49,492 bases of DNA from a virus: the IMG/VR virus record IMGVR_UViG_3300022748_000007. The stretch is one strand, 5' to 3'. Positions 1-49,492 of the stretch are shown one piece after another. Both the position numbers and the translations under genes were made by a program. Position 1 is the stretch's first letter. Each line of letters opens with the position of its first letter. The notes under the pieces are model-generated. The model ran no database searches, was not told the origin of the DNA, and saw only the letters and a list, made by a program, of their open reading frames with translations.

Positions 1-127
1 GGTAACACAACGGTTTCCAAGTCCGTTGTCTGGGGTTCGATTCCCTATCGGGATGCCAATGGATGAGCTGAGCACTGGCGAGCTCAAGTGGCTGTAACCC
101 ACCCGTTCATTCTGTGTTGGTTCAACT
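1..127. repeat. Exact 127-bp duplicate of the window end (49366..49492). Circular-assembly overlap; unique genome length 49365 bp
   Basis: Read directly: bases 1-127 (ggtaacacaacgg...gttggttcaact) recur verbatim at 49366-49492. The boundary cuts through two tRNA genes, so it is not a natural end. Confidence 0.9.
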
Positions 128-143
128 CCAACCTCATCCACCA
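61..143 (+). tRNA. tRNA-Tyr (anticodon GTA), type II with long variable region
   Basis: Manual cloverleaf, 83 nt. Acceptor GGATGAG/CTCATCC (7 bp). D arm GAGC-ACTGGCGA-GCTC. Anticodon arm AGTGG-CTGTAAC-CCACC (GTA flanked by T33 and A37). 12-nt variable region. T arm GTTGG-TTCAACT-CCAAC. Discriminator A, encoded CCA. The first 67 nt are duplicated at 49426-49492 by the overlap. Confidence 0.8.
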
Positions 144-163
144 ATTTTTGTCCAAGAGGATAT

Positions 164-814
164 ATGGCTTTAACTGATAACGAAAAAACAAAAGATCGTA
201 AACCAAAGATACGTTCTGTTGACGCGGGAACTAATCGTTCCTGGTCAGACAAACAAAAGATTGAAGCTGTTCAGTCTTACCTACTTTTAGGCAATCTTGC
301 GCTTACGTCTAGAATTCTTAAAATTCCTGAAATTACCCTCCGTGTGTGGAAAACCACCGAATGGTGGAAGAATGTTGTTGATGACCTACGGCAGCAAGAG
401 TCCATGGAAATGTCAGGACGTCTGCGTAAAATCGTAGATGCTAGCCTGGTGGCTGTCGAAGATCGGTTGCTCAATGGCGACCTGATGTATGACAACAAAA
501 CAGGTCAAATGGTGCGTAAGCCTGTGAACATGCGTGATGCTCACAAGGTTGCTGTTGACCTCATGGACAAGAAAAAGCTTCTTGATAAAGAGGCCACAGA
601 CGGTCCTGTTGAAGCTCAAGAGGATGACCGCTTGCTTAAGTTGGCTGAGAAGTTTGCTAGCTTTGTGCAACAAAAGATTGATAAACCCGTCGAGATTATT
701 GACGTGGAAGACGTAGAAATAAAGCAGGATAATTCAGAGGCAGAAGGTCAGGCTCATAACCTGAAAGTCGAGGGTTTGAGTCCCTCTCCTGCAACCAATA
801 TTGAGGAACAGTAA
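164..814 (+). CDS. Putative small terminase subunit (HTH-containing)
   Basis: 216 aa. AGAGGA lies 5 nt upstream of the ATG. HTH-like segment LGNLALTSRILKIPEITLRVW. First gene of the late arm, upstream of terL. Function assigned by position only. Confidence 0.5.
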   Translation: MALTDNEKTKDRKPKIRSVDAGTNRSWSDKQKIEAVQSYLLLGNLALTSRILKIPEITLRVWKTTEWWKNVVDDLRQQESMEMSGRLRKIVDASLVAVEDRLLNGDLMYDNKTGQMVRKPVNMRDAHKVAVDLMDKKKLLDKEATDGPVEAQEDDRLLKLAEKFASFVQQKIDKPVEIIDVEDVEIKQDNSEAEGQAHNLKVEGLSPSPATNIEEQ

Positions 815-1122
815 TGCCTTACATGAAAGATGGCAAGCGCGACTACAAACGTGAAAACGCTTTGTACAACTCTCGCCCAGAACAAATTAAAGCTCGCTCA
901 GAACGCACAACTCTGCGTCGTGAAGCCAACGCTAAAGGCATCACCCACAAGGGTGACGGAAAAGATTTAGACCATGTCAAACCTCTCTCTAAGGGTGGAG
1001 CAAACACTCTGTCCAATGCCAGAGCCACAACCAAGTCTGCTAACCGCAGCTTTAGCCGCAACGCCGACGGAAGCTTGCGTAACCAACAATCCACCCGCGA
1101 ACGTAAAAGTACACGGAAATGA
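814..1122 (+). CDS. HNH (His-Me finger) endonuclease associated with the terminase
   Basis: 102 aa. The start overlaps the upstream stop (TAATG). Core motif DLDHVKPLSKGGANTLSN. Wedged between the terS-like gene and terL. Confidence 0.65.
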   Translation: MPYMKDGKRDYKRENALYNSRPEQIKARSERTTLRREANAKGITHKGDGKDLDHVKPLSKGGANTLSNARATTKSANRSFSRNADGSLRNQQSTRERKSTRK

Positions 1123-2642
1123 ATGTTGCTCTAACAGCGGATGTAGTACAGGGTTTTGTTGGGAGTGTATTATCATCTCGTTTTGATGGTCGTAGTAGCT
1201 CCCCAGACTTCCATCGTGAATGTTGGGAACTCTGCTGTTCCAATGAAAAGTTTGTAGCCATTGCTGCACCTCGTGGTCATGCTAAAAGTACAGGCGTAAC
1301 GCTAGGGTATGGTTTAGCCACGCTTCTCTTCCGAGAGCGTAAATTCATGCTTCTTGTTTCAGATACAGAAGCTCAGGCCAGTTTGTTCCTTGGAACATTT
1401 AAACAAGAACTTCAAGACAATCAAGAACTCATTGACTTGTTTGGTTTGAAGCGTAACGAAAAAGGTTTGGTTCAGTTTGTCAAAGACACTGAAACAGACA
1501 TTATAGTTGAGTGTACGGACGGACATAAGTTCAGGATTATTGCTAAGGGAGCGGAACAGAAGCTTCGTGGATTAATCTGGAACGGGTCGCGTCCGGACAT
1601 CATTATGTGTGATGACATGGAAAACGATGAACTTGTTATGAACAAGGAACGTCGTGAAAAGATGCGTAAATGGTTTAAGGGTGCTCTCTTGCCATGTCGC
1701 TCTGACCGTGGTATTGTTCGCATGGTAGGAACCATCCTGCATGCTGACAGTTTGCTAGAACGCATGATGCCCAATCCATCTGACAAGATGACGGTGGTTG
1801 AAGAACTTAAACAATACTCCAAGCGTAAGAGCATGTGGAAGTCGGTTAAATACCGTGCCCACAACTCTGACTTTTCTAAGCTCCTATGGGCCTCTAAGAA
1901 GTCTGCAACAGAGTTTAAGATGCTATATGAGGAAGCTGTCAAAGACGGCACTACAGACATCTACAGTCAGGAATACTTGAATGAGCCAATTGATGAATCC
2001 GTGTCATTCTTCAAAAAGGGAGACTTTCTCCCCATCACAGAAGATGACCGTAAGGCTCGCCTCAATTATTACATTACTGCCGACTTGGCTATTTCAGAAA
2101 CTGAGAAGGCTGACTTCTCCGTGTTTGTCATTGCTGGAGTTGACGAAGATAAAATTATTCACACAAAGAACGTGATTCGTGAGCGTATGGATGGTAAGGA
2201 AATTGTTGATACATTTCTAGCCCTTCAGAAGCTTTACGACCCTGTTGCCATTGGTGTTGAGGACATGCAAATTTCCAAAGCTATTGGCCCGTTTCTGCGT
2301 GAAGAGATGATTAAACAAAACGTCTTCATAACACTCATGCCTTTGAAGCATGGGGGTAAAGATAAGACCACACGAGCTAGAAGCGTACAGGCGCGTTTAC
2401 GTGCTCATGGCATGAAGTTTGACAAAGAAGGTGATTGGTATCCCATCTTTGAAAATGAATGTCTTGCTTTCCCTCGTGGTAAGCATGATGACCAAGTTGA
2501 CGCTTTTGCCTATCTTGGACTGATGCTTGACCAGCTTATTGAAGCTCCCACCAAGGAAGAGTTTGAAGAAGAAGAATACTTTGATGAGTTGCAAAACTCC
2601 GATTTAAACAACCAAGGACGCGACTCCTACACAGGATATTAA
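1119..2642 (+). CDS. terL: Terminase large subunit
   Basis: 507 aa with an ATGA overlap. Walker A-like AAPRGHAKST and Walker B IIMCDDMEND. C-terminal nuclease-type acidic motif GKHDDQVDA. Portal gene follows. Confidence 0.9.
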   Translation: MNVALTADVVQGFVGSVLSSRFDGRSSSPDFHRECWELCCSNEKFVAIAAPRGHAKSTGVTLGYGLATLLFRERKFMLLVSDTEAQASLFLGTFKQELQDNQELIDLFGLKRNEKGLVQFVKDTETDIIVECTDGHKFRIIAKGAEQKLRGLIWNGSRPDIIMCDDMENDELVMNKERREKMRKWFKGALLPCRSDRGIVRMVGTILHADSLLERMMPNPSDKMTVVEELKQYSKRKSMWKSVKYRAHNSDFSKLLWASKKSATEFKMLYEEAVKDGTTDIYSQEYLNEPIDESVSFFKKGDFLPITEDDRKARLNYYITADLAISETEKADFSVFVIAGVDEDKIIHTKNVIRERMDGKEIVDTFLALQKLYDPVAIGVEDMQISKAIGPFLREEMIKQNVFITLMPLKHGGKDKTTRARSVQARLRAHGMKFDKEGDWYPIFENECLAFPRGKHDDQVDAFAYLGLMLDQLIEAPTKEEFEEEEYFDELQNSDLNNQGRDSYTGY

Positions 2643-4661
2643 ATGGACGAACAACAAAAACCTTTGGCAGCCATGCTGGAAAGCGTGAACATTGCCGAAT
2701 CGCTGGATGAAGGAAAGCTTACAACGATTGGACGAGATGCTGAAAAAGGTTATGTCCTTGACCATGAATCTCGCCTTGATTGGGAAAAGCATATTGATGA
2801 ATGGACTAAGCTTGCAAAGCAAACGATTGAGCCGAAAACTTATCCTTGGCCTAAAGCGTCTAACATTAAATATCCACTTCTCTCTACGGCTGCTATGCAG
2901 TTTGCTGCTAGGGCTTACCCTTCTCTTGTCCCGTCGAATGGGAAGATTGTAAACGCTAAAGTTATTGGTAAAGACCCAGATGGGGCTAAGCACCAAGTAG
3001 CAGAAGCTGTTTCCATGTACATGTCTTACCAGTTGCTGGAAGAAATGGACTCTTGGGAAGAGGAAATGGATAAATTGCTCATCATGCTCCCTATTGTGGG
3101 CACGATGTTCAAGAAAACTTATTGGGACCCGCTTAAAGAAGCCAACTGCTCGCATCTGGTGATGCCTAAAAACCTCGTAGTTAACTACTGGGCACGTAGT
3201 TTGGCAGATGCTGAGCGTATTTCCGAGGTACTGGAAGTATCTCCTCGTAAAATTAAAGAACGCCAACAAAGTGGTTTGTGGTTGGATGTCGAATTTGGTA
3301 AGCCTGTTGTCCAAATGGACGGCAAACAAGGCCCAACAGTTATTGACGACACTACCCCACACATCTTTATTGAGCAACATACGTTCCTTGACTTGGATGA
3401 TGATGGCTACAAAGAGCCTTACATCGTTACATTCCACAAGGAAACTAAGAAAGTAGTCAGAATTGTCGCACGTTTCGACGAAACTACCATCAAAATGGAT
3501 GCTGAGGGAGGTATTCGCAAGATTGACCCCATTCAGTATTATACTAAGTTTGGGTTTATTCCTAATCCTGATGGCGGATTCTATGATATCGGCTTTGGTG
3601 TCCTTCTTGGTCCACTCAACCATAGTGTAAACACCCTAATTAACCAGCTTTTGGACGCAGGACACTTGGCTACGTTGCAAGCAGGCTTCTTGGGTAAAGG
3701 TTTGCGCATTAAAATGGGTGATACCAAGTTTATGCCGGGCGAATGGAAAGCTGTTAACTCAACAGGTGATGACCTGAAGAAGCAGATTGTTCCATTACCA
3801 ACAAAAGAACCTAGTTCTGTGCTGTTCCAGCTTATGGGTAGCCTCATTACCTCGGGTAAAGAGCTTGCTTCTGTTGCTGAAATCTTCACAGGCAAAATGC
3901 CGGGTCAAAATACTCCTGCAACCACCACCATGGCTACTGTTGAACAGGGCATGAAGGTGTTTACTGCGGTGTATAAGCGTTTGTACCGAGCTCTTACCGA
4001 GGAATTCCTCAAGCTTGCTCGATTGAATAACCTGTATCTCAATCCCAACACCTATGTTGACATTGTGGATATGGAAATCAACCCAGACGACTTTGACCTG
4101 ACAACACATAAAATTTATCCTGCCGCTGACCCCACTGCAGTGTCTCAAACTGAGAAACTATTAAAGGCACAAGGCTTGATGGAACTGCTCCCAACAGGTA
4201 TCTTAGACCCTGTTAAAGTGGTTCAACGTATTTTGGATGCACAAGAACAGCCAAACTGGCAAGAACTCATTAAACCTGAGATTATGCAAAGTGGTCAAAT
4301 GCCTCCTCCCCCTCCAGACCCCAAGATGCTAGAATTGCAGATGAAAGGTCAACTGGAAGGTCAAAAGATTCAAATGCAAGGAGCAGCGCTTCAGCATAAG
4401 ATGGAGCTAGAAGCTCACGATAAACAAGTTCAACTCGCTATGAAGCAAGAAGAGCATGCACAAAACATGCAACATGCTGCTGACATGGCGAATATTAAGG
4501 CTGCAGAAGCCGTACATTCTGGTCGAGTCCATTCTGCTACAGAGCAGGCTGGTTTTATCCAGAAACTGGTGCACACTGATGCACAACATCAGCAGAAGAT
4601 GCACCATGCACGACAAGCTGCAGCTCAAACGGCTAAGAAGCCATCAAAAGGAGCTAAATGA
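2643..4661 (+). CDS. Portal (head-tail connector) protein
   Basis: 672 aa, immediately after terL. Size and the N-terminal YPWPKASNIKYPLL pattern fit podovirus connectors. Q/H/K-rich low-complexity C-terminus. Confidence 0.8.
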   Translation: MDEQQKPLAAMLESVNIAESLDEGKLTTIGRDAEKGYVLDHESRLDWEKHIDEWTKLAKQTIEPKTYPWPKASNIKYPLLSTAAMQFAARAYPSLVPSNGKIVNAKVIGKDPDGAKHQVAEAVSMYMSYQLLEEMDSWEEEMDKLLIMLPIVGTMFKKTYWDPLKEANCSHLVMPKNLVVNYWARSLADAERISEVLEVSPRKIKERQQSGLWLDVEFGKPVVQMDGKQGPTVIDDTTPHIFIEQHTFLDLDDDGYKEPYIVTFHKETKKVVRIVARFDETTIKMDAEGGIRKIDPIQYYTKFGFIPNPDGGFYDIGFGVLLGPLNHSVNTLINQLLDAGHLATLQAGFLGKGLRIKMGDTKFMPGEWKAVNSTGDDLKKQIVPLPTKEPSSVLFQLMGSLITSGKELASVAEIFTGKMPGQNTPATTTMATVEQGMKVFTAVYKRLYRALTEEFLKLARLNNLYLNPNTYVDIVDMEINPDDFDLTTHKIYPAADPTAVSQTEKLLKAQGLMELLPTGILDPVKVVQRILDAQEQPNWQELIKPEIMQSGQMPPPPPDPKMLELQMKGQLEGQKIQMQGAALQHKMELEAHDKQVQLAMKQEEHAQNMQHAADMANIKAAEAVHSGRVHSATEQAGFIQKLVHTDAQHQQKMHHARQAAAQTAKKPSKGAK

Positions 4662-4873
4662 CAAAGAGTGAATATATTGATTGGAAAGGCCACCCAGTAA
4701 CGCTGGAGGTCTTCCGTCAAATTCAACGTCGAATTAACGATTTGCAAGAGATGCTAGGCGAATCAGCAGGAGCTGACCCTCGCCAAGACGCAGTTTTTGT
4801 TGGCGCAATAAAAGCGTACAAAGACCTCGTCACTATCGATTTCTACGACGAAGAACAAGAGGAGTCTCTATGA
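4658..4873 (+). CDS. Hypothetical head-module protein
   Basis: 71 aa. ATGA overlap with the portal stop. Acidic C-terminus. Confidence 0.55.
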   Translation: MTKSEYIDWKGHPVTLEVFRQIQRRINDLQEMLGESAGADPRQDAVFVGAIKAYKDLVTIDFYDEEQEESL

Positions 4874-5196
4874 TTAAACCCACTCTACACCGGATTCTTG
4901 TCAAAGCTGACAAGCTGGAAGAGACAGACAAAACTTATGTGAAAGCTACGTCGTTAGGCCTAGTGCTACCGGAGCATGAAGATAAGAAACGAGCGCAAGC
5001 AGGTGTCGATAAGGGACGTGTTGTGGCAATTGGCCCAACAGCCTTTCGAGACTTTAACACAACTTCCCCAATTGAGGTTGGTGACTACATTGCATATGCC
5101 CGCTTTGCAGGCAAAACTGTAGAAGACCCCTATACTCAGGAAGAATTTGTAGCATTGAACGATGAAGACATTGTCTGTGTCTTCCATCAAGAATAA
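4870..5196 (+). CDS. GroES-like co-chaperonin
   Basis: 108 aa. Aligns by eye with GroES over its full length (IKPTLHRILVK, GLVLP, GRVVAIGP, IEVGDYI, EDIVCV). Confidence 0.75.
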   Translation: MIKPTLHRILVKADKLEETDKTYVKATSLGLVLPEHEDKKRAQAGVDKGRVVAIGPTAFRDFNTTSPIEVGDYIAYARFAGKTVEDPYTQEEFVALNDEDIVCVFHQE

Positions 5197-5208
5197 GGAG
5201 GCCCTTAG

Positions 5209-5997
5209 ATGGCTGAAGAAATTAAAGACGCAACCCCAGCGGTTGACACCACCCCATCAAATGAACCAGAAGTTAAACTGTCTGCTGCCGAAGAAAAGGC
5301 AATGGAACAGGGCTGGGTTCCTGAAGACCAATGGGAAGGTGACCCTGAACAATGGCGACCAGCTAAAGAATTTCTGGACCGCGGTGAATTGTTTAAAAAG
5401 ATTGAGGACCAAAACCGTACGATTAAAGAATTTAAACGTGCGTTAGATGACCTCAAAGGCCACCATGCTAAAACGCGTGAAACAGAATACGCACGAGCAT
5501 TGGCTACCCTCAAAGCACAGAAACGTGCTGCACTTGAAGAGGGTGATGCGGCGGCTGTGATTCAGTTGGATGATGAAATTGACCTCGTTAAAGACGAGCA
5601 AAACAAACTCAAACAACGTGATGTACAGCAAACCGAAGTTGACGTCAATCCCGAATTTGCTTCTTGGGTTGACAAAAATAAATGGTATGAGACCAACGAG
5701 CCTATGAAAGCCTACGCTGATGCGCTAGGTCGTAGTTTGGCAGTTAAGGGTATGAGCCCATCGGCTGTTCTACAGGAAGTCGAAAAACAGGTTAAGTTGG
5801 AGTTCCCAAATAAATTTACTAATCCTAACCGTAACAAGCCGGGTGCAGTAGAGGGTAGTTCTAACAAAGGCGGCAAGAGTTCTGGTGAAGTCTCTTTGTC
5901 CGATGAAGAGCGTCGAGTGATGCAACGCTTTGTCCGTACGGGTGTAATGACTGAAAAAGATTACATTGCGGAATTGCGTAAAATTAAAGGAGTTTAA
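5209..5997 (+). CDS. Putative scaffolding protein
   Basis: 262 aa with an AGGAGG RBS. Acidic and coiled-coil-like. Lies between the portal and capsid genes. Confidence 0.5.
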   Translation: MAEEIKDATPAVDTTPSNEPEVKLSAAEEKAMEQGWVPEDQWEGDPEQWRPAKEFLDRGELFKKIEDQNRTIKEFKRALDDLKGHHAKTRETEYARALATLKAQKRAALEEGDAAAVIQLDDEIDLVKDEQNKLKQRDVQQTEVDVNPEFASWVDKNKWYETNEPMKAYADALGRSLAVKGMSPSAVLQEVEKQVKLEFPNKFTNPNRNKPGAVEGSSNKGGKSSGEVSLSDEERRVMQRFVRTGVMTEKDYIAELRKIKGV

Positions 5998-5998
5998 T

Positions 5999-6409
5999 AT
6001 GAGTGACATTAAAGAAGCAATTGCGAAAGCACCGAGAGGTCGTACGCAGCGTGTTCCCGTCGGTACACGAAATGTTCTAACAGTAGCTGGCAAAGACGCC
6101 AATTACGAATACCGAGTGATTAATGACTCTGGAGACAGGGTGCAGGAATTTTTGGATGCTGGCTATGAGCTGGTTGAAAATAGTTCTGTGAGGGTGGGTG
6201 ATAAACGAGTTAACTCTGCTTCGTCAGAAGGCTCCGTATCACAGATTTCTGTCGGACAAGGCCAAAAGGCTTTCGTCGTACGCATCAAAAAAGAATGGTA
6301 CGAGGAAGACCAAGCTCGCAAGCAAATTAAGGTCAATGAGATGGAAAACGCCACCAAAGCAAAAGCTCTTGATGGTACTTATGGTAAGCTCGAAATTACT
6401 CGAAGCTAA
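5999..6409 (+). CDS. Hypothetical head-module protein
   Basis: 136 aa. I chose the ATG at 5999, preceded by AAAGGAG. The track ORF starts at 5966, inside the upstream gene. Confidence 0.6.
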   Translation: MSDIKEAIAKAPRGRTQRVPVGTRNVLTVAGKDANYEYRVINDSGDRVQEFLDAGYELVENSSVRVGDKRVNSASSEGSVSQISVGQGQKAFVVRIKKEWYEEDQARKQIKVNEMENATKAKALDGTYGKLEITRS

Positions 6410-6461
6410 ATAACAATTAAGTGCCGTTGGGAATTACCTATTTTATTATGGAGAATTGCTA

Positions 6462-7085
6462 ATGGCAAGTGTATCTCGTGCTAACGGGTTCCGTCCCGTT
6501 AAAACAGTGACTGGTGCGGCCTATAACGGTCAAGCCAACGTGTATTTTGTTCCCTCTACCGATTCCACCGTGATTATGGTTGGTGACGCAGTTAAGCTCG
6601 CAGGCGATGCCCGCGCTGCTACTGGTGCTCCTACTGTGACACGTGCTGGCGCTACTGATGTGCCAGTGGGTATCGTTGTGGGTATTTTGTTTACAGGCGT
6701 CGGTGACCTCACCAACATGCCTCCAGTTAACGATTTGAACACTCCGGTTTACCGTCGTGCTTCTACAGACCGTTATCTCTTGGTGTGTGATGACCCTAAC
6801 GTCGTGTATGAAGTTCAGTATGCTGGTACTTCCGTGGCTGCTGCTACAATCACTGCAAACGTTGGTTTGAACGGTCAGTTCACCACTACTGCAGGTAGCA
6901 CATCTTCTGGTGCTTCTGGTATGCAACTCGACAGCTCTGGTCTTGCAACCACTGCTACCCTTCCTATCAAGATTGTTGGTTTCCCTAACCGTCCTGATAA
7001 TATCCCCGGCGATACATACTTCAGCTATTTCGTGAAACTCAATGGTTCCACAAACAGCTCTGGTACTGGTCAGGCTGGCGTTTAA
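6462..7085 (+). CDS. Head structural protein (possible capsid decoration protein)
   Basis: 207 aa. The ATG at 6462 lies 7 nt after GGAGA (the track start at 6456 is TTG). A/G/T/V-rich, beta-type sequence directly upstream of the major capsid gene. Confidence 0.55.
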   Translation: MASVSRANGFRPVKTVTGAAYNGQANVYFVPSTDSTVIMVGDAVKLAGDARAATGAPTVTRAGATDVPVGIVVGILFTGVGDLTNMPPVNDLNTPVYRRASTDRYLLVCDDPNVVYEVQYAGTSVAAATITANVGLNGQFTTTAGSTSSGASGMQLDSSGLATTATLPIKIVGFPNRPDNIPGDTYFSYFVKLNGSTNSSGTGQAGV

Positions 7086-7105
7086 TTTTAAAGGAAAGGT
7101 AGAAT

Positions 7106-8014
7106 ATGTCTATTATTAATAGTGGCTCGTTTGCCAAAGCACTATGGCCCGGCGTTAACGCTTGGTATGGTAAAGCGTACGACGAGTATGCAACAGAGTA
7201 TGACAAGTTGTTCGACAAGTTCAACAGCTCTAAAGCGTTTGAAGAAGACGTCGGTATTTCTTCGTTTGGTCTCGCCCAACAAAAGGGTGAAGGTGCTGGC
7301 ATTTCTTATGACAGCGAAAAGCAAGCATTCACAACTCGCTATCAACACGCCGTGTTCGCACTGGGCTTTATCATCACTCGTGAGATGATGGAAGATGACC
7401 AGTACGACGTGGTTGGTCAACGTAAAGCTCAAGGCCTCGCCTTCTCTATGCGTCAGACTAAAGAAGTGTTGGGTGCTAACGTGTACAACCGTGCTTTCAA
7501 CAGCTCTTACACTGGTGGTGATGGTAGTTCTTTGATTGCTAGCAACCATGCTAACATCAAGGGTGGTACTTGGTCTAACCAAATCGCTACTGCCGCTGAC
7601 TTGTCAGAAGCTGCATTGGAACAAGCATGTATCGACATCGCTGGTTTCACTAACGATGCTGGTTTGCTGATTGCTGTGAAGCCTGAGACGTTGGTTATCC
7701 CTCGTCAACAAATCTTCGAAGCAAAGCGTATCTTGGGTTCTGATGGTCGCGTTGGCACTGACAACAACGACTTGAACGCTATCAAAGCTGCTGGTTTGAT
7801 CCCTGAAGTGGTTGTTAACCACTACTTGACTGACCCAGATGCTTGGTTCATCCGTACAAACGTGCCACACGGCATGAAGTACTTTGAGCGTCGTGCTGAC
7901 CAGTTCGACATGGACAACGATTGGGATACTGAGAACGCTAAGTTCAAAGCCACTGCTCGTTACAGCTTCGGCTGGACCGATCCTCGTGGTCTGTACGGTT
8001 CGCAAGGCGCCTAA
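7106..8014 (+). CDS. Major capsid protein
   Basis: 302 aa with RBS AAAGGAAAGG. Position and size fit an HK97-fold capsid protein. An intrinsic terminator follows. Confidence 0.75.
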   Translation: MSIINSGSFAKALWPGVNAWYGKAYDEYATEYDKLFDKFNSSKAFEEDVGISSFGLAQQKGEGAGISYDSEKQAFTTRYQHAVFALGFIITREMMEDDQYDVVGQRKAQGLAFSMRQTKEVLGANVYNRAFNSSYTGGDGSSLIASNHANIKGGTWSNQIATAADLSEAALEQACIDIAGFTNDAGLLIAVKPETLVIPRQQIFEAKRILGSDGRVGTDNNDLNAIKAAGLIPEVVVNHYLTDPDAWFIRTNVPHGMKYFERRADQFDMDNDWDTENAKFKATARYSFGWTDPRGLYGSQGA

Positions 8015-8021
8015 TTAACCT

Positions 8022-8045
8022 GGGGGGACTTGTTCCCCCTTTTAT
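8022..8045 (+). terminator. Intrinsic terminator after the capsid gene
   Basis: GGGGGA-cttgt-TCCCCC hairpin followed by TTTTAT. Confidence 0.7.
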
Positions 8046-8056
8046 AAGGAATTAAT

Positions 8057-8488
8057 ATGGGTTTTCGCACTTCCGACATCACTCCAATCAGCGCCCTCGG
8101 CCCTACAGTTCTTATCCCTACATCGAAAGACGTAGTCGTTAAGAGCTTTAAGGTTTCACGCACTGAAACTACAGCCGTTAAGAAAGCTGTGTTGCCTGCT
8201 GATGCTTCCATTTTGGAAGTCATCGTCAATGGTAGCACTGCCTCTGATGCGTCATCTACAGCTACTGTGACTATCACCGCTGCTGACAATACTGGTACCA
8301 TCTCAAGTGGTACTTATAACGTCAAAACCAACGGTGCTGTTACAGGATTTGTGACTATGTCTGGTCTGCCTAACTTGCAACCAAGTCCCTTGACTGGTGA
8401 CATTGCAATTAGCGCAGTCTATGCAGAAACAGGCACTGCCAGCACAACTGGCGGCGACTGGTACGTAACGATTAAATACGTTCGTTAA
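8057..8488 (+). CDS. Hypothetical virion protein
   Basis: 143 aa with RBS AAGGA. T/S/A/V-rich. Confidence 0.6.
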   Translation: MGFRTSDITPISALGPTVLIPTSKDVVVKSFKVSRTETTAVKKAVLPADASILEVIVNGSTASDASSTATVTITAADNTGTISSGTYNVKTNGAVTGFVTMSGLPNLQPSPLTGDIAISAVYAETGTASTTGGDWYVTIKYVR

Positions 8489-8492
8489 TGGG

Positions 8493-8516
8493 GAGGGGCT
8501 ACGGCCCCTTTCTTGT
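8493..8516 (+). terminator. Weak intrinsic terminator or attenuator
   Basis: AGGGGC-tacg-GCCCCT hairpin followed by a T-rich tail (TTCTTGTATT). Confidence 0.4.
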
Positions 8517-8561
8517 ATTGGGAGCTGGTAAAGCTTCCGTCTTTGGTAAAAGGAAAATAAA

Positions 8562-8912
8562 ATGGCTGGTTCTAACGTATGGGTCAAATGCGGCAAGGTT
8601 TATAACCTCACCCCTGACGCCGGTGTCACCGCAACAGGTGCACAAACACGAATTTATAAAGACAGTCCCTATGCTACATTTCAAGCATATGGTACTACTG
8701 CTAGCGGCTCTGGTTCTGCTACAATTAAAATCCAAGGCAGTAATTTGGATGATGCCAACTCCTATGTGGACTTGGGCACAATTACTTTAACACTTGGTAC
8801 AACTCTTTCTGCTGATGGTTTCTCTACATCAGCTCCTTGGAAATATGTACGTGCAAACGTAACAGCAATTTCTGGTACAACTGCTACCGTTAACGTTTTG
8901 ATGGGAGTGTAA
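8562..8912 (+). CDS. Hypothetical virion protein
   Basis: 116 aa with RBS AAAGGAAAA. Confidence 0.6.
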   Translation: MAGSNVWVKCGKVYNLTPDAGVTATGAQTRIYKDSPYATFQAYGTTASGSGSATIKIQGSNLDDANSYVDLGTITLTLGTTLSADGFSTSAPWKYVRANVTAISGTTATVNVLMGV

Positions 8913-8913
8913 T

Positions 8914-9387
8914 ATGTCCGTCGTAACTAACGATCAAGCTGCTGGCTACCCTACAATCTATTGCAATGCTAAGACAAACGCCGCTGTTATGACTAACGGC
9001 TTAGAGATATTTACCACTACAGGTGATGTCTTGGTGTTTGCTATCTTGTCAGAGTGCTATACTGCTAACGGTGCTACAGCATCTACATTGCAGTATTCTG
9101 CTACAAACAACACAACTACAACCTCACAAACAATGTCAGGTGCATCTGCTTCGTTGGCAAACGCTGCACAAGGTGTATCAGTAATTGCTCAATTGGGTGC
9201 TTTGGCTAACGCTCCTACAGTGTCTAACGCTGCTGGTGTTGGTGTATTCCCATGGGGAGCTGTTCGCGTCCCTGGTGGTAGTTCTATTAAGCTTGTTGTA
9301 GGCGTTGGTTCTACTACAGGTACATGGAAACATTACATTCACTGGCAACCCCTTGAACAAGGTGCAGTTGTCGTTCCTTCCTTCTAA
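8914..9387 (+). CDS. Hypothetical virion protein
   Basis: 157 aa. GGAG upstream. Starts 2 nt after the previous stop. Confidence 0.6.
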   Translation: MSVVTNDQAAGYPTIYCNAKTNAAVMTNGLEIFTTTGDVLVFAILSECYTANGATASTLQYSATNNTTTTSQTMSGASASLANAAQGVSVIAQLGALANAPTVSNAAGVGVFPWGAVRVPGGSSIKLVVGVGSTTGTWKHYIHWQPLEQGAVVVPSF

Positions 9388-9390
9388 CCT

Positions 9391-10248
9391 ATGAAGAACC
9401 ATCTCCTCCTTGGCAACTGGAATGCTTTATGCGATTCCTGTGGTCGTAAATTTAAAGCATTAGACCTGCAAAAGCGTTGGGATGGCCTCATGGTTTGCCG
9501 AGAGGACTTTGAACAACGGCATCCACAGGACTTGTTAAAAGTTCAACGTGAAAAAATTGCAGTTCCATGGTCTCGTCCATATGCTGCTCAAGATACATAC
9601 ATTCCTGAAAATCTCTGGACAAAGCCAGATGACCACTTAGGTATAACAGAACAAAATGCTTTCGATGTTATTAAACGTATTTATGATACGTATGCTAACA
9701 CTGGTGCATTAAATGGATACTCACTCAATGAGTTTGCATTAAATCAAACAGTTGCTCAAGGAGCTCCTTCTGAGACATTTGTTATGTCTGAGACATTCTT
9801 TGCAACTCTTGGTCGTTTTGTTAATGAATCTTTAGCTGCTACGGAAACCTTTGCTAAAGCAATTGGTAAACGTATTGATGAAGTGCTCCCTATTGGTGAG
9901 TCTTATCGTTTTGCAGAAACAGAACACAATGGTGATACACTGTCTTTCTCGGAAGCACAGCGATTCACTATGAGTAAGAATATTTCTGAAACTATTACAG
10001 TTACAGAAGTTTATCGAAACGGGGTAGCCCGTCCAGTGTCTGATTCATTGTCCTTGTCTGAAGGTGTTACTAAGCAAGATAATGAAAAGACAATTGAAAC
10101 CCTCTCTATGGCAGAGACAAGTAAATTTGCTATTGGTAAAGGCCTGTCTGACAGTGTATCACCAACAGAAAACTTCTCTTATGTCTTGGTTTCTTCCCCT
10201 GACCAATTTGTAAACGGGTCTGCTCTTAACACAACCTATTTAGGATAA
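9391..10248 (+). CDS. Tail/fibre-associated protein with an N-terminal Cys-rich (zinc-ribbon-like) module
   Basis: 285 aa. N-terminal segment CDSCGRKF...MVCREDFEQRHPQD. The C-terminal half carries periodic S-E-T/A-x-x-F repeats. Confidence 0.55.
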   Translation: MKNHLLLGNWNALCDSCGRKFKALDLQKRWDGLMVCREDFEQRHPQDLLKVQREKIAVPWSRPYAAQDTYIPENLWTKPDDHLGITEQNAFDVIKRIYDTYANTGALNGYSLNEFALNQTVAQGAPSETFVMSETFFATLGRFVNESLAATETFAKAIGKRIDEVLPIGESYRFAETEHNGDTLSFSEAQRFTMSKNISETITVTEVYRNGVARPVSDSLSLSEGVTKQDNEKTIETLSMAETSKFAIGKGLSDSVSPTENFSYVLVSSPDQFVNGSALNTTYLG

Positions 10249-10251
10249 AAT

Positions 10252-10677
10252 ATGATTAATGATTCTCTTGCCATGCGTGGCGACGTGCTGATTAAGTTGA
10301 ACGATGAAGTTGTTCTGGATAAGAAAAACCTTATTGTTAACGTTGGTAAAAACTTCTTGGCTTCTGCTGTAATTAACAGCTCAGCAAGTCCTTTCACTCA
10401 CATGGCTATTGGTACTAGTGGTACTGCTGCTGCTTTGGGTGACACTGCTCTGGGTAGTGAACTTGTTCGTCAAGCATTCACCTCTTCGTCTGTTGCTTCT
10501 AACGTTGTAACTTTGACGGCTTTGTATGCTGCTGGCGCAGGTACAGGTGCTTTGCAAGAAGCTGGTATTTTTAACGCTGCTTCTGCTGGTACAATGCTCT
10601 CTCACGTTGTTTTCTCAACTATTAACAAAGGCGCTGCTGACTCATTGACCATCACTTGGACAATCACTGTCGGTTAA
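10252..10677 (+). CDS. Fibre-module protein (tail-collar-like, tentative)
   Basis: 141 aa with AGGA upstream. A/S/T/G-rich. Lies between fibre-like genes. Confidence 0.5.
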   Translation: MINDSLAMRGDVLIKLNDEVVLDKKNLIVNVGKNFLASAVINSSASPFTHMAIGTSGTAAALGDTALGSELVRQAFTSSSVASNVVTLTALYAAGAGTGALQEAGIFNAASAGTMLSHVVFSTINKGAADSLTITWTITVG

Positions 10678-10680
10678 TCT

Positions 10681-11775
10681 ATGACCATTAAGTTTACCAA
10701 CAATGCCGCTACCTCGTTGGCATCAGGTATTACGAACGTTGCAACCAGCCTTACCGTAGCGTCGGGCAAAGGTGCTTTGTTCCCAACCCTGTCAGGTGGC
10801 GATGTATTTTATGTCACATTAGCAAACTCTTCCGGTGTGGTTGAGATTGTTCAGGTTACTGCTCGTTCTACTGATACCTTTACCATTGTTCGTGGACAAG
10901 ATGGTACTACTGCAGTTGCATGGAACACTGGTGATAAAGTTGAATTGCGCCCAACCGCAGGTGTTCTCACCTCGTTTGTGCAATCAGCCAACTTGCCTAC
11001 TTCTGCTGTAACTTCTGCAGTAGCAGGTACTGCTATTAGTGTTTCAGGTGCAACTGGTGCAGTTACAATTAACAATACAGGTGTAACTTCTGCTGTGGCT
11101 GGTACAGGTATTTCTGTGTCTGGTGCTACAGGTGCTGTAACTATTACCAACCAAATTACAGGTGCTCGTGGTCAAGTCTTTACTTCCAGCGGAACCTTCA
11201 CGATTCCATCTGGTGTTAGCGCGGTCAAAGTAACCGTGCTCGGCGGGGGAGGCGGTGGTGGCGGTGCGGCTTCTAACCCTTGTGGGGCTACTGCTGCTGG
11301 CGGTGGTGGTGGTGCTGTAGCTATTCAATACTTTACCGGACTGACTTCTGGAAATACTCTTTCTGTTGCCGTTGGCGGCGCAGGCGCAGGAGGTCCCGCA
11401 ATTTCTGGAAGCGGAGGCACAGGCGGCACATCAAGCGTTTCTTCGGGCACACAGACTATTACCACTGTGCAAGCGACGGGTGGTGTTGGGGTTGCAAACA
11501 GTAATGGAACCGGTGGAAACGGCGGCACTTTTAGTGGCGCGGTTATTGGTGTCAACGGACAGAAAGGCTTTTCCCCTACCGGTACTGCCGCCGGGGCGGG
11601 CGGGGCTACAGGCTTCGGATTTGGCATTGGGGGGTTGGGTGGTATTGCCTCCCCACTAACGGCAGGCGGTGCAGGCTTTGGCTACGGCGCTGGCGGTGGT
11701 GGGTCCACGAATTTGAATAACGGCTCTCCCGCTGGCGGTGCTGGCGGTGCTGGTATCGTGATAGTTGAATGGTAA
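10681..11775 (+). CDS. Glycine-rich tail fibre-like protein
   Basis: 364 aa. Internal 25-aa tandem repeat (VTSAVAGT.ISVSGATGAVTI). A G8 run, and a Gly/Ala-rich C-terminal half. Confidence 0.6.
   Translation: MTIKFTNNAATSLASGITNVATSLTVASGKGALFPTLSGGDVFYVTLANSSGVVEIVQVTARSTDTFTIVRGQDGTTAVAWNTGDKVELRPTAGVLTSFVQSANLPTSAVTSAVAGTAISVSGATGAVTINNTGVTSAVAGTGISVSGATGAVTITNQITGARGQVFTSSGTFTIPSGVSAVKVTVLGGGGGGGGAASNPCGATAAGGGGGAVAIQYFTGLTSGNTLSVAVGGAGAGGPAISGSGGTGGTSSVSSGTQTITTVQATGGVGVANSNGTGGNGGTFSGAVIGVNGQKGFSPTGTAAGAGGATGFGFGIGGLGGIASPLTAGGAGFGYGAGGGGSTNLNNGSPAGGAGGAGIVIVEW
11008..11157 (+). repeat. Tandem 75-nt x 2 coding repeat inside the fibre-like gene
   Basis: 11008-11082 and 11083-11157 encode near-identical 25-aa units. 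The nucleotide copies have diverged at many third positions. Confidence 0.8.
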
Positions 11776-11784
11776 GGAGCCGAT

Positions 11785-12105
11785 ATGACAATTCAACCGT
11801 ATTGCCTCGTAGACATTACGTCTAATGTTTGTGACAACCTTGTCCTTTGGGATGGTGACTCGCAGACTTGGGCCGTTCCAGAAACACATCTGGCCTTGCC
11901 TCAAAATACTACCCCCTCAAAAGTTTGGGTCTATGACGACGCTGACAAGGTATGGCTTCTGAGTAGCACTGTCGGCGAAGGACAAATCGGATTTACTTGG
12001 GACGGCAGTTCTTTGGTAACCGACCAGCCCATGCCAACAAGCGCACCCCAAGTCACCGTTCACGGACTGGCTCAACCCTCCGCAGAAGGCGCTCAAACGC
12101 TATGA
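11785..12105 (+). CDS. Hypothetical protein
   Basis: 106 aa with an AAGGAG RBS. Confidence 0.55.
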   Translation: MTIQPYCLVDITSNVCDNLVLWDGDSQTWAVPETHLALPQNTTPSKVWVYDDADKVWLLSSTVGEGQIGFTWDGSSLVTDQPMPTSAPQVTVHGLAQPSAEGAQTL

Positions 12106-12383
12106 CACAGCAAGTCGCCCTCACCCACTCCGTCACTTACGACGGAGCAACCTTAAATGTGTACCACGCACCCAAAGGGCAGGGCTTGCCCCGCCACCAG
12201 CACGTCTACGCACACCTCACGATGTGCCACGCAGGCAGCCTCATTGTTCGCAAGGAAGGCCGCGAGCTGGTGATGACTAAGGACACGCAGCCCGTAAACC
12301 TCGTGGCGAATGAGTGGCATGAAATCGAAGCCCTTGAGGACGGCACGGTATTTGTGAATGTGTTTGCAGAAGGTAAATACTAA
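12102..12383 (+). CDS. Cupin-fold protein
   Basis: 93 aa. ATG at 12102 with an ATGA overlap (the track ORF starts at 11997, inside the upstream gene). Cupin-type motifs PRHQHVYAH and NEWHEIEALEDG. About 56% GC by hand count. Confidence 0.6.
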   Translation: MTQQVALTHSVTYDGATLNVYHAPKGQGLPRHQHVYAHLTMCHAGSLIVRKEGRELVMTKDTQPVNLVANEWHEIEALEDGTVFVNVFAEGKY

Positions 12384-12562
12384 TGGCAACAATTGACGCC
12401 ACAGATGCCCGACTGTCTTCTCACGAAGAGATTTGTGCCTTACGATATGAAGTTATAAACGGTCGCCTTAAACGTCTTGAATCAATCCTCATCATTGCAT
12501 GTGGAACGCTTCTTTGCGGAATGGGCGGAATAATTATGACTTTTTTAACACACAGTAAATAA
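12383..12562 (+). CDS. Small membrane protein (59 aa, below the ORF-track cutoff)
   Basis: TAATG overlap with the cupin stop. Translates as MATIDATDARLSSHEEICALRYEVINGRLKRLESILIIACGTLLCGMGGIIMTFLTHSK, with one C-terminal TM segment. Confidence 0.4.
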   Translation: MATIDATDARLSSHEEICALRYEVINGRLKRLESILIIACGTLLCGMGGIIMTFLTHSK

Positions 12563-12563
12563 T

Positions 12564-13301
12564 ATGCCCTTAACAATCCTCGCTGCTGCTAATGCTGCTG
12601 TTGCCGCAATACAGCAGGGATGTGAATTGTATAAAGAGTATAAAGGAACTGTACTTAAAGCTAAAGCCACCTTTGACGAAGTTAAGGGTATGGCAATTGA
12701 AGTCTCAGATGTTGGAACAGGCATCTGGGACTTTATTAAATCTAAGCTTTTTCCACAAGAAAATCCCCCTCCGCCTACGCTCCCTGATGTAAAGAAATCG
12801 GACGACCGTGGCGCACCGCAGGGGGCCTCTCTTCCAGAAGAACTGGATGAGCAGACTATTAAGAGTAGTCTCATAAAGAATTTAAAAATCTTCTTCAAAG
12901 GTATGATTGCCTTAGACAAGAAGATTAAAGAACAACAAGAACGGATGGATACACAAGAGATTCATCCTGACGAACTTCTTGATATTTCCCTAGACCATGT
13001 TGTAGCAATGAAAGAAATGGAAAAGCTACAGAAGGAAATTAGAGAGACAATGATTTATCAAAGTCCTCCTGAACTAGGCGCTTTGTACACAGATGTGGTT
13101 AACATGTTTGGGTTGGTACAAGAAAAACAAGAAGCCACACACTTATTAAACGTTAGGAAAAAGAAAGAAGCATGGCAACGTCAAGACCGTCTCCTAACAA
13201 AAATAAGGCAGCGTATAGCATGGGTCCTCGTGATGGCCCTAATAGTGATGGAAATATGGGGACTAATACTAGCACTTCTTCTAGCGAGACCGCATTTATA
13301 A
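12564..13301 (+). CDS. C-terminally membrane-anchored coiled-coil protein
   Basis: 245 aa. Proline-rich linker. C-terminal TM segment WVLVMALIVMEIWGLILALLL. Confidence 0.55.
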   Translation: MPLTILAAANAAVAAIQQGCELYKEYKGTVLKAKATFDEVKGMAIEVSDVGTGIWDFIKSKLFPQENPPPPTLPDVKKSDDRGAPQGASLPEELDEQTIKSSLIKNLKIFFKGMIALDKKIKEQQERMDTQEIHPDELLDISLDHVVAMKEMEKLQKEIRETMIYQSPPELGALYTDVVNMFGLVQEKQEATHLLNVRKKKEAWQRQDRLLTKIRQRIAWVLVMALIVMEIWGLILALLLARPHL

Positions 13302-13312
13302 GTTTCCTTATA

Positions 13313-13411
13313 TTGCTAACTCTGCTATTTTTTATTATCCTTCCATTTGAACTGTACCTCTACATCATTGTAAAGGATGCTGTTGAAATGTGTTATAAGG
13401 CAAAAGCATGA
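13313..13411 (+). CDS. Possible small TM peptide (32 aa, TTG start)
   Basis: Tail of track ORF 13172..13411. Its stop overlaps the holin ATG (ATGA). The start codon is uncertain. Confidence 0.25.
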   Translation: MLTLLFFIILPFELYLYIIVKDAVEMCYKAKA

Positions 13412-13860
13412 ACGAACTAATGAACCTGCTTAAAGGTGCTGCTCCCGGCCTTGCAACGGCTGTTGCTGGCCCTTTAGGTGGTATGGCAATAGCAGCTATA
13501 GCAGACAAGCTTGGAGTGCCTTCTACGCCCTCTGCTGTCACACAGGCACTTAAAGACAATCCAGACCTTGCACTCAAACTTAAAGAGATTGATGCTAAAG
13601 AATACGAAGTTGAGCAAACAAACTTAACAGAACGTATGAAAGCTGACATGGCTTCTGACTCTTGGTTGTCCAAGAATATTCGTCCCATGGTGCTTATTTT
13701 CTTGTTGGCTGCTTACAGTGGCTTTGCCATTGCATCTATTTTCAATTATGAAACTCGTGGTGCATATGTTGAGCTGTTAGGTCAATGGGGTATGTTGGTT
13801 ATGTCGTTCTACTTCGGTGGACGTACAATGGAAAAGATTGCAGATAAGGTAAAGAAATGA
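13408..13860 (+). CDS. Holin-like protein (3-TM, GTA-holin type)
   Basis: 150 aa. Motif ADMASDSWLSKNIRP followed by hydrophobic segments. Lies upstream of the endolysin. Confidence 0.55.
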   Translation: MNELMNLLKGAAPGLATAVAGPLGGMAIAAIADKLGVPSTPSAVTQALKDNPDLALKLKEIDAKEYEVEQTNLTERMKADMASDSWLSKNIRPMVLIFLLAAYSGFAIASIFNYETRGAYVELLGQWGMLVMSFYFGGRTMEKIADKVKK

Positions 13861-14081
13861 AACTTAAAGATGTAGTATTGCTAACAGCCACAGGCTCGTT
13901 GGTAGCTGTTGTTGTTAACATGATGATTATGTTTACAATCGCTGTTCTTGACCCCAGTGTCGATGATGGTAAGGTATTTGAAATTATTGGTCCAGCCTTC
14001 CAAACCATCGTTGGTGGTTTTATTGGTTTGATTACAGGTATTAACATTGGTAAACAGGAACAACAAGATGCAACTGAGTGA
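13857..14081 (+). CDS. Small two-TM membrane protein (holin/antiholin candidate)
   Basis: 74 aa with an ATGA overlap. Two hydrophobic helices. Confidence 0.5.
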   Translation: MKLKDVVLLTATGSLVAVVVNMMIMFTIAVLDPSVDDGKVFEIIGPAFQTIVGGFIGLITGINIGKQEQQDATE

Positions 14082-14520
14082 ACATTTCAGCCTTGAAGAG
14101 GCAACATATTCTGAAACTGCTGTACGTTTAGGCATTAGCAACCAACCCTCCACTCTCCAGTTGGAGAACATGAAACATGCTGCTGGTCAGCTCGAAAAGG
14201 TTCGTGAGTTGTCAGGTGCTTTACGCATTAACTCTTGGCTTCGTTTGCCTGATGTAAACGTGGCTGTTGGTGGTAGCAAGATTTCTAGCCACATGGATGG
14301 TTGGGCAATTGACGTTAGCTCTTCTAAACTCACTCCTTACGAATTGTGTCAGCTCGTTAAAGGTGCTGGCATTAAGTTTGACCAGATGATTCATGAGTTT
14401 GGTCGTTGGATGCACATCTCGTTTGCTCCTGAAATGCGCCAGCAAGAACTCACCATCTTCAAACCCGAAGGTAAATACAAACCCGGCATCTTGACAGAAG
14501 CCGAATATCACAAGGCCTAA
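14068..14520 (+). CDS. Endolysin, peptidase M15 family (cell-wall peptidase)
   Basis: 150 aa from the ATG at 14068 (the track start at 14047 is TTG). Motifs SEHFSLEEA, SSHMDGWAIDV and GRWMHISF. Confidence 0.8.
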   Translation: MQLSEHFSLEEATYSETAVRLGISNQPSTLQLENMKHAAGQLEKVRELSGALRINSWLRLPDVNVAVGGSKISSHMDGWAIDVSSSKLTPYELCQLVKGAGIKFDQMIHEFGRWMHISFAPEMRQQELTIFKPEGKYKPGILTEAEYHKA

Positions 14521-14523
14521 TGA

Positions 14524-15237
14524 ATGTCTACTAGCGGAACAACCACATGGAAGCTCAACCGTGACGCGGTTATCAGTGCAGCTCTTCGCAAGCTCTCTGT
14601 GTTGTCCGGCGGAAGCACACCAGAAACCTACCAAGTAACTAATGCCACAGAAGCCCTTAACGCTATGATTAAGGGTTTTCAAGAGGATGGCATGCCCGTA
14701 TGGGCAATGAAAAGCTACACCTTCACAACTATTGTGGGACAAGCTTCTTATGACATTGGAACAGGACAGGCCCTTGATACTCCCATGCCCTTGAAGGTAA
14801 CTCAGGCATGGCGTAATCAAACTCCTACCTCTAGCAACGTTCCCATGAACGTGGTTCCAGATTACAACTATAACATTTATCCGTTGGTCAATAGTTCAGG
14901 CACTCCTGTTAACTTGTACTACCAGCCTCAAGGCTACAAAGGTACAATTAACCTGTGGCCTAAACCAGCGGACGCAGTGACTACAATTACTCTACGTTAT
15001 CAACGTCCCTTTGAGGATATGACTAGCGCAACAGATGACTTTGACTTCCCTCCGTATTGGACAGAAGCTCTCATCTTTGGATTGGCTGACCGCCTTGCTC
15101 CTGAATATGGTATTCCTTTGCAAGACCGTCAAGCCCTAACTGCACAAGCTGAACGCTTCCATACTAACGCATTGTCGTTCGGTACTGAAGAAGGTTCTAT
15201 GTATTTTCAACCTGATTTTACAGGAAGTCGGTGGTAA
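14524..15237 (+). CDS. Virion protein, probable head-tail adaptor or tail tube component
   Basis: 237 aa. Assigned from its position before the large tail protein and from its size. Confidence 0.5.
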   Translation: MSTSGTTTWKLNRDAVISAALRKLSVLSGGSTPETYQVTNATEALNAMIKGFQEDGMPVWAMKSYTFTTIVGQASYDIGTGQALDTPMPLKVTQAWRNQTPTSSNVPMNVVPDYNYNIYPLVNSSGTPVNLYYQPQGYKGTINLWPKPADAVTTITLRYQRPFEDMTSATDDFDFPPYWTEALIFGLADRLAPEYGIPLQDRQALTAQAERFHTNALSFGTEEGSMYFQPDFTGSRW

Positions 15238-15240
15238 TCA

Positions 15241-16686
15241 ATGCCATACAGTAAAACCCCAGTCTTACAGACATATGAAACCAAGCGGGTTAACTTTATT
15301 GCTAACCCCCAACAACGTAACGGTACAACAGACAAAGACTTTCGCTTGGTCAACATGATGACTGAGGTTATTAAGAGTCCTGTAGGTGACCAAAAGAAAT
15401 ATTATGTAAAGAGCCGCCCGGGTGTTGCCTTGGCGTATTCTACAGCAACAGGAGTTGGACGTGGACTTTACTATTGGGTTATTTCAGGAGTGGGCTATGC
15501 AATGGCTGTTGTGGGTAACAAGGTCTACAGCAACGGCACTGCGGTCCTCACACTCGCCACCTCAACAGGCAAATGTGGATTCTCTGAATTTGTAAGCTCA
15601 ACAGGAACTGTTAGCTTGGTTTTGTTGGATGGTACTGATGGCTATGTATTTAGCAATCCAACCACTCCAGTTAAAATCACATCAGCTAACTTCCCAACAC
15701 CTCATGTTCCCATTCCAATCTTTATGGATGCCTATCTGTTCGTTGCTAAAGCAGACAGCGAAGATATCTATAATAGTGACCTAGACAATCCTGCTTTATG
15801 GACTGCTGGTAACTATATTTCTGCTGAGATGTTCCCTGACAAGATTGTTGCCTTATCTAAAAACAACAACTACATCTATGCTATTGGTAGCGGAAGTATT
15901 GAATACTTCTATGATGCTGGTAATGCTACAGGAAGCCCCCTAGCTCGTCACCAAAGTGCTGTGCAACAGTTTGGTGCTGCTTCTATGTCCTCTGTTGTAC
16001 AAACAGAAACAGAAGTTATCTTCATTGGTGAAACAAACGACGGTGGTCACACAGTTTGGACCATTAATGGCTTTAAAGAAAAAGAGATTGGTATTCCTGC
16101 TGTTAAATCTATCTTCTTAAATGAAGGTGACAACATCAAGAATGCATATGCCTTTGTGGTTCGTGTATCAGGACAAAAGCTCTACTGTATTAACCTGTCT
16201 ACCAGAACAATGGTTTACAGCTTTGATACTGAGATGTGGAGTGAATGGCGTACAGACAGCGCAAACTTCTTCTGTGGTCATGCTGCAGATGGTCCTGCTG
16301 GTAGTGCTTACATGCTGCACAACACAGAAGGTGAAGTGTACATTATGGATGAGAACCGATTCACTGACCATGACATTCCAATTACTTGTCAAGTCATTTC
16401 ATCTAAACTAGACTTTGATACAATCAATCGTAAGTTTATGTACCGTTTAAGCATCATTGGTGATGTGCCAGATGACACCTTAGTGGATTCTGCTGTAATG
16501 GTTTCATGGAGTGATGACGACTACAAGACATGGAGTACACCCCGTACCCTGAAGTTTACAGGAGACCTTCCTGCTATCTTCCAACTTGGTCAGTTCCGTC
16601 GTCGTGCTATTAAGCTTACCTATTCACTTCCTCACTTGCTTCGTTTGGAAACAATTGAAGTGGACATTAATAAGGGGAATGCATAA
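15241..16686 (+). CDS. Virion tail protein (probable tail tube/nozzle)
   Basis: 481 aa, beta-rich. Follows the adaptor-like gene. Confidence 0.5.
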   Translation: MPYSKTPVLQTYETKRVNFIANPQQRNGTTDKDFRLVNMMTEVIKSPVGDQKKYYVKSRPGVALAYSTATGVGRGLYYWVISGVGYAMAVVGNKVYSNGTAVLTLATSTGKCGFSEFVSSTGTVSLVLLDGTDGYVFSNPTTPVKITSANFPTPHVPIPIFMDAYLFVAKADSEDIYNSDLDNPALWTAGNYISAEMFPDKIVALSKNNNYIYAIGSGSIEYFYDAGNATGSPLARHQSAVQQFGAASMSSVVQTETEVIFIGETNDGGHTVWTINGFKEKEIGIPAVKSIFLNEGDNIKNAYAFVVRVSGQKLYCINLSTRTMVYSFDTEMWSEWRTDSANFFCGHAADGPAGSAYMLHNTEGEVYIMDENRFTDHDIPITCQVISSKLDFDTINRKFMYRLSIIGDVPDDTLVDSAVMVSWSDDDYKTWSTPRTLKFTGDLPAIFQLGQFRRRAIKLTYSLPHLLRLETIEVDINKGNA

Positions 16687-17066
16687 TGGCAGGCGGAGGT
16701 CTTCCACCACCACCCACAAGAGCTGAGTCTGGTGACTTTGCTTGGGTGGCTTGGTACAACCAACTCTACTCTTTGTTAAATACACAAGGAGCTGTTTCTT
16801 GGTCTTTGGTTAATAAGTCTGGTAGCTCTATTGCTGACCTGCAAAATCACAACCATGACTTGCTCACAAGTATTCAAGGTAATGGTACTTACCATCTTTC
16901 TGCAACAGAACAAGCCCGAGTAGCGGGTGTTATTACTAAAGCTAGTGACCCAACTACAACAGATATTACTGCGGGTACATGGGCTATTTATAAGAACACA
17001 AGTTCTGGTGCTGTTAAGCTCTGGACAAATGACGGCGGTACAATGAAGTCCGTCGCCTTAACTTAA
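16686..17066 (+). CDS. Hypothetical virion protein
   Basis: 126 aa. The start overlaps the upstream stop (TAATG). Confidence 0.55.
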   Translation: MAGGGLPPPPTRAESGDFAWVAWYNQLYSLLNTQGAVSWSLVNKSGSSIADLQNHNHDLLTSIQGNGTYHLSATEQARVAGVITKASDPTTTDITAGTWAIYKNTSSGAVKLWTNDGGTMKSVALT

Positions 17067-17075
17067 GGAATATTT

Positions 17076-17999
17076 ATGAGTTTTTGGACAGACGTACGAG
17101 ACACTGCTGAAGCAGGCGCCTCGGTTGCAGGGAATTACGTTCTTCCCGGTTCAGGCTTAATCACTTCTCAACTGGTTAGTGAGGGTGCTAAACAAAAGCT
17201 TAATTCTAGTTTAGGTCAACTGGCAATGCTAGGTTCTGGTATTGGCGGAGGCGTAAACGGAAATATGTCAAACTATAATTCATTGGGTGACATGTTTAGT
17301 TCGACGCCAATGGCTACGCCAGAGGTAACCCCCACAGGTACAGAGAATGCTTTAGGCGGTGCTGGTGCAGCCCCACAAGCTACTCAACCTATTATGCCTA
17401 GTACAGTGTCTACAGGCAGCAACATTGATACTACAGCAGGTGCTATTAATCCTGCAGGTTCTCCTAATGCAGGAGGTGCTGCTAACTTGCCAGACAACAT
17501 AGACATTGGTGGTGGATATAATCCAGCCTCTGGTGCAGGTGGTGCACAATCTCCCGGTTTTTTGGCATCCTTGGGTGCTGGTAACTTTGGTGATGCAGCT
17601 TCTGCTGCTGGCAACTGGATTGGTAAAAACCCAATTCCTGCCATCTATGGTGTTGGTAGCTTGTATGACATGTATGCCAAAGGCCAGATGGCTAAGAAGC
17701 AACAAGAAATGTACGACCGCAACCGTGCAGACATCTTGAACACCTATGCTCCGGGTTCTCCTGAGTATAACTTGCTCAAACAGGAAATGGAACGTAAAGA
17801 TGCTGCTGCTGGTCGTAACAGTCAGTATGGTACTCGTGCTAACGAATTGGCTGGTAAGATTGCTTCCTACAAGACAAACGCTTTGGCTAACATGATGGGT
17901 GGTCAGAACGCTTTGGCTAACCAAGGCTTGGGTAATCAGTTTGGTATGTTTAACACACCATTGACCTTGGCTGCTTTGACTGCTACACAGAAGGGCTAA
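17076..17999 (+). CDS. Gly/Ala-rich internal virion protein (tentative)
   Basis: 307 aa with RBS AAGGA. Low-complexity G/A/N/P core. Confidence 0.55.
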   Translation: MSFWTDVRDTAEAGASVAGNYVLPGSGLITSQLVSEGAKQKLNSSLGQLAMLGSGIGGGVNGNMSNYNSLGDMFSSTPMATPEVTPTGTENALGGAGAAPQATQPIMPSTVSTGSNIDTTAGAINPAGSPNAGGAANLPDNIDIGGGYNPASGAGGAQSPGFLASLGAGNFGDAASAAGNWIGKNPIPAIYGVGSLYDMYAKGQMAKKQQEMYDRNRADILNTYAPGSPEYNLLKQEMERKDAAAGRNSQYGTRANELAGKIASYKTNALANMMGGQNALANQGLGNQFGMFNTPLTLAALTATQKG

Positions 18000-18000
18000 T

Positions 18001-18897
18001 ATGGCTGACTTATCTACAATGTTTAACCAACTTGGTCCTGCAGGCGGTTCAATCCTTGCAGGTGTCCAAATGGGCAATGAAGCTAATGCTGCTAAATCTG
18101 AGCAGGCAATGCGTGAAGCCCAGATGAATAAAATCATCCAAGAGACTAAGCAGATGGAAATTATGAACCCTTTAGAGGTTCAAGCTAAACAACAAACTAT
18201 TGCATCTAATGCTTTAAAAGTTAAATTAGATGAGAGTGAATATCATTCTAAAGCTCTTGCAGATATGATTCCTCGTTTGGAGTCTATTCCAGAAGCTGCA
18301 CGTCATGCTGCTGTCATTGATATGGCACATCAAGCTGGTATTCCTATGGACCAATCTGATGTTCAACATTTACAAACTCTTGGCACAAAGGACATTGTTC
18401 CTTACTTAAAACGTGCTCAAGAACATGCCATCACTCAGAACCGACAATATCGTCAAGCTATGGACGTGGCTGAAGTACAACGTAAGTCTCATATGGCTGG
18501 TATTGGTGCACAAATTCAAGGACAAAAAGACCTTGAACAGATGCGCATTGATGCTGGTAAATATAACAGAAATAAAGTGGCTACTGATGTCAATTCTGCA
18601 TTACTTAAAGTGCGCAATGCTCAACAAGCCGCTGAACTTTTGGAAACTGCCTATTACACAGCAGAAGCTGCTAATGATATGAAGATGGCAGAACAATACA
18701 AACAACGTGCTCTGCAAGCTCGTCAACGTGCTGCAGAAGATGCTGCAAACCGTGCTGCAGGCGCTCCCGGAACTATGGGCGTGTCTGTCCCCGGCGGTGG
18801 TATTGAAATTCAAAATAAACCTCCTGCTGCTGCCACAGCACCTATTGCTGGTGGTCCGGCCTTAGGCACAGCAGCAAACCCAATTAAACTTGATTAA
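18001..18897 (+). CDS. Coiled-coil internal virion protein (tentative)
   Basis: 298 aa. Q/A/E-rich heptad-like sequence. Confidence 0.55.
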   Translation: MADLSTMFNQLGPAGGSILAGVQMGNEANAAKSEQAMREAQMNKIIQETKQMEIMNPLEVQAKQQTIASNALKVKLDESEYHSKALADMIPRLESIPEAARHAAVIDMAHQAGIPMDQSDVQHLQTLGTKDIVPYLKRAQEHAITQNRQYRQAMDVAEVQRKSHMAGIGAQIQGQKDLEQMRIDAGKYNRNKVATDVNSALLKVRNAQQAAELLETAYYTAEAANDMKMAEQYKQRALQARQRAAEDAANRAAGAPGTMGVSVPGGGIEIQNKPPAAATAPIAGGPALGTAANPIKLD

Positions 18898-18906
18898 GGA
18901 ATAACA

Positions 18907-21900
18907 ATGCCTGTATACCAATATGAAGGTCAACATTATGACTTGCCAGATGGCTTGTCTAATGAACAGGCTATTGCCAAAATTAAAGCTCATTTAGGTA
19001 AAGCAGAAGCTCCTGCTACAGAAGAACCCAGTGCATTGGGTCAATTTGCTGCCAACACTGGTGGCACATTGGCTGCATTGGGTGACATTGGTGCAGGACT
19101 TATTAAAGCTCCTTTGGCTATTGGTGCTGCCGTGGGCGGTAAGCTACGTGGTGGTAATGAGTATACTTTGGATGAACTACGTCAAGCAGGTCAGGCAGCG
19201 GTAGAGGATGTACTTCCTTCTATGGGTACAACCATGGGATTGGAGAAGAATCCGGGCTATCGTGCTACCATGAAGCCTTTTGAACTGATGGGTGAAGGCA
19301 TTGATTACTTGGGTAATCGGGTTAGTGAACTCACAGGTTCTAAGGAATTTGGTGGTGCTGCTAAGCTTGGTACAGACATTGCTGCTCTTGGTGTTGGTGT
19401 TCCCGGCGCTAAATATGTTGGCAAAGGTTTGACTAAAGCTCTTGAAACAATTGACCCGGGCTTGCGTAAGATTACTCCTGAGTCTGTTCGTGCTAAGCTG
19501 GATGCTCAAATGGTATCTCCTGCTGAAGCTGCTCGTATTCAAGAAGCCACTGCAGTTACTCCAGAAGCTATTGACCCAAATGCTGCTTATTATAAAGAGC
19601 AGGCTTTGGCAAAAGAACAAGCTGCTTTGGAAGCACAGCGTCTTCAAGGTGAACGTCCTATTACTGTTGGTCCAGAGGGTGTGGAAATGCCCGGCATGCG
19701 TAGTGCTCAAGAAGCTATGGGTGCTTTTGACCGTCAGGTTGCCCGTGAAACACGCCGTGGTCCTACTGAAAATACAGAACCCTTCTATGTTACAGGCGAA
19801 GGTGAAGCTCTCTTTAATCCCATCTTTGAAGACCAACAACGTGTTCAGATGGCTAAAGACACTGCTGATACACAAGCTCGTGTTAAACGTGATACTGACC
19901 TAGCACTTCGTGCTGGTAGTGGTGAACAAAGTTCTGTGTTTGAACCTCATACAAACATGCACCGTCCTTTTGAAGAAGTGTATGCTAAAGAAGGTGAGAA
20001 GGTTCGCTTCTTGTCTTTTGATGAGTTTAAGAAGACTATGGTGAACTTGGCTCGTGAGCCGGGTACTGCCTTTGAAATGCCAGAGAACTTGCACACTGCT
20101 TATGAGCAATACAAGGCTCATCCATCACACGGTCAACAAGACTTGTTTGGTGCACATGAGACTACTGTAACTCCTACTCACAAGACATTGGGTGAAATGA
20201 CTCCTGCAGAGAAAGCTAAGTTTACCAAGTCTGGTAAGAAGCTTGGTGCTACTGATGAGTTGTTACAACGAATGCAAGAAGATGAAGCTGGAAACACTTA
20301 TTTCCGTTCAGGCTTCTCTAAAGAAGATTTGATTAAGGCTGCTGAAGCTATTGGTGAATCTGGTGCACTGAAAGGTGCTTCTGACCAAAGCAAACAGTTT
20401 GAACAAGCTGCTAAACAGCAGAAGTATCAGCCTAACAGTCCAATCAATAAAATCTTTAATAAACAACTGCGTAATCTTGGTAACAGTTTAATTGAATCTG
20501 TGGATGAGGCTAAAGCCTTGTCTGCGAATGTTCCAGATGTTAAACAAAACTGGTTACAAGAGAAAAGCAATTTGTTGACTAAAGGCGGTCAATACATGAA
20601 GACTCGTGTATTGCACCCTGTGTTTGACTTCGCCATTGATACAATGAATAAGGCTACACAACTGGGTGCTGCCGCAGTTAACGAAACTGTACATGGTACT
20701 TATTTACCAGCTCTTCGTGCTTTAACAAAAGACGAATTTGAAATGGCATTTACTTTGCTTAACAAAGCAGATGCTACACAGAAGCCCATTACTCCTGAAA
20801 TGATGGATGCTATGCGCTTAACGCCTGCTGTGCGTGAGTTTATTAAGACTCATACTGATGTAATGGCTGAAGCTCTTAGGTCTATCAACGAAGCTCGTGA
20901 AGCTGCTGGTAAAAAACCAATCACTGCTCGTGAAGCATACTCTGCCATGAACATGACTGGTGACTTCCGTAAGGTTGCTTACAAGATGGTTGACGGTGTT
21001 CGTACCGTTGTTGGTGTTATTGGTTCAGATTGGGAAACTAATCCCTTGAAGAAACTTGGATACGAACGGGGTTGGTCTCTGGAACGTATTGAAGAATACA
21101 TGAAGAGCCAAGACCCTGAACTATTCTTCAGTGATGTGCAGAAGATGGGTGAACTCAAGAAGAGTACACACAATACTCCCCATGAAGCTTTTATGGATGT
21201 GTTGGATGTGCTTGGACAAGACAATCCTCATGTGCAAGAGTTCTTGAACATCTTGAATGAGGTTGCTAAAGATGACCCTGCTAACTACATGGGAATGCAA
21301 AAGCATACCATGCAGAAGAAAGGTGTCTGGGGTATGGAAGGCCGTAAGCCTTGGTTGTCCGTAGATGAGAACGCTAATGCATTCTTTCAGAATCAAACAG
21401 CCTATTTAGAGAGTGCCTTAACATGGTCACATCTCGCTACAGGTGCAAAAGATGTAAACGCTTTGCTGCGTGACCCAGAAATTATTGCTAAACATCCTAA
21501 CGCCGTTGCATTGGCTGATAAGTATTTGGCTAAGTCTCTGGGATTGAATCCCGACTATATTGGTAAGGTCGTAACAGAAGCTACCAATAAGATTATGACT
21601 CGTGCTGGTGTTGGTCCAAGTACATTACGTGGATTGACTGGCGTAGCTAAAGCAGCTACGAACACCCTGTCATTTTCGTTGTCTCCTTTCTTCTTGGCTG
21701 CTAACTTGATTCAGCCTGTGATTGCTACTCCTGCTATGGTTGCTTTGCTCCATAAATATGGCGCAGCTACTCATGGTTCTTTGGCTACATTGGGCTATGC
21801 TGACTCAGCAAAAGCCTTTATTACGTTCTTCAACAGCCGATTCAAGCCAGAAGCTTTGTCTTCTATTGAACGTGATGCTTTTGAGTACGCTCGTAAGCGC

Positions 21901-23121
21901 CATGTATATGCCACAGACATGATTGAACATGCTAATCAAGTTCGTGCTAATTGGGGTTATACTCTTACTAAAGTAGGCCAGTCTCCTGCAGCTCGTGTGG
22001 AAACAGCTACCCGTGCACAGATGTTCTTTACATTGGTGCATGTAATGTCTGAAAAAGGTATTAAGCCTAAAGATGGTTTGTTTGAAATGGCACACCGTTT
22101 TACAGACGAAGCTATGGGTAATTACTCTGCTACAGAACGTCCCGGATTGTATGACCGTTTGGGTCCTTTGGGTGGTGTTGCAGCTAACTTGCGTACCTTT
22201 TCTCACAACGAACTGAGCCGTTGGGCTATGTTTGCTCGTGAAGCAAAAGATAACAAGAATATGTTGCCTCTGGCCTTGCAAATGGCTATGACACTTCAAG
22301 TGGCTGGTCTGATGGGCTTGCCCGGATTTGACATGGCTGACAAGGTGTATGGTGAGTTGACTAGCTTGTTTGGTAAGCGTCGTGACTTGGTACTGGATTC
22401 CATGGCCTTGTCTAAAGATGCTGCTAACGCAACAAGTAAAGCATTCACTGGTACAGAAGCTAATCCTAATAAGCATTTAATGTTATCTAATGGCTTGGCT
22501 ACCTACTACGGTGCTAACTTGACTCCTGCTTTGGGTTTGGGTACTATTGTTCCTACAACTGCTGCAGAAGCTTTGTTCCCCGGCGGTAGTCAAATTACAG
22601 ACGTCATTGGTGCAGCTAAGGATGCAGCTATGCAACGTAATGAAACCTCTGCTAAGATTTTGGCATATAAAGCATCTCCCCGTGCCCTTCGTGGTATTGA
22701 GGATGTGAATTGGTTCCAGAACAAGCAAGGTGTTACCTTCAACAAGGATGCACAGAACTTCCATCCAACAGGACAACGTACTCCACGAGATACTGAGTTG
22801 CGTAAATGGGGTGTGTCAGGTTTAAGTGATATTGCTAACAACCGAGAATATCGTTTGGGGCAGCTTACATTAGACCGTACACAGAAGCGTACAGAAGCTA
22901 TGAACTTAATTGGTCAAAGCATTGTGAACAATTCTCCTATCCCTAAGAAAGCAATTGACAAGTACATCATTGAAGGTGAGGGTGACCCCCAAGCTTTGAT
23001 GCAAGCAATCAACCAGAAAGCTTTGCAGATGAACATGTCTCCTGCTATGCGTAACCAACTCATGGAAGCTGCTGGTCGTTCTATTCCTCAGCAATATGCT
23101 GCACAACGGAGAATGCAATAA
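18907..23121 (+). CDS. Giant internal virion / DNA-ejection protein
   Basis: 1404 aa with RBS AAGGA. Size and position are analogous to T7 gp16-type proteins. No catalytic motif recognised. Confidence 0.7.
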   Translation: MPVYQYEGQHYDLPDGLSNEQAIAKIKAHLGKAEAPATEEPSALGQFAANTGGTLAALGDIGAGLIKAPLAIGAAVGGKLRGGNEYTLDELRQAGQAAVEDVLPSMGTTMGLEKNPGYRATMKPFELMGEGIDYLGNRVSELTGSKEFGGAAKLGTDIAALGVGVPGAKYVGKGLTKALETIDPGLRKITPESVRAKLDAQMVSPAEAARIQEATAVTPEAIDPNAAYYKEQALAKEQAALEAQRLQGERPITVGPEGVEMPGMRSAQEAMGAFDRQVARETRRGPTENTEPFYVTGEGEALFNPIFEDQQRVQMAKDTADTQARVKRDTDLALRAGSGEQSSVFEPHTNMHRPFEEVYAKEGEKVRFLSFDEFKKTMVNLAREPGTAFEMPENLHTAYEQYKAHPSHGQQDLFGAHETTVTPTHKTLGEMTPAEKAKFTKSGKKLGATDELLQRMQEDEAGNTYFRSGFSKEDLIKAAEAIGESGALKGASDQSKQFEQAAKQQKYQPNSPINKIFNKQLRNLGNSLIESVDEAKALSANVPDVKQNWLQEKSNLLTKGGQYMKTRVLHPVFDFAIDTMNKATQLGAAAVNETVHGTYLPALRALTKDEFEMAFTLLNKADATQKPITPEMMDAMRLTPAVREFIKTHTDVMAEALRSINEAREAAGKKPITAREAYSAMNMTGDFRKVAYKMVDGVRTVVGVIGSDWETNPLKKLGYERGWSLERIEEYMKSQDPELFFSDVQKMGELKKSTHNTPHEAFMDVLDVLGQDNPHVQEFLNILNEVAKDDPANYMGMQKHTMQKKGVWGMEGRKPWLSVDENANAFFQNQTAYLESALTWSHLATGAKDVNALLRDPEIIAKHPNAVALADKYLAKSLGLNPDYIGKVVTEATNKIMTRAGVGPSTLRGLTGVAKAATNTLSFSLSPFFLAANLIQPVIATPAMVALLHKYGAATHGSLATLGYADSAKAFITFFNSRFKPEALSSIERDAFEYARKRHVYATDMIEHANQVRANWGYTLTKVGQSPAARVETATRAQMFFTLVHVMSEKGIKPKDGLFEMAHRFTDEAMGNYSATERPGLYDRLGPLGGVAANLRTFSHNELSRWAMFAREAKDNKNMLPLALQMAMTLQVAGLMGLPGFDMADKVYGELTSLFGKRRDLVLDSMALSKDAANATSKAFTGTEANPNKHLMLSNGLATYYGANLTPALGLGTIVPTTAAEALFPGGSQITDVIGAAKDAAMQRNETSAKILAYKASPRALRGIEDVNWFQNKQGVTFNKDAQNFHPTGQRTPRDTELRKWGVSGLSDIANNREYRLGQLTLDRTQKRTEAMNLIGQSIVNNSPIPKKAIDKYIIEGEGDPQALMQAINQKALQMNMSPAMRNQLMEAAGRSIPQQYAAQRRMQ

Positions 23122-23738
23122 TGCCAGCGTCATTAGAAGAAATGTTTCAAAAACAACTCAACAATCCTAATGACCTTCTTGGACAACAATTCTCCTATCT
23201 AAGGGATATGAATCATATTCCTCAGATGGATTGGAAGTATTTTGGTGGAGCAAAAGAAGGGGAATATGACCGTTGGGCTAATCAATTAAAAGTTAGCCCT
23301 GATTCTGCTTGGCTTGAGAAGACCTTTGCGCATGAACTTCAGCATGCTGTAGATGCAGCACATGGTCGTCAACAATCTCAGATAGAGCAGAATTGGGAAA
23401 AGACTCCAGAGCAACAACGTTTTGTGGAGGCTGTAAAGAAACTAGATGAACCTACAAAGATTCCTTTAGGAGATTTAAATGAGTATCGAGCTCGTCGTGG
23501 AGAACGTCAGGCTTATGGAGTTGCAAACTCTAGATATCAGGCTCCATCCTATCTAGAATATAGCGGCTCATCTCATCTTGACCCCACTATGGCAACAGAG
23601 CAGGCAATCTTGATGGATTTAGCTAAACGAAGTCTTAAGAGTAAGCCTGCTGTTAAGCAGGAACCTAAACGTGACTATATTGATGAGACAATCAATAATG
23701 CAACTGATTTGATTCGTAACATGTTTACGCGCAAATGA
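23121..23738 (+). CDS. HExxH zinc-metallopeptidase-like protein
   Basis: 205 aa with a TAATG overlap. FAHELQHAVDAAH matches the metzincin spacing HExxHxxGxxH, with D in place of G. Last gene of the late arm. Confidence 0.55.
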   Translation: MPASLEEMFQKQLNNPNDLLGQQFSYLRDMNHIPQMDWKYFGGAKEGEYDRWANQLKVSPDSAWLEKTFAHELQHAVDAAHGRQQSQIEQNWEKTPEQQRFVEAVKKLDEPTKIPLGDLNEYRARRGERQAYGVANSRYQAPSYLEYSGSSHLDPTMATEQAILMDLAKRSLKSKPAVKQEPKRDYIDETINNATDLIRNMFTRK

Positions 23739-23740
23739 AA

Positions 23741-23773
23741 AAAGCCCCTAGGCCTTATCAGCTTAGGGGCTTT
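23741..23773. terminator. Bidirectional intrinsic terminator where the two arms converge
   Basis: AAAGCCCCTA...TAGGGGCTTT 10-bp stem. Flanked by an A6 run upstream and CTTTTTG downstream, which gives a U-tract on both strands. Confidence 0.8.
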
Positions 23774-23784
23774 CTTTTTGTCTG

Positions 23785-23919
23785 TTAGTCTTCCTTCATT
23801 TTCATGAAGACAAGACGGAACAGAGCGAGGTTAACTACAATTGCATAATGGTATTCATCATCCTCTTCACCAGAGATGTGTTCAACACCAGCTTGCAAAC
23901 CGTTAATAAGTTCTAACAT
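23785..23919 (-). CDS. Possible small ORF (44 aa)
   Basis: MLELINGLQAGVEHISGEEDDEYHYAIVVNLALFRLVFMKMKED. Lies between the RNR gene and the terminator. Weak RBS. Confidence 0.3.
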   Translation of the reverse strand: MLELINGLQAGVEHISGEEDDEYHYAIVVNLALFRLVFMKMKED

Positions 23920-23937
23920 TACTACCATATATTTCCT

Positions 23938-25608
23938 TTAAACGCCGCAGCTACCGCCATGGCCTGTGTATTCACAAATATCAACCTCATCATAAATCAT
24001 ATCTTTATGCTTTACGGCTTCTGAGTAGGGGACGGAGGTAAGTGGCTGACCACCTCGGCTCCCATCTGGATAACATGTAAATCCGCGAAGTCGGGGTGCA
24101 TACTTTGCAAGCGTTTGAGTAAAGTCTCCAACTCGCTTTTCATTATTCCCCGCGCTTCCCCATGCAGGAAGATTGATTGTACTTGAAATTGACATGTCAA
24201 CGTAATCTTGAATGTCTGCTTGGAACTTAATTCGTTGCTCATAATTCTCACTTAGGTCAATAGCGGATTCAATCTTGTCTGGGTCAACTCCATATTCTTG
24301 GATAAGGTTTTGAGCCGTTCCATCAACGACGTACTGATATTTCCACTTAGTTCCTTCCGTGAGGAAGCGACGCTTATATGCCACAGCAAAGAGTGGTTCA
24401 ATTCCTGTAGTCGTGCCTGCAAGAATGCCAATTGAGCCTGTAGGAGCAATAGCTCGGTAAGCTTTGGGGTGATTGAGGTAGAATCGGTCACAATGCTCAT
24501 TAGCTGCTCGTTCGCTTTCTTCTTCGTAAACTTTAAGCCACTTGTGAAGTTCTGGACTTACTTCATACGGCTGATTGCGTTTGAGCAACCATTCGTGAAT
24601 CCCCATAAGGCCAAGGCCAAGGCGTCGATTCTGTTCTCGAACGCGGTAAACTTTGTCATAGGGCAAATCAGCGCGGAGCGTGCCACACACCAAAAACTTA
24701 CTTGCGAGAGCCACAATAGAAGTAAACTCAGCAAGAGAGTCGATGTTGCCAAGATTGATACTACCGAGGTTACAAACGTCCGAATCGTCCTCAGAAGTAA
24801 CTTCAGTACAAGCGTTGCGTAATGTTTCATTTTCTTTAGTTCCAAAGTTAAAGCTGAAGCCGGGTTCACCAGTCATCAGAGCCTGACGGCAGTTCTCTTG
24901 AAAGACAGGGTTATGGGCCAAACTAAACTCGCCCGGTTTATTGGGATTCTCCATGAACGAAGCATTGTCATAGTTCACAGAGATGTTGGTCATGTCCAAA
25001 GGAGCAGGAGCATTGAAGTCCTTTTCCTTAGCTGCCTTTACGTCGTCTGACCAGTCTTTAACGTGGAGAAATTTATTAATGTCTTCATGTCGCCAATTAA
25101 GAGACGCATAGATTGCCGAACGTCGAGAACCTCCTTGCATGACGTTTCGCCCGATTTCATTAATTGCGTACATAAGAGGGAGAGGTCCGCTAGCAGTGCC
25201 TCCTGTTCGGCTAAGAGCTTTTCCAGCAGGACGAAGTCGTGAGTAGTCAATACCAATGCCACCACCAGTCATCAAACAAGACATTGCTCGCCATGTCACA
25301 GCACTCCATTCTTCTCGTGTATCTTCTTCTGCACGGAGCAAATAACAGTTGTTATAAGCTTTGTATGGACGACCTGCATAATACAAGTAACGACCACCGG
25401 GCAAGAATTTCATCTCTCGAATGTACTCAGTAAGCTGCTTACATTCATCCAAACTCATCAATGCTGTTGTTGTACCACCACGTGTACCACAAACATCATC
25501 TACGAGTCGTTCTGCCAACTTGTCCCATGTATCTGCAGGACCTTGGGCATATTTAAAGCGAAAGATGTTTTCGCCAAACGTGTTACGAAATCGTGATTTT
25601 TCTGTCAT
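23938..25608 (-). CDS. Ribonucleotide reductase catalytic chain (probably class II, B12-dependent)
   Basis: 556 aa. Active-site block NACTEV...CNLGSINL and a C-terminal Cys pair (CEYTGHGGSCGV). The genome has no beta-subunit or activase gene, so the class II assignment is an inference. Confidence 0.8.
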   Translation of the reverse strand: MTEKSRFRNTFGENIFRFKYAQGPADTWDKLAERLVDDVCGTRGGTTTALMSLDECKQLTEYIREMKFLPGGRYLYYAGRPYKAYNNCYLLRAEEDTREEWSAVTWRAMSCLMTGGGIGIDYSRLRPAGKALSRTGGTASGPLPLMYAINEIGRNVMQGGSRRSAIYASLNWRHEDINKFLHVKDWSDDVKAAKEKDFNAPAPLDMTNISVNYDNASFMENPNKPGEFSLAHNPVFQENCRQALMTGEPGFSFNFGTKENETLRNACTEVTSEDDSDVCNLGSINLGNIDSLAEFTSIVALASKFLVCGTLRADLPYDKVYRVREQNRRLGLGLMGIHEWLLKRNQPYEVSPELHKWLKVYEEESERAANEHCDRFYLNHPKAYRAIAPTGSIGILAGTTTGIEPLFAVAYKRRFLTEGTKWKYQYVVDGTAQNLIQEYGVDPDKIESAIDLSENYEQRIKFQADIQDYVDMSISSTINLPAWGSAGNNEKRVGDFTQTLAKYAPRLRGFTCYPDGSRGGQPLTSVPYSEAVKHKDMIYDEVDICEYTGHGGSCGV

Positions 25609-25772
25609 AGTTTCTTTATAAAAATAGCAGGTTTGTTACTGCCAGTGAGTTTCTCAGTTTCTTTTTTCTTTGCTTCACGTTCCATGATGCATATTTCACA
25701 ATTGCCTTTTTTCAACCATTGGCGGTGAATCGAGCATTGCCTGCTCTTCCTCACCTCTGCCAAAGCTTTCAT
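25605..25772 (-). CDS. Small Cys/His-containing protein
   Basis: 55 aa from M8 of the track ORF. Its stop overlaps the RNR ATG (ATGA). Contains CSIHRQWLKKGNCEIC. It overlaps the next ORF in another frame. Confidence 0.4.
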   Translation of the reverse strand: MKALAEVRKSRQCSIHRQWLKKGNCEICIMEREAKKKETEKLTGSNKPAIFIKKL

Positions 25773-25890
25773 AGTTGTATTGTCTAATGGCATTTTCAGC
25801 CTCCTCTTCTTGCAGCTTACGAGCTAAATAACGTTTCTTGTAATGCTGCTGTTCAATGGGTTCTACAGGATTGTGATTGGTATTTTTCAT
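25696..25890 (-). CDS. Hypothetical protein
   Basis: 64 aa. Its ATG overlaps the upstream stop (ATGA). Confidence 0.45.
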   Translation of the reverse strand: MKNTNHNPVEPIEQQHYKKRYLARKLQEEEAENAIRQYNYESFGRGEEEQAMLDSPPMVEKRQL

Positions 25891-26051
25891 GCAACTGCTT
25901 TAGCAAGACGTCCAAAGTTCTCTAAAATCTCGTCATCAAACCTATCAATGCATTCTGCAAGCTCAATACCAATAATGTCAAAGAATTCTGTAATGTCTAA
26001 GTTATGAACAATGAGCTCTTTAAGTTCGTGTAAATCCATTAAGTGTTCCAT
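25887..26051 (-). CDS. Small acidic protein (54 aa, below the track cutoff)
   Basis: Hand-translated as MEHLMDLHELKELIVHNLDITEFFDIIGIELAECIDRFDDEILENFGRLAKAVA. ATGA-coupled to the next gene. Confidence 0.45.
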   Translation of the reverse strand: MEHLMDLHELKELIVHNLDITEFFDIIGIELAECIDRFDDEILENFGRLAKAVA

Positions 26052-26053
26052 AA

Positions 26054-26689
26054 TTACTCAAGTTCATTAACCATCTCCAAGATATTAGGATAGTGTTGTT
26101 GTAGGGCCTTATAAATAGCCACAGCAACCTCTCGGTGCTCTTTCTGTGTTGAGTAGTCCATGCGTACATCTAAGTAATGCAGCCAACTACGCAATGTACC
26201 TGTCATGTATAGTCGCGTTGTTGTGTTACCTTCGGGTAATACAGCTCGTGCCACTTCCTTGGCAATACCTTCTGATAAGGCCCACTTGTAAACTTTTGTA
26301 GCATGCTCAATAAGGTCTGCTTGGGCACGTTTCCACATGTCATCAAGCTCTCTATCTTCGTTGAGTAAACTACTTTGTCGATTGGCTTTATCTTGTAGTC
26401 GTGTCTCTCGAATTTCAAAGTTGGTTGCTTCTGCATAACGCTGACTAAACTCCTGAAAGCTAAATGAACGGTGACGCACAATTTGATGGGCAATGTCTCG
26501 TGTGGTTTCAATCTCCACACAAGCACTTACCATTTCAAATGGACTCCAGTGTTTATTCTTGACTAGGTACTTGAGCAGCTTTGGTGCGGTTTCGACGTTG
26601 TTTTGGTTGGCAGGATTGCTCACACGCGCCATTTGCGCAACCATGTTCTCCCCGTCGGGCGTTGTCCAGATTAGTTTCACTTTGCTCAT
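26054..26689 (-). CDS. thyX: Flavin-dependent thymidylate synthase
   Basis: 211 aa. ThyX signature RHRSFSFQEFSQRY. AAGGAA RBS. Confidence 0.9.
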   Translation of the reverse strand: MSKVKLIWTTPDGENMVAQMARVSNPANQNNVETAPKLLKYLVKNKHWSPFEMVSACVEIETTRDIAHQIVRHRSFSFQEFSQRYAEATNFEIRETRLQDKANRQSSLLNEDRELDDMWKRAQADLIEHATKVYKWALSEGIAKEVARAVLPEGNTTTRLYMTGTLRSWLHYLDVRMDYSTQKEHREVAVAIYKALQQHYPNILEMVNELE

Positions 26690-26825
26690 TACGTTCCTTA
26701 AAAATTACATACAGACTAAATACCGACAAGATTGTGGCAAACATAGCAATCCAATAGTTTGGAGTAATGTTTGCAAGGAGAATTAAACCCCAAAAATTTA
26801 CATCGGTGGTACTAGCACATTTCAT
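26553..26825 (-). CDS. Two-TM membrane protein whose reading frame runs 137 nt into thyX
   Basis: 90 aa from MKCASTT, ATGA-coupled to the upstream gene. There is no stop until 26553, so the 3' end overlaps thyX out of frame. Confidence 0.3.
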   Translation of the reverse strand: MKCASTTDVNFWGLILLANITPNYWIAMFATILSVFSLYVIFKERNEQSETNLDNARRGEHGCANGACEQSCQPKQRRNRTKAAQVPSQE

Positions 26826-27184
26826 TTTGTTTCCTTCCAACGGTCGTCTAAGTCTGGACGAGTTTTAGATAAATTTGATAAGAACATCCAGCAACAACCA
26901 AGATGGTCAATGTGAGGTAAACCACTTTCAGGGTCAGTGTCTTCACCTCGTTGGATAGCCATAAGATGACGCAACATGGCAGCAGTGAGGCGAGAATACT
27001 CAATACCATTTCGCCAATTGTTGGCAGCATATTTCTTAGCTCCAAATGTTAATACCTGTGCAAGGCTTTCTAAGGCCTTAGCATCAAGCAAATCCATACG
27101 AGGCTTCTCACCATCGTACTTCATACCCTTGGCCCCTTCAGGAGCCTCCTGTGCATATGTTTTAATATTGTCTTCAGTGTGCAT
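26822..27184 (-). CDS. MazG-like dATP/dGTP pyrophosphohydrolase-domain protein
   Basis: 120 aa from MHTEDN (an alternative start exists at 27226). Conserved block KYDGEKPRMDLL...FGAKKYAANNWRNG...RHL. Confidence 0.55.
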   Translation of the reverse strand: MHTEDNIKTYAQEAPEGAKGMKYDGEKPRMDLLDAKALESLAQVLTFGAKKYAANNWRNGIEYSRLTAAMLRHLMAIQRGEDTDPESGLPHIDHLGCCWMFLSNLSKTRPDLDDRWKETK

Positions 27185-27293
27185 AATGTTTACAGGCCAC
27201 GATTTTAACACCGTTCCATGTTTCAATTACAGGCATGGTATCAAAGGGTAAGTTTGAACAATCTTGTTTGTTATTCTTACAGTTGGTACACAT
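27174..27293 (-). CDS. Small Cys-rich ORF (39 aa)
   Basis: MCTNCKNNKQDCSNLPFDTMPVIETWNGVKIVACKHYAH. AAAGGT lies 5 nt upstream. Confidence 0.35.
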   Translation of the reverse strand: MCTNCKNNKQDCSNLPFDTMPVIETWNGVKIVACKHYAH

Positions 27294-27312
27294 ACTACCT
27301 TTAGGTTGATAA

Positions 27313-28080
27313 TTAATTTGCATAGCGTTTATTTAAATAAGACAAGCTAACAGGCATTAAATCAAACTCACCGTCGTGTACATCATGCAAGACCAAGAAG
27401 CCTCGCCAATGGTTATTACCTTGGCTGCTCATGTAGTCTTCATTGTGTTCATAACAGGAGCCTGCAATGACAGAGGTTAGAAGTCCCCCATCCGCTTTGT
27501 AACCTGTCGCAATCTGTAAGCCTTGCTGATGGCCTTGAACGCAGGACATATGCTTTTTAGATAGACAAGCTGCAGCAGTAGTGACAGGACGCCCCATAAG
27601 GCCAGTGGTAAAGTAATGACTATAAGCAACGCCATCGACAACCACGACATCAAGAAAGTCGTGAACGCTCCAACCAAATTCTTCGTATCCAAGGTCGCTA
27701 ATTGCCAATACCCCCTCAAGTTTCGGGTCATCATTAACAGCGCGGTTAATCCGGTTTTCATGGTTTCCAAGTGTTAGTACCAGTTTTGGTTTATATTGTT
27801 TCTCTTTATTCTTCTTAGCTCGTGCATTAAACTCCCATATTGGAGACAAGAAGCTAACCATAGCATCCTTGCTAGCCTTAATATCCTCGACATAACGACG
27901 ACCTTCAAAAGATTTCTTGCCGACGTCATAGCTGGACAAAGAGGGCATGTCAGCAAAATCCCCTATGCATATAATAGTGTCAGGCTTTTTCTCCACGGCG
28001 TAACGCCCTATCTTACTCAGATAGGAGAAGTCTACGCCGGGTTTGGCCTGCACATCTGGTAGGACCAAATGCTTTGCCAT
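27313..28080 (-). CDS. Metallophosphoesterase (calcineurin-like)
   Basis: 255 aa. Motifs GDFADM, GNHENR and GHQQG. Confidence 0.8.
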   Translation of the reverse strand: MAKHLVLPDVQAKPGVDFSYLSKIGRYAVEKKPDTIICIGDFADMPSLSSYDVGKKSFEGRRYVEDIKASKDAMVSFLSPIWEFNARAKKNKEKQYKPKLVLTLGNHENRINRAVNDDPKLEGVLAISDLGYEEFGWSVHDFLDVVVVDGVAYSHYFTTGLMGRPVTTAAACLSKKHMSCVQGHQQGLQIATGYKADGGLLTSVIAGSCYEHNEDYMSSQGNNHWRGFLVLHDVHDGEFDLMPVSLSYLNKRYAN

Positions 28081-28250
28081 TAGTGAGTGGTCTCCGTGTC
28101 AGCTTTAGCGGCTGTAGTAAAGGGAATAGCACCGTTGGTAAGCAAATAGTTCAGACCAATCTTCAAAACAAAGTCCAATTCTTTCTGCTCCAACTCACCC
28201 TCAAACTTAACAGTGCCATTAGGAGTTTCAATTGATTTATTTACTAGCAT
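28080..28250 (-). CDS. Small ORF (56 aa, below the track cutoff)
   Basis: MLVNKSIETPNGTVKFEGELEQKELDFVLKIGLNYLLTNGAIPFTTAAKADTETTH. The start lies inside the HNH 3' end. The stop overlaps the next ATG (TAATG). Confidence 0.45.
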   Translation of the reverse strand: MLVNKSIETPNGTVKFEGELEQKELDFVLKIGLNYLLTNGAIPFTTAAKADTETTH

Positions 28251-28614
28251 ATTTCTTTGATATTTCTTTTTCTAATTTTGTTTTAGCTAAGTGACACGGT
28301 TTGCACAGTGTCTGCATATTGTCTTCAGTACAGAAGAGACGTTTAATGTAGTCATCCCAAGAAACAAATCCTTTCTTTGGGTCAATGACTGGCTTAATGT
28401 GGTCTACTTCTACATCCTTAGACGTAAATTCCTCTTTACATTTTGCACAACGATAATGTTGTGCTAGCCTTCCTGTCTTGACATTAATCTTCTTTTCTGT
28501 TTTAGAAGAATTAAGTGTCTCATACTTAGGAGGCCAGCGCCTTGAACCAGCACGTAATGTAGAGGTTATGAAAGAACGGATGCGGCCTTCAGTCCATTCA
28601 ATCTTTTTCTTCAT
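28237..28614 (-). CDS. HNH endonuclease
   Basis: 125 aa. Motif CAKC...VEVDHIKPV...LCKPCHLAKT. Confidence 0.85.
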   Translation of the reverse strand: MKKKIEWTEGRIRSFITSTLRAGSRRWPPKYETLNSSKTEKKINVKTGRLAQHYRCAKCKEEFTSKDVEVDHIKPVIDPKKGFVSWDDYIKRLFCTEDNMQTLCKPCHLAKTKLEKEISKKYASK

Positions 28615-28798
28615 ACAAGCTTCTCAGAATAATTTGTACATTCTTAAATTCAGCATAAGCTTTTGCATAGCGATGTACTAAATCTTCTGGAATTTGTACG
28701 GCAGTTCCATATACATCATCTTCATCATAATGATGTAATTCATATACAGGCCACCATTCTTCTGTATAAATATGGCGTTTTACGATGGGAACTTCCAT
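28598..28798 (-). CDS. Hypothetical protein
   Basis: 66 aa. Short overlaps with both neighbouring genes. Confidence 0.5.
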   Translation of the reverse strand: MEVPIVKRHIYTEEWWPVYELHHYDEDDVYGTAVQIPEDLVHRYAKAYAEFKNVQIILRSLYEEKD

Positions 28799-29481
28799 AT
28801 TTCTCCTTCATTGCGACGAATCCATAGACAAATACCATTCGCTAAGAGTTGCTCATCATTATTATAAAGGCCTCTAACGAAATTAAACATATCCAGCTCG
28901 TCATCATAACTTTCAAGCTCGTCCATAACATGTTGGAGTTTTTGTGGAACCTTTTGTCGTGCAATTCCATCAAACCCAAACACATTATCAGTACGGTCGC
29001 CCATAATAAGCTGCCAATAAAAGTGACGCATAGCGGGAATATTATAAACGTCTCGACGTATGGATTTAACGAAATCATAATGTTCTCCCGGAATCATCAA
29101 CAAGTCTTTATCAATGGAGCAAATGATTGTATCATGGTTTGCCATTTGATAAATGCCCATTGCATCATCAGCTTCCTGACCATCCTCGACAGATGCATTC
29201 CACTCTGTAACTAAATATTCACGTACAGCTTGTAGATGTGCAGGACGAGGAACGTCCTTACGATTGGCCTTGTATTCAGGATTGTATTGATATCGGTAGT
29301 TGTCACTACCTGTTAAGAACACTTTGTACGTATCGCTGTCAGTTTCCTGCAGGATACGACGAACGAGTTCATCAGCACGTAGGAGAGCTACTTCTTGAGA
29401 TTCTACAACAACCCCCTGCTTCTCGCAGGAGGCGGCTGTACGATAGGCTACAATGTCGCCGTCGATTAAGGCTGTTGTCAT
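28780..29481 (-). CDS. 5'-3' exonuclease / flap endonuclease (PIN-like, T7 gp6/RNase H type)
   Basis: 233 aa. Motifs LIDGDIVAYR, YKANRK, GQEADDAMG and SIDKDLL. Confidence 0.85.
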   Translation of the reverse strand: MTTALIDGDIVAYRTAASCEKQGVVVESQEVALLRADELVRRILQETDSDTYKVFLTGSDNYRYQYNPEYKANRKDVPRPAHLQAVREYLVTEWNASVEDGQEADDAMGIYQMANHDTIICSIDKDLLMIPGEHYDFVKSIRRDVYNIPAMRHFYWQLIMGDRTDNVFGFDGIARQKVPQKLQHVMDELESYDDELDMFNFVRGLYNNDEQLLANGICLWIRRNEGEIWKFPS

Positions 29482-29627
29482 TTAGCCTTTTTAGCAGCAG
29501 GTTTAGCTGCACGACGTTGAACATCCAGAGCAATGGCAATTGCCTGCTTCTGTGGTTTACCAGCTTTCATTTCTGTTTTAATGTTTTCAGAAACTGCTTT
29601 CTTACTTTTTGATTTGTTTAACGGCAT
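29478..29627 (-). CDS. Small basic protein (49 aa, below the track cutoff)
   Basis: MPLNKSKSKKAVSENIKTEMKAGKPQKQAIAIALDVQRRAAKPAAKKAK. ATGA-coupled to the exonuclease gene. Confidence 0.5.
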   Translation of the reverse strand: MPLNKSKSKKAVSENIKTEMKAGKPQKQAIAIALDVQRRAAKPAAKKAK

Positions 29628-30141
29628 CTAAATCTTTCATTACTTGTTCAAATAAGATAGGAGTATAATTAGTTTGCTCAACACAAACACATTTATACCA
29701 CGGGTCAAGAAAATTTCCATCTTGTGTCATAACATTATTAGAATGGGTGTGTCCATGAATGTTTCCTGTAAAACGTCCCTTAGATGAGGGATGTACAGGA
29801 ATATGAGACAAGAGAAAATTATTCATTACATGATAACCACGAATGTCCTTAAAGAAAGGCGTGTAGTCTTCCAGTTTAAAGATGTCATGGTTACCTTTAA
29901 TGAGTACCTTCTCTCCATTTAATCGGTATAGAGTATGTAAAGCCTTCCGATTAATTACAACATCACCTAGATGGTATACTTTATCGGTGGGCTTTACAAC
30001 GCTATTCCAGTTAGCTACAAGAGCCTCATCCATCTCTTCAACAGAGTCCCATGGACGAAGCTTTGTACCGTCTTCACGTAAGAACTTGGTTACACCTAAG
30101 TGTCCAAAATGGGTATCACTTGTTAAAAAGACAGACGGCAT
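29602..30141 (-). CDS. Metallophosphoesterase
   Basis: 179 aa. Motifs SDTHFGH, LGDVV, KGNHD and GHTHS. Confidence 0.85.
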   Translation of the reverse strand: MPSVFLTSDTHFGHLGVTKFLREDGTKLRPWDSVEEMDEALVANWNSVVKPTDKVYHLGDVVINRKALHTLYRLNGEKVLIKGNHDIFKLEDYTPFFKDIRGYHVMNNFLLSHIPVHPSSKGRFTGNIHGHTHSNNVMTQDGNFLDPWYKCVCVEQTNYTPILFEQVMKDLDAVKQIKK

Positions 30142-30142
30142 T

Positions 30143-30703
30143 TTAGTTTACGTCAGGGAACTCATCAGACTGCATGGCATCAATACTACCATCGTCCACT
30201 GTGGGTTGGTCAACACCAAACACATAAGCTTCAAAGCGTTTTGCTGTTTGTACAACATCTTCAGGATTGAGTTCCTTCTTACTACCCACTGCCAGAGAAG
30301 CCACAGCGCTCGACAAAGAGCTTTGACGAACAATCAATACCTGACGTTGAGCTCTTTCCTCTGGGGTTTCATAAGTGCTACGAGGACTAGCAGAAGCAGC
30401 AGGCTTTCCACCACCAGAGCTAGGGGCAGCAGCAGGACTAGGAGCGCCAGTCACAGCAGGAGTAAGACTAATCCAGTCGTTATAGCCCTTGTCATTCTTA
30501 ACAATTTCTACCTCATACGTTTGACCCGGCGTAGCCGTGGACAGAGCAGAGAATGCATTCTTAGTTGCACCAAAACTCATAACCTTCTTGCCTTCAACCT
30601 TACCTTGGAAGCTGTTGTTCTTGTAAGCAACGTCAGCAGTTTGATAAGAGCCTTTGGCTGTAGGTACTGTTTTAATGTCAACGCTCAACAATGTAATGTT
30701 CAT
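30143..30703 (-). CDS. Putative ssDNA-binding protein
   Basis: 186 aa. Beta-rich N-terminal domain, a P/A/S/G linker and an acidic C-terminal tail (DDGSIDAMQSDEFPDVN). Has its own consensus promoter. Confidence 0.45.
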   Translation of the reverse strand: MNITLLSVDIKTVPTAKGSYQTADVAYKNNSFQGKVEGKKVMSFGATKNAFSALSTATPGQTYEVEIVKNDKGYNDWISLTPAVTGAPSPAAAPSSGGGKPAASASPRSTYETPEERAQRQVLIVRQSSLSSAVASLAVGSKKELNPEDVVQTAKRFEAYVFGVDQPTVDDGSIDAMQSDEFPDVN

Positions 30704-30759
30704 AATTTCCTTAAATTTACTTTCTATTTAAAACACTTTTATTAGTGTCTATACGTAAT

Positions 30760-30788
30760 ATTATACACGAGTTTTTAACCCATGTCAA
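30760..30788 (-). promoter_or_regulatory. Consensus sigma70 promoter upstream of the SSB-like gene
   Basis: Minus strand reads TTGACA-tgggttaaaaactcgtg(17)-TATAAT. The -35 element overlaps the stop codon of the HNH gene. Confidence 0.7.
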
Positions 30789-31240
30789 CTAAATCTTTGC
30801 ATTTTTCTTAAATTACAGATATATGCAGCAGACATACCTAATTTTTCAGAAAGTTCTTTTGGAGAACCTGTAGATTTTTTAGCTATTTCTCTCTGCTCAT
30901 CTGTAAACTTTGCATTTGGGTTTCGTTCTCCTTTTACACGATTTCTGATAACTTTATGTTGCATATTATCGTTATGAGTTCCTAGCACTAAATGTTCTGG
31001 ATAAATACATGAGGGATTATCACATTGATGTAATACATGCATACCTACAGGAATCTCCCCAATCCATCGTTCATAGGAAACAGTATGGGCTGTCCTGTTT
31101 TTACCTTTATACCAGATACGTCCGTAGCCATTAGCATCTTTTCCAGCAGTCCATTCAAGACATCCTGTTTTAGGATTATCTTTAGAACGTTTAAAGAGTT
31201 TATTTTCTACATCTCCACCTTTAATATACTCTGCCCTCAT
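30785..31240 (-). CDS. HNH homing endonuclease
   Basis: 151 aa. Motif NGYGRIWYKGKNRTAHTVSYE...HVLHQCDNPSCIYPEHLVLGTHNDNMQH. ATGA overlap with the polymerase C-fragment. Confidence 0.85.
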   Translation of the reverse strand: MRAEYIKGGDVENKLFKRSKDNPKTGCLEWTAGKDANGYGRIWYKGKNRTAHTVSYERWIGEIPVGMHVLHQCDNPSCIYPEHLVLGTHNDNMQHKVIRNRVKGERNPNAKFTDEQREIAKKSTGSPKELSEKLGMSAAYICNLRKMQRFS

Positions 31241-31950
31241 GTGAACTTCTCCATTGACTTCATATTAGGACCATACTTAGATTCGCAAGCCATGGGCACA
31301 GTCCAATTATAATTAAACACAGACTGTATACGACTAGGCAAATCAGCAAACACACTGTCAAAGATATCTCGAAGCTCGCCAAGATGGGAGGACTTAGCAT
31401 CGAGTACAATGCTATCGTGGACAGTAGAAATAAAGTCACAGGGGATTCCAGCATCCGTAATCCTTTTGTAGGCCATGATGCGAGCGAGCATCATAACATC
31501 AGCACCAGTGCCTTGCACGGGATAGTTTGTAAGAGTTGTCCAAGGTACTTTAAGTTCTCCTCTATAGTCTCGCTTGGGGGGACAAGACCAACTGCGTCCC
31601 ATTGGTCCGACGATGGCGTTGCCACCCATGACACAATCTTTCCATCTTTGATGACAAGAGTTAATGCCTGTATATTTTGCATAGAATTTTTCATTCATGT
31701 CGTCCCAGAAATCGGACTTAGCGGATACATGCATAAAGTCAGGGTCATTAGCAAAGCTCCAGCCACTACCACGATAAATGGTACGAAAGAGAAAGATTTT
31801 TGCAATGAGGCGACTAGGGAGTCCGAAAGCTTCTTGATTTTTTGCGTGAGTATCTTCACCTCCTAAGATTTCTTCAATACCAACTTTGTCTTTAGCTAGT
31901 TCCAGCAATGTACGCCATTCAAGCTGGCTGGCGTCGCATTGGATTAACAT
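31237..31950 (-). CDS. Family-A DNA polymerase, C-terminal fragment (motifs A, B, C)
   Basis: 237 aa. Motif A DASQLEWR, motif B RLIAKIFLFRTIYRGSG, motif C STVHDSIVLD, plus YPVQGTGADV. Confidence 0.9.
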   Translation of the reverse strand: MLIQCDASQLEWRTLLELAKDKVGIEEILGGEDTHAKNQEAFGLPSRLIAKIFLFRTIYRGSGWSFANDPDFMHVSAKSDFWDDMNEKFYAKYTGINSCHQRWKDCVMGGNAIVGPMGRSWSCPPKRDYRGELKVPWTTLTNYPVQGTGADVMMLARIMAYKRITDAGIPCDFISTVHDSIVLDAKSSHLGELRDIFDSVFADLPSRIQSVFNYNWTVPMACESKYGPNMKSMEKFT

Positions 31951-32135
31951 TATTTACGCAACAACGCTGCCGCTGGTTTAGCAGGATATTTACCAATGTT
32001 GCGTTGGATAGACAAGAAGTGTTCTGGGTAATGCTGTTGGAAATCCATTAGCACTTGTTGCACACCCTTATCTTTAATGATTGATGCAAATGCAACCAAG
32101 GCATCGTTATATTCTAGTTGTTCGTGTTCAGTCAT
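31950..32135 (-). CDS. Small ORF inside the polymerase split (61 aa)
   Basis: Track ORF. The start overlaps the upstream mini-ORF stop, and the stop overlaps the polC ATG (TAATG). Confidence 0.45.
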   Translation of the reverse strand: MTEHEQLEYNDALVAFASIIKDKGVQQVLMDFQQHYPEHFLSIQRNIGKYPAKPAAALLRK

Positions 32136-32244
32136 TCTTATTTCTGTTCCTTTCAGAGATAGCCTGTTCCTCTACTGAGCCTACTTCATACTTACCATTA
32201 GCCTCATAAGACCAATCTCTCAATGCCCATGGAACATTAGTCAT
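32128..32244 (-). CDS. Mini-ORF inside the polymerase split (38 aa)
   Basis: MTNVPWALRDWSYEANGKYEVGSVEEQAISERNRNKND. Its ATG overlaps the polN stop (ATGACTAA). It is the 3' third of track ORF 32128..32352. Confidence 0.3.
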   Translation of the reverse strand: MTNVPWALRDWSYEANGKYEVGSVEEQAISERNRNKND

Positions 32245-33373
32245 TGTATTTGGAGATAAAGATGTCTTGGAGTTCTGAAGCAAAGTTTTGGAGGTTTGGC
32301 TTCGAGCTACTGAGACGTCCTGTTTGCGCTGTTGTTTGGTTAAAGTTGCCATGCAACATCCCTTCTTCCCAATTCATTTCCTTACGGAGTTTCACAAGTC
32401 CATTGTAGTATGTACCGTTGAGCTTCTCAAGTTTGGAAAGCTCAAGAATCATGTTCACAATGGTTTTGTTACCCTTAAGCTTACGCAACGTACCTTCGTC
32501 TGTTGCAAAGTTCCCTAGCTTTGCCATGGCAGAACCTTTGAGAGGTTCATAAAGACGCGGTAGGGCATGCTCAATGATTATGTTTTTGTACTTGGGCTGG
32601 CCTGCTTTGGCTCCTGATTTGAAAAACCCAACATGCTCTTTACTGTCCTGCTTAACCACACCACCATAAAGAAAGGCAGAAAGATGGTCATTAGAGGCAA
32701 AATTAATAGGAACGTTGGGATAGATAGCGGCGAGTTTTCCTTTAAGCGTTGATATTTTGTCATCGACCTCCATGGCTCTGCTTGAGCAAAGCTCTTCATC
32801 GAATGGAATGCCATTGGCTTCCATCTCTTGTAATATTTTTAAATCCTGACACATTAGGAAACACAGTTTAACTTGGGCAGGAGTCATTAGCTTTCGTTGT
32901 GCATGGTAACAAGCAAGTGTTAGCTCGGCGTCTCTAGTCGCATAAGGCTCCAGTACCTCCCAAGGGATGGCGTCTGTGTTAATTCCTTTATCCCAATACT
33001 CAAGCTTCACAACATCCAACTTTGTTTCCAGCCCATAACGCTCACAAGTTTCATTAAGGCTAGGGAATCGGTTGGTTTGGTTGGAAAGAATGAACTCAGC
33101 AATCTGCACATCCCAGATTTGCTTTTCCTTGAGTTGATAGACCCCGACTTTTAGAAACCACGCGAGGTCGAATTTGAAGTTAAAGCCAATAACTAAATCT
33201 GTTCCTGCAATAAGCCCATGCTCTAACGCATACAATGCGGCAGGGGTGGCTTTATCAGCACCCGCAGCACCCAAATCATTGGCATAGGAGTAGCAAACAA
33301 GTTTGTTTCTGGCGTCGTAAGGATTACCCTTATTCCATATTGTAGTCTCGCTGTCCAGCGCTAACAATTTCAT
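32237..33373 (-). CDS. Family-A DNA polymerase, N-terminal fragment (3'-5' exonuclease plus thumb)
   Basis: 378 aa. Exo I LALDSETT, Exo II GFNFKFDLAWF, Exo III YATRDAELT. Ends at FISKYND, immediately before motif A. Confidence 0.9.
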   Translation of the reverse strand: MKLLALDSETTIWNKGNPYDARNKLVCYSYANDLGAAGADKATPAALYALEHGLIAGTDLVIGFNFKFDLAWFLKVGVYQLKEKQIWDVQIAEFILSNQTNRFPSLNETCERYGLETKLDVVKLEYWDKGINTDAIPWEVLEPYATRDAELTLACYHAQRKLMTPAQVKLCFLMCQDLKILQEMEANGIPFDEELCSSRAMEVDDKISTLKGKLAAIYPNVPINFASNDHLSAFLYGGVVKQDSKEHVGFFKSGAKAGQPKYKNIIIEHALPRLYEPLKGSAMAKLGNFATDEGTLRKLKGNKTIVNMILELSKLEKLNGTYYNGLVKLRKEMNWEEGMLHGNFNQTTAQTGRLSSSKPNLQNFASELQDIFISKYND

Positions 33374-33582
33374 GCGTCATAGTAAGTAGAGAGGACGACA
33401 GAAAAAGTAAAGTCGTCGTCGCTAAATCCACGTTCGCGGAAATCTTGCGCACAGGCTCCTGCGAAGTCGTCTGCTCCGTCGGCTGTTGGGAATACTCCGA
33501 CAATAGCGTAATTGATGGCAGCTTCATTGAGAATTCGTCGTTCAACAACATATACATTAGCTCGGTGTTTAGGTAGTTTCAT
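33370..33582 (-). CDS. Hypothetical protein
   Basis: 70 aa from MKLPKHR. ATGA overlaps at both ends. Confidence 0.5.
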   Translation of the reverse strand: MKLPKHRANVYVVERRILNEAAINYAIVGVFPTADGADDFAGACAQDFRERGFSDDDFTFSVVLSTYYDA

Positions 33583-33770
33583 TGTACTTCTGGTGGAATA
33601 TATTTTAAAATCCAAGGTTGTAACACGTCTTTAGGACGGTAACCAAATAACAAACCTTGTTCATCTTGAAGGTTAGCAATGCAAATTACTAAGTCTTCTA
33701 GAGAGGCTTGGTTAAAGCCTTTTGATTCAACGATAAACTTATATGTCTTCGTATCTTGCGATGTTGGCAT
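33579..33770 (-). CDS. Hypothetical protein
   Basis: 63 aa from MPTSQDT, preceded by AGAGG. Overlaps the helicase 3' end. Confidence 0.45.
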   Translation of the reverse strand: MPTSQDTKTYKFIVESKGFNQASLEDLVICIANLQDEQGLLFGYRPKDVLQPWILKYIPPEVQ

Positions 33771-34821
33771 TGATGATAACCTCTTTCTTACCATGTCGTA
33801 GGTCAGGAATGGAATCTGCATCACCCATCAGCTTGTTCTTACTAGCATGAAGGAAGCGTAGGTTCTCATAGCCTGCGTCTGCAACCTTACCAATACCAAT
33901 AATCCAGTCAGCCTCAGCTTGCTTCGATGTTTTGGCGTTAGCTACGTTAGCCATTGTCAGCCACTTCTGACCCTCCCCCGTTCCATCGGCTTGACAGACA
34001 GCAATAACAGGACAATATTCCTTAGCCAGTTCCCTAGCCCATTGATAAATTTGTCCGAGACGTAAATCCTCACGGTCATTTGTAAATCCATGAATCTTGT
34101 CAATCTGGTCAAAGATGACAAGGGAGGGTTGGTATTGCTTACAAACTTTCTCAACCATAGAACGTGATATGATTCCTTCTTTGAGAATCTTATGCTTGCC
34201 CTTGGTCTTGGACATATAAGCATCACGGTTGGCTGTTAGGTTGGCAAACAGCTGAGTCATGTTGCAACCAAGACTAGCTTGATAGCAACGTAGTTTTACT
34301 TTATCCCCCTGTTCCTCGTTGTTAAACCAAAGAATCGGGCCAGCATCTTCAGAGAGCTGCTCTGCCATGTACGTCGTTTCTGAAGCAAGGAATGTAGTCT
34401 TTCCAGTCTCTGGACGCGCAAAGATAAAGCCGAAATCTCCCTTTCGCAGGCTTCCAAGCATTTGGTTAAGAGTATTGAGTCTCCAGCGGAGGCCGGGCTT
34501 TTTGATTGTGTCATTAGCTAGTTCTTCGAGGTCATCAGAGATGAACTCAAACTCTTCCCCTTTCTCTTGTTGTTCTTCAAGCTCAAGGTAGGACTCGAGG
34601 AGTCCACGCATTTTCTCGGGTTCAAGCTTGCCTTCAGTAACGTCATAGGCAGCAAGGGATATTTCCTTGAGCTGCTTATTGGCAAGAATCGACTGGATTA
34701 GTTTCGCCGTGGTGTCAGGACTAGCTTCTACATTATTGAGCTGGTCCAAGACACCTAGATAATAATCCTTGTCTTTAGAAGACGAGGCAAACAAAAGGTT
34801 TGCCAAGTCACTCGTGGTCAA
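33739..34821 (-). CDS. Replicative DNA helicase (DnaB / T7 gp4 helicase-domain type)
   Basis: 360 aa as listed in the track (TTG start). Walker A ARPETGKTTF and Walker B LVIFDQID. The frame stays open for 53 more codons up to 34980, next to an AAGGAG (see findings). Confidence 0.85.
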   Translation of the reverse strand: MTTSDLANLLFASSSKDKDYYLGVLDQLNNVEASPDTTAKLIQSILANKQLKEISLAAYDVTEGKLEPEKMRGLLESYLELEEQQEKGEEFEFISDDLEELANDTIKKPGLRWRLNTLNQMLGSLRKGDFGFIFARPETGKTTFLASETTYMAEQLSEDAGPILWFNNEEQGDKVKLRCYQASLGCNMTQLFANLTANRDAYMSKTKGKHKILKEGIISRSMVEKVCKQYQPSLVIFDQIDKIHGFTNDREDLRLGQIYQWARELAKEYCPVIAVCQADGTGEGQKWLTMANVANAKTSKQAEADWIIGIGKVADAGYENLRFLHASKNKLMGDADSIPDLRHGKKEVIINANIARYEDI

Positions 34822-35015
34822 CGAGATTTGTTCAGTATTCTGTCGATGAAAGTTATCCAGTACAGAATATACAGGCTGGATTTCTTTAGTTAAGTCTGTT
34901 AGTTTAAGCCTATCTTTATAACTATTCCATACTTCAAAGTCTAACAGATGTTTAATTATTGATAATTCATGTAATATAATTTACTCCTTATAAAGTTAAT
35001 TACTGTATACATATA

Positions 35016-35044
35016 ATTGTATCACACTGATTTTTGTTTGTCAA
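35016..35044 (-). promoter_or_regulatory. Near-consensus sigma70 promoter upstream of the helicase
   Basis: Minus strand reads TTGACA-aacaaaaatcagtgtga(17)-TACAAT, with an extended -10 TG. Lies inside the 3' end of ORF 35022..35270. Confidence 0.65.
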
Positions 35045-35270
35045 GAACTTTTTTATACTGTGTGTTCAAAGTATCAAAATTACCGTTCTTGTAGCGCTTT
35101 ACAACGACACTTGTACGTACCTTCCCGTACCCCAATTTGGGATGGTTTGTGGCTTTAACCCATGCTAGAATGAGCTTACCATCAACGGTGTGCTTCTGTA
35201 AATCCTCGGGGACTTCACCCTCCCAAGAGAAGAAGTCTGCCTCACCTAGGAAGTTAACGATTTTTTTCAT
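35022..35270 (-). CDS. Hypothetical protein
   Basis: 82 aa track ORF. Confidence 0.55.
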   Translation of the reverse strand: MKKIVNFLGEADFFSWEGEVPEDLQKHTVDGKLILAWVKATNHPKLGYGKVRTSVVVKRYKNGNFDTLNTQYKKVLDKQKSV

Positions 35271-35421
35271 ACAACTCTTTCTGCATATTTGTCAATTCGA
35301 TAATTGCCTGCTGTTCTTCAGGAGTTTTGGGTTTCTTCTTGAAGATTAGGTCATAGTTTTCATCAAACTTTTTCTTGTCTGTTGGGCGTTGTTTGTCGCC
35401 CTTGCCTGCTTCACGTGCCAT
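35254..35421 (-). CDS. Small basic protein (55 aa, below the track cutoff)
   Basis: Hand-translated as MAREAGKGDKQRPTDKKKFDENYDLIFKKKPKTPEEQQAIIELTNMQKELYEKNR. Overlaps both neighbouring genes. Confidence 0.5.
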   Translation of the reverse strand: MAREAGKGDKQRPTDKKKFDENYDLIFKKKPKTPEEQQAIIELTNMQKELYEKNR

Positions 35422-35791
35422 TCAGTCTCTCCTTGATACGTTGACGGTTGAGTTCCATTGCTTCTGGTGTAGGATGCCAATCACCCCACCACTCGATGGG
35501 AATATCAAACACAGTTGGTGGAGGTGCTGGAAAGTTTACTACACGACCACGTTTCTGACATTCTGCAACTAAGGCATAATAACGTTTACATAGCCAACAG
35601 GTCTTGTCGTAGAAGAATCGAGTGTGTCCAGTACCTAGCTTGTATCTTATTGGATTACGTTTGTCGTTAGGTTGTTCACCTCTTTCAATTGCTTTCTGTA
35701 TTTGACCAAACAAACGAGGAAGCTCACGATACTCAGCACCTAGATGCTTGTCCGTTAGTTCCTCAACAGGGACACAGTTAATACGGGTCAT
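35411..35791 (-). CDS. denV: Pyrimidine-dimer DNA glycosylase (T4 endonuclease V-like)
   Basis: 126 aa from [28 protein letters not shown], collinear with T4 DenV ([28 protein letters not shown]...FFYDK). ATGA overlap. Confidence 0.85.
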   Translation of the reverse strand: [126 protein letters not shown]

Positions 35792-35994
35792 AGAGCACCC
35801 CATGTAAACAATGCTAACCAGAAGGATAGGAAAGAACATACTGCTGCTACTACAGGCCTAGCAGAGGTTCCATAAACAATACCTGATAGGGAATTGTCTG
35901 TTAGAAACCACCAAATCATGTCAACAATACAAATCATTGTTGGAATGTTTAGTATAAGGATGAAGAGACCCGCTAAAATTGCAAGATATTTCAT
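35788..35994 (-). CDS. Small multi-TM membrane protein
   Basis: 68 aa, strongly hydrophobic. Confidence 0.5.
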   Translation of the reverse strand: MKYLAILAGLFILILNIPTMICIVDMIWWFLTDNSLSGIVYGTSARPVVAAVCSFLSFWLALFTWGAL

Positions 35995-35997
35995 GTC

Positions 35998-36204
35998 TTA
36001 CTCCTTAATGCCGTGAAATTGCTCTGCAAAACGAACACCATCCAACCACTCATTATTTTGGTAGTGGTTTTTTAGTTGCTCATCCGTCAGCGGCTTGCGT
36101 TGTTGTGGTGTGGTGTAGAGAGGTGTCATATCCTCAAAATGTTTGTGTTTGTGCGTAATTCCGCTTTTGTCCATCCACGCCACAGGCTCATTATGTTTGT
36201 TCAT
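35998..36204 (-). CDS. Hypothetical protein
   Basis: 68 aa from MNKHNEPVAW, preceded by GAGGAGGT (the track start is 36234). Confidence 0.5.
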   Translation of the reverse strand: MNKHNEPVAWMDKSGITHKHKHFEDMTPLYTTPQQRKPLTDEQLKNHYQNNEWLDGVRFAEQFHGIKE

Positions 36205-36230
36205 ACCACCTCCTCGTTTACGCCAGCCTG

Positions 36231-36434
36231 TCATGTATGGCGACGCTCTCGTTTGTTACACTTATTGCAATGGCGGCTTTGTTCATACATACCATTGTCT
36301 TGCCAATTACCCCACTCATGGCGACACCAATCATCCTCATACCATCGTCGAAAGGGTTCCTTAAACACTGTCCACAATGCTAAACAAAGAAGGGTGAATG
36401 CAAATACCCCCATTGTTAACCAAAAATCATTCAT
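36231..36434 (-). CDS. Small membrane protein with a Cys/His-rich tail
   Basis: 67 aa. N-terminal TM segment, then WCRHEW...HCNKCNK. Confidence 0.5.
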   Translation of the reverse strand: MNDFWLTMGVFAFTLLCLALWTVFKEPFRRWYEDDWCRHEWGNWQDNGMYEQSRHCNKCNKRERRHT

Positions 36435-37186
36435 TGTATAAGTCCTTTAATGTCTTCAACAGAATACTCCTTAGGGTCTTTGTCTGTTAACAAAGTTTTA
36501 GTTTCCATGCCAAGAAGCTTGGCTTGGTCTGCTATGGCTCTACCTTCACGCCACTTGTCTGCATCAAGCCATACCACCAAGCGATTATACAGGGGTTTAA
36601 AGCCTGCAATTTGTTCTCTTGGTATGCTGGTACCCAACAATGGTTTGGCATCGGCTACGGCGCTCACCTTGAGTGCAGAGACAGCATCCTCGGTTAGTAC
36701 AAGGACTCCACTACTTCCTCTATTTCCAGAAGTATCTGCACCATAGATGGTGCGGGACTCTGACTTTTCACCTGTGTTGTAGTATTTCGCTTTGCTTGCC
36801 CGTTTAGGGTTAAAGTTTTTGGCTTGGATACAACAGAGGTTTCCGTCTTCGTCGTAGAAGGGCATGAGGAGTTGTTCCCAGAAAGGGCTCCAGCAAAATC
36901 CTGCTCGTAAACAGGACTCCATTGGGATGGAATATTGTGCAAGCCATTCGGATGCAGGGTTCCCGAGTATGTTTGTGACATCGTCAGGTAGCTGTAAGCC
37001 ATTATGTCCTCCATTTCGATTTGTGCTTGTTTCAGTTTGCCTATCGCGTTCTCCTACAAAAGGGCTACGGTCGCCACGTTCACGATAATGACAGCCGAAA
37101 CACCAAGCACTGCCATCGGAATAGCGTGCAAGGTTGTCTCGACTACCACACTTAGGACAGGCTTCGTGCTTTACGAATTTACTCAT
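36431..37186 (-). CDS. DNA primase (zinc finger plus TOPRIM)
   Basis: 251 aa from MSKFVKHEACPKCGS...CFGCH. TOPRIM acidic motifs LVLTEDAVSA and VWLDADKWREG. Confidence 0.85.
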   Translation of the reverse strand: MSKFVKHEACPKCGSRDNLARYSDGSAWCFGCHYRERGDRSPFVGERDRQTETSTNRNGGHNGLQLPDDVTNILGNPASEWLAQYSIPMESCLRAGFCWSPFWEQLLMPFYDEDGNLCCIQAKNFNPKRASKAKYYNTGEKSESRTIYGADTSGNRGSSGVLVLTEDAVSALKVSAVADAKPLLGTSIPREQIAGFKPLYNRLVVWLDADKWREGRAIADQAKLLGMETKTLLTDKDPKEYSVEDIKGLIQ

Positions 37187-37370
37187 CTTGATTGAAGTCA
37201 TCAAAGGCAACTTCAAGAACGAGTTTGTCACCTTCTTTTAGAGTGGTATGTACATCTATCCATCGTTGATGGTCAATGCCCCCTTCACGGGTCTTATAGA
37301 TTAAAACCGCTTTGGAAATAATGACACGTGGAGGACGACGAGCAATTTTATTTAAGACAGTTTTACTCAT
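37179..37370 (-). CDS. Hypothetical protein
   Basis: 63 aa from MSKTVLNK. Its ATG overlaps the upstream stop. Confidence 0.5.
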   Translation of the reverse strand: MSKTVLNKIARRPPRVIISKAVLIYKTREGGIDHQRWIDVHTTLKEGDKLVLEVAFDDFNQDE

Positions 37371-37542
37371 CTTCTTCATCCATGTCTTCATCTTCGTCCG
37401 CTGCCACACCGTCCACAGTAGCAACATCGTCGCTAATAGTAGATAGGCACTTATTACACATGTCCACATATTCACCACTGTTCTTAAATTTACGGACTGA
37501 TTCCGCAGTTGTCAAGATAACGTCACAACAAACGCACTTCAT
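37363..37542 (-). CDS. Zinc-ribbon protein with a polyacidic tail (59 aa, below the track cutoff)
   Basis: Hand-translated as MKCVCCDVILTTAESVRKFKNSGEYVDMCNKCLSTISDDVATVDGVAADEDEDMDEEDE. ATGA-coupled at both ends. Confidence 0.5.
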   Translation of the reverse strand: MKCVCCDVILTTAESVRKFKNSGEYVDMCNKCLSTISDDVATVDGVAADEDEDMDEEDE

Positions 37543-38297
37543 ACTTCCACCTCTTCCACTGCTGTTGTTGCTGCTGCAATTTGACTAACCAAATTAGCAC
37601 GAATATCTGCTGGCAAATTAGAACACCATGCTGAACAACCATTATTGTGGATGGTTGAGCCACCAATAGCAGCAATATCTACTTCCTTCATACCATTGTA
37701 CTGTGAGTTATAATAGTACCACGTATCAATTGGAAGTTTGAATCCCAGATGTTTGGTGAACAGTTTAGCATCCTGTGTAAAGCTACGCTCAACGGTGTTC
37801 AATGGAGACTTATCTGAATACAAATCATCCCACGAAGAAAACTCCACGTTGTTGTTACATACACGCAACATCATGGTCAACAAAGAGATGTAGTATGTAG
37901 ATTCCCACATCTTGTTTGGAATACGGATAACAACACTCTTATCGTCCTGTTTCCAGCAACGAATGGATGTTCCCATGTCAGCTTTCAATCGAACATTGAT
38001 TGCTTTCTCTACGTTACCAATGAACTGGTCTGCTTTACCTACCTCGGTGAGCAAGATATACAAACCCCATTTGTTGAACTTCACGGTGTCATTCTTGAAA
38101 CCATAGACAGTGAACACATGGCCCTTACGCAAGGCAACCAAGTCATTGAAGTAGTCCTTACACTTCATAAGCTGAGCTTGTGAGGTAAGGGTGTCTTTCT
38201 CACGATACATGATGCGCCAACGCAGAGGATTACTCTGTGCTGATTCTGTGAGAATACCTGTTTGGTTGTGTTCTGGTTTGATGGTGATATTAAACAT
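37539..38297 (-). CDS. Hypothetical protein, first (downstream-most) member of the amidoligase cassette
   Basis: 252 aa from MFNITIK. The track start at 38600 would overlap the ATP-grasp gene by 310 nt. The chosen ATG lies 5 nt past the ATP-grasp stop. Confidence 0.55.
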   Translation of the reverse strand: MFNITIKPEHNQTGILTESAQSNPLRWRIMYREKDTLTSQAQLMKCKDYFNDLVALRKGHVFTVYGFKNDTVKFNKWGLYILLTEVGKADQFIGNVEKAINVRLKADMGTSIRCWKQDDKSVVIRIPNKMWESTYYISLLTMMLRVCNNNVEFSSWDDLYSDKSPLNTVERSFTQDAKLFTKHLGFKLPIDTWYYYNSQYNGMKEVDIAAIGGSTIHNNGCSAWCSNLPADIRANLVSQIAAATTAVEEVEV

Positions 38298-38997
38298 GGC
38301 TGATGATTGCTTGTAAGTATTTGTTGACGTTGCTACCTTGAATTCCGGGGGCGGAGTTAACTTCGATGACAAAGAGTTCGGATTTTTTCTCATTAAATCC
38401 AATGTCAACGCCTCGGAAATCTGACGGAGAAACTGCTGCGGCTCGCAGAGCGAGTTCCCTGAGACCTTCGGGTTCGTCTGACACAGACTGTACGAATACG
38501 TATCCGTTAGCCAAGTTTCGGATTTTGGTGTCTCGTTCACCCGTAAATTCTCGTCGACGTTTTTTCTCCACAACTGCGACCACTTGGTTTTTAAAGACAT
38601 GGATTCGGAACTCCCGTTTCTTTTTCTTGTACAAAGTGTACACTGGACAAGCTACGAAGTCATCGGTTGACTCCATAACAACGATGCCTTTACCGCAGGA
38701 CGCGTTAAGGTACTTACGACCAAAGATGGTTTGTCCCTCGGCAAGACGAGCCTTGGCCCACTCGGCATCAGTTGAGAATTCGAGGGCTGGGATTTCCTGC
38801 TCACGGAACCAGTTGTATTGCTGAACTTTGTTGATGCTTTGACCATACTTGAACTGCTTTCGTAGAGGACGAACCTTGGTTGTACGGAACACTTTGCGAT
38901 GATAATAGGTTGATAGACCTTGAGCCATGAGCTTGAGGCTCATGCTTTTAAGGCCTGATTCAGTGCACAATAGTTGAGGCGTCTTTTTCTTTAGCAT
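38290..38997 (-). CDS. ATP-grasp amidoligase (RimK-like)
   Basis: 235 aa with an AGGAG RBS. Motifs CGKGIVV, EFRIHVF and LFVIEVNSAPG. Confidence 0.8.
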   Translation of the reverse strand: MLKKKTPQLLCTESGLKSMSLKLMAQGLSTYYHRKVFRTTKVRPLRKQFKYGQSINKVQQYNWFREQEIPALEFSTDAEWAKARLAEGQTIFGRKYLNASCGKGIVVMESTDDFVACPVYTLYKKKKREFRIHVFKNQVVAVVEKKRRREFTGERDTKIRNLANGYVFVQSVSDEPEGLRELALRAAAVSPSDFRGVDIGFNEKKSELFVIEVNSAPGIQGSNVNKYLQAIISHV

Positions 38998-40222
38998 CTA
39001 AACTCCTACGAATATAGTCATCATCAATAACGGGAGAACCGTCTGGAAGGAAGGTTGTATAAGCAACCTGTTTAATCTTGCCCTTCTTAGGGACAGAGAT
39101 AGGTAGTGGACTTGCATTACCAACAGTAAGGCTCATCTTCTTGGTAGCGGGGTCATAGACCATGTCTTCAATACGACCAGACCAAAGGCGTTCAGTCAAA
39201 TCACCCACATCAAGATTCAACTCTTTTATGTCGATGTTAGTGTGTATAAAATGGTCATGCAGAATATTATCGCTATTGCCCATAAGAGTGATGGCGGTTT
39301 CTCCATCTGCGACTGTTCGGGGATAGGCCGTCTCGATGAAGTCTTCTGCCCAAAACTCGACGCGTTTAAATATGTTCCTGTTGCGAAATCGTTTGTACTG
39401 GTTCTTAGAAAGACCATCTACCTCCTGTTTGTAATTAGTACGCCCCGTCGTAATACCCCGCCCCATACCCACCGTATGATGTGTATGAGGCTTGGACTTT
39501 TTTGGCACAAGCACCTCTTCCGTCATCTTGTTAGCATCCAAGTCAAAGGTTACTAACGTATGCTCAGGAATGGGCTTGATGTCTAAGTCTTTAGCTGTGT
39601 AACCATTACGAGCAAGAATCCAAAACAACATTGGAGCCTCACTAGCAAAGTAATACGCATTGCTTGTCTCAACCATTGACAAGGGACGTTGCGAGTTACG
39701 CAACAAACGAACTTTGTGGGTACGTTGGTCATAGCTTGCTGTGGCATATGCACCTGTCACTTCACCCAACAAGTCTTCCAGAGTGTTACGATAATCTTCC
39801 TCTGTGAAAGCCTTGTGGAAAGCAATGGTGAGTGCCTCGCTATCTACTACTGTATCAGCCAGTTTCTTATGGTTTGTCAGTGTGCCGTTATGCACCATGG
39901 CAAACTCATCGTTAACAACGAACGGATGGGCCGTTTCATCAGAGATTGCACCGATAGTTTTCTTACGATTGTGTCCAATGTAAGCCTTACCGTCAGCCCA
40001 CATGGACTTGGCAATCTTGCTGTTAGGATACTGAGACAAGAACCAAGCTGCCTCATTCGCTTCCTTAGCGATGTGGAAACTGGAATCTTTCTCAGCACCA
40101 ATGATACCCGTGGAATCTTCGCCACGCAAAGCATCCGCATACAGCAACTGATAAAAGCTATCTTCTTGCTGTTTCAACAAACCGTTGTTAGTTTTTAGGA
40201 CTACGCCTACAATACCACACAT
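38960..40222 (-). CDS. Class II (Ntn) glutamine amidotransferase with an uncharacterised C-terminal domain
   Basis: 420 aa. Motifs MCGIVGV, LRGEDSTG, IGHNRKKT, AHPF and MVHNGTL. I recognise no signature in the last ~200 aa. Confidence 0.8.
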   Translation of the reverse strand: MCGIVGVVLKTNNGLLKQQEDSFYQLLYADALRGEDSTGIIGAEKDSSFHIAKEANEAAWFLSQYPNSKIAKSMWADGKAYIGHNRKKTIGAISDETAHPFVVNDEFAMVHNGTLTNHKKLADTVVDSEALTIAFHKAFTEEDYRNTLEDLLGEVTGAYATASYDQRTHKVRLLRNSQRPLSMVETSNAYYFASEAPMLFWILARNGYTAKDLDIKPIPEHTLVTFDLDANKMTEEVLVPKKSKPHTHHTVGMGRGITTGRTNYKQEVDGLSKNQYKRFRNRNIFKRVEFWAEDFIETAYPRTVADGETAITLMGNSDNILHDHFIHTNIDIKELNLDVGDLTERLWSGRIEDMVYDPATKKMSLTVGNASPLPISVPKKGKIKQVAYTTFLPDGSPVIDDDYIRRSLDAKEKDASTIVH

Positions 40223-40231
40223 AATAGTTCC

Positions 40232-41002
40232 TTAGACCAATGACAATTTAACATCAATCAAGTTGTTCTTGATGATGTTGTGAAAGCTAGATTCCAATGC
40301 AAGAATCTTAGGACATTCGGCAAAGATGTATTGCCACCATTGTTTGAGGCGAGCCTCGTCAGTCAATGCTGCGGCAGACACAGTATCTTTCTGAGCCAGT
40401 GTCCACAAACGCTCCAAACAACTCAGCCATTGGCGAGTAAGCTCGGGGTCATCAGTGCCCTGCAAGTGACGGAACTCAATAGTACCAAGCTTGACCAAGG
40501 GAATCAAGTTCAAAGCTGTGTACTTATGCCAACCATCAATCATCGCATTGAGGTTACGATGATACAAAGCAGGCAAGAACGTCTCTGTCAAAGGAACACA
40601 ATGAATGTTACTACGACGCACGGGGTCAACGAATGCAAAGAAGAACTCTTCAAACAATGCATAGAACAATACAATCTGTTTTGTCTGAGCTGGTGTCAGA
40701 GTACGACAGTTGATATGTACGTGGGTAGATGTTCGAGGAGAGAAAGCATCGGTTTTATCGTGATACTCAAGTGTTGCATGGAGTTTCTTGAAACAACCCA
40801 AGAGTGTTTCTTTATCCAGCGGCTGTGAGATAAACTCATAGCCATTGTTACGCAACGAACCGTCAGTCGTCGTGGTAAACCCATGGTAGGAAGGTTCAGG
40901 ATTACGGATGGACTCAATCTCACATTCCATGCCAGCGTAAAATACATCCACCATGTCACACGTATGGCCCTTTAAGTTAAAATGTTTTGCGATATTTGTC
41001 AT
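40232..41002 (-). CDS. Amidoligase_2-type (glutamine-synthetase-like) COOH-NH2 ligase
   Basis: 256 aa. Motifs GMECEIES, DGSLRNNGYEFISQP, STHVHIN and GTIEFRHLQGT. Confidence 0.8.
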   Translation of the reverse strand: MTNIAKHFNLKGHTCDMVDVFYAGMECEIESIRNPEPSYHGFTTTTDGSLRNNGYEFISQPLDKETLLGCFKKLHATLEYHDKTDAFSPRTSTHVHINCRTLTPAQTKQIVLFYALFEEFFFAFVDPVRRSNIHCVPLTETFLPALYHRNLNAMIDGWHKYTALNLIPLVKLGTIEFRHLQGTDDPELTRQWLSCLERLWTLAQKDTVSAAALTDEARLKQWWQYIFAECPKILALESSFHNIIKNNLIDVKLSLV

Positions 41003-41003
41003 G

Positions 41004-41603
41004 TCATGCTACCTTAAACTCTGTATCAGCAGCCAGTTCAAGAAGTTCTGGCTTAAAGATTGGATGACGAACCACTACGAGTTTGTCTTCTGGATTAACT
41101 TCAGCTACCAAGATAGCGTCAGCAAAAATAGCCTTCATGTCAGGAACATAGGCAAAACGGGGAGACAGTACAACGCTATGGTCTTTAGCCTTGTTCAACA
41201 CTGCTTTAGATAAGCTAGGGAAAGCCTGCTTGTTGACAAACTCAGTCAACACATCGAACGTAAGTTCGACAGCATTGACACTACCTGTCTTACCTAGAGC
41301 ATTAACACGTGTGTTGCTGTTGGACAAGCCACGCTGATATTGCTTGGCAGGAACACGCAACAACAAACAAGCACGTTTCTTGTACTGGAAATAGCTCTTA
41401 CTTGGTAGGATGTAGTCTACTTCGTAGGGATGTTCATCAGACAACCACAACTCAAACTCACCACCTGAGGCATCAACACCACGCACAACCTCACTGTTCA
41501 CGTTACGGATGTAATACAAAGTATCACCCGTCTCCTTGAATTTCACATAGGTATTGCGGTAGTAACGATTAATGTCGTCGTGATTACTACTGTTAAAAAT
41601 CAT
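41004..41603 (-). CDS. Hypothetical protein within the amidoligase cassette
   Basis: 199 aa, tightly packed between the two ligase genes. Confidence 0.55.
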   Translation of the reverse strand: MIFNSSNHDDINRYYRNTYVKFKETGDTLYYIRNVNSEVVRGVDASGGEFELWLSDEHPYEVDYILPSKSYFQYKKRACLLLRVPAKQYQRGLSNSNTRVNALGKTGSVNAVELTFDVLTEFVNKQAFPSLSKAVLNKAKDHSVVLSPRFAYVPDMKAIFADAILVAEVNPEDKLVVVRHPIFKPELLELAADTEFKVA

Positions 41604-42358
41604 TTAATGACCTCCAAGTTATATTTGTCCACCAACATCTGAGCAATCTCTTTGTTGTTGTCGTTGATAGCGGCAAGGATGTTATCCTTCTCAGCCATTA
41701 CGTCAAGGTTGTCAACACTTTCCAAGGCACGTTCAGTGTTATTCCACACCCAACGGATAAGTTCGTTCTTGAAAATCCAGAAATTGGACAATGTACGGTA
41801 CTCAACGCCATAAGACTTGCCACGGAAAGCACCAGCTTTACCATACAATTTCTTACGCATTTCACCATTGTCCATCAAGACAGAAGGCACACCCAAGAAC
41901 AAGTCCATTGCACGGATGACAGCAAGTTGGTCTTTAGTTGTCTCGACATGGACATGACCGCCAGCACTACGCATCAATGGATGAGGTGGTTCAGGTTTCT
42001 TGTTAGACTGCTTAGTCCAAGCATCAAAGTCCGGCTCACAGCCGAAGATATGTGCCAATGGATGATGCATCTGGTCTTCAGGGAAGATGATGCAAGACAG
42101 CTTAGAGAAGCTGAGGTTGGGCAAATACTCCTTGGATTTCTCCATCACTTTGTTGATGTGGTCAATAAACTCGTCAGCACTAGCGGCTGGCGGGATGCCA
42201 TATTCAAGGCTTACGTTATCTTCCTGCAATGTGTAACCTTCGGGCATATCAGGAATCTGCATGGGATTCCATTTGTCGGCATTGATATAACCAATGGAGC
42301 TAACAGGACTGCCGTTGGCGTCTTGCAAGAATACTTCGGGGTCAGAACCTAAACGCAT
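41600..42358 (-). CDS. phiEco32-like COOH-NH2 ligase (type 2)
   Basis: 252 aa from MRLGSDPEVFL (the track start at 42445 overlaps the lipoprotein gene). Motifs SAGGHVHVE and YGVEYRTLSNFW. Confidence 0.7.
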   Translation of the reverse strand: MRLGSDPEVFLQDANGSPVSSIGYINADKWNPMQIPDMPEGYTLQEDNVSLEYGIPPAASADEFIDHINKVMEKSKEYLPNLSFSKLSCIIFPEDQMHHPLAHIFGCEPDFDAWTKQSNKKPEPPHPLMRSAGGHVHVETTKDQLAVIRAMDLFLGVPSVLMDNGEMRKKLYGKAGAFRGKSYGVEYRTLSNFWIFKNELIRWVWNNTERALESVDNLDVMAEKDNILAAINDNNKEIAQMLVDKYNLEVIK

Positions 42359-42368
42359 AATATTTCCT

Positions 42369-42758
42369 TTATTTACGACTAGAGGTAGCACGAGGTGCTG
42401 CTGCACGAGGAGCTGGCGCTGGCTTGGGAGCCTGCTGAACAACAACGGTTTTGTTTACCACTGTTGTGTTGCGGGTAACATTATTGCTGCTACTACCACC
42501 GCCTCCCCCGCCACCTGACATCATGTGTCCTAACAACATACCAGTTGCGAGAGTACCTACTCCGCTGTCATGCTGTTGCACTACAACAGGGGCTGGTTGC
42601 TGTACATATTGTACAGGAGCTGGCTGTTGCTGCACTTGCTGCATTGGTTGTTGATAGACCTGCTGCTGAGGAACCTGCTGCTGTACAACAGGCTGAGGCT
42701 CAGGAGCTTTAGAGCAGGCGGCGAGGGCAACTACTGCCAATAACGTAATACGTTTCAT
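42369..42758 (-). CDS. Q/P-rich lipoprotein with a glycine-rich C-terminal region
   Basis: 129 aa from MKRITLLAVVALAAC (signal peptide plus LAAC lipobox). Q/P/V repeats, then a GGGGGGG run. Confidence 0.7.
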   Translation of the reverse strand: MKRITLLAVVALAACSKAPEPQPVVQQQVPQQQVYQQPMQQVQQQPAPVQYVQQPAPVVVQQHDSGVGTLATGMLLGHMMSGGGGGGGSSSNNVTRNTTVVNKTVVVQQAPKPAPAPRAAAPRATSSRK

Positions 42759-42759
42759 G

Positions 42760-42990
42760 TTATGCTTCCTTGGGTTTAATGAATGTTTTGTGATGACGTT
42801 TGAAGTAGGGCTTACCATCTTTATCTACTTCTTCAGTGTGCCACACAGAGGCGTGGAATAGACGACCACCACGAGCCAGCTTATTCAGCTCACGGCTGTC
42901 TCGACGACGCTTAACATAGTCTTCATACGACTCATTAGCCAAGCGCACGGGATTGTGCAGCTTTTGTTGCAATGCAATTTGTTCAGTCAT
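42760..42990 (-). CDS. Hypothetical basic protein
   Basis: 76 aa track ORF. Confidence 0.5.
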   Translation of the reverse strand: MTEQIALQQKLHNPVRLANESYEDYVKRRRDSRELNKLARGGRLFHASVWHTEEVDKDGKPYFKRHHKTFIKPKEA

Positions 42991-43292
42991 TTAACATCCT
43001 TAGAAAGAAATACACACACGAACACCTCATTTTCTCCATGACGGGGATTGAAGCGAGGAGGAGATTGGTACAACAAGATAGCTTTATCGCATAGCTCATA
43101 GTAAGCCCGCTTACAAATATCATTGTTGATAAATGTAGATACAAAATATCCTGTACCAGATTTGACACAATCAAGAGCATCGGAAATATCACCACGCCAG
43201 CGATTGGCATGGTCACTCTCTACAAAAACACCGAGTTCATCAACACCACAGCAATAATTAATTTCTGTGCTATCAGCACAAACATTACTCAT
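42987..43292 (-). CDS. Hypothetical Cys-rich protein
   Basis: 101 aa from MSNVCADS, ATGA-coupled to the upstream gene. Confidence 0.5.
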   Translation of the reverse strand: MSNVCADSTEINYCCGVDELGVFVESDHANRWRGDISDALDCVKSGTGYFVSTFINNDICKRAYYELCDKAILLYQSPPRFNPRHGENEVFVCVFLSKDVK

Positions 43293-43948
43293 GCCCACAC
43301 CTCATTAAACAATAGGTCAGCGATTTGTTGGTTGCAATAGGCAACAAACTTACTATTCTCAGGAGCCCATTCGGGATGACCTTGAATAGCAAAGCCCTTA
43401 ATGTCTGGAAAGAACACCATTTCAGGTTCTTTGAATACATCCTTATTGACTACATCCAGCTCAGTCTCGCCTTGGTATACACGAGACAAAGGTTCAGGAG
43501 TCCAAGCAAGCAGTTCATGGTTAGTGCCACGCAAGTCAAGCATCTGGTGGTGACAAGTAGTGACAGCAAACTTATCACCATCGCTAGTAACTACGTTATG
43601 ACTGCCATTAGTGTGACCACTAACGTGTTGGATAAGCTTACCGCCAACGAATGCACACATGAACTGAGCGCCACGACATACACCAATAATTGGAATACCC
43701 TTGGCTTTGCACAGCTTCATGGCATTCCATTCCCAAACATCACGTTCAGATGGGAGAGTGCCTGCCTGATTCCACTTATGAGGCTGAGCACCATAATAGC
43801 TAGGATGAATGTCTGTGCCACCCCATAGAATGAACGCATCGACGTTATCAAAGCCATGCTTCTTAGCATCAACCGCTTGGTCAAACAGTTGGTCAAAGGG
43901 ACGGATGCTATATCCGTTGCCCCACGGAGAATACGCTAGAGTTTTCAT
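43289..43948 (-). CDS. Class I glutamine amidotransferase / peptidase C26 (gamma-glutamyl hydrolase, PuuD-like)
   Basis: 219 aa. Nucleophile elbow IIGVCRGAQF and catalytic His block IQGHPEW. Confidence 0.8.
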   Translation of the reverse strand: MKTLAYSPWGNGYSIRPFDQLFDQAVDAKKHGFDNVDAFILWGGTDIHPSYYGAQPHKWNQAGTLPSERDVWEWNAMKLCKAKGIPIIGVCRGAQFMCAFVGGKLIQHVSGHTNGSHNVVTSDGDKFAVTTCHHQMLDLRGTNHELLAWTPEPLSRVYQGETELDVVNKDVFKEPEMVFFPDIKGFAIQGHPEWAPENSKFVAYCNQQIADLLFNEVWA

Positions 43949-44367
43949 GCAGGTTTTGCTTCCTCAAAGGTTGGTTTATCTTTGCCAAGATAATTGTAGG
44001 TACATAGGATGTGACTACCCTTATCCTTGCCTGTTAGTGGACGGAACGACACGACAAATGGCATATCATTCTCACGCCATTCATCATTGACAGGGAACTC
44101 TTTGTATGAACGAGAGATACCCACAATGATGACAGCGCCATATTTATTAAAGCCTTTCTGCTCTGTTGGATAGGCAGTGTCACCCGTCTGGAGCTTTACC
44201 TTATTGGATTGCTCACGGATAATATCATCACGGCGTCGATATTCCTCAACCTTAATGCCACGCATCATAGCTTGCTGATGCTCTTGTGGGGAATACCATT
44301 TACCAGCTACAAAGCCATGCAATGGTGGTTCTTTAACCCGAACCGAGGGATAGGATGCTTCAATCAT
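43945..44367 (-). CDS. Hypothetical protein
   Basis: 140 aa with an ATGA overlap. Confidence 0.55.
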   Translation of the reverse strand: MIEASYPSVRVKEPPLHGFVAGKWYSPQEHQQAMMRGIKVEEYRRRDDIIREQSNKVKLQTGDTAYPTEQKGFNKYGAVIIVGISRSYKEFPVNDEWRENDMPFVVSFRPLTGKDKGSHILCTYNYLGKDKPTFEEAKPA

Positions 44368-44892
44368 TTAGTTTCCTTCTTGGGGAGCATACGCATGGGG
44401 ATTGTAATGAGTAGGACTGCCACCAGCGATAGCACCTCCTAGACCAAAATCTGCTGGAAATACTGTTGGCATAGGTTGGATAGCAACTTGTTCAGGTGTT
44501 GCTGTGACTTGTGATGTTTGCATAGCTTCCATTTCTGCAATCATTTGACTAATGGATGCTGATGGAATTGGTGGTGCGTAGTCTGCTAACGACTTACGTT
44601 TGGGCTTTGGAGCCTTGCCTTTAGCTTCAGCATTAAGCTGTAAACGCTCCATCAATGGATGCATTTGCTTAATAACTTCAACTACTGAGAAGTCTTCCAA
44701 GTCAAGATTGATTCGATTGATTACTAAGAACCAATAGCTACATTTGCCTTTCTTCCAGTCACGACGTATCGCTTTAACATAAGAAGCTAGTTCTTCTTCG
44801 GAGTAGTATACTTTACGTGAATAGCACTCAGGACTGCCACGTTGATATGGGTCACTGCCTATGAACAGTTCGGTACGGATTAGCAAAGGCAT
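44368..44892 (-). CDS. Hypothetical protein
   Basis: 174 aa track ORF. Confidence 0.55.
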   Translation of the reverse strand: MPLLIRTELFIGSDPYQRGSPECYSRKVYYSEEELASYVKAIRRDWKKGKCSYWFLVINRINLDLEDFSVVEVIKQMHPLMERLQLNAEAKGKAPKPKRKSLADYAPPIPSASISQMIAEMEAMQTSQVTATPEQVAIQPMPTVFPADFGLGGAIAGGSPTHYNPHAYAPQEGN

Positions 44893-45086
44893 ACGTCCTC
44901 GCCACTACCAATGTTAATGCGATTGTTGATAGACCCGCCGCTTAGCTCGGCTAAGAACTTGTCCGCCGCAACTGCACAGCAATCTTCCTCAGCAATGGCT
45001 TGCATAGCCTCAGCCTCGCGGTCAAACAGGTCGGTGCAGGTGTCGCACAGGTTTACTTCACCACATTCAGGACATACATTCATCAT
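44880..45086 (-). CDS. Small zinc-ribbon-like protein
   Basis: 68 aa. Motif CPECG...CDTC. Confidence 0.5.
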   Translation of the reverse strand: MMNVCPECGEVNLCDTCTDLFDREAEAMQAIAEEDCCAVAADKFLAELSGGSINNRINIGSGEDVCLC

Positions 45087-45211
45087 ACATTAGCTCCTAC
45101 AAATTTAAACATACTAAAGGCACGTGGGGCGTTACGTGCAAATAGCATATAATGAAAGCTTTTACCGACAAATCGACTACGTTTAACGCGAACAGGGATG
45201 AACTTAATCAT
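45083..45211 (-). CDS. Small basic ORF (42 aa)
   Basis: Hand-translated as MIKFIPVRVKRSRFVGKSFHYMLFARNAPRAFSMFKFVGANV. AAGGAAA RBS. Its stop overlaps the next ATG. Confidence 0.35.
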   Translation of the reverse strand: MIKFIPVRVKRSRFVGKSFHYMLFARNAPRAFSMFKFVGANV

Positions 45212-45226
45212 TTTGTTTCCTTTTAG

Positions 45227-45805
45227 TTAAAGACCATAATGGTTAAAATATGAATTTAAACCACTAAAATTACCATACTGTACTGCATCATACACGTTGT
45301 GCCACAAATCCTCACGAGGAGCGCTGCTCCATGTAAATGCATCAATAAGAGAAGTCTTATTGGGTTGTAAGTTGGCAATTGTGGGACTACCAAATGCCAT
45401 TTTAAGACTACGATATACATAGTCATGGTATTTGTATGGTAGTTTATTACGCAGTGTAATCCACAAAGGAGATGACGCTACTAGTGCAGGTTGCTCAATG
45501 TATTCAGGATGGGTATATACAACACTACCTTCAGGAATACCTGTTTGTGAAGGAGCTGGTTGTGCTCGCTTAGCTTTCTCATTCAAGATAAGCTTAGGTT
45601 TAGGCACACTAATGGGAGCACCATCAGCAGTTAAAGCCTCGAAGCGATGGGCAAAGAACTCACGTACCACACCTACAACGTGGATAAACTCATCACCATC
45701 AGAATCTACACGCCGATGTGCTACGGTGTAAACATTACCATTGGTTAGCTTACCACTATGGCCTTGGTCAATACACCTAACAAGTTGTCCTACTTGGAAC
45801 GTCAT
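45227..45805 (-). CDS. Hypothetical protein (paralogous N-terminal domain)
   Basis: 192 aa. The N-terminus VGQLVRCID...GNVYTV...AHRFE resembles that of the upstream neighbour. Confidence 0.55.
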   Translation of the reverse strand: MTFQVGQLVRCIDQGHSGKLTNGNVYTVAHRRVDSDGDEFIHVVGVVREFFAHRFEALTADGAPISVPKPKLILNEKAKRAQPAPSQTGIPEGSVVYTHPEYIEQPALVASSPLWITLRNKLPYKYHDYVYRSLKMAFGSPTIANLQPNKTSLIDAFTWSSAPREDLWHNVYDAVQYGNFSGLNSYFNHYGL

Positions 45806-46251
45806 ACACTATATTCCTGTGCTTCTGAGGTATACACGGGTACTTTCTTAATAGAATATACCTTAGCCAACACGTAAAACTCTGCACTAGGATGCAAAGC
45901 AGCCAAACGATTGGCCTCATTCTTAGCATCATCGAAGGTTAAATGCACCACAGTTGGAGCATTACCACCCAAACGCTGCACATAATAAGTGTCTGCTTGT
46001 GGGCGCAAACCTTTGGTCTTAGGCTTAGCTTTTTCGTTGATTGTTACTGTTTCTGGATTCATATGATTTCTTTCTTTCAACACAAAACGATGCGCACCAT
46101 AATGCCACATTCCATACCCATTCCCTTTACCAACTAAATAAAGGAGTTCGCCTTGTTGAGTCACACCTTGTACTTCATAGGTATAACCTTTAACTAGAGT
46201 GGCTACACAAGAGGCATCAATACACTTTACCTTATCTCCTGCCTTAAACAT
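45802..46251 (-). CDS. Hypothetical protein (paralogous N-terminal domain)
   Basis: 149 aa with an AAGGAGG RBS. N-terminus AGDKVKCID...GYTYEV...AHRFV. Confidence 0.55.
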   Translation of the reverse strand: MFKAGDKVKCIDASCVATLVKGYTYEVQGVTQQGELLYLVGKGNGYGMWHYGAHRFVLKERNHMNPETVTINEKAKPKTKGLRPQADTYYVQRLGGNAPTVVHLTFDDAKNEANRLAALHPSAEFYVLAKVYSIKKVPVYTSEAQEYSV

Positions 46252-46351
46252 AGATAAAACCTCCTTGTAGCCATTGCATAGTTAGCCCAATTACAATGAA
46301 AGTAAAGGCAAACACAATAAGCCAAAACCAAAAATAGACAAAGAATTTCAT
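46244..46351 (-). CDS. Possible TM peptide (35 aa)
   Basis: Hand-translated as MKFFVYFWFWLIVFAFTFIVIGLTMQWLQGGFIYV. ATGA-coupled upstream. Confidence 0.3.
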   Translation of the reverse strand: MKFFVYFWFWLIVFAFTFIVIGLTMQWLQGGFIYV

Positions 46352-46590
46352 GGCACAGCTCCATCTGTTAATTGATATTCACGGACAATAGTTTTCTTAT
46401 TGATGGTGGCAATGTATTTATCCCATGCCTGCCAATCAATAATCCGGCGTAGCCCATCCTCAGTGGTTTTAGGATAACCAAGGGCTTTCCATGCAGTCCA
46501 CACTTTTTCCGTACTGTAATGACAGCCGTTGTAGCATCGACGTTGTGGGTCATTATTGACCTCAATCTGCTCTCTAGTCCAGATAATCAC
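46348..46590 (-). CDS. Hypothetical protein
   Basis: 80 aa track ORF. Confidence 0.5.
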   Translation of the reverse strand: MIIWTREQIEVNNDPQRRCYNGCHYSTEKVWTAWKALGYPKTTEDGLRRIIDWQAWDKYIATINKKTIVREYQLTDGAVP

Positions 46591-46850
46591 GTTAAACCAC
46601 CTTTGTGTGAACTGTTAAGACCCTTAAGCAAGGACAAATCAGTGATTAGGATGTAGTTGCTCTTAGGCATTGGAGCCACGGTAAACTTACGCTTACTGGC
46701 TTCTTTAGCCCCACAAATTAAGCATGTAAAGTAGCCAAGCGATAGGCGTTGATTGTCTATTGGCTGACCACATTTACAAACCTTGGGCTTGGCCCTGTTG
46801 ATAGACCTTTTGTTGATAGACCCGATTCCCACGGATGTTGCTTTACCCAT
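46587..46850 (-). CDS. Zinc-ribbon protein (TraR/DksA-like, tentative)
   Basis: 87 aa from MGKATSV (the track GTG start at 46877 lies inside the terminator U-tract). Motif CKCGQPIDNQR...CLICG. Confidence 0.45.
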   Translation of the reverse strand: MGKATSVGIGSINKRSINRAKPKVCKCGQPIDNQRLSLGYFTCLICGAKEASKRKFTVAPMPKSNYILITDLSLLKGLNSSHKGGLT

Positions 46851-46878
46851 TGTTCTACTCTTTCGATTAAAACCCACG

Positions 46879-46902
46879 AAAAAAAGCCCACAATGCGTGG
46901 GC
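46879..46902 (-). terminator. Intrinsic terminator T2 (leftward)
   Basis: Minus strand reads GCCCAC-gcatt-GTGGGC followed by U7. Confidence 0.75.
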
Positions 46903-46918
46903 CTAAAATGTAAGAACG

Positions 46919-46944
46919 AAAAAAAGCCCCATTGAAGGGGCTTT
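46919..46944 (-). terminator. Intrinsic terminator T1 (leftward)
   Basis: Minus strand reads AAAGCCCC-ttcaat-GGGGCTTT, running into a 7-U tract. Confidence 0.75.
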
Positions 46945-47107
46945 TAATTCTAAGGTACTTAGTTAGTACATGGCACGGGCTTAGATAATTCAGCTATCAA
47001 TGCTAGGCGCATCTCTAATGAAATAAATTCTAGGCCATTGGATTCTCGCAAAGCAAGGATTAGATTCGCAGTCAATATGTGACATGGGGCAATAAGAATT
47101 GTGTCAA

Positions 47108-47989
47108 TCATACGGATGCGTCCTCGGCTTCGGGGGCTAACTCATACCCCAAGACTGCCGCGCGGGTAATTAGTTCATCTTCGCTAATTTGACCATTCTC
47201 ATACTGAGCGTTCAGCCCTTCAATGGTGTCAGGTTCAGCGGCCTTAGCCATTACTGCATCAGCCGTATTTGTAAGAGATGTATTCCCGATAAGTGAGGTC
47301 ATGTCTTCTAACGCCTCACGATACAGTCCTTCGTATGTTGCAAGCATGGATTTTAGCGCGGCAATTGCCGTGGGATAATCCCCTAAGTCCGTGGTTTCTT
47401 TTCGGTTTGCAATGTCGCTAGATAGTTTTACCAATTTGCCAGCGATACCTTCGGGCGTAGCGGGTTGCACTTTTTGCATTTCATTAGCAAGGATTTTGTC
47501 AATAGCCGCGACTGTAATGCACTTACCATTATCATGCACGGGTAATTTGCCCATGTGTGCAAAATACTTAATGACGCGACTCTTTGCGTTGGCATAGCCG
47601 CCACCTTCACGCAAACCCGCTGCGAATAGCTGCCATTGTTTCTCAATAGTGGCAGGGGTATTGCCCTTTGCTTGCAAGGGTGCAGAGAATCGGGGTTTCA
47701 AATACTCGGTTTCTAAGTCTCTAATGGCACTTTTCAAGTCATTAGGCACCAATTCATTAATTGGAGTAAGCCCCTTGTATTCATCCAAGCGAGGATTATC
47801 CAATAAGTGAGACAACAAAGAAACAGCGGCTTTGCTTACATTGTCACGGCTTCGGATTTCACCATTGACAATCCGGATAGCCTCGGCGTCATCCAAGGCA
47901 TTAAACAATTCCAATTTCTCGGCTTTGTTTGTCTTAGTGTTCACGAAGGTGACACTATCGTCATTATAGGAAATTTCAAAGAATGGCAT
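47108..47989 (-). CDS. First leftward (early) gene, unknown function
   Basis: 293 aa. GGAG lies 8 nt upstream of the ATG. Followed by two tandem terminators. Confidence 0.6.
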   Translation of the reverse strand: MPFFEISYNDDSVTFVNTKTNKAEKLELFNALDDAEAIRIVNGEIRSRDNVSKAAVSLLSHLLDNPRLDEYKGLTPINELVPNDLKSAIRDLETEYLKPRFSAPLQAKGNTPATIEKQWQLFAAGLREGGGYANAKSRVIKYFAHMGKLPVHDNGKCITVAAIDKILANEMQKVQPATPEGIAGKLVKLSSDIANRKETTDLGDYPTAIAALKSMLATYEGLYREALEDMTSLIGNTSLTNTADAVMAKAAEPDTIEGLNAQYENGQISEDELITRAAVLGYELAPEAEDASV

Positions 47990-48057
47990 TTTAATACTCC
48001 AATGTTATGCACTGTACACATGGGGTAACATCACCCGCATAACTGCACAATACATAA

Positions 48058-48070
48058 TCTTAGAATCTAA
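48058..48070. repeat. 13-bp motif TCTTAGAATCTAA, copy 1 (contains the palindrome TTAGA-a-TCTAA)
   Basis: Identical 13-mer at 48577-48589. Additional TCTAA half-sites at 48076-48080 and 48084-48088. Confidence 0.8.
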
Positions 48071-48094
48071 TTTTATCTAATCTTCTAAGGTTTT

Positions 48095-48125
48095 CTTAAC
48101 CCGTGAGATTTTCTCACGGCTTAAG
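48095..48125. repeat. Long hairpin/palindrome (13-bp stem with one C:C mismatch, 3-nt loop)
   Basis: CTTAAcCCGTGAGA-ttt-TCTCACGGcTTAAG. No U-tract follows on either strand. Confidence 0.7.
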
Positions 48126-48279
48126 AATTCCTACATTAGAAGCCACTATCTAGGTAAGACACTAGAAGGTATGCACAAACTATGCCAAGTAAGCATAAGA
48201 TTTCTTTAGTATTCATTTTCACCCCTTATTCATGGTTTATCGGTCTACCTATTACTAAGCACGTACCATGCCAGCCTTG

Positions 48280-48320
48280 AAACGTATACCAATGGCTTAC
48301 AAAAGCCTCAAAACGTATAC
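48280..48320. repeat. Direct repeat AAACGTATAC x2, 31 bp apart, flanking a 5-bp hairpin
   Basis: Copies at 48280-48289 and 48311-48320. GGCTT-acaa-AAGCC lies between them. Confidence 0.6.
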
Positions 48321-48336
48321 TTTCCACTTAAAAAAA

Positions 48337-48374
48337 GTGTCGGTTTTTTGACAGGGGTGACGTAATCCCGACAC
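48337..48374. repeat. Inverted repeat GTGTCGG ... CCGACAC (24-nt spacer)
   Basis: Arms at 48337-48343 and 48368-48374. An A7 run sits immediately upstream on the + strand. Confidence 0.7.
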
Positions 48375-48376
48375 CT

Positions 48377-48406
48377 AGTGTAAGTTTCACGTAAGAAATG
48401 TGTCAA
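48377..48406 (-). promoter_or_regulatory. Candidate leftward sigma70 promoter
   Basis: Minus strand reads TTGACA-(18 nt)-TACACT. The predicted start falls inside the CCGACAC repeat. Confidence 0.35.
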
Positions 48407-48476
48407 TTTTCCGTCACTTTGTATACCTTTGTTTCCAAAACAGCTTGCGCATTACTACTAAAGTATTACACCCAAC

Positions 48477-48492
48477 TGTCGGGAATCCGACA
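48477..48492. repeat. Palindrome TGTCGG-gaat-CCGACA (same half-site as 48337-48374)
   Basis: Read directly from the sequence. Confidence 0.7.
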
Positions 48493-48576
48493 CAATTAAA
48501 ACTTCTGTTTCTATATGACTGTGGTTTGTAAGAAAAAAGTATTACATTTATATGTTGTACTACTTTTGTTTGCAAG

Positions 48577-48589
48577 TCTTAGAATCTAA
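48577..48589. repeat. 13-bp motif TCTTAGAATCTAA, copy 2
   Basis: Identical to 48058-48070. Confidence 0.8.
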
Positions 48590-48743
48590 GATTTCCTGCT
48601 AGGCTATGACTACATCCATGCCGATAGCTTGGGGCTATCTTGAAAATGGCTTATATAAGTATATCAATGGGGGCTTATGTAAGTGGTTGATTAAATTAAA
48701 TTTGCATAACAACAAACATTATGACCTCATTACATTTAAAAGA

Positions 48744-48757
48744 GGGGGGGTGGGGGG
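48744..48757 (+). repeat. G7-T-G6 tract, first of a cluster of G-runs extending to ~48881
   Basis: gggggggtgggggg. Further runs of 3 or more G at 48765-67, 48821-24, 48827-29, 48841-45, 48869-71 and 48878-81. Confidence 0.8.
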
Positions 48758-49078
48758 AAAACTTGGGATTCCATAAAATGACGTAATGCACCTTGCTACG
48801 ATTTTTATAATTTTTTAAAAGGGGTAGGGCTGCTTTCATGGGGGTGTATTACATGGAATCATTTAAACGGGTTTTAAGGGGCTATTTATATGTCAGGCTA
48901 TGCTGCCCTAGGCAGGGCTCTAACAGAGCCTTCTAGGTACCTCATAATCGTTTTAAACATGGTTACGTGCTCGGCTAGGGCCTCGCATGAAAGCTTTCTG
49001 TCTAACAGAAGATTGTTTTATGATTTCTTGTATGCTCGGGGCATAGCCCTCGCGTGTGCGTGCATACGCACGTATAAG

Positions 49079-49145
49079 TTATAATATAATAATATAATTA
49101 AATAATAATAATATAATAAATATATATATAATATATTAATATATA
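49079..49145. repeat. 67-bp pure A/T tract built from ATAAT/TATA units
   Basis: No G or C between 49078 and 49146. Confidence 0.9.
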
Positions 49146-49173
49146 GTATATCATACATTCTTGTATTTGTCAA
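49145..49173 (-). promoter_or_regulatory. Near-consensus leftward sigma70 promoter (early)
   Basis: Minus strand reads TTGACA-aatacaagaatgtatga(17)-TATACT, with an extended -10 TG. A/T-rich UP-like region at 49178-49212. Confidence 0.65.
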
Positions 49174-49217
49174 GACACGGTCTTAAAAATATTTTTATAA
49201 ATTTTTTTGTAAAACTA

Positions 49218-49246
49218 TTGACATTTGTATTCTTTTGTGGTATAAT
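49218..49246 (+). promoter_or_regulatory. Consensus rightward sigma70 promoter (tRNAs and late arm)
   Basis: TTGACA-tttgtattcttttgtgg(17)-TATAAT with an extended -10 TG. Shares the A/T-rich upstream region with the leftward promoter. Confidence 0.75.
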
Positions 49247-49321
49247 ATTAAGTATACAGCGTTCACAAAGTGAACTTGCAATACAGCCTGTACTATTACA
49301 TGCTTGTTAAAGATAACACGG

Positions 49322-49347
49322 CTCCCCTCTTGCAGGGGAGTTCTTCT
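49322..49347 (+). terminator. Intrinsic terminator/attenuator hairpin between the promoter and tRNA-Trp
   Basis: CTCCCCT-cttgc-AGGGGAG followed by TTCTTCT. Ends 2 nt before the tRNA 5' end. Confidence 0.55.
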
Positions 49348-49349
49348 GC

Positions 49350-49423
49350 TTCTCGATGGTGTAGTGGTAACACAACGGTTTCCAAGTCCGTTGTCTGGGG
49401 TTCGATTCCCTATCGGGATGCCA
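49350..49423 (+). tRNA. tRNA-Trp (anticodon CCA)
   Basis: Manual cloverleaf, 74 nt. Acceptor TTCTCGA/TCGGGAT (6 bp plus a terminal T:T). T8. D arm GTGT-AGTGGTA-ACAC. Anticodon arm ACGGT-TTCCAAG-TCCGT (CCA flanked by T33 and A37). 4-nt variable loop. T arm TGGGG-TTCGATT-CCCTA. Discriminator G, encoded CCA. Its 3' 58 nt recur at 1-58. Confidence 0.75.
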
Positions 49424-49492
49424 ATGGATGAGCTGAGCACTGGCGAGCTCAAGTGGCTGTAACCCACCCGTTCATTCTGTGTTGGTTCAACT
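49366..49492. repeat. Second copy of the 127-bp overlap (equals 1..127)
   Basis: Verbatim identity with 1-127. Confidence 0.9.

Follow-up and report, generated by a model that had tools for sequence, protein, structure and literature searches.

The phiEco32-type amidoligase cassette of phages was predicted in 2009 by Iyer, Aravind and co-workers and has never been characterised; it also appears in the annotations of phiEco32, PA11, LUZ24-like phages and others, and the Pfam family of one of its ligases, PF14395, is named after phiEco32. In agreement with the original prediction, which drew this connection from sequence motifs, no experimentally assigned substrate or product of the phage cassette was found in the literature. 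Proteomics of phage SU10 placed its ATP-grasp, GATase and YtfP/GGCT-like proteins among the products made early (PMC4281155). The region analysed here, part of a 49,492-nucleotide window (the whole stretch of viral DNA, IMG/VR record IMGVR_UViG_3300022748_000007), is an intact member of this cassette type, and its comparison with other loci adds a universal core subunit previously regarded as an orphan, a constant C26/GGCT partner, a beta-rich C-terminal domain in the GATase and the lineage-specific nature of a second orphan. The features are as follows.

37539..38297, minus strand: orphan 1, 252-aa protein (53 metagenomic homologues)
38290..38997, minus strand: short RimK-like ATP-grasp ligase (Pfam RimK 3.4e-9; PHROG 2599 9.1e-39)
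38960..40222, minus strand: class II (Ntn) glutamine amidotransferase, GAT-II (Pfam GATase_6 7.4e-15, GATase_7 6.1e-10)
40232..41002, minus strand: Amidoligase_2, GS-like carboxylate-amine ligase (Pfam PF12224 1e-8; PHROG 7469 3e-31)
41004..41603, minus strand: slot protein, the earlier orphan 2, 200 aa (conserved position, homology, AF2 fold)
41600..42358, minus strand: COOH-NH2 ligase type 2, GCS/GS-fold carboxylate-amine ligase (Pfam PF14395 7.9e-14; PHROG 3815 1.9e-71)
42369..42758, minus strand: predicted lipoprotein, 129 aa from MKRITLLAVVALAAC, Gln/Pro-rich with a Gly run (lipobox; PHROG 21570)
42760..42990, minus strand: small basic ORF, 76 aa, pI 9.9 (close relatives L002 and L003 have a 73-aa homologue here)
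42987..43298, minus strand: small Cys-rich ORF, about 101-103 aa (L002 and L003 have a homologous 95-aa gene here)
43289..43948, minus strand: class I GATase-fold/peptidase C26, predicted gamma-glutamyl-amide hydrolase (Pfam Peptidase_C26 2.9e-20; PHROG 7218 1.7e-26)
43945..44367, minus strand: conserved 140-aa gene directly upstream of C26 (same position in 24/94 compared loci)

Layout and spread of the cassette

The seven ORFs originally named were confirmed on the minus strand at the coordinates listed above, where the cassette genes form a tight co-oriented block with overlaps of 1-38 nt or gaps of at most 10 nt. Downstream of it, and on the same strand, follow a primase (36431-37231; PHROG 2.1e-25) and a helicase of the DnaB type (33739-34821). 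Family calls were made using the Pfam, PHROG and NCBIfam profile sets. All five enzyme families exceeded the Pfam curated cut-offs with their catalytic motifs intact, the PHROGs concurred far more strongly (down to 1.9e-71) and the motifs quoted in the original prediction were present in the translations, so that each of its fold and family calls was correct; the two orphans were without a match.

The cassette was detected in approximately 320 of 50,697 phage records and in at least 555 IMG/VR contigs, and its initial description as out of the ordinary for a phage was therefore overstated. GAT-II and the COOH-NH2 ligase occur in 321 and 319 records, respectively, with matching genus counts, amounting to near one-to-one co-occurrence, and the ATP-grasp in 271. 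Clustering was used to compare 94 cassette loci. Conservation of the gene neighbourhood, proposed earlier as a check, was evident from a core consisting of the COOH-NH2 ligase, slot protein, Amidoligase_2, GAT-II and ATP-grasp, which is kept upstream of the primase in more than eight phage lineages unrelated to one another. This ordered core adjoins the primase on its upstream side in Kuravirus, Bruynoghevirus, Zobellviridae and Lahexavirus, and lies just upstream of it in Vibrio, Rhizobium, Xanthomonas and Alcaligenes phages; gene order is constant in most lineages, with GAT-II or the ATP-grasp moved in PA11, CW02, BA6, DES1 and Rhizobium.

Orphan 1 is lineage-specific and outside the universal core, being present in 38/94 loci and not related to the genes in the same slot of the Alcaligenes phage and PA11, and no match was found in the 50,697 phage records, PDB, Pfam, PHROG or NCBIfam. 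Its open frame extends to 38600; the start at 38297 (252 aa) fits the homologue lengths of 218-285 aa (n=53). Its invariant residues (C46, D48, H217, N218 and G220) suggest that it is possibly an enzyme.

Core enzymes and the slot protein

The COOH-NH2 ligase is the best-conserved core gene, with 37 invariant residues over 8 lineages, and carries the motifs LGSDPEVF, GGHVHV and GVEYRTLSNFW. Amidoligase_2, found in 91/94 loci, retains GMECEIES, STHVHIN and GTIEFRHLQGT. The ATP-grasp, which contains EVNSAPG and is strongly basic (pI 9.8), matched RimK in the PDB with an E-value of 0.01, and its matches to NCBIfam MptN, RimK, CofF and LysX were all far under cut-off. No signal peptide-like N-terminus was seen in any cassette enzyme.

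The Pfam matches of GAT-II are limited to residues ~70-200, and NCBIfam GlmS (8.6e-20) and PurF (4.1e-16) both matched under cut-off. The motifs MCGIVGV, RGEDSTG, HNR, HPF and HNG were confirmed and are invariant or nearly so across 44 homologues. In the AF2 model (pLDDT 84.5) the predicted layout is a GlmS/PurF-like glutaminase domain (residues 1-240), a disordered linker, a small domain (271-375) and a terminal helix; Foldseek matches (1jxa, 6.7e-15; 1xff, TM 0.71-0.75) covered the N-domain only. The original prediction recognised no synthetase partner in the C-terminal part, consistent with the lack of a Pfam match to the ~180 C-terminal residues in the window phage and four other lineages. 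Structure prediction, also proposed earlier, gave for domain 271-375 a helix plus five strands, a beta-rich arrangement of no known type; K241, K242, K273, D294 and E297 are invariant in the C-terminal part.

For the slot protein, the same approach yielded a confident beta-rich fold (pLDDT 91.2) without a match in the PDB (best E 0.05), which was taken as new. Of nine BFVD matches at E <= 0.001, one was to a close relative (TM 0.97 at 55% identity); the other eight were to distant viral proteins, all uncharacterised (TM 0.57-0.67). The protein has no Pfam, PHROG or NCBIfam match and no recognisable catalytic motif, and contains a conserved loop, R-x-P-x-[KR]-Q-[YW]-x-R-G. It is homologous to the same-position genes of Alcaligenes, BA6, Rhizobium, DES1, Aeromonas, CW02/PA11 and phiEco32/DL54 phages, homology held in all lineages examined, and 795 cluster representatives were collected. 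The slot protein is thus a universal core subunit of the cassette and not an orphan as first described. Close relatives in 'bacterial' contigs were restricted to two MAG contigs of 26-49 kb, both of which show the phage arrangement of cassette and replication genes and are likely mis-binned phages.

Probable gamma-glutamyl chemistry and the proposed pathway

The C26 protein contains the catalytic Cys of GVCRGAQF and the His-Pro-Glu of QGHPEW. In the PDB it is related to 3fij and proteins of the 7d4r type, which bear the deposited name 'probable glutamine amidotransferase', and its closest curated relative in NCBIfam is gamma-glutamyl-CDP-amidate hydrolase (6.2e-13, far under its cut-off). As C26, the ATP-grasp and GAT-II all score far under every NCBIfam equivalog cut-off, no specificity can be transferred to them. 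C26 is present in 87/94 cassette loci and C26 and/or GGCT in 91/94; the remaining three end right at the ligase gene, giving 91/91 evaluable loci. Among Pseudomonas phages, the number of cassette records (121) equals that of GGCT records (105) and C26 records (16) taken together. Both C26 enzymes (PuuD/SpuA, gamma-glutamyl hydrolase) and GGCT act on gamma-glutamyl amides, and the gamma-glutamyl group is a transient handle in the butirosin (BtrJ/BtrG), ergothioneine (EgtA/EgtC) and Puu pathways. Because an enzyme cleaving gamma-glutamyl amides is a constant cassette partner, gamma-glutamyl conjugate chemistry is favoured, and the presence of such an enzyme at every evaluable locus points to it.

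With a probability of about one half, the cassette builds and trims a glutamate-linked, amide-bonded conjugate in infected cells by a cytoplasmic multi-enzyme pathway. Its expression would be from a single leftward operon that includes the replication genes. GS/GCS-fold and ATP-grasp ligases work via acyl-phosphate intermediates, and the RimK-like ATP-grasp and the two GS/GCS-fold ligases would each convert a carboxylate into an acyl-phosphate and couple it to an amine, jointly assembling a short glutamate-containing conjugate on an amine-bearing acceptor. The Ntn amidotransferase would hydrolyse glutamine; because it lacks an acceptor domain of its own, it may either pass ammonia to a ligase, turning a carboxylate into a carboxamide, or cleave a gamma-glutamyl amide in the manner of EgtC. 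C26, replaced or accompanied by GGCT in other lineages, would remove or recycle the gamma-glutamyl group, akin to a protecting or activating group. The gene of the slot protein invariably lies between those of the two GS-like ligases; the protein most likely has no catalytic activity and acts as a scaffold or presents the substrate, which is a guess, and it could instead be a novel type of enzyme or itself the acceptor.

A purely metabolic purpose was proposed for phage ZRK32, in which GATase, amidoligase, 'glutathione synthase' and GGCT genes were taken to boost the host, in a study lacking enzyme-level evidence (eLife, PMC10945688). That the present cassette is an auxiliary module which simply raises the nitrogen, glutamine or glutathione metabolism of the host in support of phage production is highly improbable, however, as the enzymes are strongly diverged from housekeeping orthologues (NCBIfam scores all far under cut-off), the slot protein is a phage-only subunit and the fixed multi-gene order is kept in strictly lytic phages of many hosts.

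Candidate acceptors and accessory genes

For the proposed conjugate, a small molecule or peptide is the most likely acceptor, a protein less likely and DNA least likely. Overall, the preferred interpretation is a conjugate of a small molecule, peptide or protein. RimK-family ligases often act on proteins, and the ligases might place glutamate or a short amidated peptide on a host or phage protein, for example by RimK-style polyglutamylation of a C-terminus that reprogrammes translation, transcription or replication, with C26/GGCT trimming or reversing the tag. The basic ATP-grasp would suit an acidic substrate, the Pup ligase and depupylase are likewise a GS-fold pair, and the slot protein bears a weak fold resemblance to the KOW/SH3 barrels of eIF5A and Spt5. 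Two genes downstream (37363-37542) is the gene of a zinc-ribbon protein whose acidic tail has Glu as its last residue, and three small Rhizobium phage proteins encoded within the cassette have a GDTEEDI tail in common. However, such tagging is unlikely given that the cassette lacks a gene for any universal small acceptor or tag, that the ATP-grasp scores far under the RimK and LysX cut-offs, and that GGCT requires a free alpha-amino glutamyl group, typical of small molecules. Moreover, the zinc-ribbon protein follows the primase rather than the cassette, occurring in MW202796, whose 18-kb locus from terminase to PolA is without cassette genes, and in MEP401, which has no ATP-grasp.

Primase adjacency in every lineage fits a DNA-linked role as well as it does a small molecule, as does the reported restriction-modification resistance of Kuravirus phages (PMC11990801). 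The ligases would then decorate a base or nucleotide with amino acids or amines and so shield phage DNA from restriction; the cassette always adjoins the primase/helicase replication module, and in some metagenomic contigs amidoligase/amidotransferase genes co-occur with thymidine-hypermodification genes (PMC8989533). However, the window encodes ThyX and no dUMP/dCMP hydroxymethylase, and no 5-HMUDK (5-hmU kinase), hydroxymethylase, aGPT-Pplase, TET/JBP or DpdA-like protein was found among the window ORFs scanned. The window contains 5 GATC sites where 118.7 are expected (z = -18) and 4 CCWGG sites where ~65 are; ten 6-bp palindromes are missing, and 6-mer palindromes are depleted to an observed/expected ratio of 0.76 in the window and 0.57-0.92 in 13/13 other cassette loci tested, values reached by 0-6 of 2000 random sets. 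As this avoidance is the pattern of restriction-exposed DNA, it counts against DNA decoration. When native DNA of a Vicosavirus carrying the cassette was compared with amplified DNA by nanopore, only nicks and no base modification came to light (PMC11780129), and the BASEL authors ascribe the Kuravirus resistance to other genes (PMC11990801). DNA hypermodification is accordingly disfavoured by indirect evidence and quite improbable, and base decoration, as put forward in the original prediction, is the least supported of the three roles suggested there.

Stem peptides contain gamma-linked glutamate and free carboxylates, which GATase-dependent enzymes amidate in some bacteria. Alteration of peptidoglycan or other precursors in the cytoplasm, such as amidation or extension of the D-iGlu/mDAP stem peptide, might block superinfection or change lysis; a cell-wall change against superinfection is the proposal of Iyer et al. 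(2009), as cited in PMC10580990. Lipoprotein genes occur inside or beside the cassette in the window and in DL54. However, none of the lineages compared has a Mur-ligase, transpeptidase or lipid-carrier enzyme alongside the cassette, and the lipoprotein is not conserved even among close relatives, making envelope remodelling very unlikely. The lipoprotein of the window (lipobox LLAVVALAAC; true start about 42758; PHROG 21570, of unknown function, 2.3e-18) is missing at this position in the closest syntenic relatives, L002 and L003, and is an insertion, probably outside the pathway. Family searches gave no match for the small basic ORF, nor Pfam and PHROG for the Cys-rich ORF (cluster c31, in 6 loci). 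The 140-aa gene upstream of C26, without a Pfam, PHROG, NCBIfam or PADLOC match, overlaps the C26 gene by 4 nt and is a possible accessory member of the cassette.

Composition of the cassette and its setting in the genome

The 6.4-kb region between positions 37539 and 43948 was examined at the level of ORFs and translations; all of the minus-strand ORFs proposed in the original prediction are present, and every catalytic motif that it listed was found. Profile searches of the hmmscan type recovered the five proposed enzyme families, each above its curated Pfam cut-off, with much stronger matches to PHROG families (up to 1.9e-71).

Genes of the cassette and the adjoining zinc-ribbon gene in the window
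37363-37542, minus strand: zinc-ribbon protein, 59 aa, CxxC...CxxC, with a D/E-rich tail (...ADEDEDMDEEDE) ending in Glu
37539-38297, minus strand: orphan 1, 252 aa
38290-38997, minus strand: RimK-type ATP-grasp (Pfam 3.4e-9; PHROG 2599, 9.1e-39)
38960-40222, minus strand: class II glutamine amidotransferase, GAT-II (GATase_6 7.4e-15 and GATase_7 6.1e-10, N-terminal part only)
40232-41002, minus strand: Amidoligase_2 (PF12224; Pfam 1e-8, 35.8 bits against a cut-off of 22; PHROG 7469, 3e-31)
41004-41603, minus strand: slot protein, from the gene that separates the two GS-like ligase genes
41600-42358, minus strand: COOH-NH2 ligase type 2 (PF14395; Pfam 7.9e-14, 51.9 bits against a cut-off of 25; PHROG 3815, 1.9e-71)
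42369-42758, minus strand: predicted lipoprotein
43289-43948, minus strand: Peptidase_C26, C26 (Pfam 2.9e-20, 73.4 bits against a cut-off of 20.5)

The cassette genes overlap or abut, no strong terminator was found inside the block, and both the Amidoligase_2 gene and the gene for the RimK-like ATP-grasp belong to this block, on the strand of the PF14395 gene. As predicted, the cassette is co-oriented with a primase and a DnaB-type helicase, which follow downstream on the same strand. PADLOC defence models gave zero matches. The cassette in the window is real and correctly annotated, and it is almost certainly a member of the phiEco32-type amidoligase cassette that Iyer, Abhiman, Burroughs and Aravind reportedly predicted in 2009.

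The COOH-NH2 ligase has 37 residues that are invariant across eight lineages, and the motifs of the class II GATase, whose N-terminus is MCGIVG, are invariant or nearly so in 44 homologues (the glutamine-binding residues R86, N112-G113 and D127 invariant, the Cys nucleophile C2 nearly invariant). In its predicted model, a glutaminase domain matching the folds of those of GlmS and PurF (Foldseek) is followed by a disordered linker, a helix-plus-five-strand domain (residues 271-375), which is compact and has invariant residues of its own, and a terminal helix. The prediction that the C-terminal part has no recognisable partner domain was borne out, as no acceptor or synthase domain of a known type (SIS, PRTase, Asn-synthetase, GltS) was recognised: Pfam gave no match at all past residue ~200 in five lineages, and the Foldseek alignment was confined to the N-domain. 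Inspection of longer homologues of GAT-II and of the slot protein for domain fusions yielded nothing informative.

In its gene content the window resembles a podophage-type genome that is nearly complete, with terminase, portal, capsid and tail fibre genes on the plus arm and a minus arm encoding a class II ribonucleotide reductase, ThyX, a MazZ-like PF18909 domain, a split PolA with HNH genes, a 5'-3' exonuclease, a DenV-like glycosylase, the DnaB-type helicase, the primase and the cassette. Many metagenomic contigs of 48-50 kb are syntenic with it; no close phage at the DNA level was present in the collection, and by terminase comparison Alcaligenes phage vB_Af_QDWS535 is the nearest isolate (59% identity).

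Several features of the minus arm were recorded in addition. Two ORFs make up the family A DNA polymerase (31237-33373, minus strand), one with the exonuclease and N-terminal part (32237-33373) and one with the C-terminal part (31237-31950); a 61-aa ORF separates them, and an HNH_3 endonuclease gene follows (30785-31240); the split is common to relatives, where the two parts also form two clusters. A nucleotide-pool module comprises the MazZ-like dATP/dGTP diphosphohydrolase N-domain (PF18909, 5.3e-32; 26822-27226, minus strand), ThyX (26054-26689, minus strand) and the class II ribonucleotide reductase (23938-25608, minus strand), and none of the scanned ORFs resembled PurZ. A T4 DenV-like pyrimidine-dimer DNA glycosylase (Pyr_excise, 9.4e-15) is encoded at 35411-35839 (minus strand) between the helicase and primase genes. 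At the right end are near-consensus divergent sigma-70-like promoters at 49173-49145 (minus strand) and 49218-49246 (plus strand), with 12/12 and 11/12 matches respectively and both with an extended -10 TG, and two strong tandem terminator-like hairpins lie at 46945-46884 (minus strand), downstream of the first leftward genes. Together, these promoters and hairpins suggest that an early transcription unit ends before the block that holds the cassette.

Conservation across phages and the protein between the two ligases

The same gene set was found upstream of primase/helicase genes in the Alcaligenes phage, phiEco32 (Kuravirus), PA11 and Salinivibrio CW02 (Zobellviridae), Vibrio BA6, Xanthomonas DES1, Aeromonas 4_4572, Rhizobium RHph_N3_19 and the LUZ24-like phages DL54 and UFV-P2. 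This conservation of the core neighbourhood across many lineages, with an identical gene set and position in phiEco32, PA11 and the LUZ24-like phages, upholds the proposed tie to the phage combinations flagged in 2009. The cassette extends over gp86-gp77 in phiEco32, gp50-gp44 in PaP3/LUZ24/DL54, gp001-gp009 in PA11 and gp2-gp16 in CW02. Nearly all of the listed phages retain a run of COOH-NH2 ligase, a gene of ~180-225 aa without annotation and Amidoligase_2. In most lineages GAT-II and ATP-grasp come after this run, an arrangement that the window shares with phiEco32, DL54 and the Alcaligenes phage; in PA11, CW02 and BA6 the order starts with GAT-II, and rearrangement has gone further in DES1 and the Rhizobium phage.

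Searches of 50,697 phage records by tblastn with the window proteins matched GAT-II in 321 records, the COOH-NH2 ligase in 319, with near-identical genus counts, ATP-grasp in 271 and Amidoligase_2 in 203, a number limited by sensitivity. The COOH-NH2 ligase is also encoded on at least 555 IMG/VR contigs in a scan seeded with this ligase. The cassette thus occurs in about 0.6% of sequenced phages and on hundreds of environmental viral contigs, and its carriers include Bruynoghevirus and Kuravirus phages of therapy use and model collections. Megablast of the region against phages gave zero matches, and no isolate exceeds about 43% sequence identity to the window cassette. In the literature that was searched, the cassette genes are only annotated or speculated upon, and no experimental assignment was found, in line with what had been stated for the phage versions. 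The window itself, from an uncultured phage, adds just one further example of the cassette.

With the phiEco32-type cassette the window has in common the five core families, the strand, the place upstream of primase and a gamma-glutamyl-cleaving partner, and a six-part core, consisting of five enzyme or protein families and this partner, can be set out. The window differs in using C26 with no GGCT (the alternative gamma-glutamyl-cleaving enzyme), in an extra lineage-specific 252-aa protein and in an inserted lipoprotein. Its proteins are among the shortest (Amidoligase_2 256 aa versus 367-391, ATP-grasp 235 versus 294-397 and GAT-II 420 versus 510-676 in phiEco32 and DL54), and this copy is a new, compact example of a cassette that is already known. 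A reduced system was observed in Methylophilales phage MEP401 (comparison locus L094, 1069-3569), in which a 546-aa protein has an Amidoligase_2 domain only at 325-482 and the next gene encodes a 289-aa GAT-II lacking the C-terminal extension; BLAST showed no COOH-NH2 ligase, slot protein, ATP-grasp or C26 there.

Two proteins of the cassette had been classed as orphans. This holds for the 252-aa protein, which is lineage-restricted, but not for the slot protein (41004-41603), which has homologues across lineages and belongs to the universal core as a subunit whose fold has no match, a status newly given to the 'hypothetical' gene between the two ligases. In the Alcaligenes phage, the gene at the corresponding position encodes a homologue of the slot protein (BLASTP 3e-13; HMM 3e-19), the Vibrio BA6 and Rhizobium phage genes at this position match as well, and a six-member HMM finds the genes of Xanthomonas DES1 (4e-6) and Aeromonas 4_4572 (2.6e-5). 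CW02 gp8 is tied to it through a fold match to a 190-aa CW02 protein (E 9.5e-8, TM 0.62), PA11 gp006 through BLASTP to CW02 gp8 (3e-13), and phiEco32 gp85 and DL54 gp49 through the Aeromonas protein (1.2e-8 and 7e-5), the phiEco32/DL54 link reaching 92.9% probability (E 3.6e-7) in profile-profile comparison. The family comprises 795 cluster representatives and has four collinear motifs in common, one of which is a loop R-x-P-x-[KR]-Q-[YW]-x-R-G. The AF2 model of the slot protein (pLDDT 91.2) is mostly beta; a profile search against the PDB gave no result, and no significant match was obtained by fold (best E 0.05, to KOW/SH3-like barrels). Weak DUF2026 matches were seen for 5/39 members (best E 0.0035) with an offset register, and a scan of bacterial genomes for relatives returned only two contigs, which are likely mis-binned phage.

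Orphan 1 is limited to this broad lineage (38/94 loci), is unrelated to the same-position genes of other lineages and has no match in the PDB, Pfam or the phage database. It could be an enzyme, to judge from its invariant residues, which include Cys, Asp, His and Asn. Matches to 2H-phosphoesterases in 4/33 members were judged spurious, since only a single His is invariant. The lipoprotein is an insertion, the nearest relatives having none at that place; it contains a Gln/Pro-rich repeat region and an eight-glycine run (PHROG 21570), and DL54 likewise has an annotated lipoprotein directly upstream of its cassette. A 140-aa gene of no known family (43945-44367) regularly precedes C26.

Evidence bearing on a DNA target

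One of the roles originally proposed was decoration of a DNA base. Phage thymidine hypermodification clusters, reportedly described by Lee et al. in 2018 and 2021, carry 5-HMUDK, aGPT-Pplase, PLP and radical-SAM enzymes; the cassette resembles them in being phage-encoded and beside replication genes, but their defining enzymes were not found among the ORFs scanned and restriction sites are avoided. Metagenomic clusters of this type sometimes co-occur with amidoligase and GATase genes (PMC8989533). In the window, no dNMP hydroxymethylase, 5-hmU DNA kinase, aGPT-Pplase or TET/JBP was detected among 30 minus-strand ORFs scanned, and the thymidylate synthase is ThyX.

Against a DNA target, GATC occurs only 5 times in the window versus 118.7 expected (z = -18.2) and CCWGG 4 times versus about 65 expected, and ten 6-bp palindromes, including GGATCC, AGATCT, TGATCA and TGGCCA, are absent. 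The summed observed/expected ratio of 6-mer palindromes is 0.76, a value as low being reached by 0/2000 random non-palindrome sets. All of the 13 other cassette loci tested are likewise depleted in 6-mer palindromes (0.57-0.92), and Vibrio BA6 has 0 GATC sites where 43 are expected. Avoidance of restriction sites is a signature of phages with restriction-exposed DNA, such as T7; hypermodified phages, such as T4, show it only weakly. The avoidance observed points to a range of hosts with many GATC- and CCWGG-targeting systems and to DNA that is unmodified.

Gordonclarkvirinae are unusually resistant to RM systems, the cause being not known (PMC11990801), which would be consistent with a DNA target; however, palindrome depletion, which is 0.72 at their cassette locus, may partly explain this resistance. 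Native and amplified DNA of a cassette-bearing Vicosavirus differed by nicks only when compared by nanopore sequencing (PMC11780129). Because of the missing pathway enzymes, the site avoidance and this nanopore result, global DNA hypermodification by the cassette is unlikely; a rare or site-specific modification is compatible with these observations. Overall, DNA is an improbable target, and these sequence-level considerations give reasons to seek a gamma-glutamyl conjugate rather than a modified base.

Probable gamma-glutamyl chemistry and candidate acceptors

Enzymes of the C26 and GGCT classes both cleave gamma-glutamyl amides. Among 94 cassette-bearing loci compared by gene clustering, C26 is present in 87, GGCT in 14 and both in 10; at least one of them is found in 91, and the three loci with neither are contigs ending at the ligase gene. 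For Pseudomonas phages, 121 cassette records compare with 105 with GGCT and 16 with C26 (totals, not matched record by record). The C26 protein of the window, which has no GGCT, carries the Cys-His-Glu triad motifs GVCRGAQF and QGHPEW of the Peptidase C26/PuuD-type family, and its nearest curated relatives are gamma-glutamyl-amide hydrolases, far under orthology cut-offs (best NCBIfam match gamma-glutamyl-CDP-amidate hydrolase, 49.3 bits versus a cut-off of 250). The company of C26 or GGCT, the activity of both classes and the nearest curated relatives of C26 support a pathway with a gamma-glutamyl amide as an intermediate or as its end product.

Precedents for such chemistry are the Puu (PuuA GS-like ligase and PuuD C26 hydrolase), ergothioneine (EgtA GCS ligase and EgtC Ntn-GATase-fold hydrolase) and butirosin (BtrJ ATP-grasp and BtrG GGCT) pathways, in which an ATP-dependent ligase makes a gamma-glutamyl amide that is later removed by a C26, Ntn or GGCT enzyme. 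The cassette pairs the same folds, as computed here, in the same logic. However, its scores lie far below equivalog cut-offs, with no orthology, and it has three ligases and a phage-specific subunit with no decarboxylase, oxidase, carrier protein or other tailoring enzyme. In the best supported mechanism, to which a probability of roughly one half is assigned, the three acyl-phosphate-forming ligases, the glutamine-hydrolysing Ntn enzyme and the gamma-glutamyl-amide hydrolase would work jointly in the cytoplasm, organised by the phage-specific beta-rich subunit, so that a conjugate containing glutamate is built, amidated and trimmed on an acceptor other than DNA. An envelope precursor is a quite improbable target, and the reading of the cassette as a plain nitrogen-metabolism AMG is highly improbable.

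That the acceptor is a protein is unlikely. ATP-grasp systems of the RimK and LysX-LysW type act on acidic C-termini of proteins. LysW, a zinc ribbon with an acidic tail ending in Glu, is the carrier used by RimK-family ligases, and the cassette resembles the LysX-LysW system in its RimK-like ATP-grasp and in the acidic-tailed zinc-ribbon protein nearby; in contrast to that system, the small protein tracks primase and LysZ/Y/J/K-like enzymes are absent. The ATP-grasp scores 17-27 bits against the RimK/LysX/CofF/MptN NCBIfam models, below all of their cut-offs (143-350). The zinc-ribbon protein, which has no match in the PDB by sequence, belongs to a family (cluster c9) found at 40-54 related loci and adjoins primase, just upstream, in 53/54. 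It is also present in the OM43 phages MEP401/402, of which MEP401 is without ATP-grasp, and in MW202796, a relative whose examined 18-kb locus (terminase to PolA) has zero cassette genes. A role as LysW-like cassette acceptor was rejected on these grounds: the zinc-ribbon protein is part of the replication module and may be a replisome accessory or DNA mimic, its modification by the cassette being possible but unsupported.

A Pup-like or other small tag was also rejected, as the cassettes of nine lineages contain no universal candidate and no small disordered ORF with a C-terminal Gly-Gly-Gln/Glu of the kind used by PafA/Dop. In Rhizobium phage RHph_N3_19 (comparison locus L009), three paralogous proteins of 78-85 aa (5583-5819, 11405-11659 and 12456-12713) lie among the C26, amidoligase and ATP-grasp genes and each ends in an acidic tail ...GDTEEDI; these are possible ligase substrates or replisome-binding tails.

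A more novel reading, of fairly low probability, is that the cassette is a self-contained, phage-specific pathway with a new-fold scaffold, making an amidated gamma-glutamyl peptide-like effector or host-target conjugate with a role in phage-host conflict. Its uses could then be, for example, anti-defence, host takeover or superinfection exclusion, and few uncharacterised 'natural-product-like' pathways of lytic phages would be as widespread, its carriers including Pseudomonas and E. coli phages relevant to therapy. Gene position offers a hint toward a conflict role: in MW202796.1 (comparison locus L095; TerL 50% identical), a locus without the cassette, a gene annotated as 'antirestriction protein' (7523-8371) precedes the zinc-ribbon gene and primase in the early region, at the spot occupied by the cassette in the window. 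Anti-defence cargo may be swapped in at this early region. A cytosine methyltransferase is encoded further downstream in the same locus.
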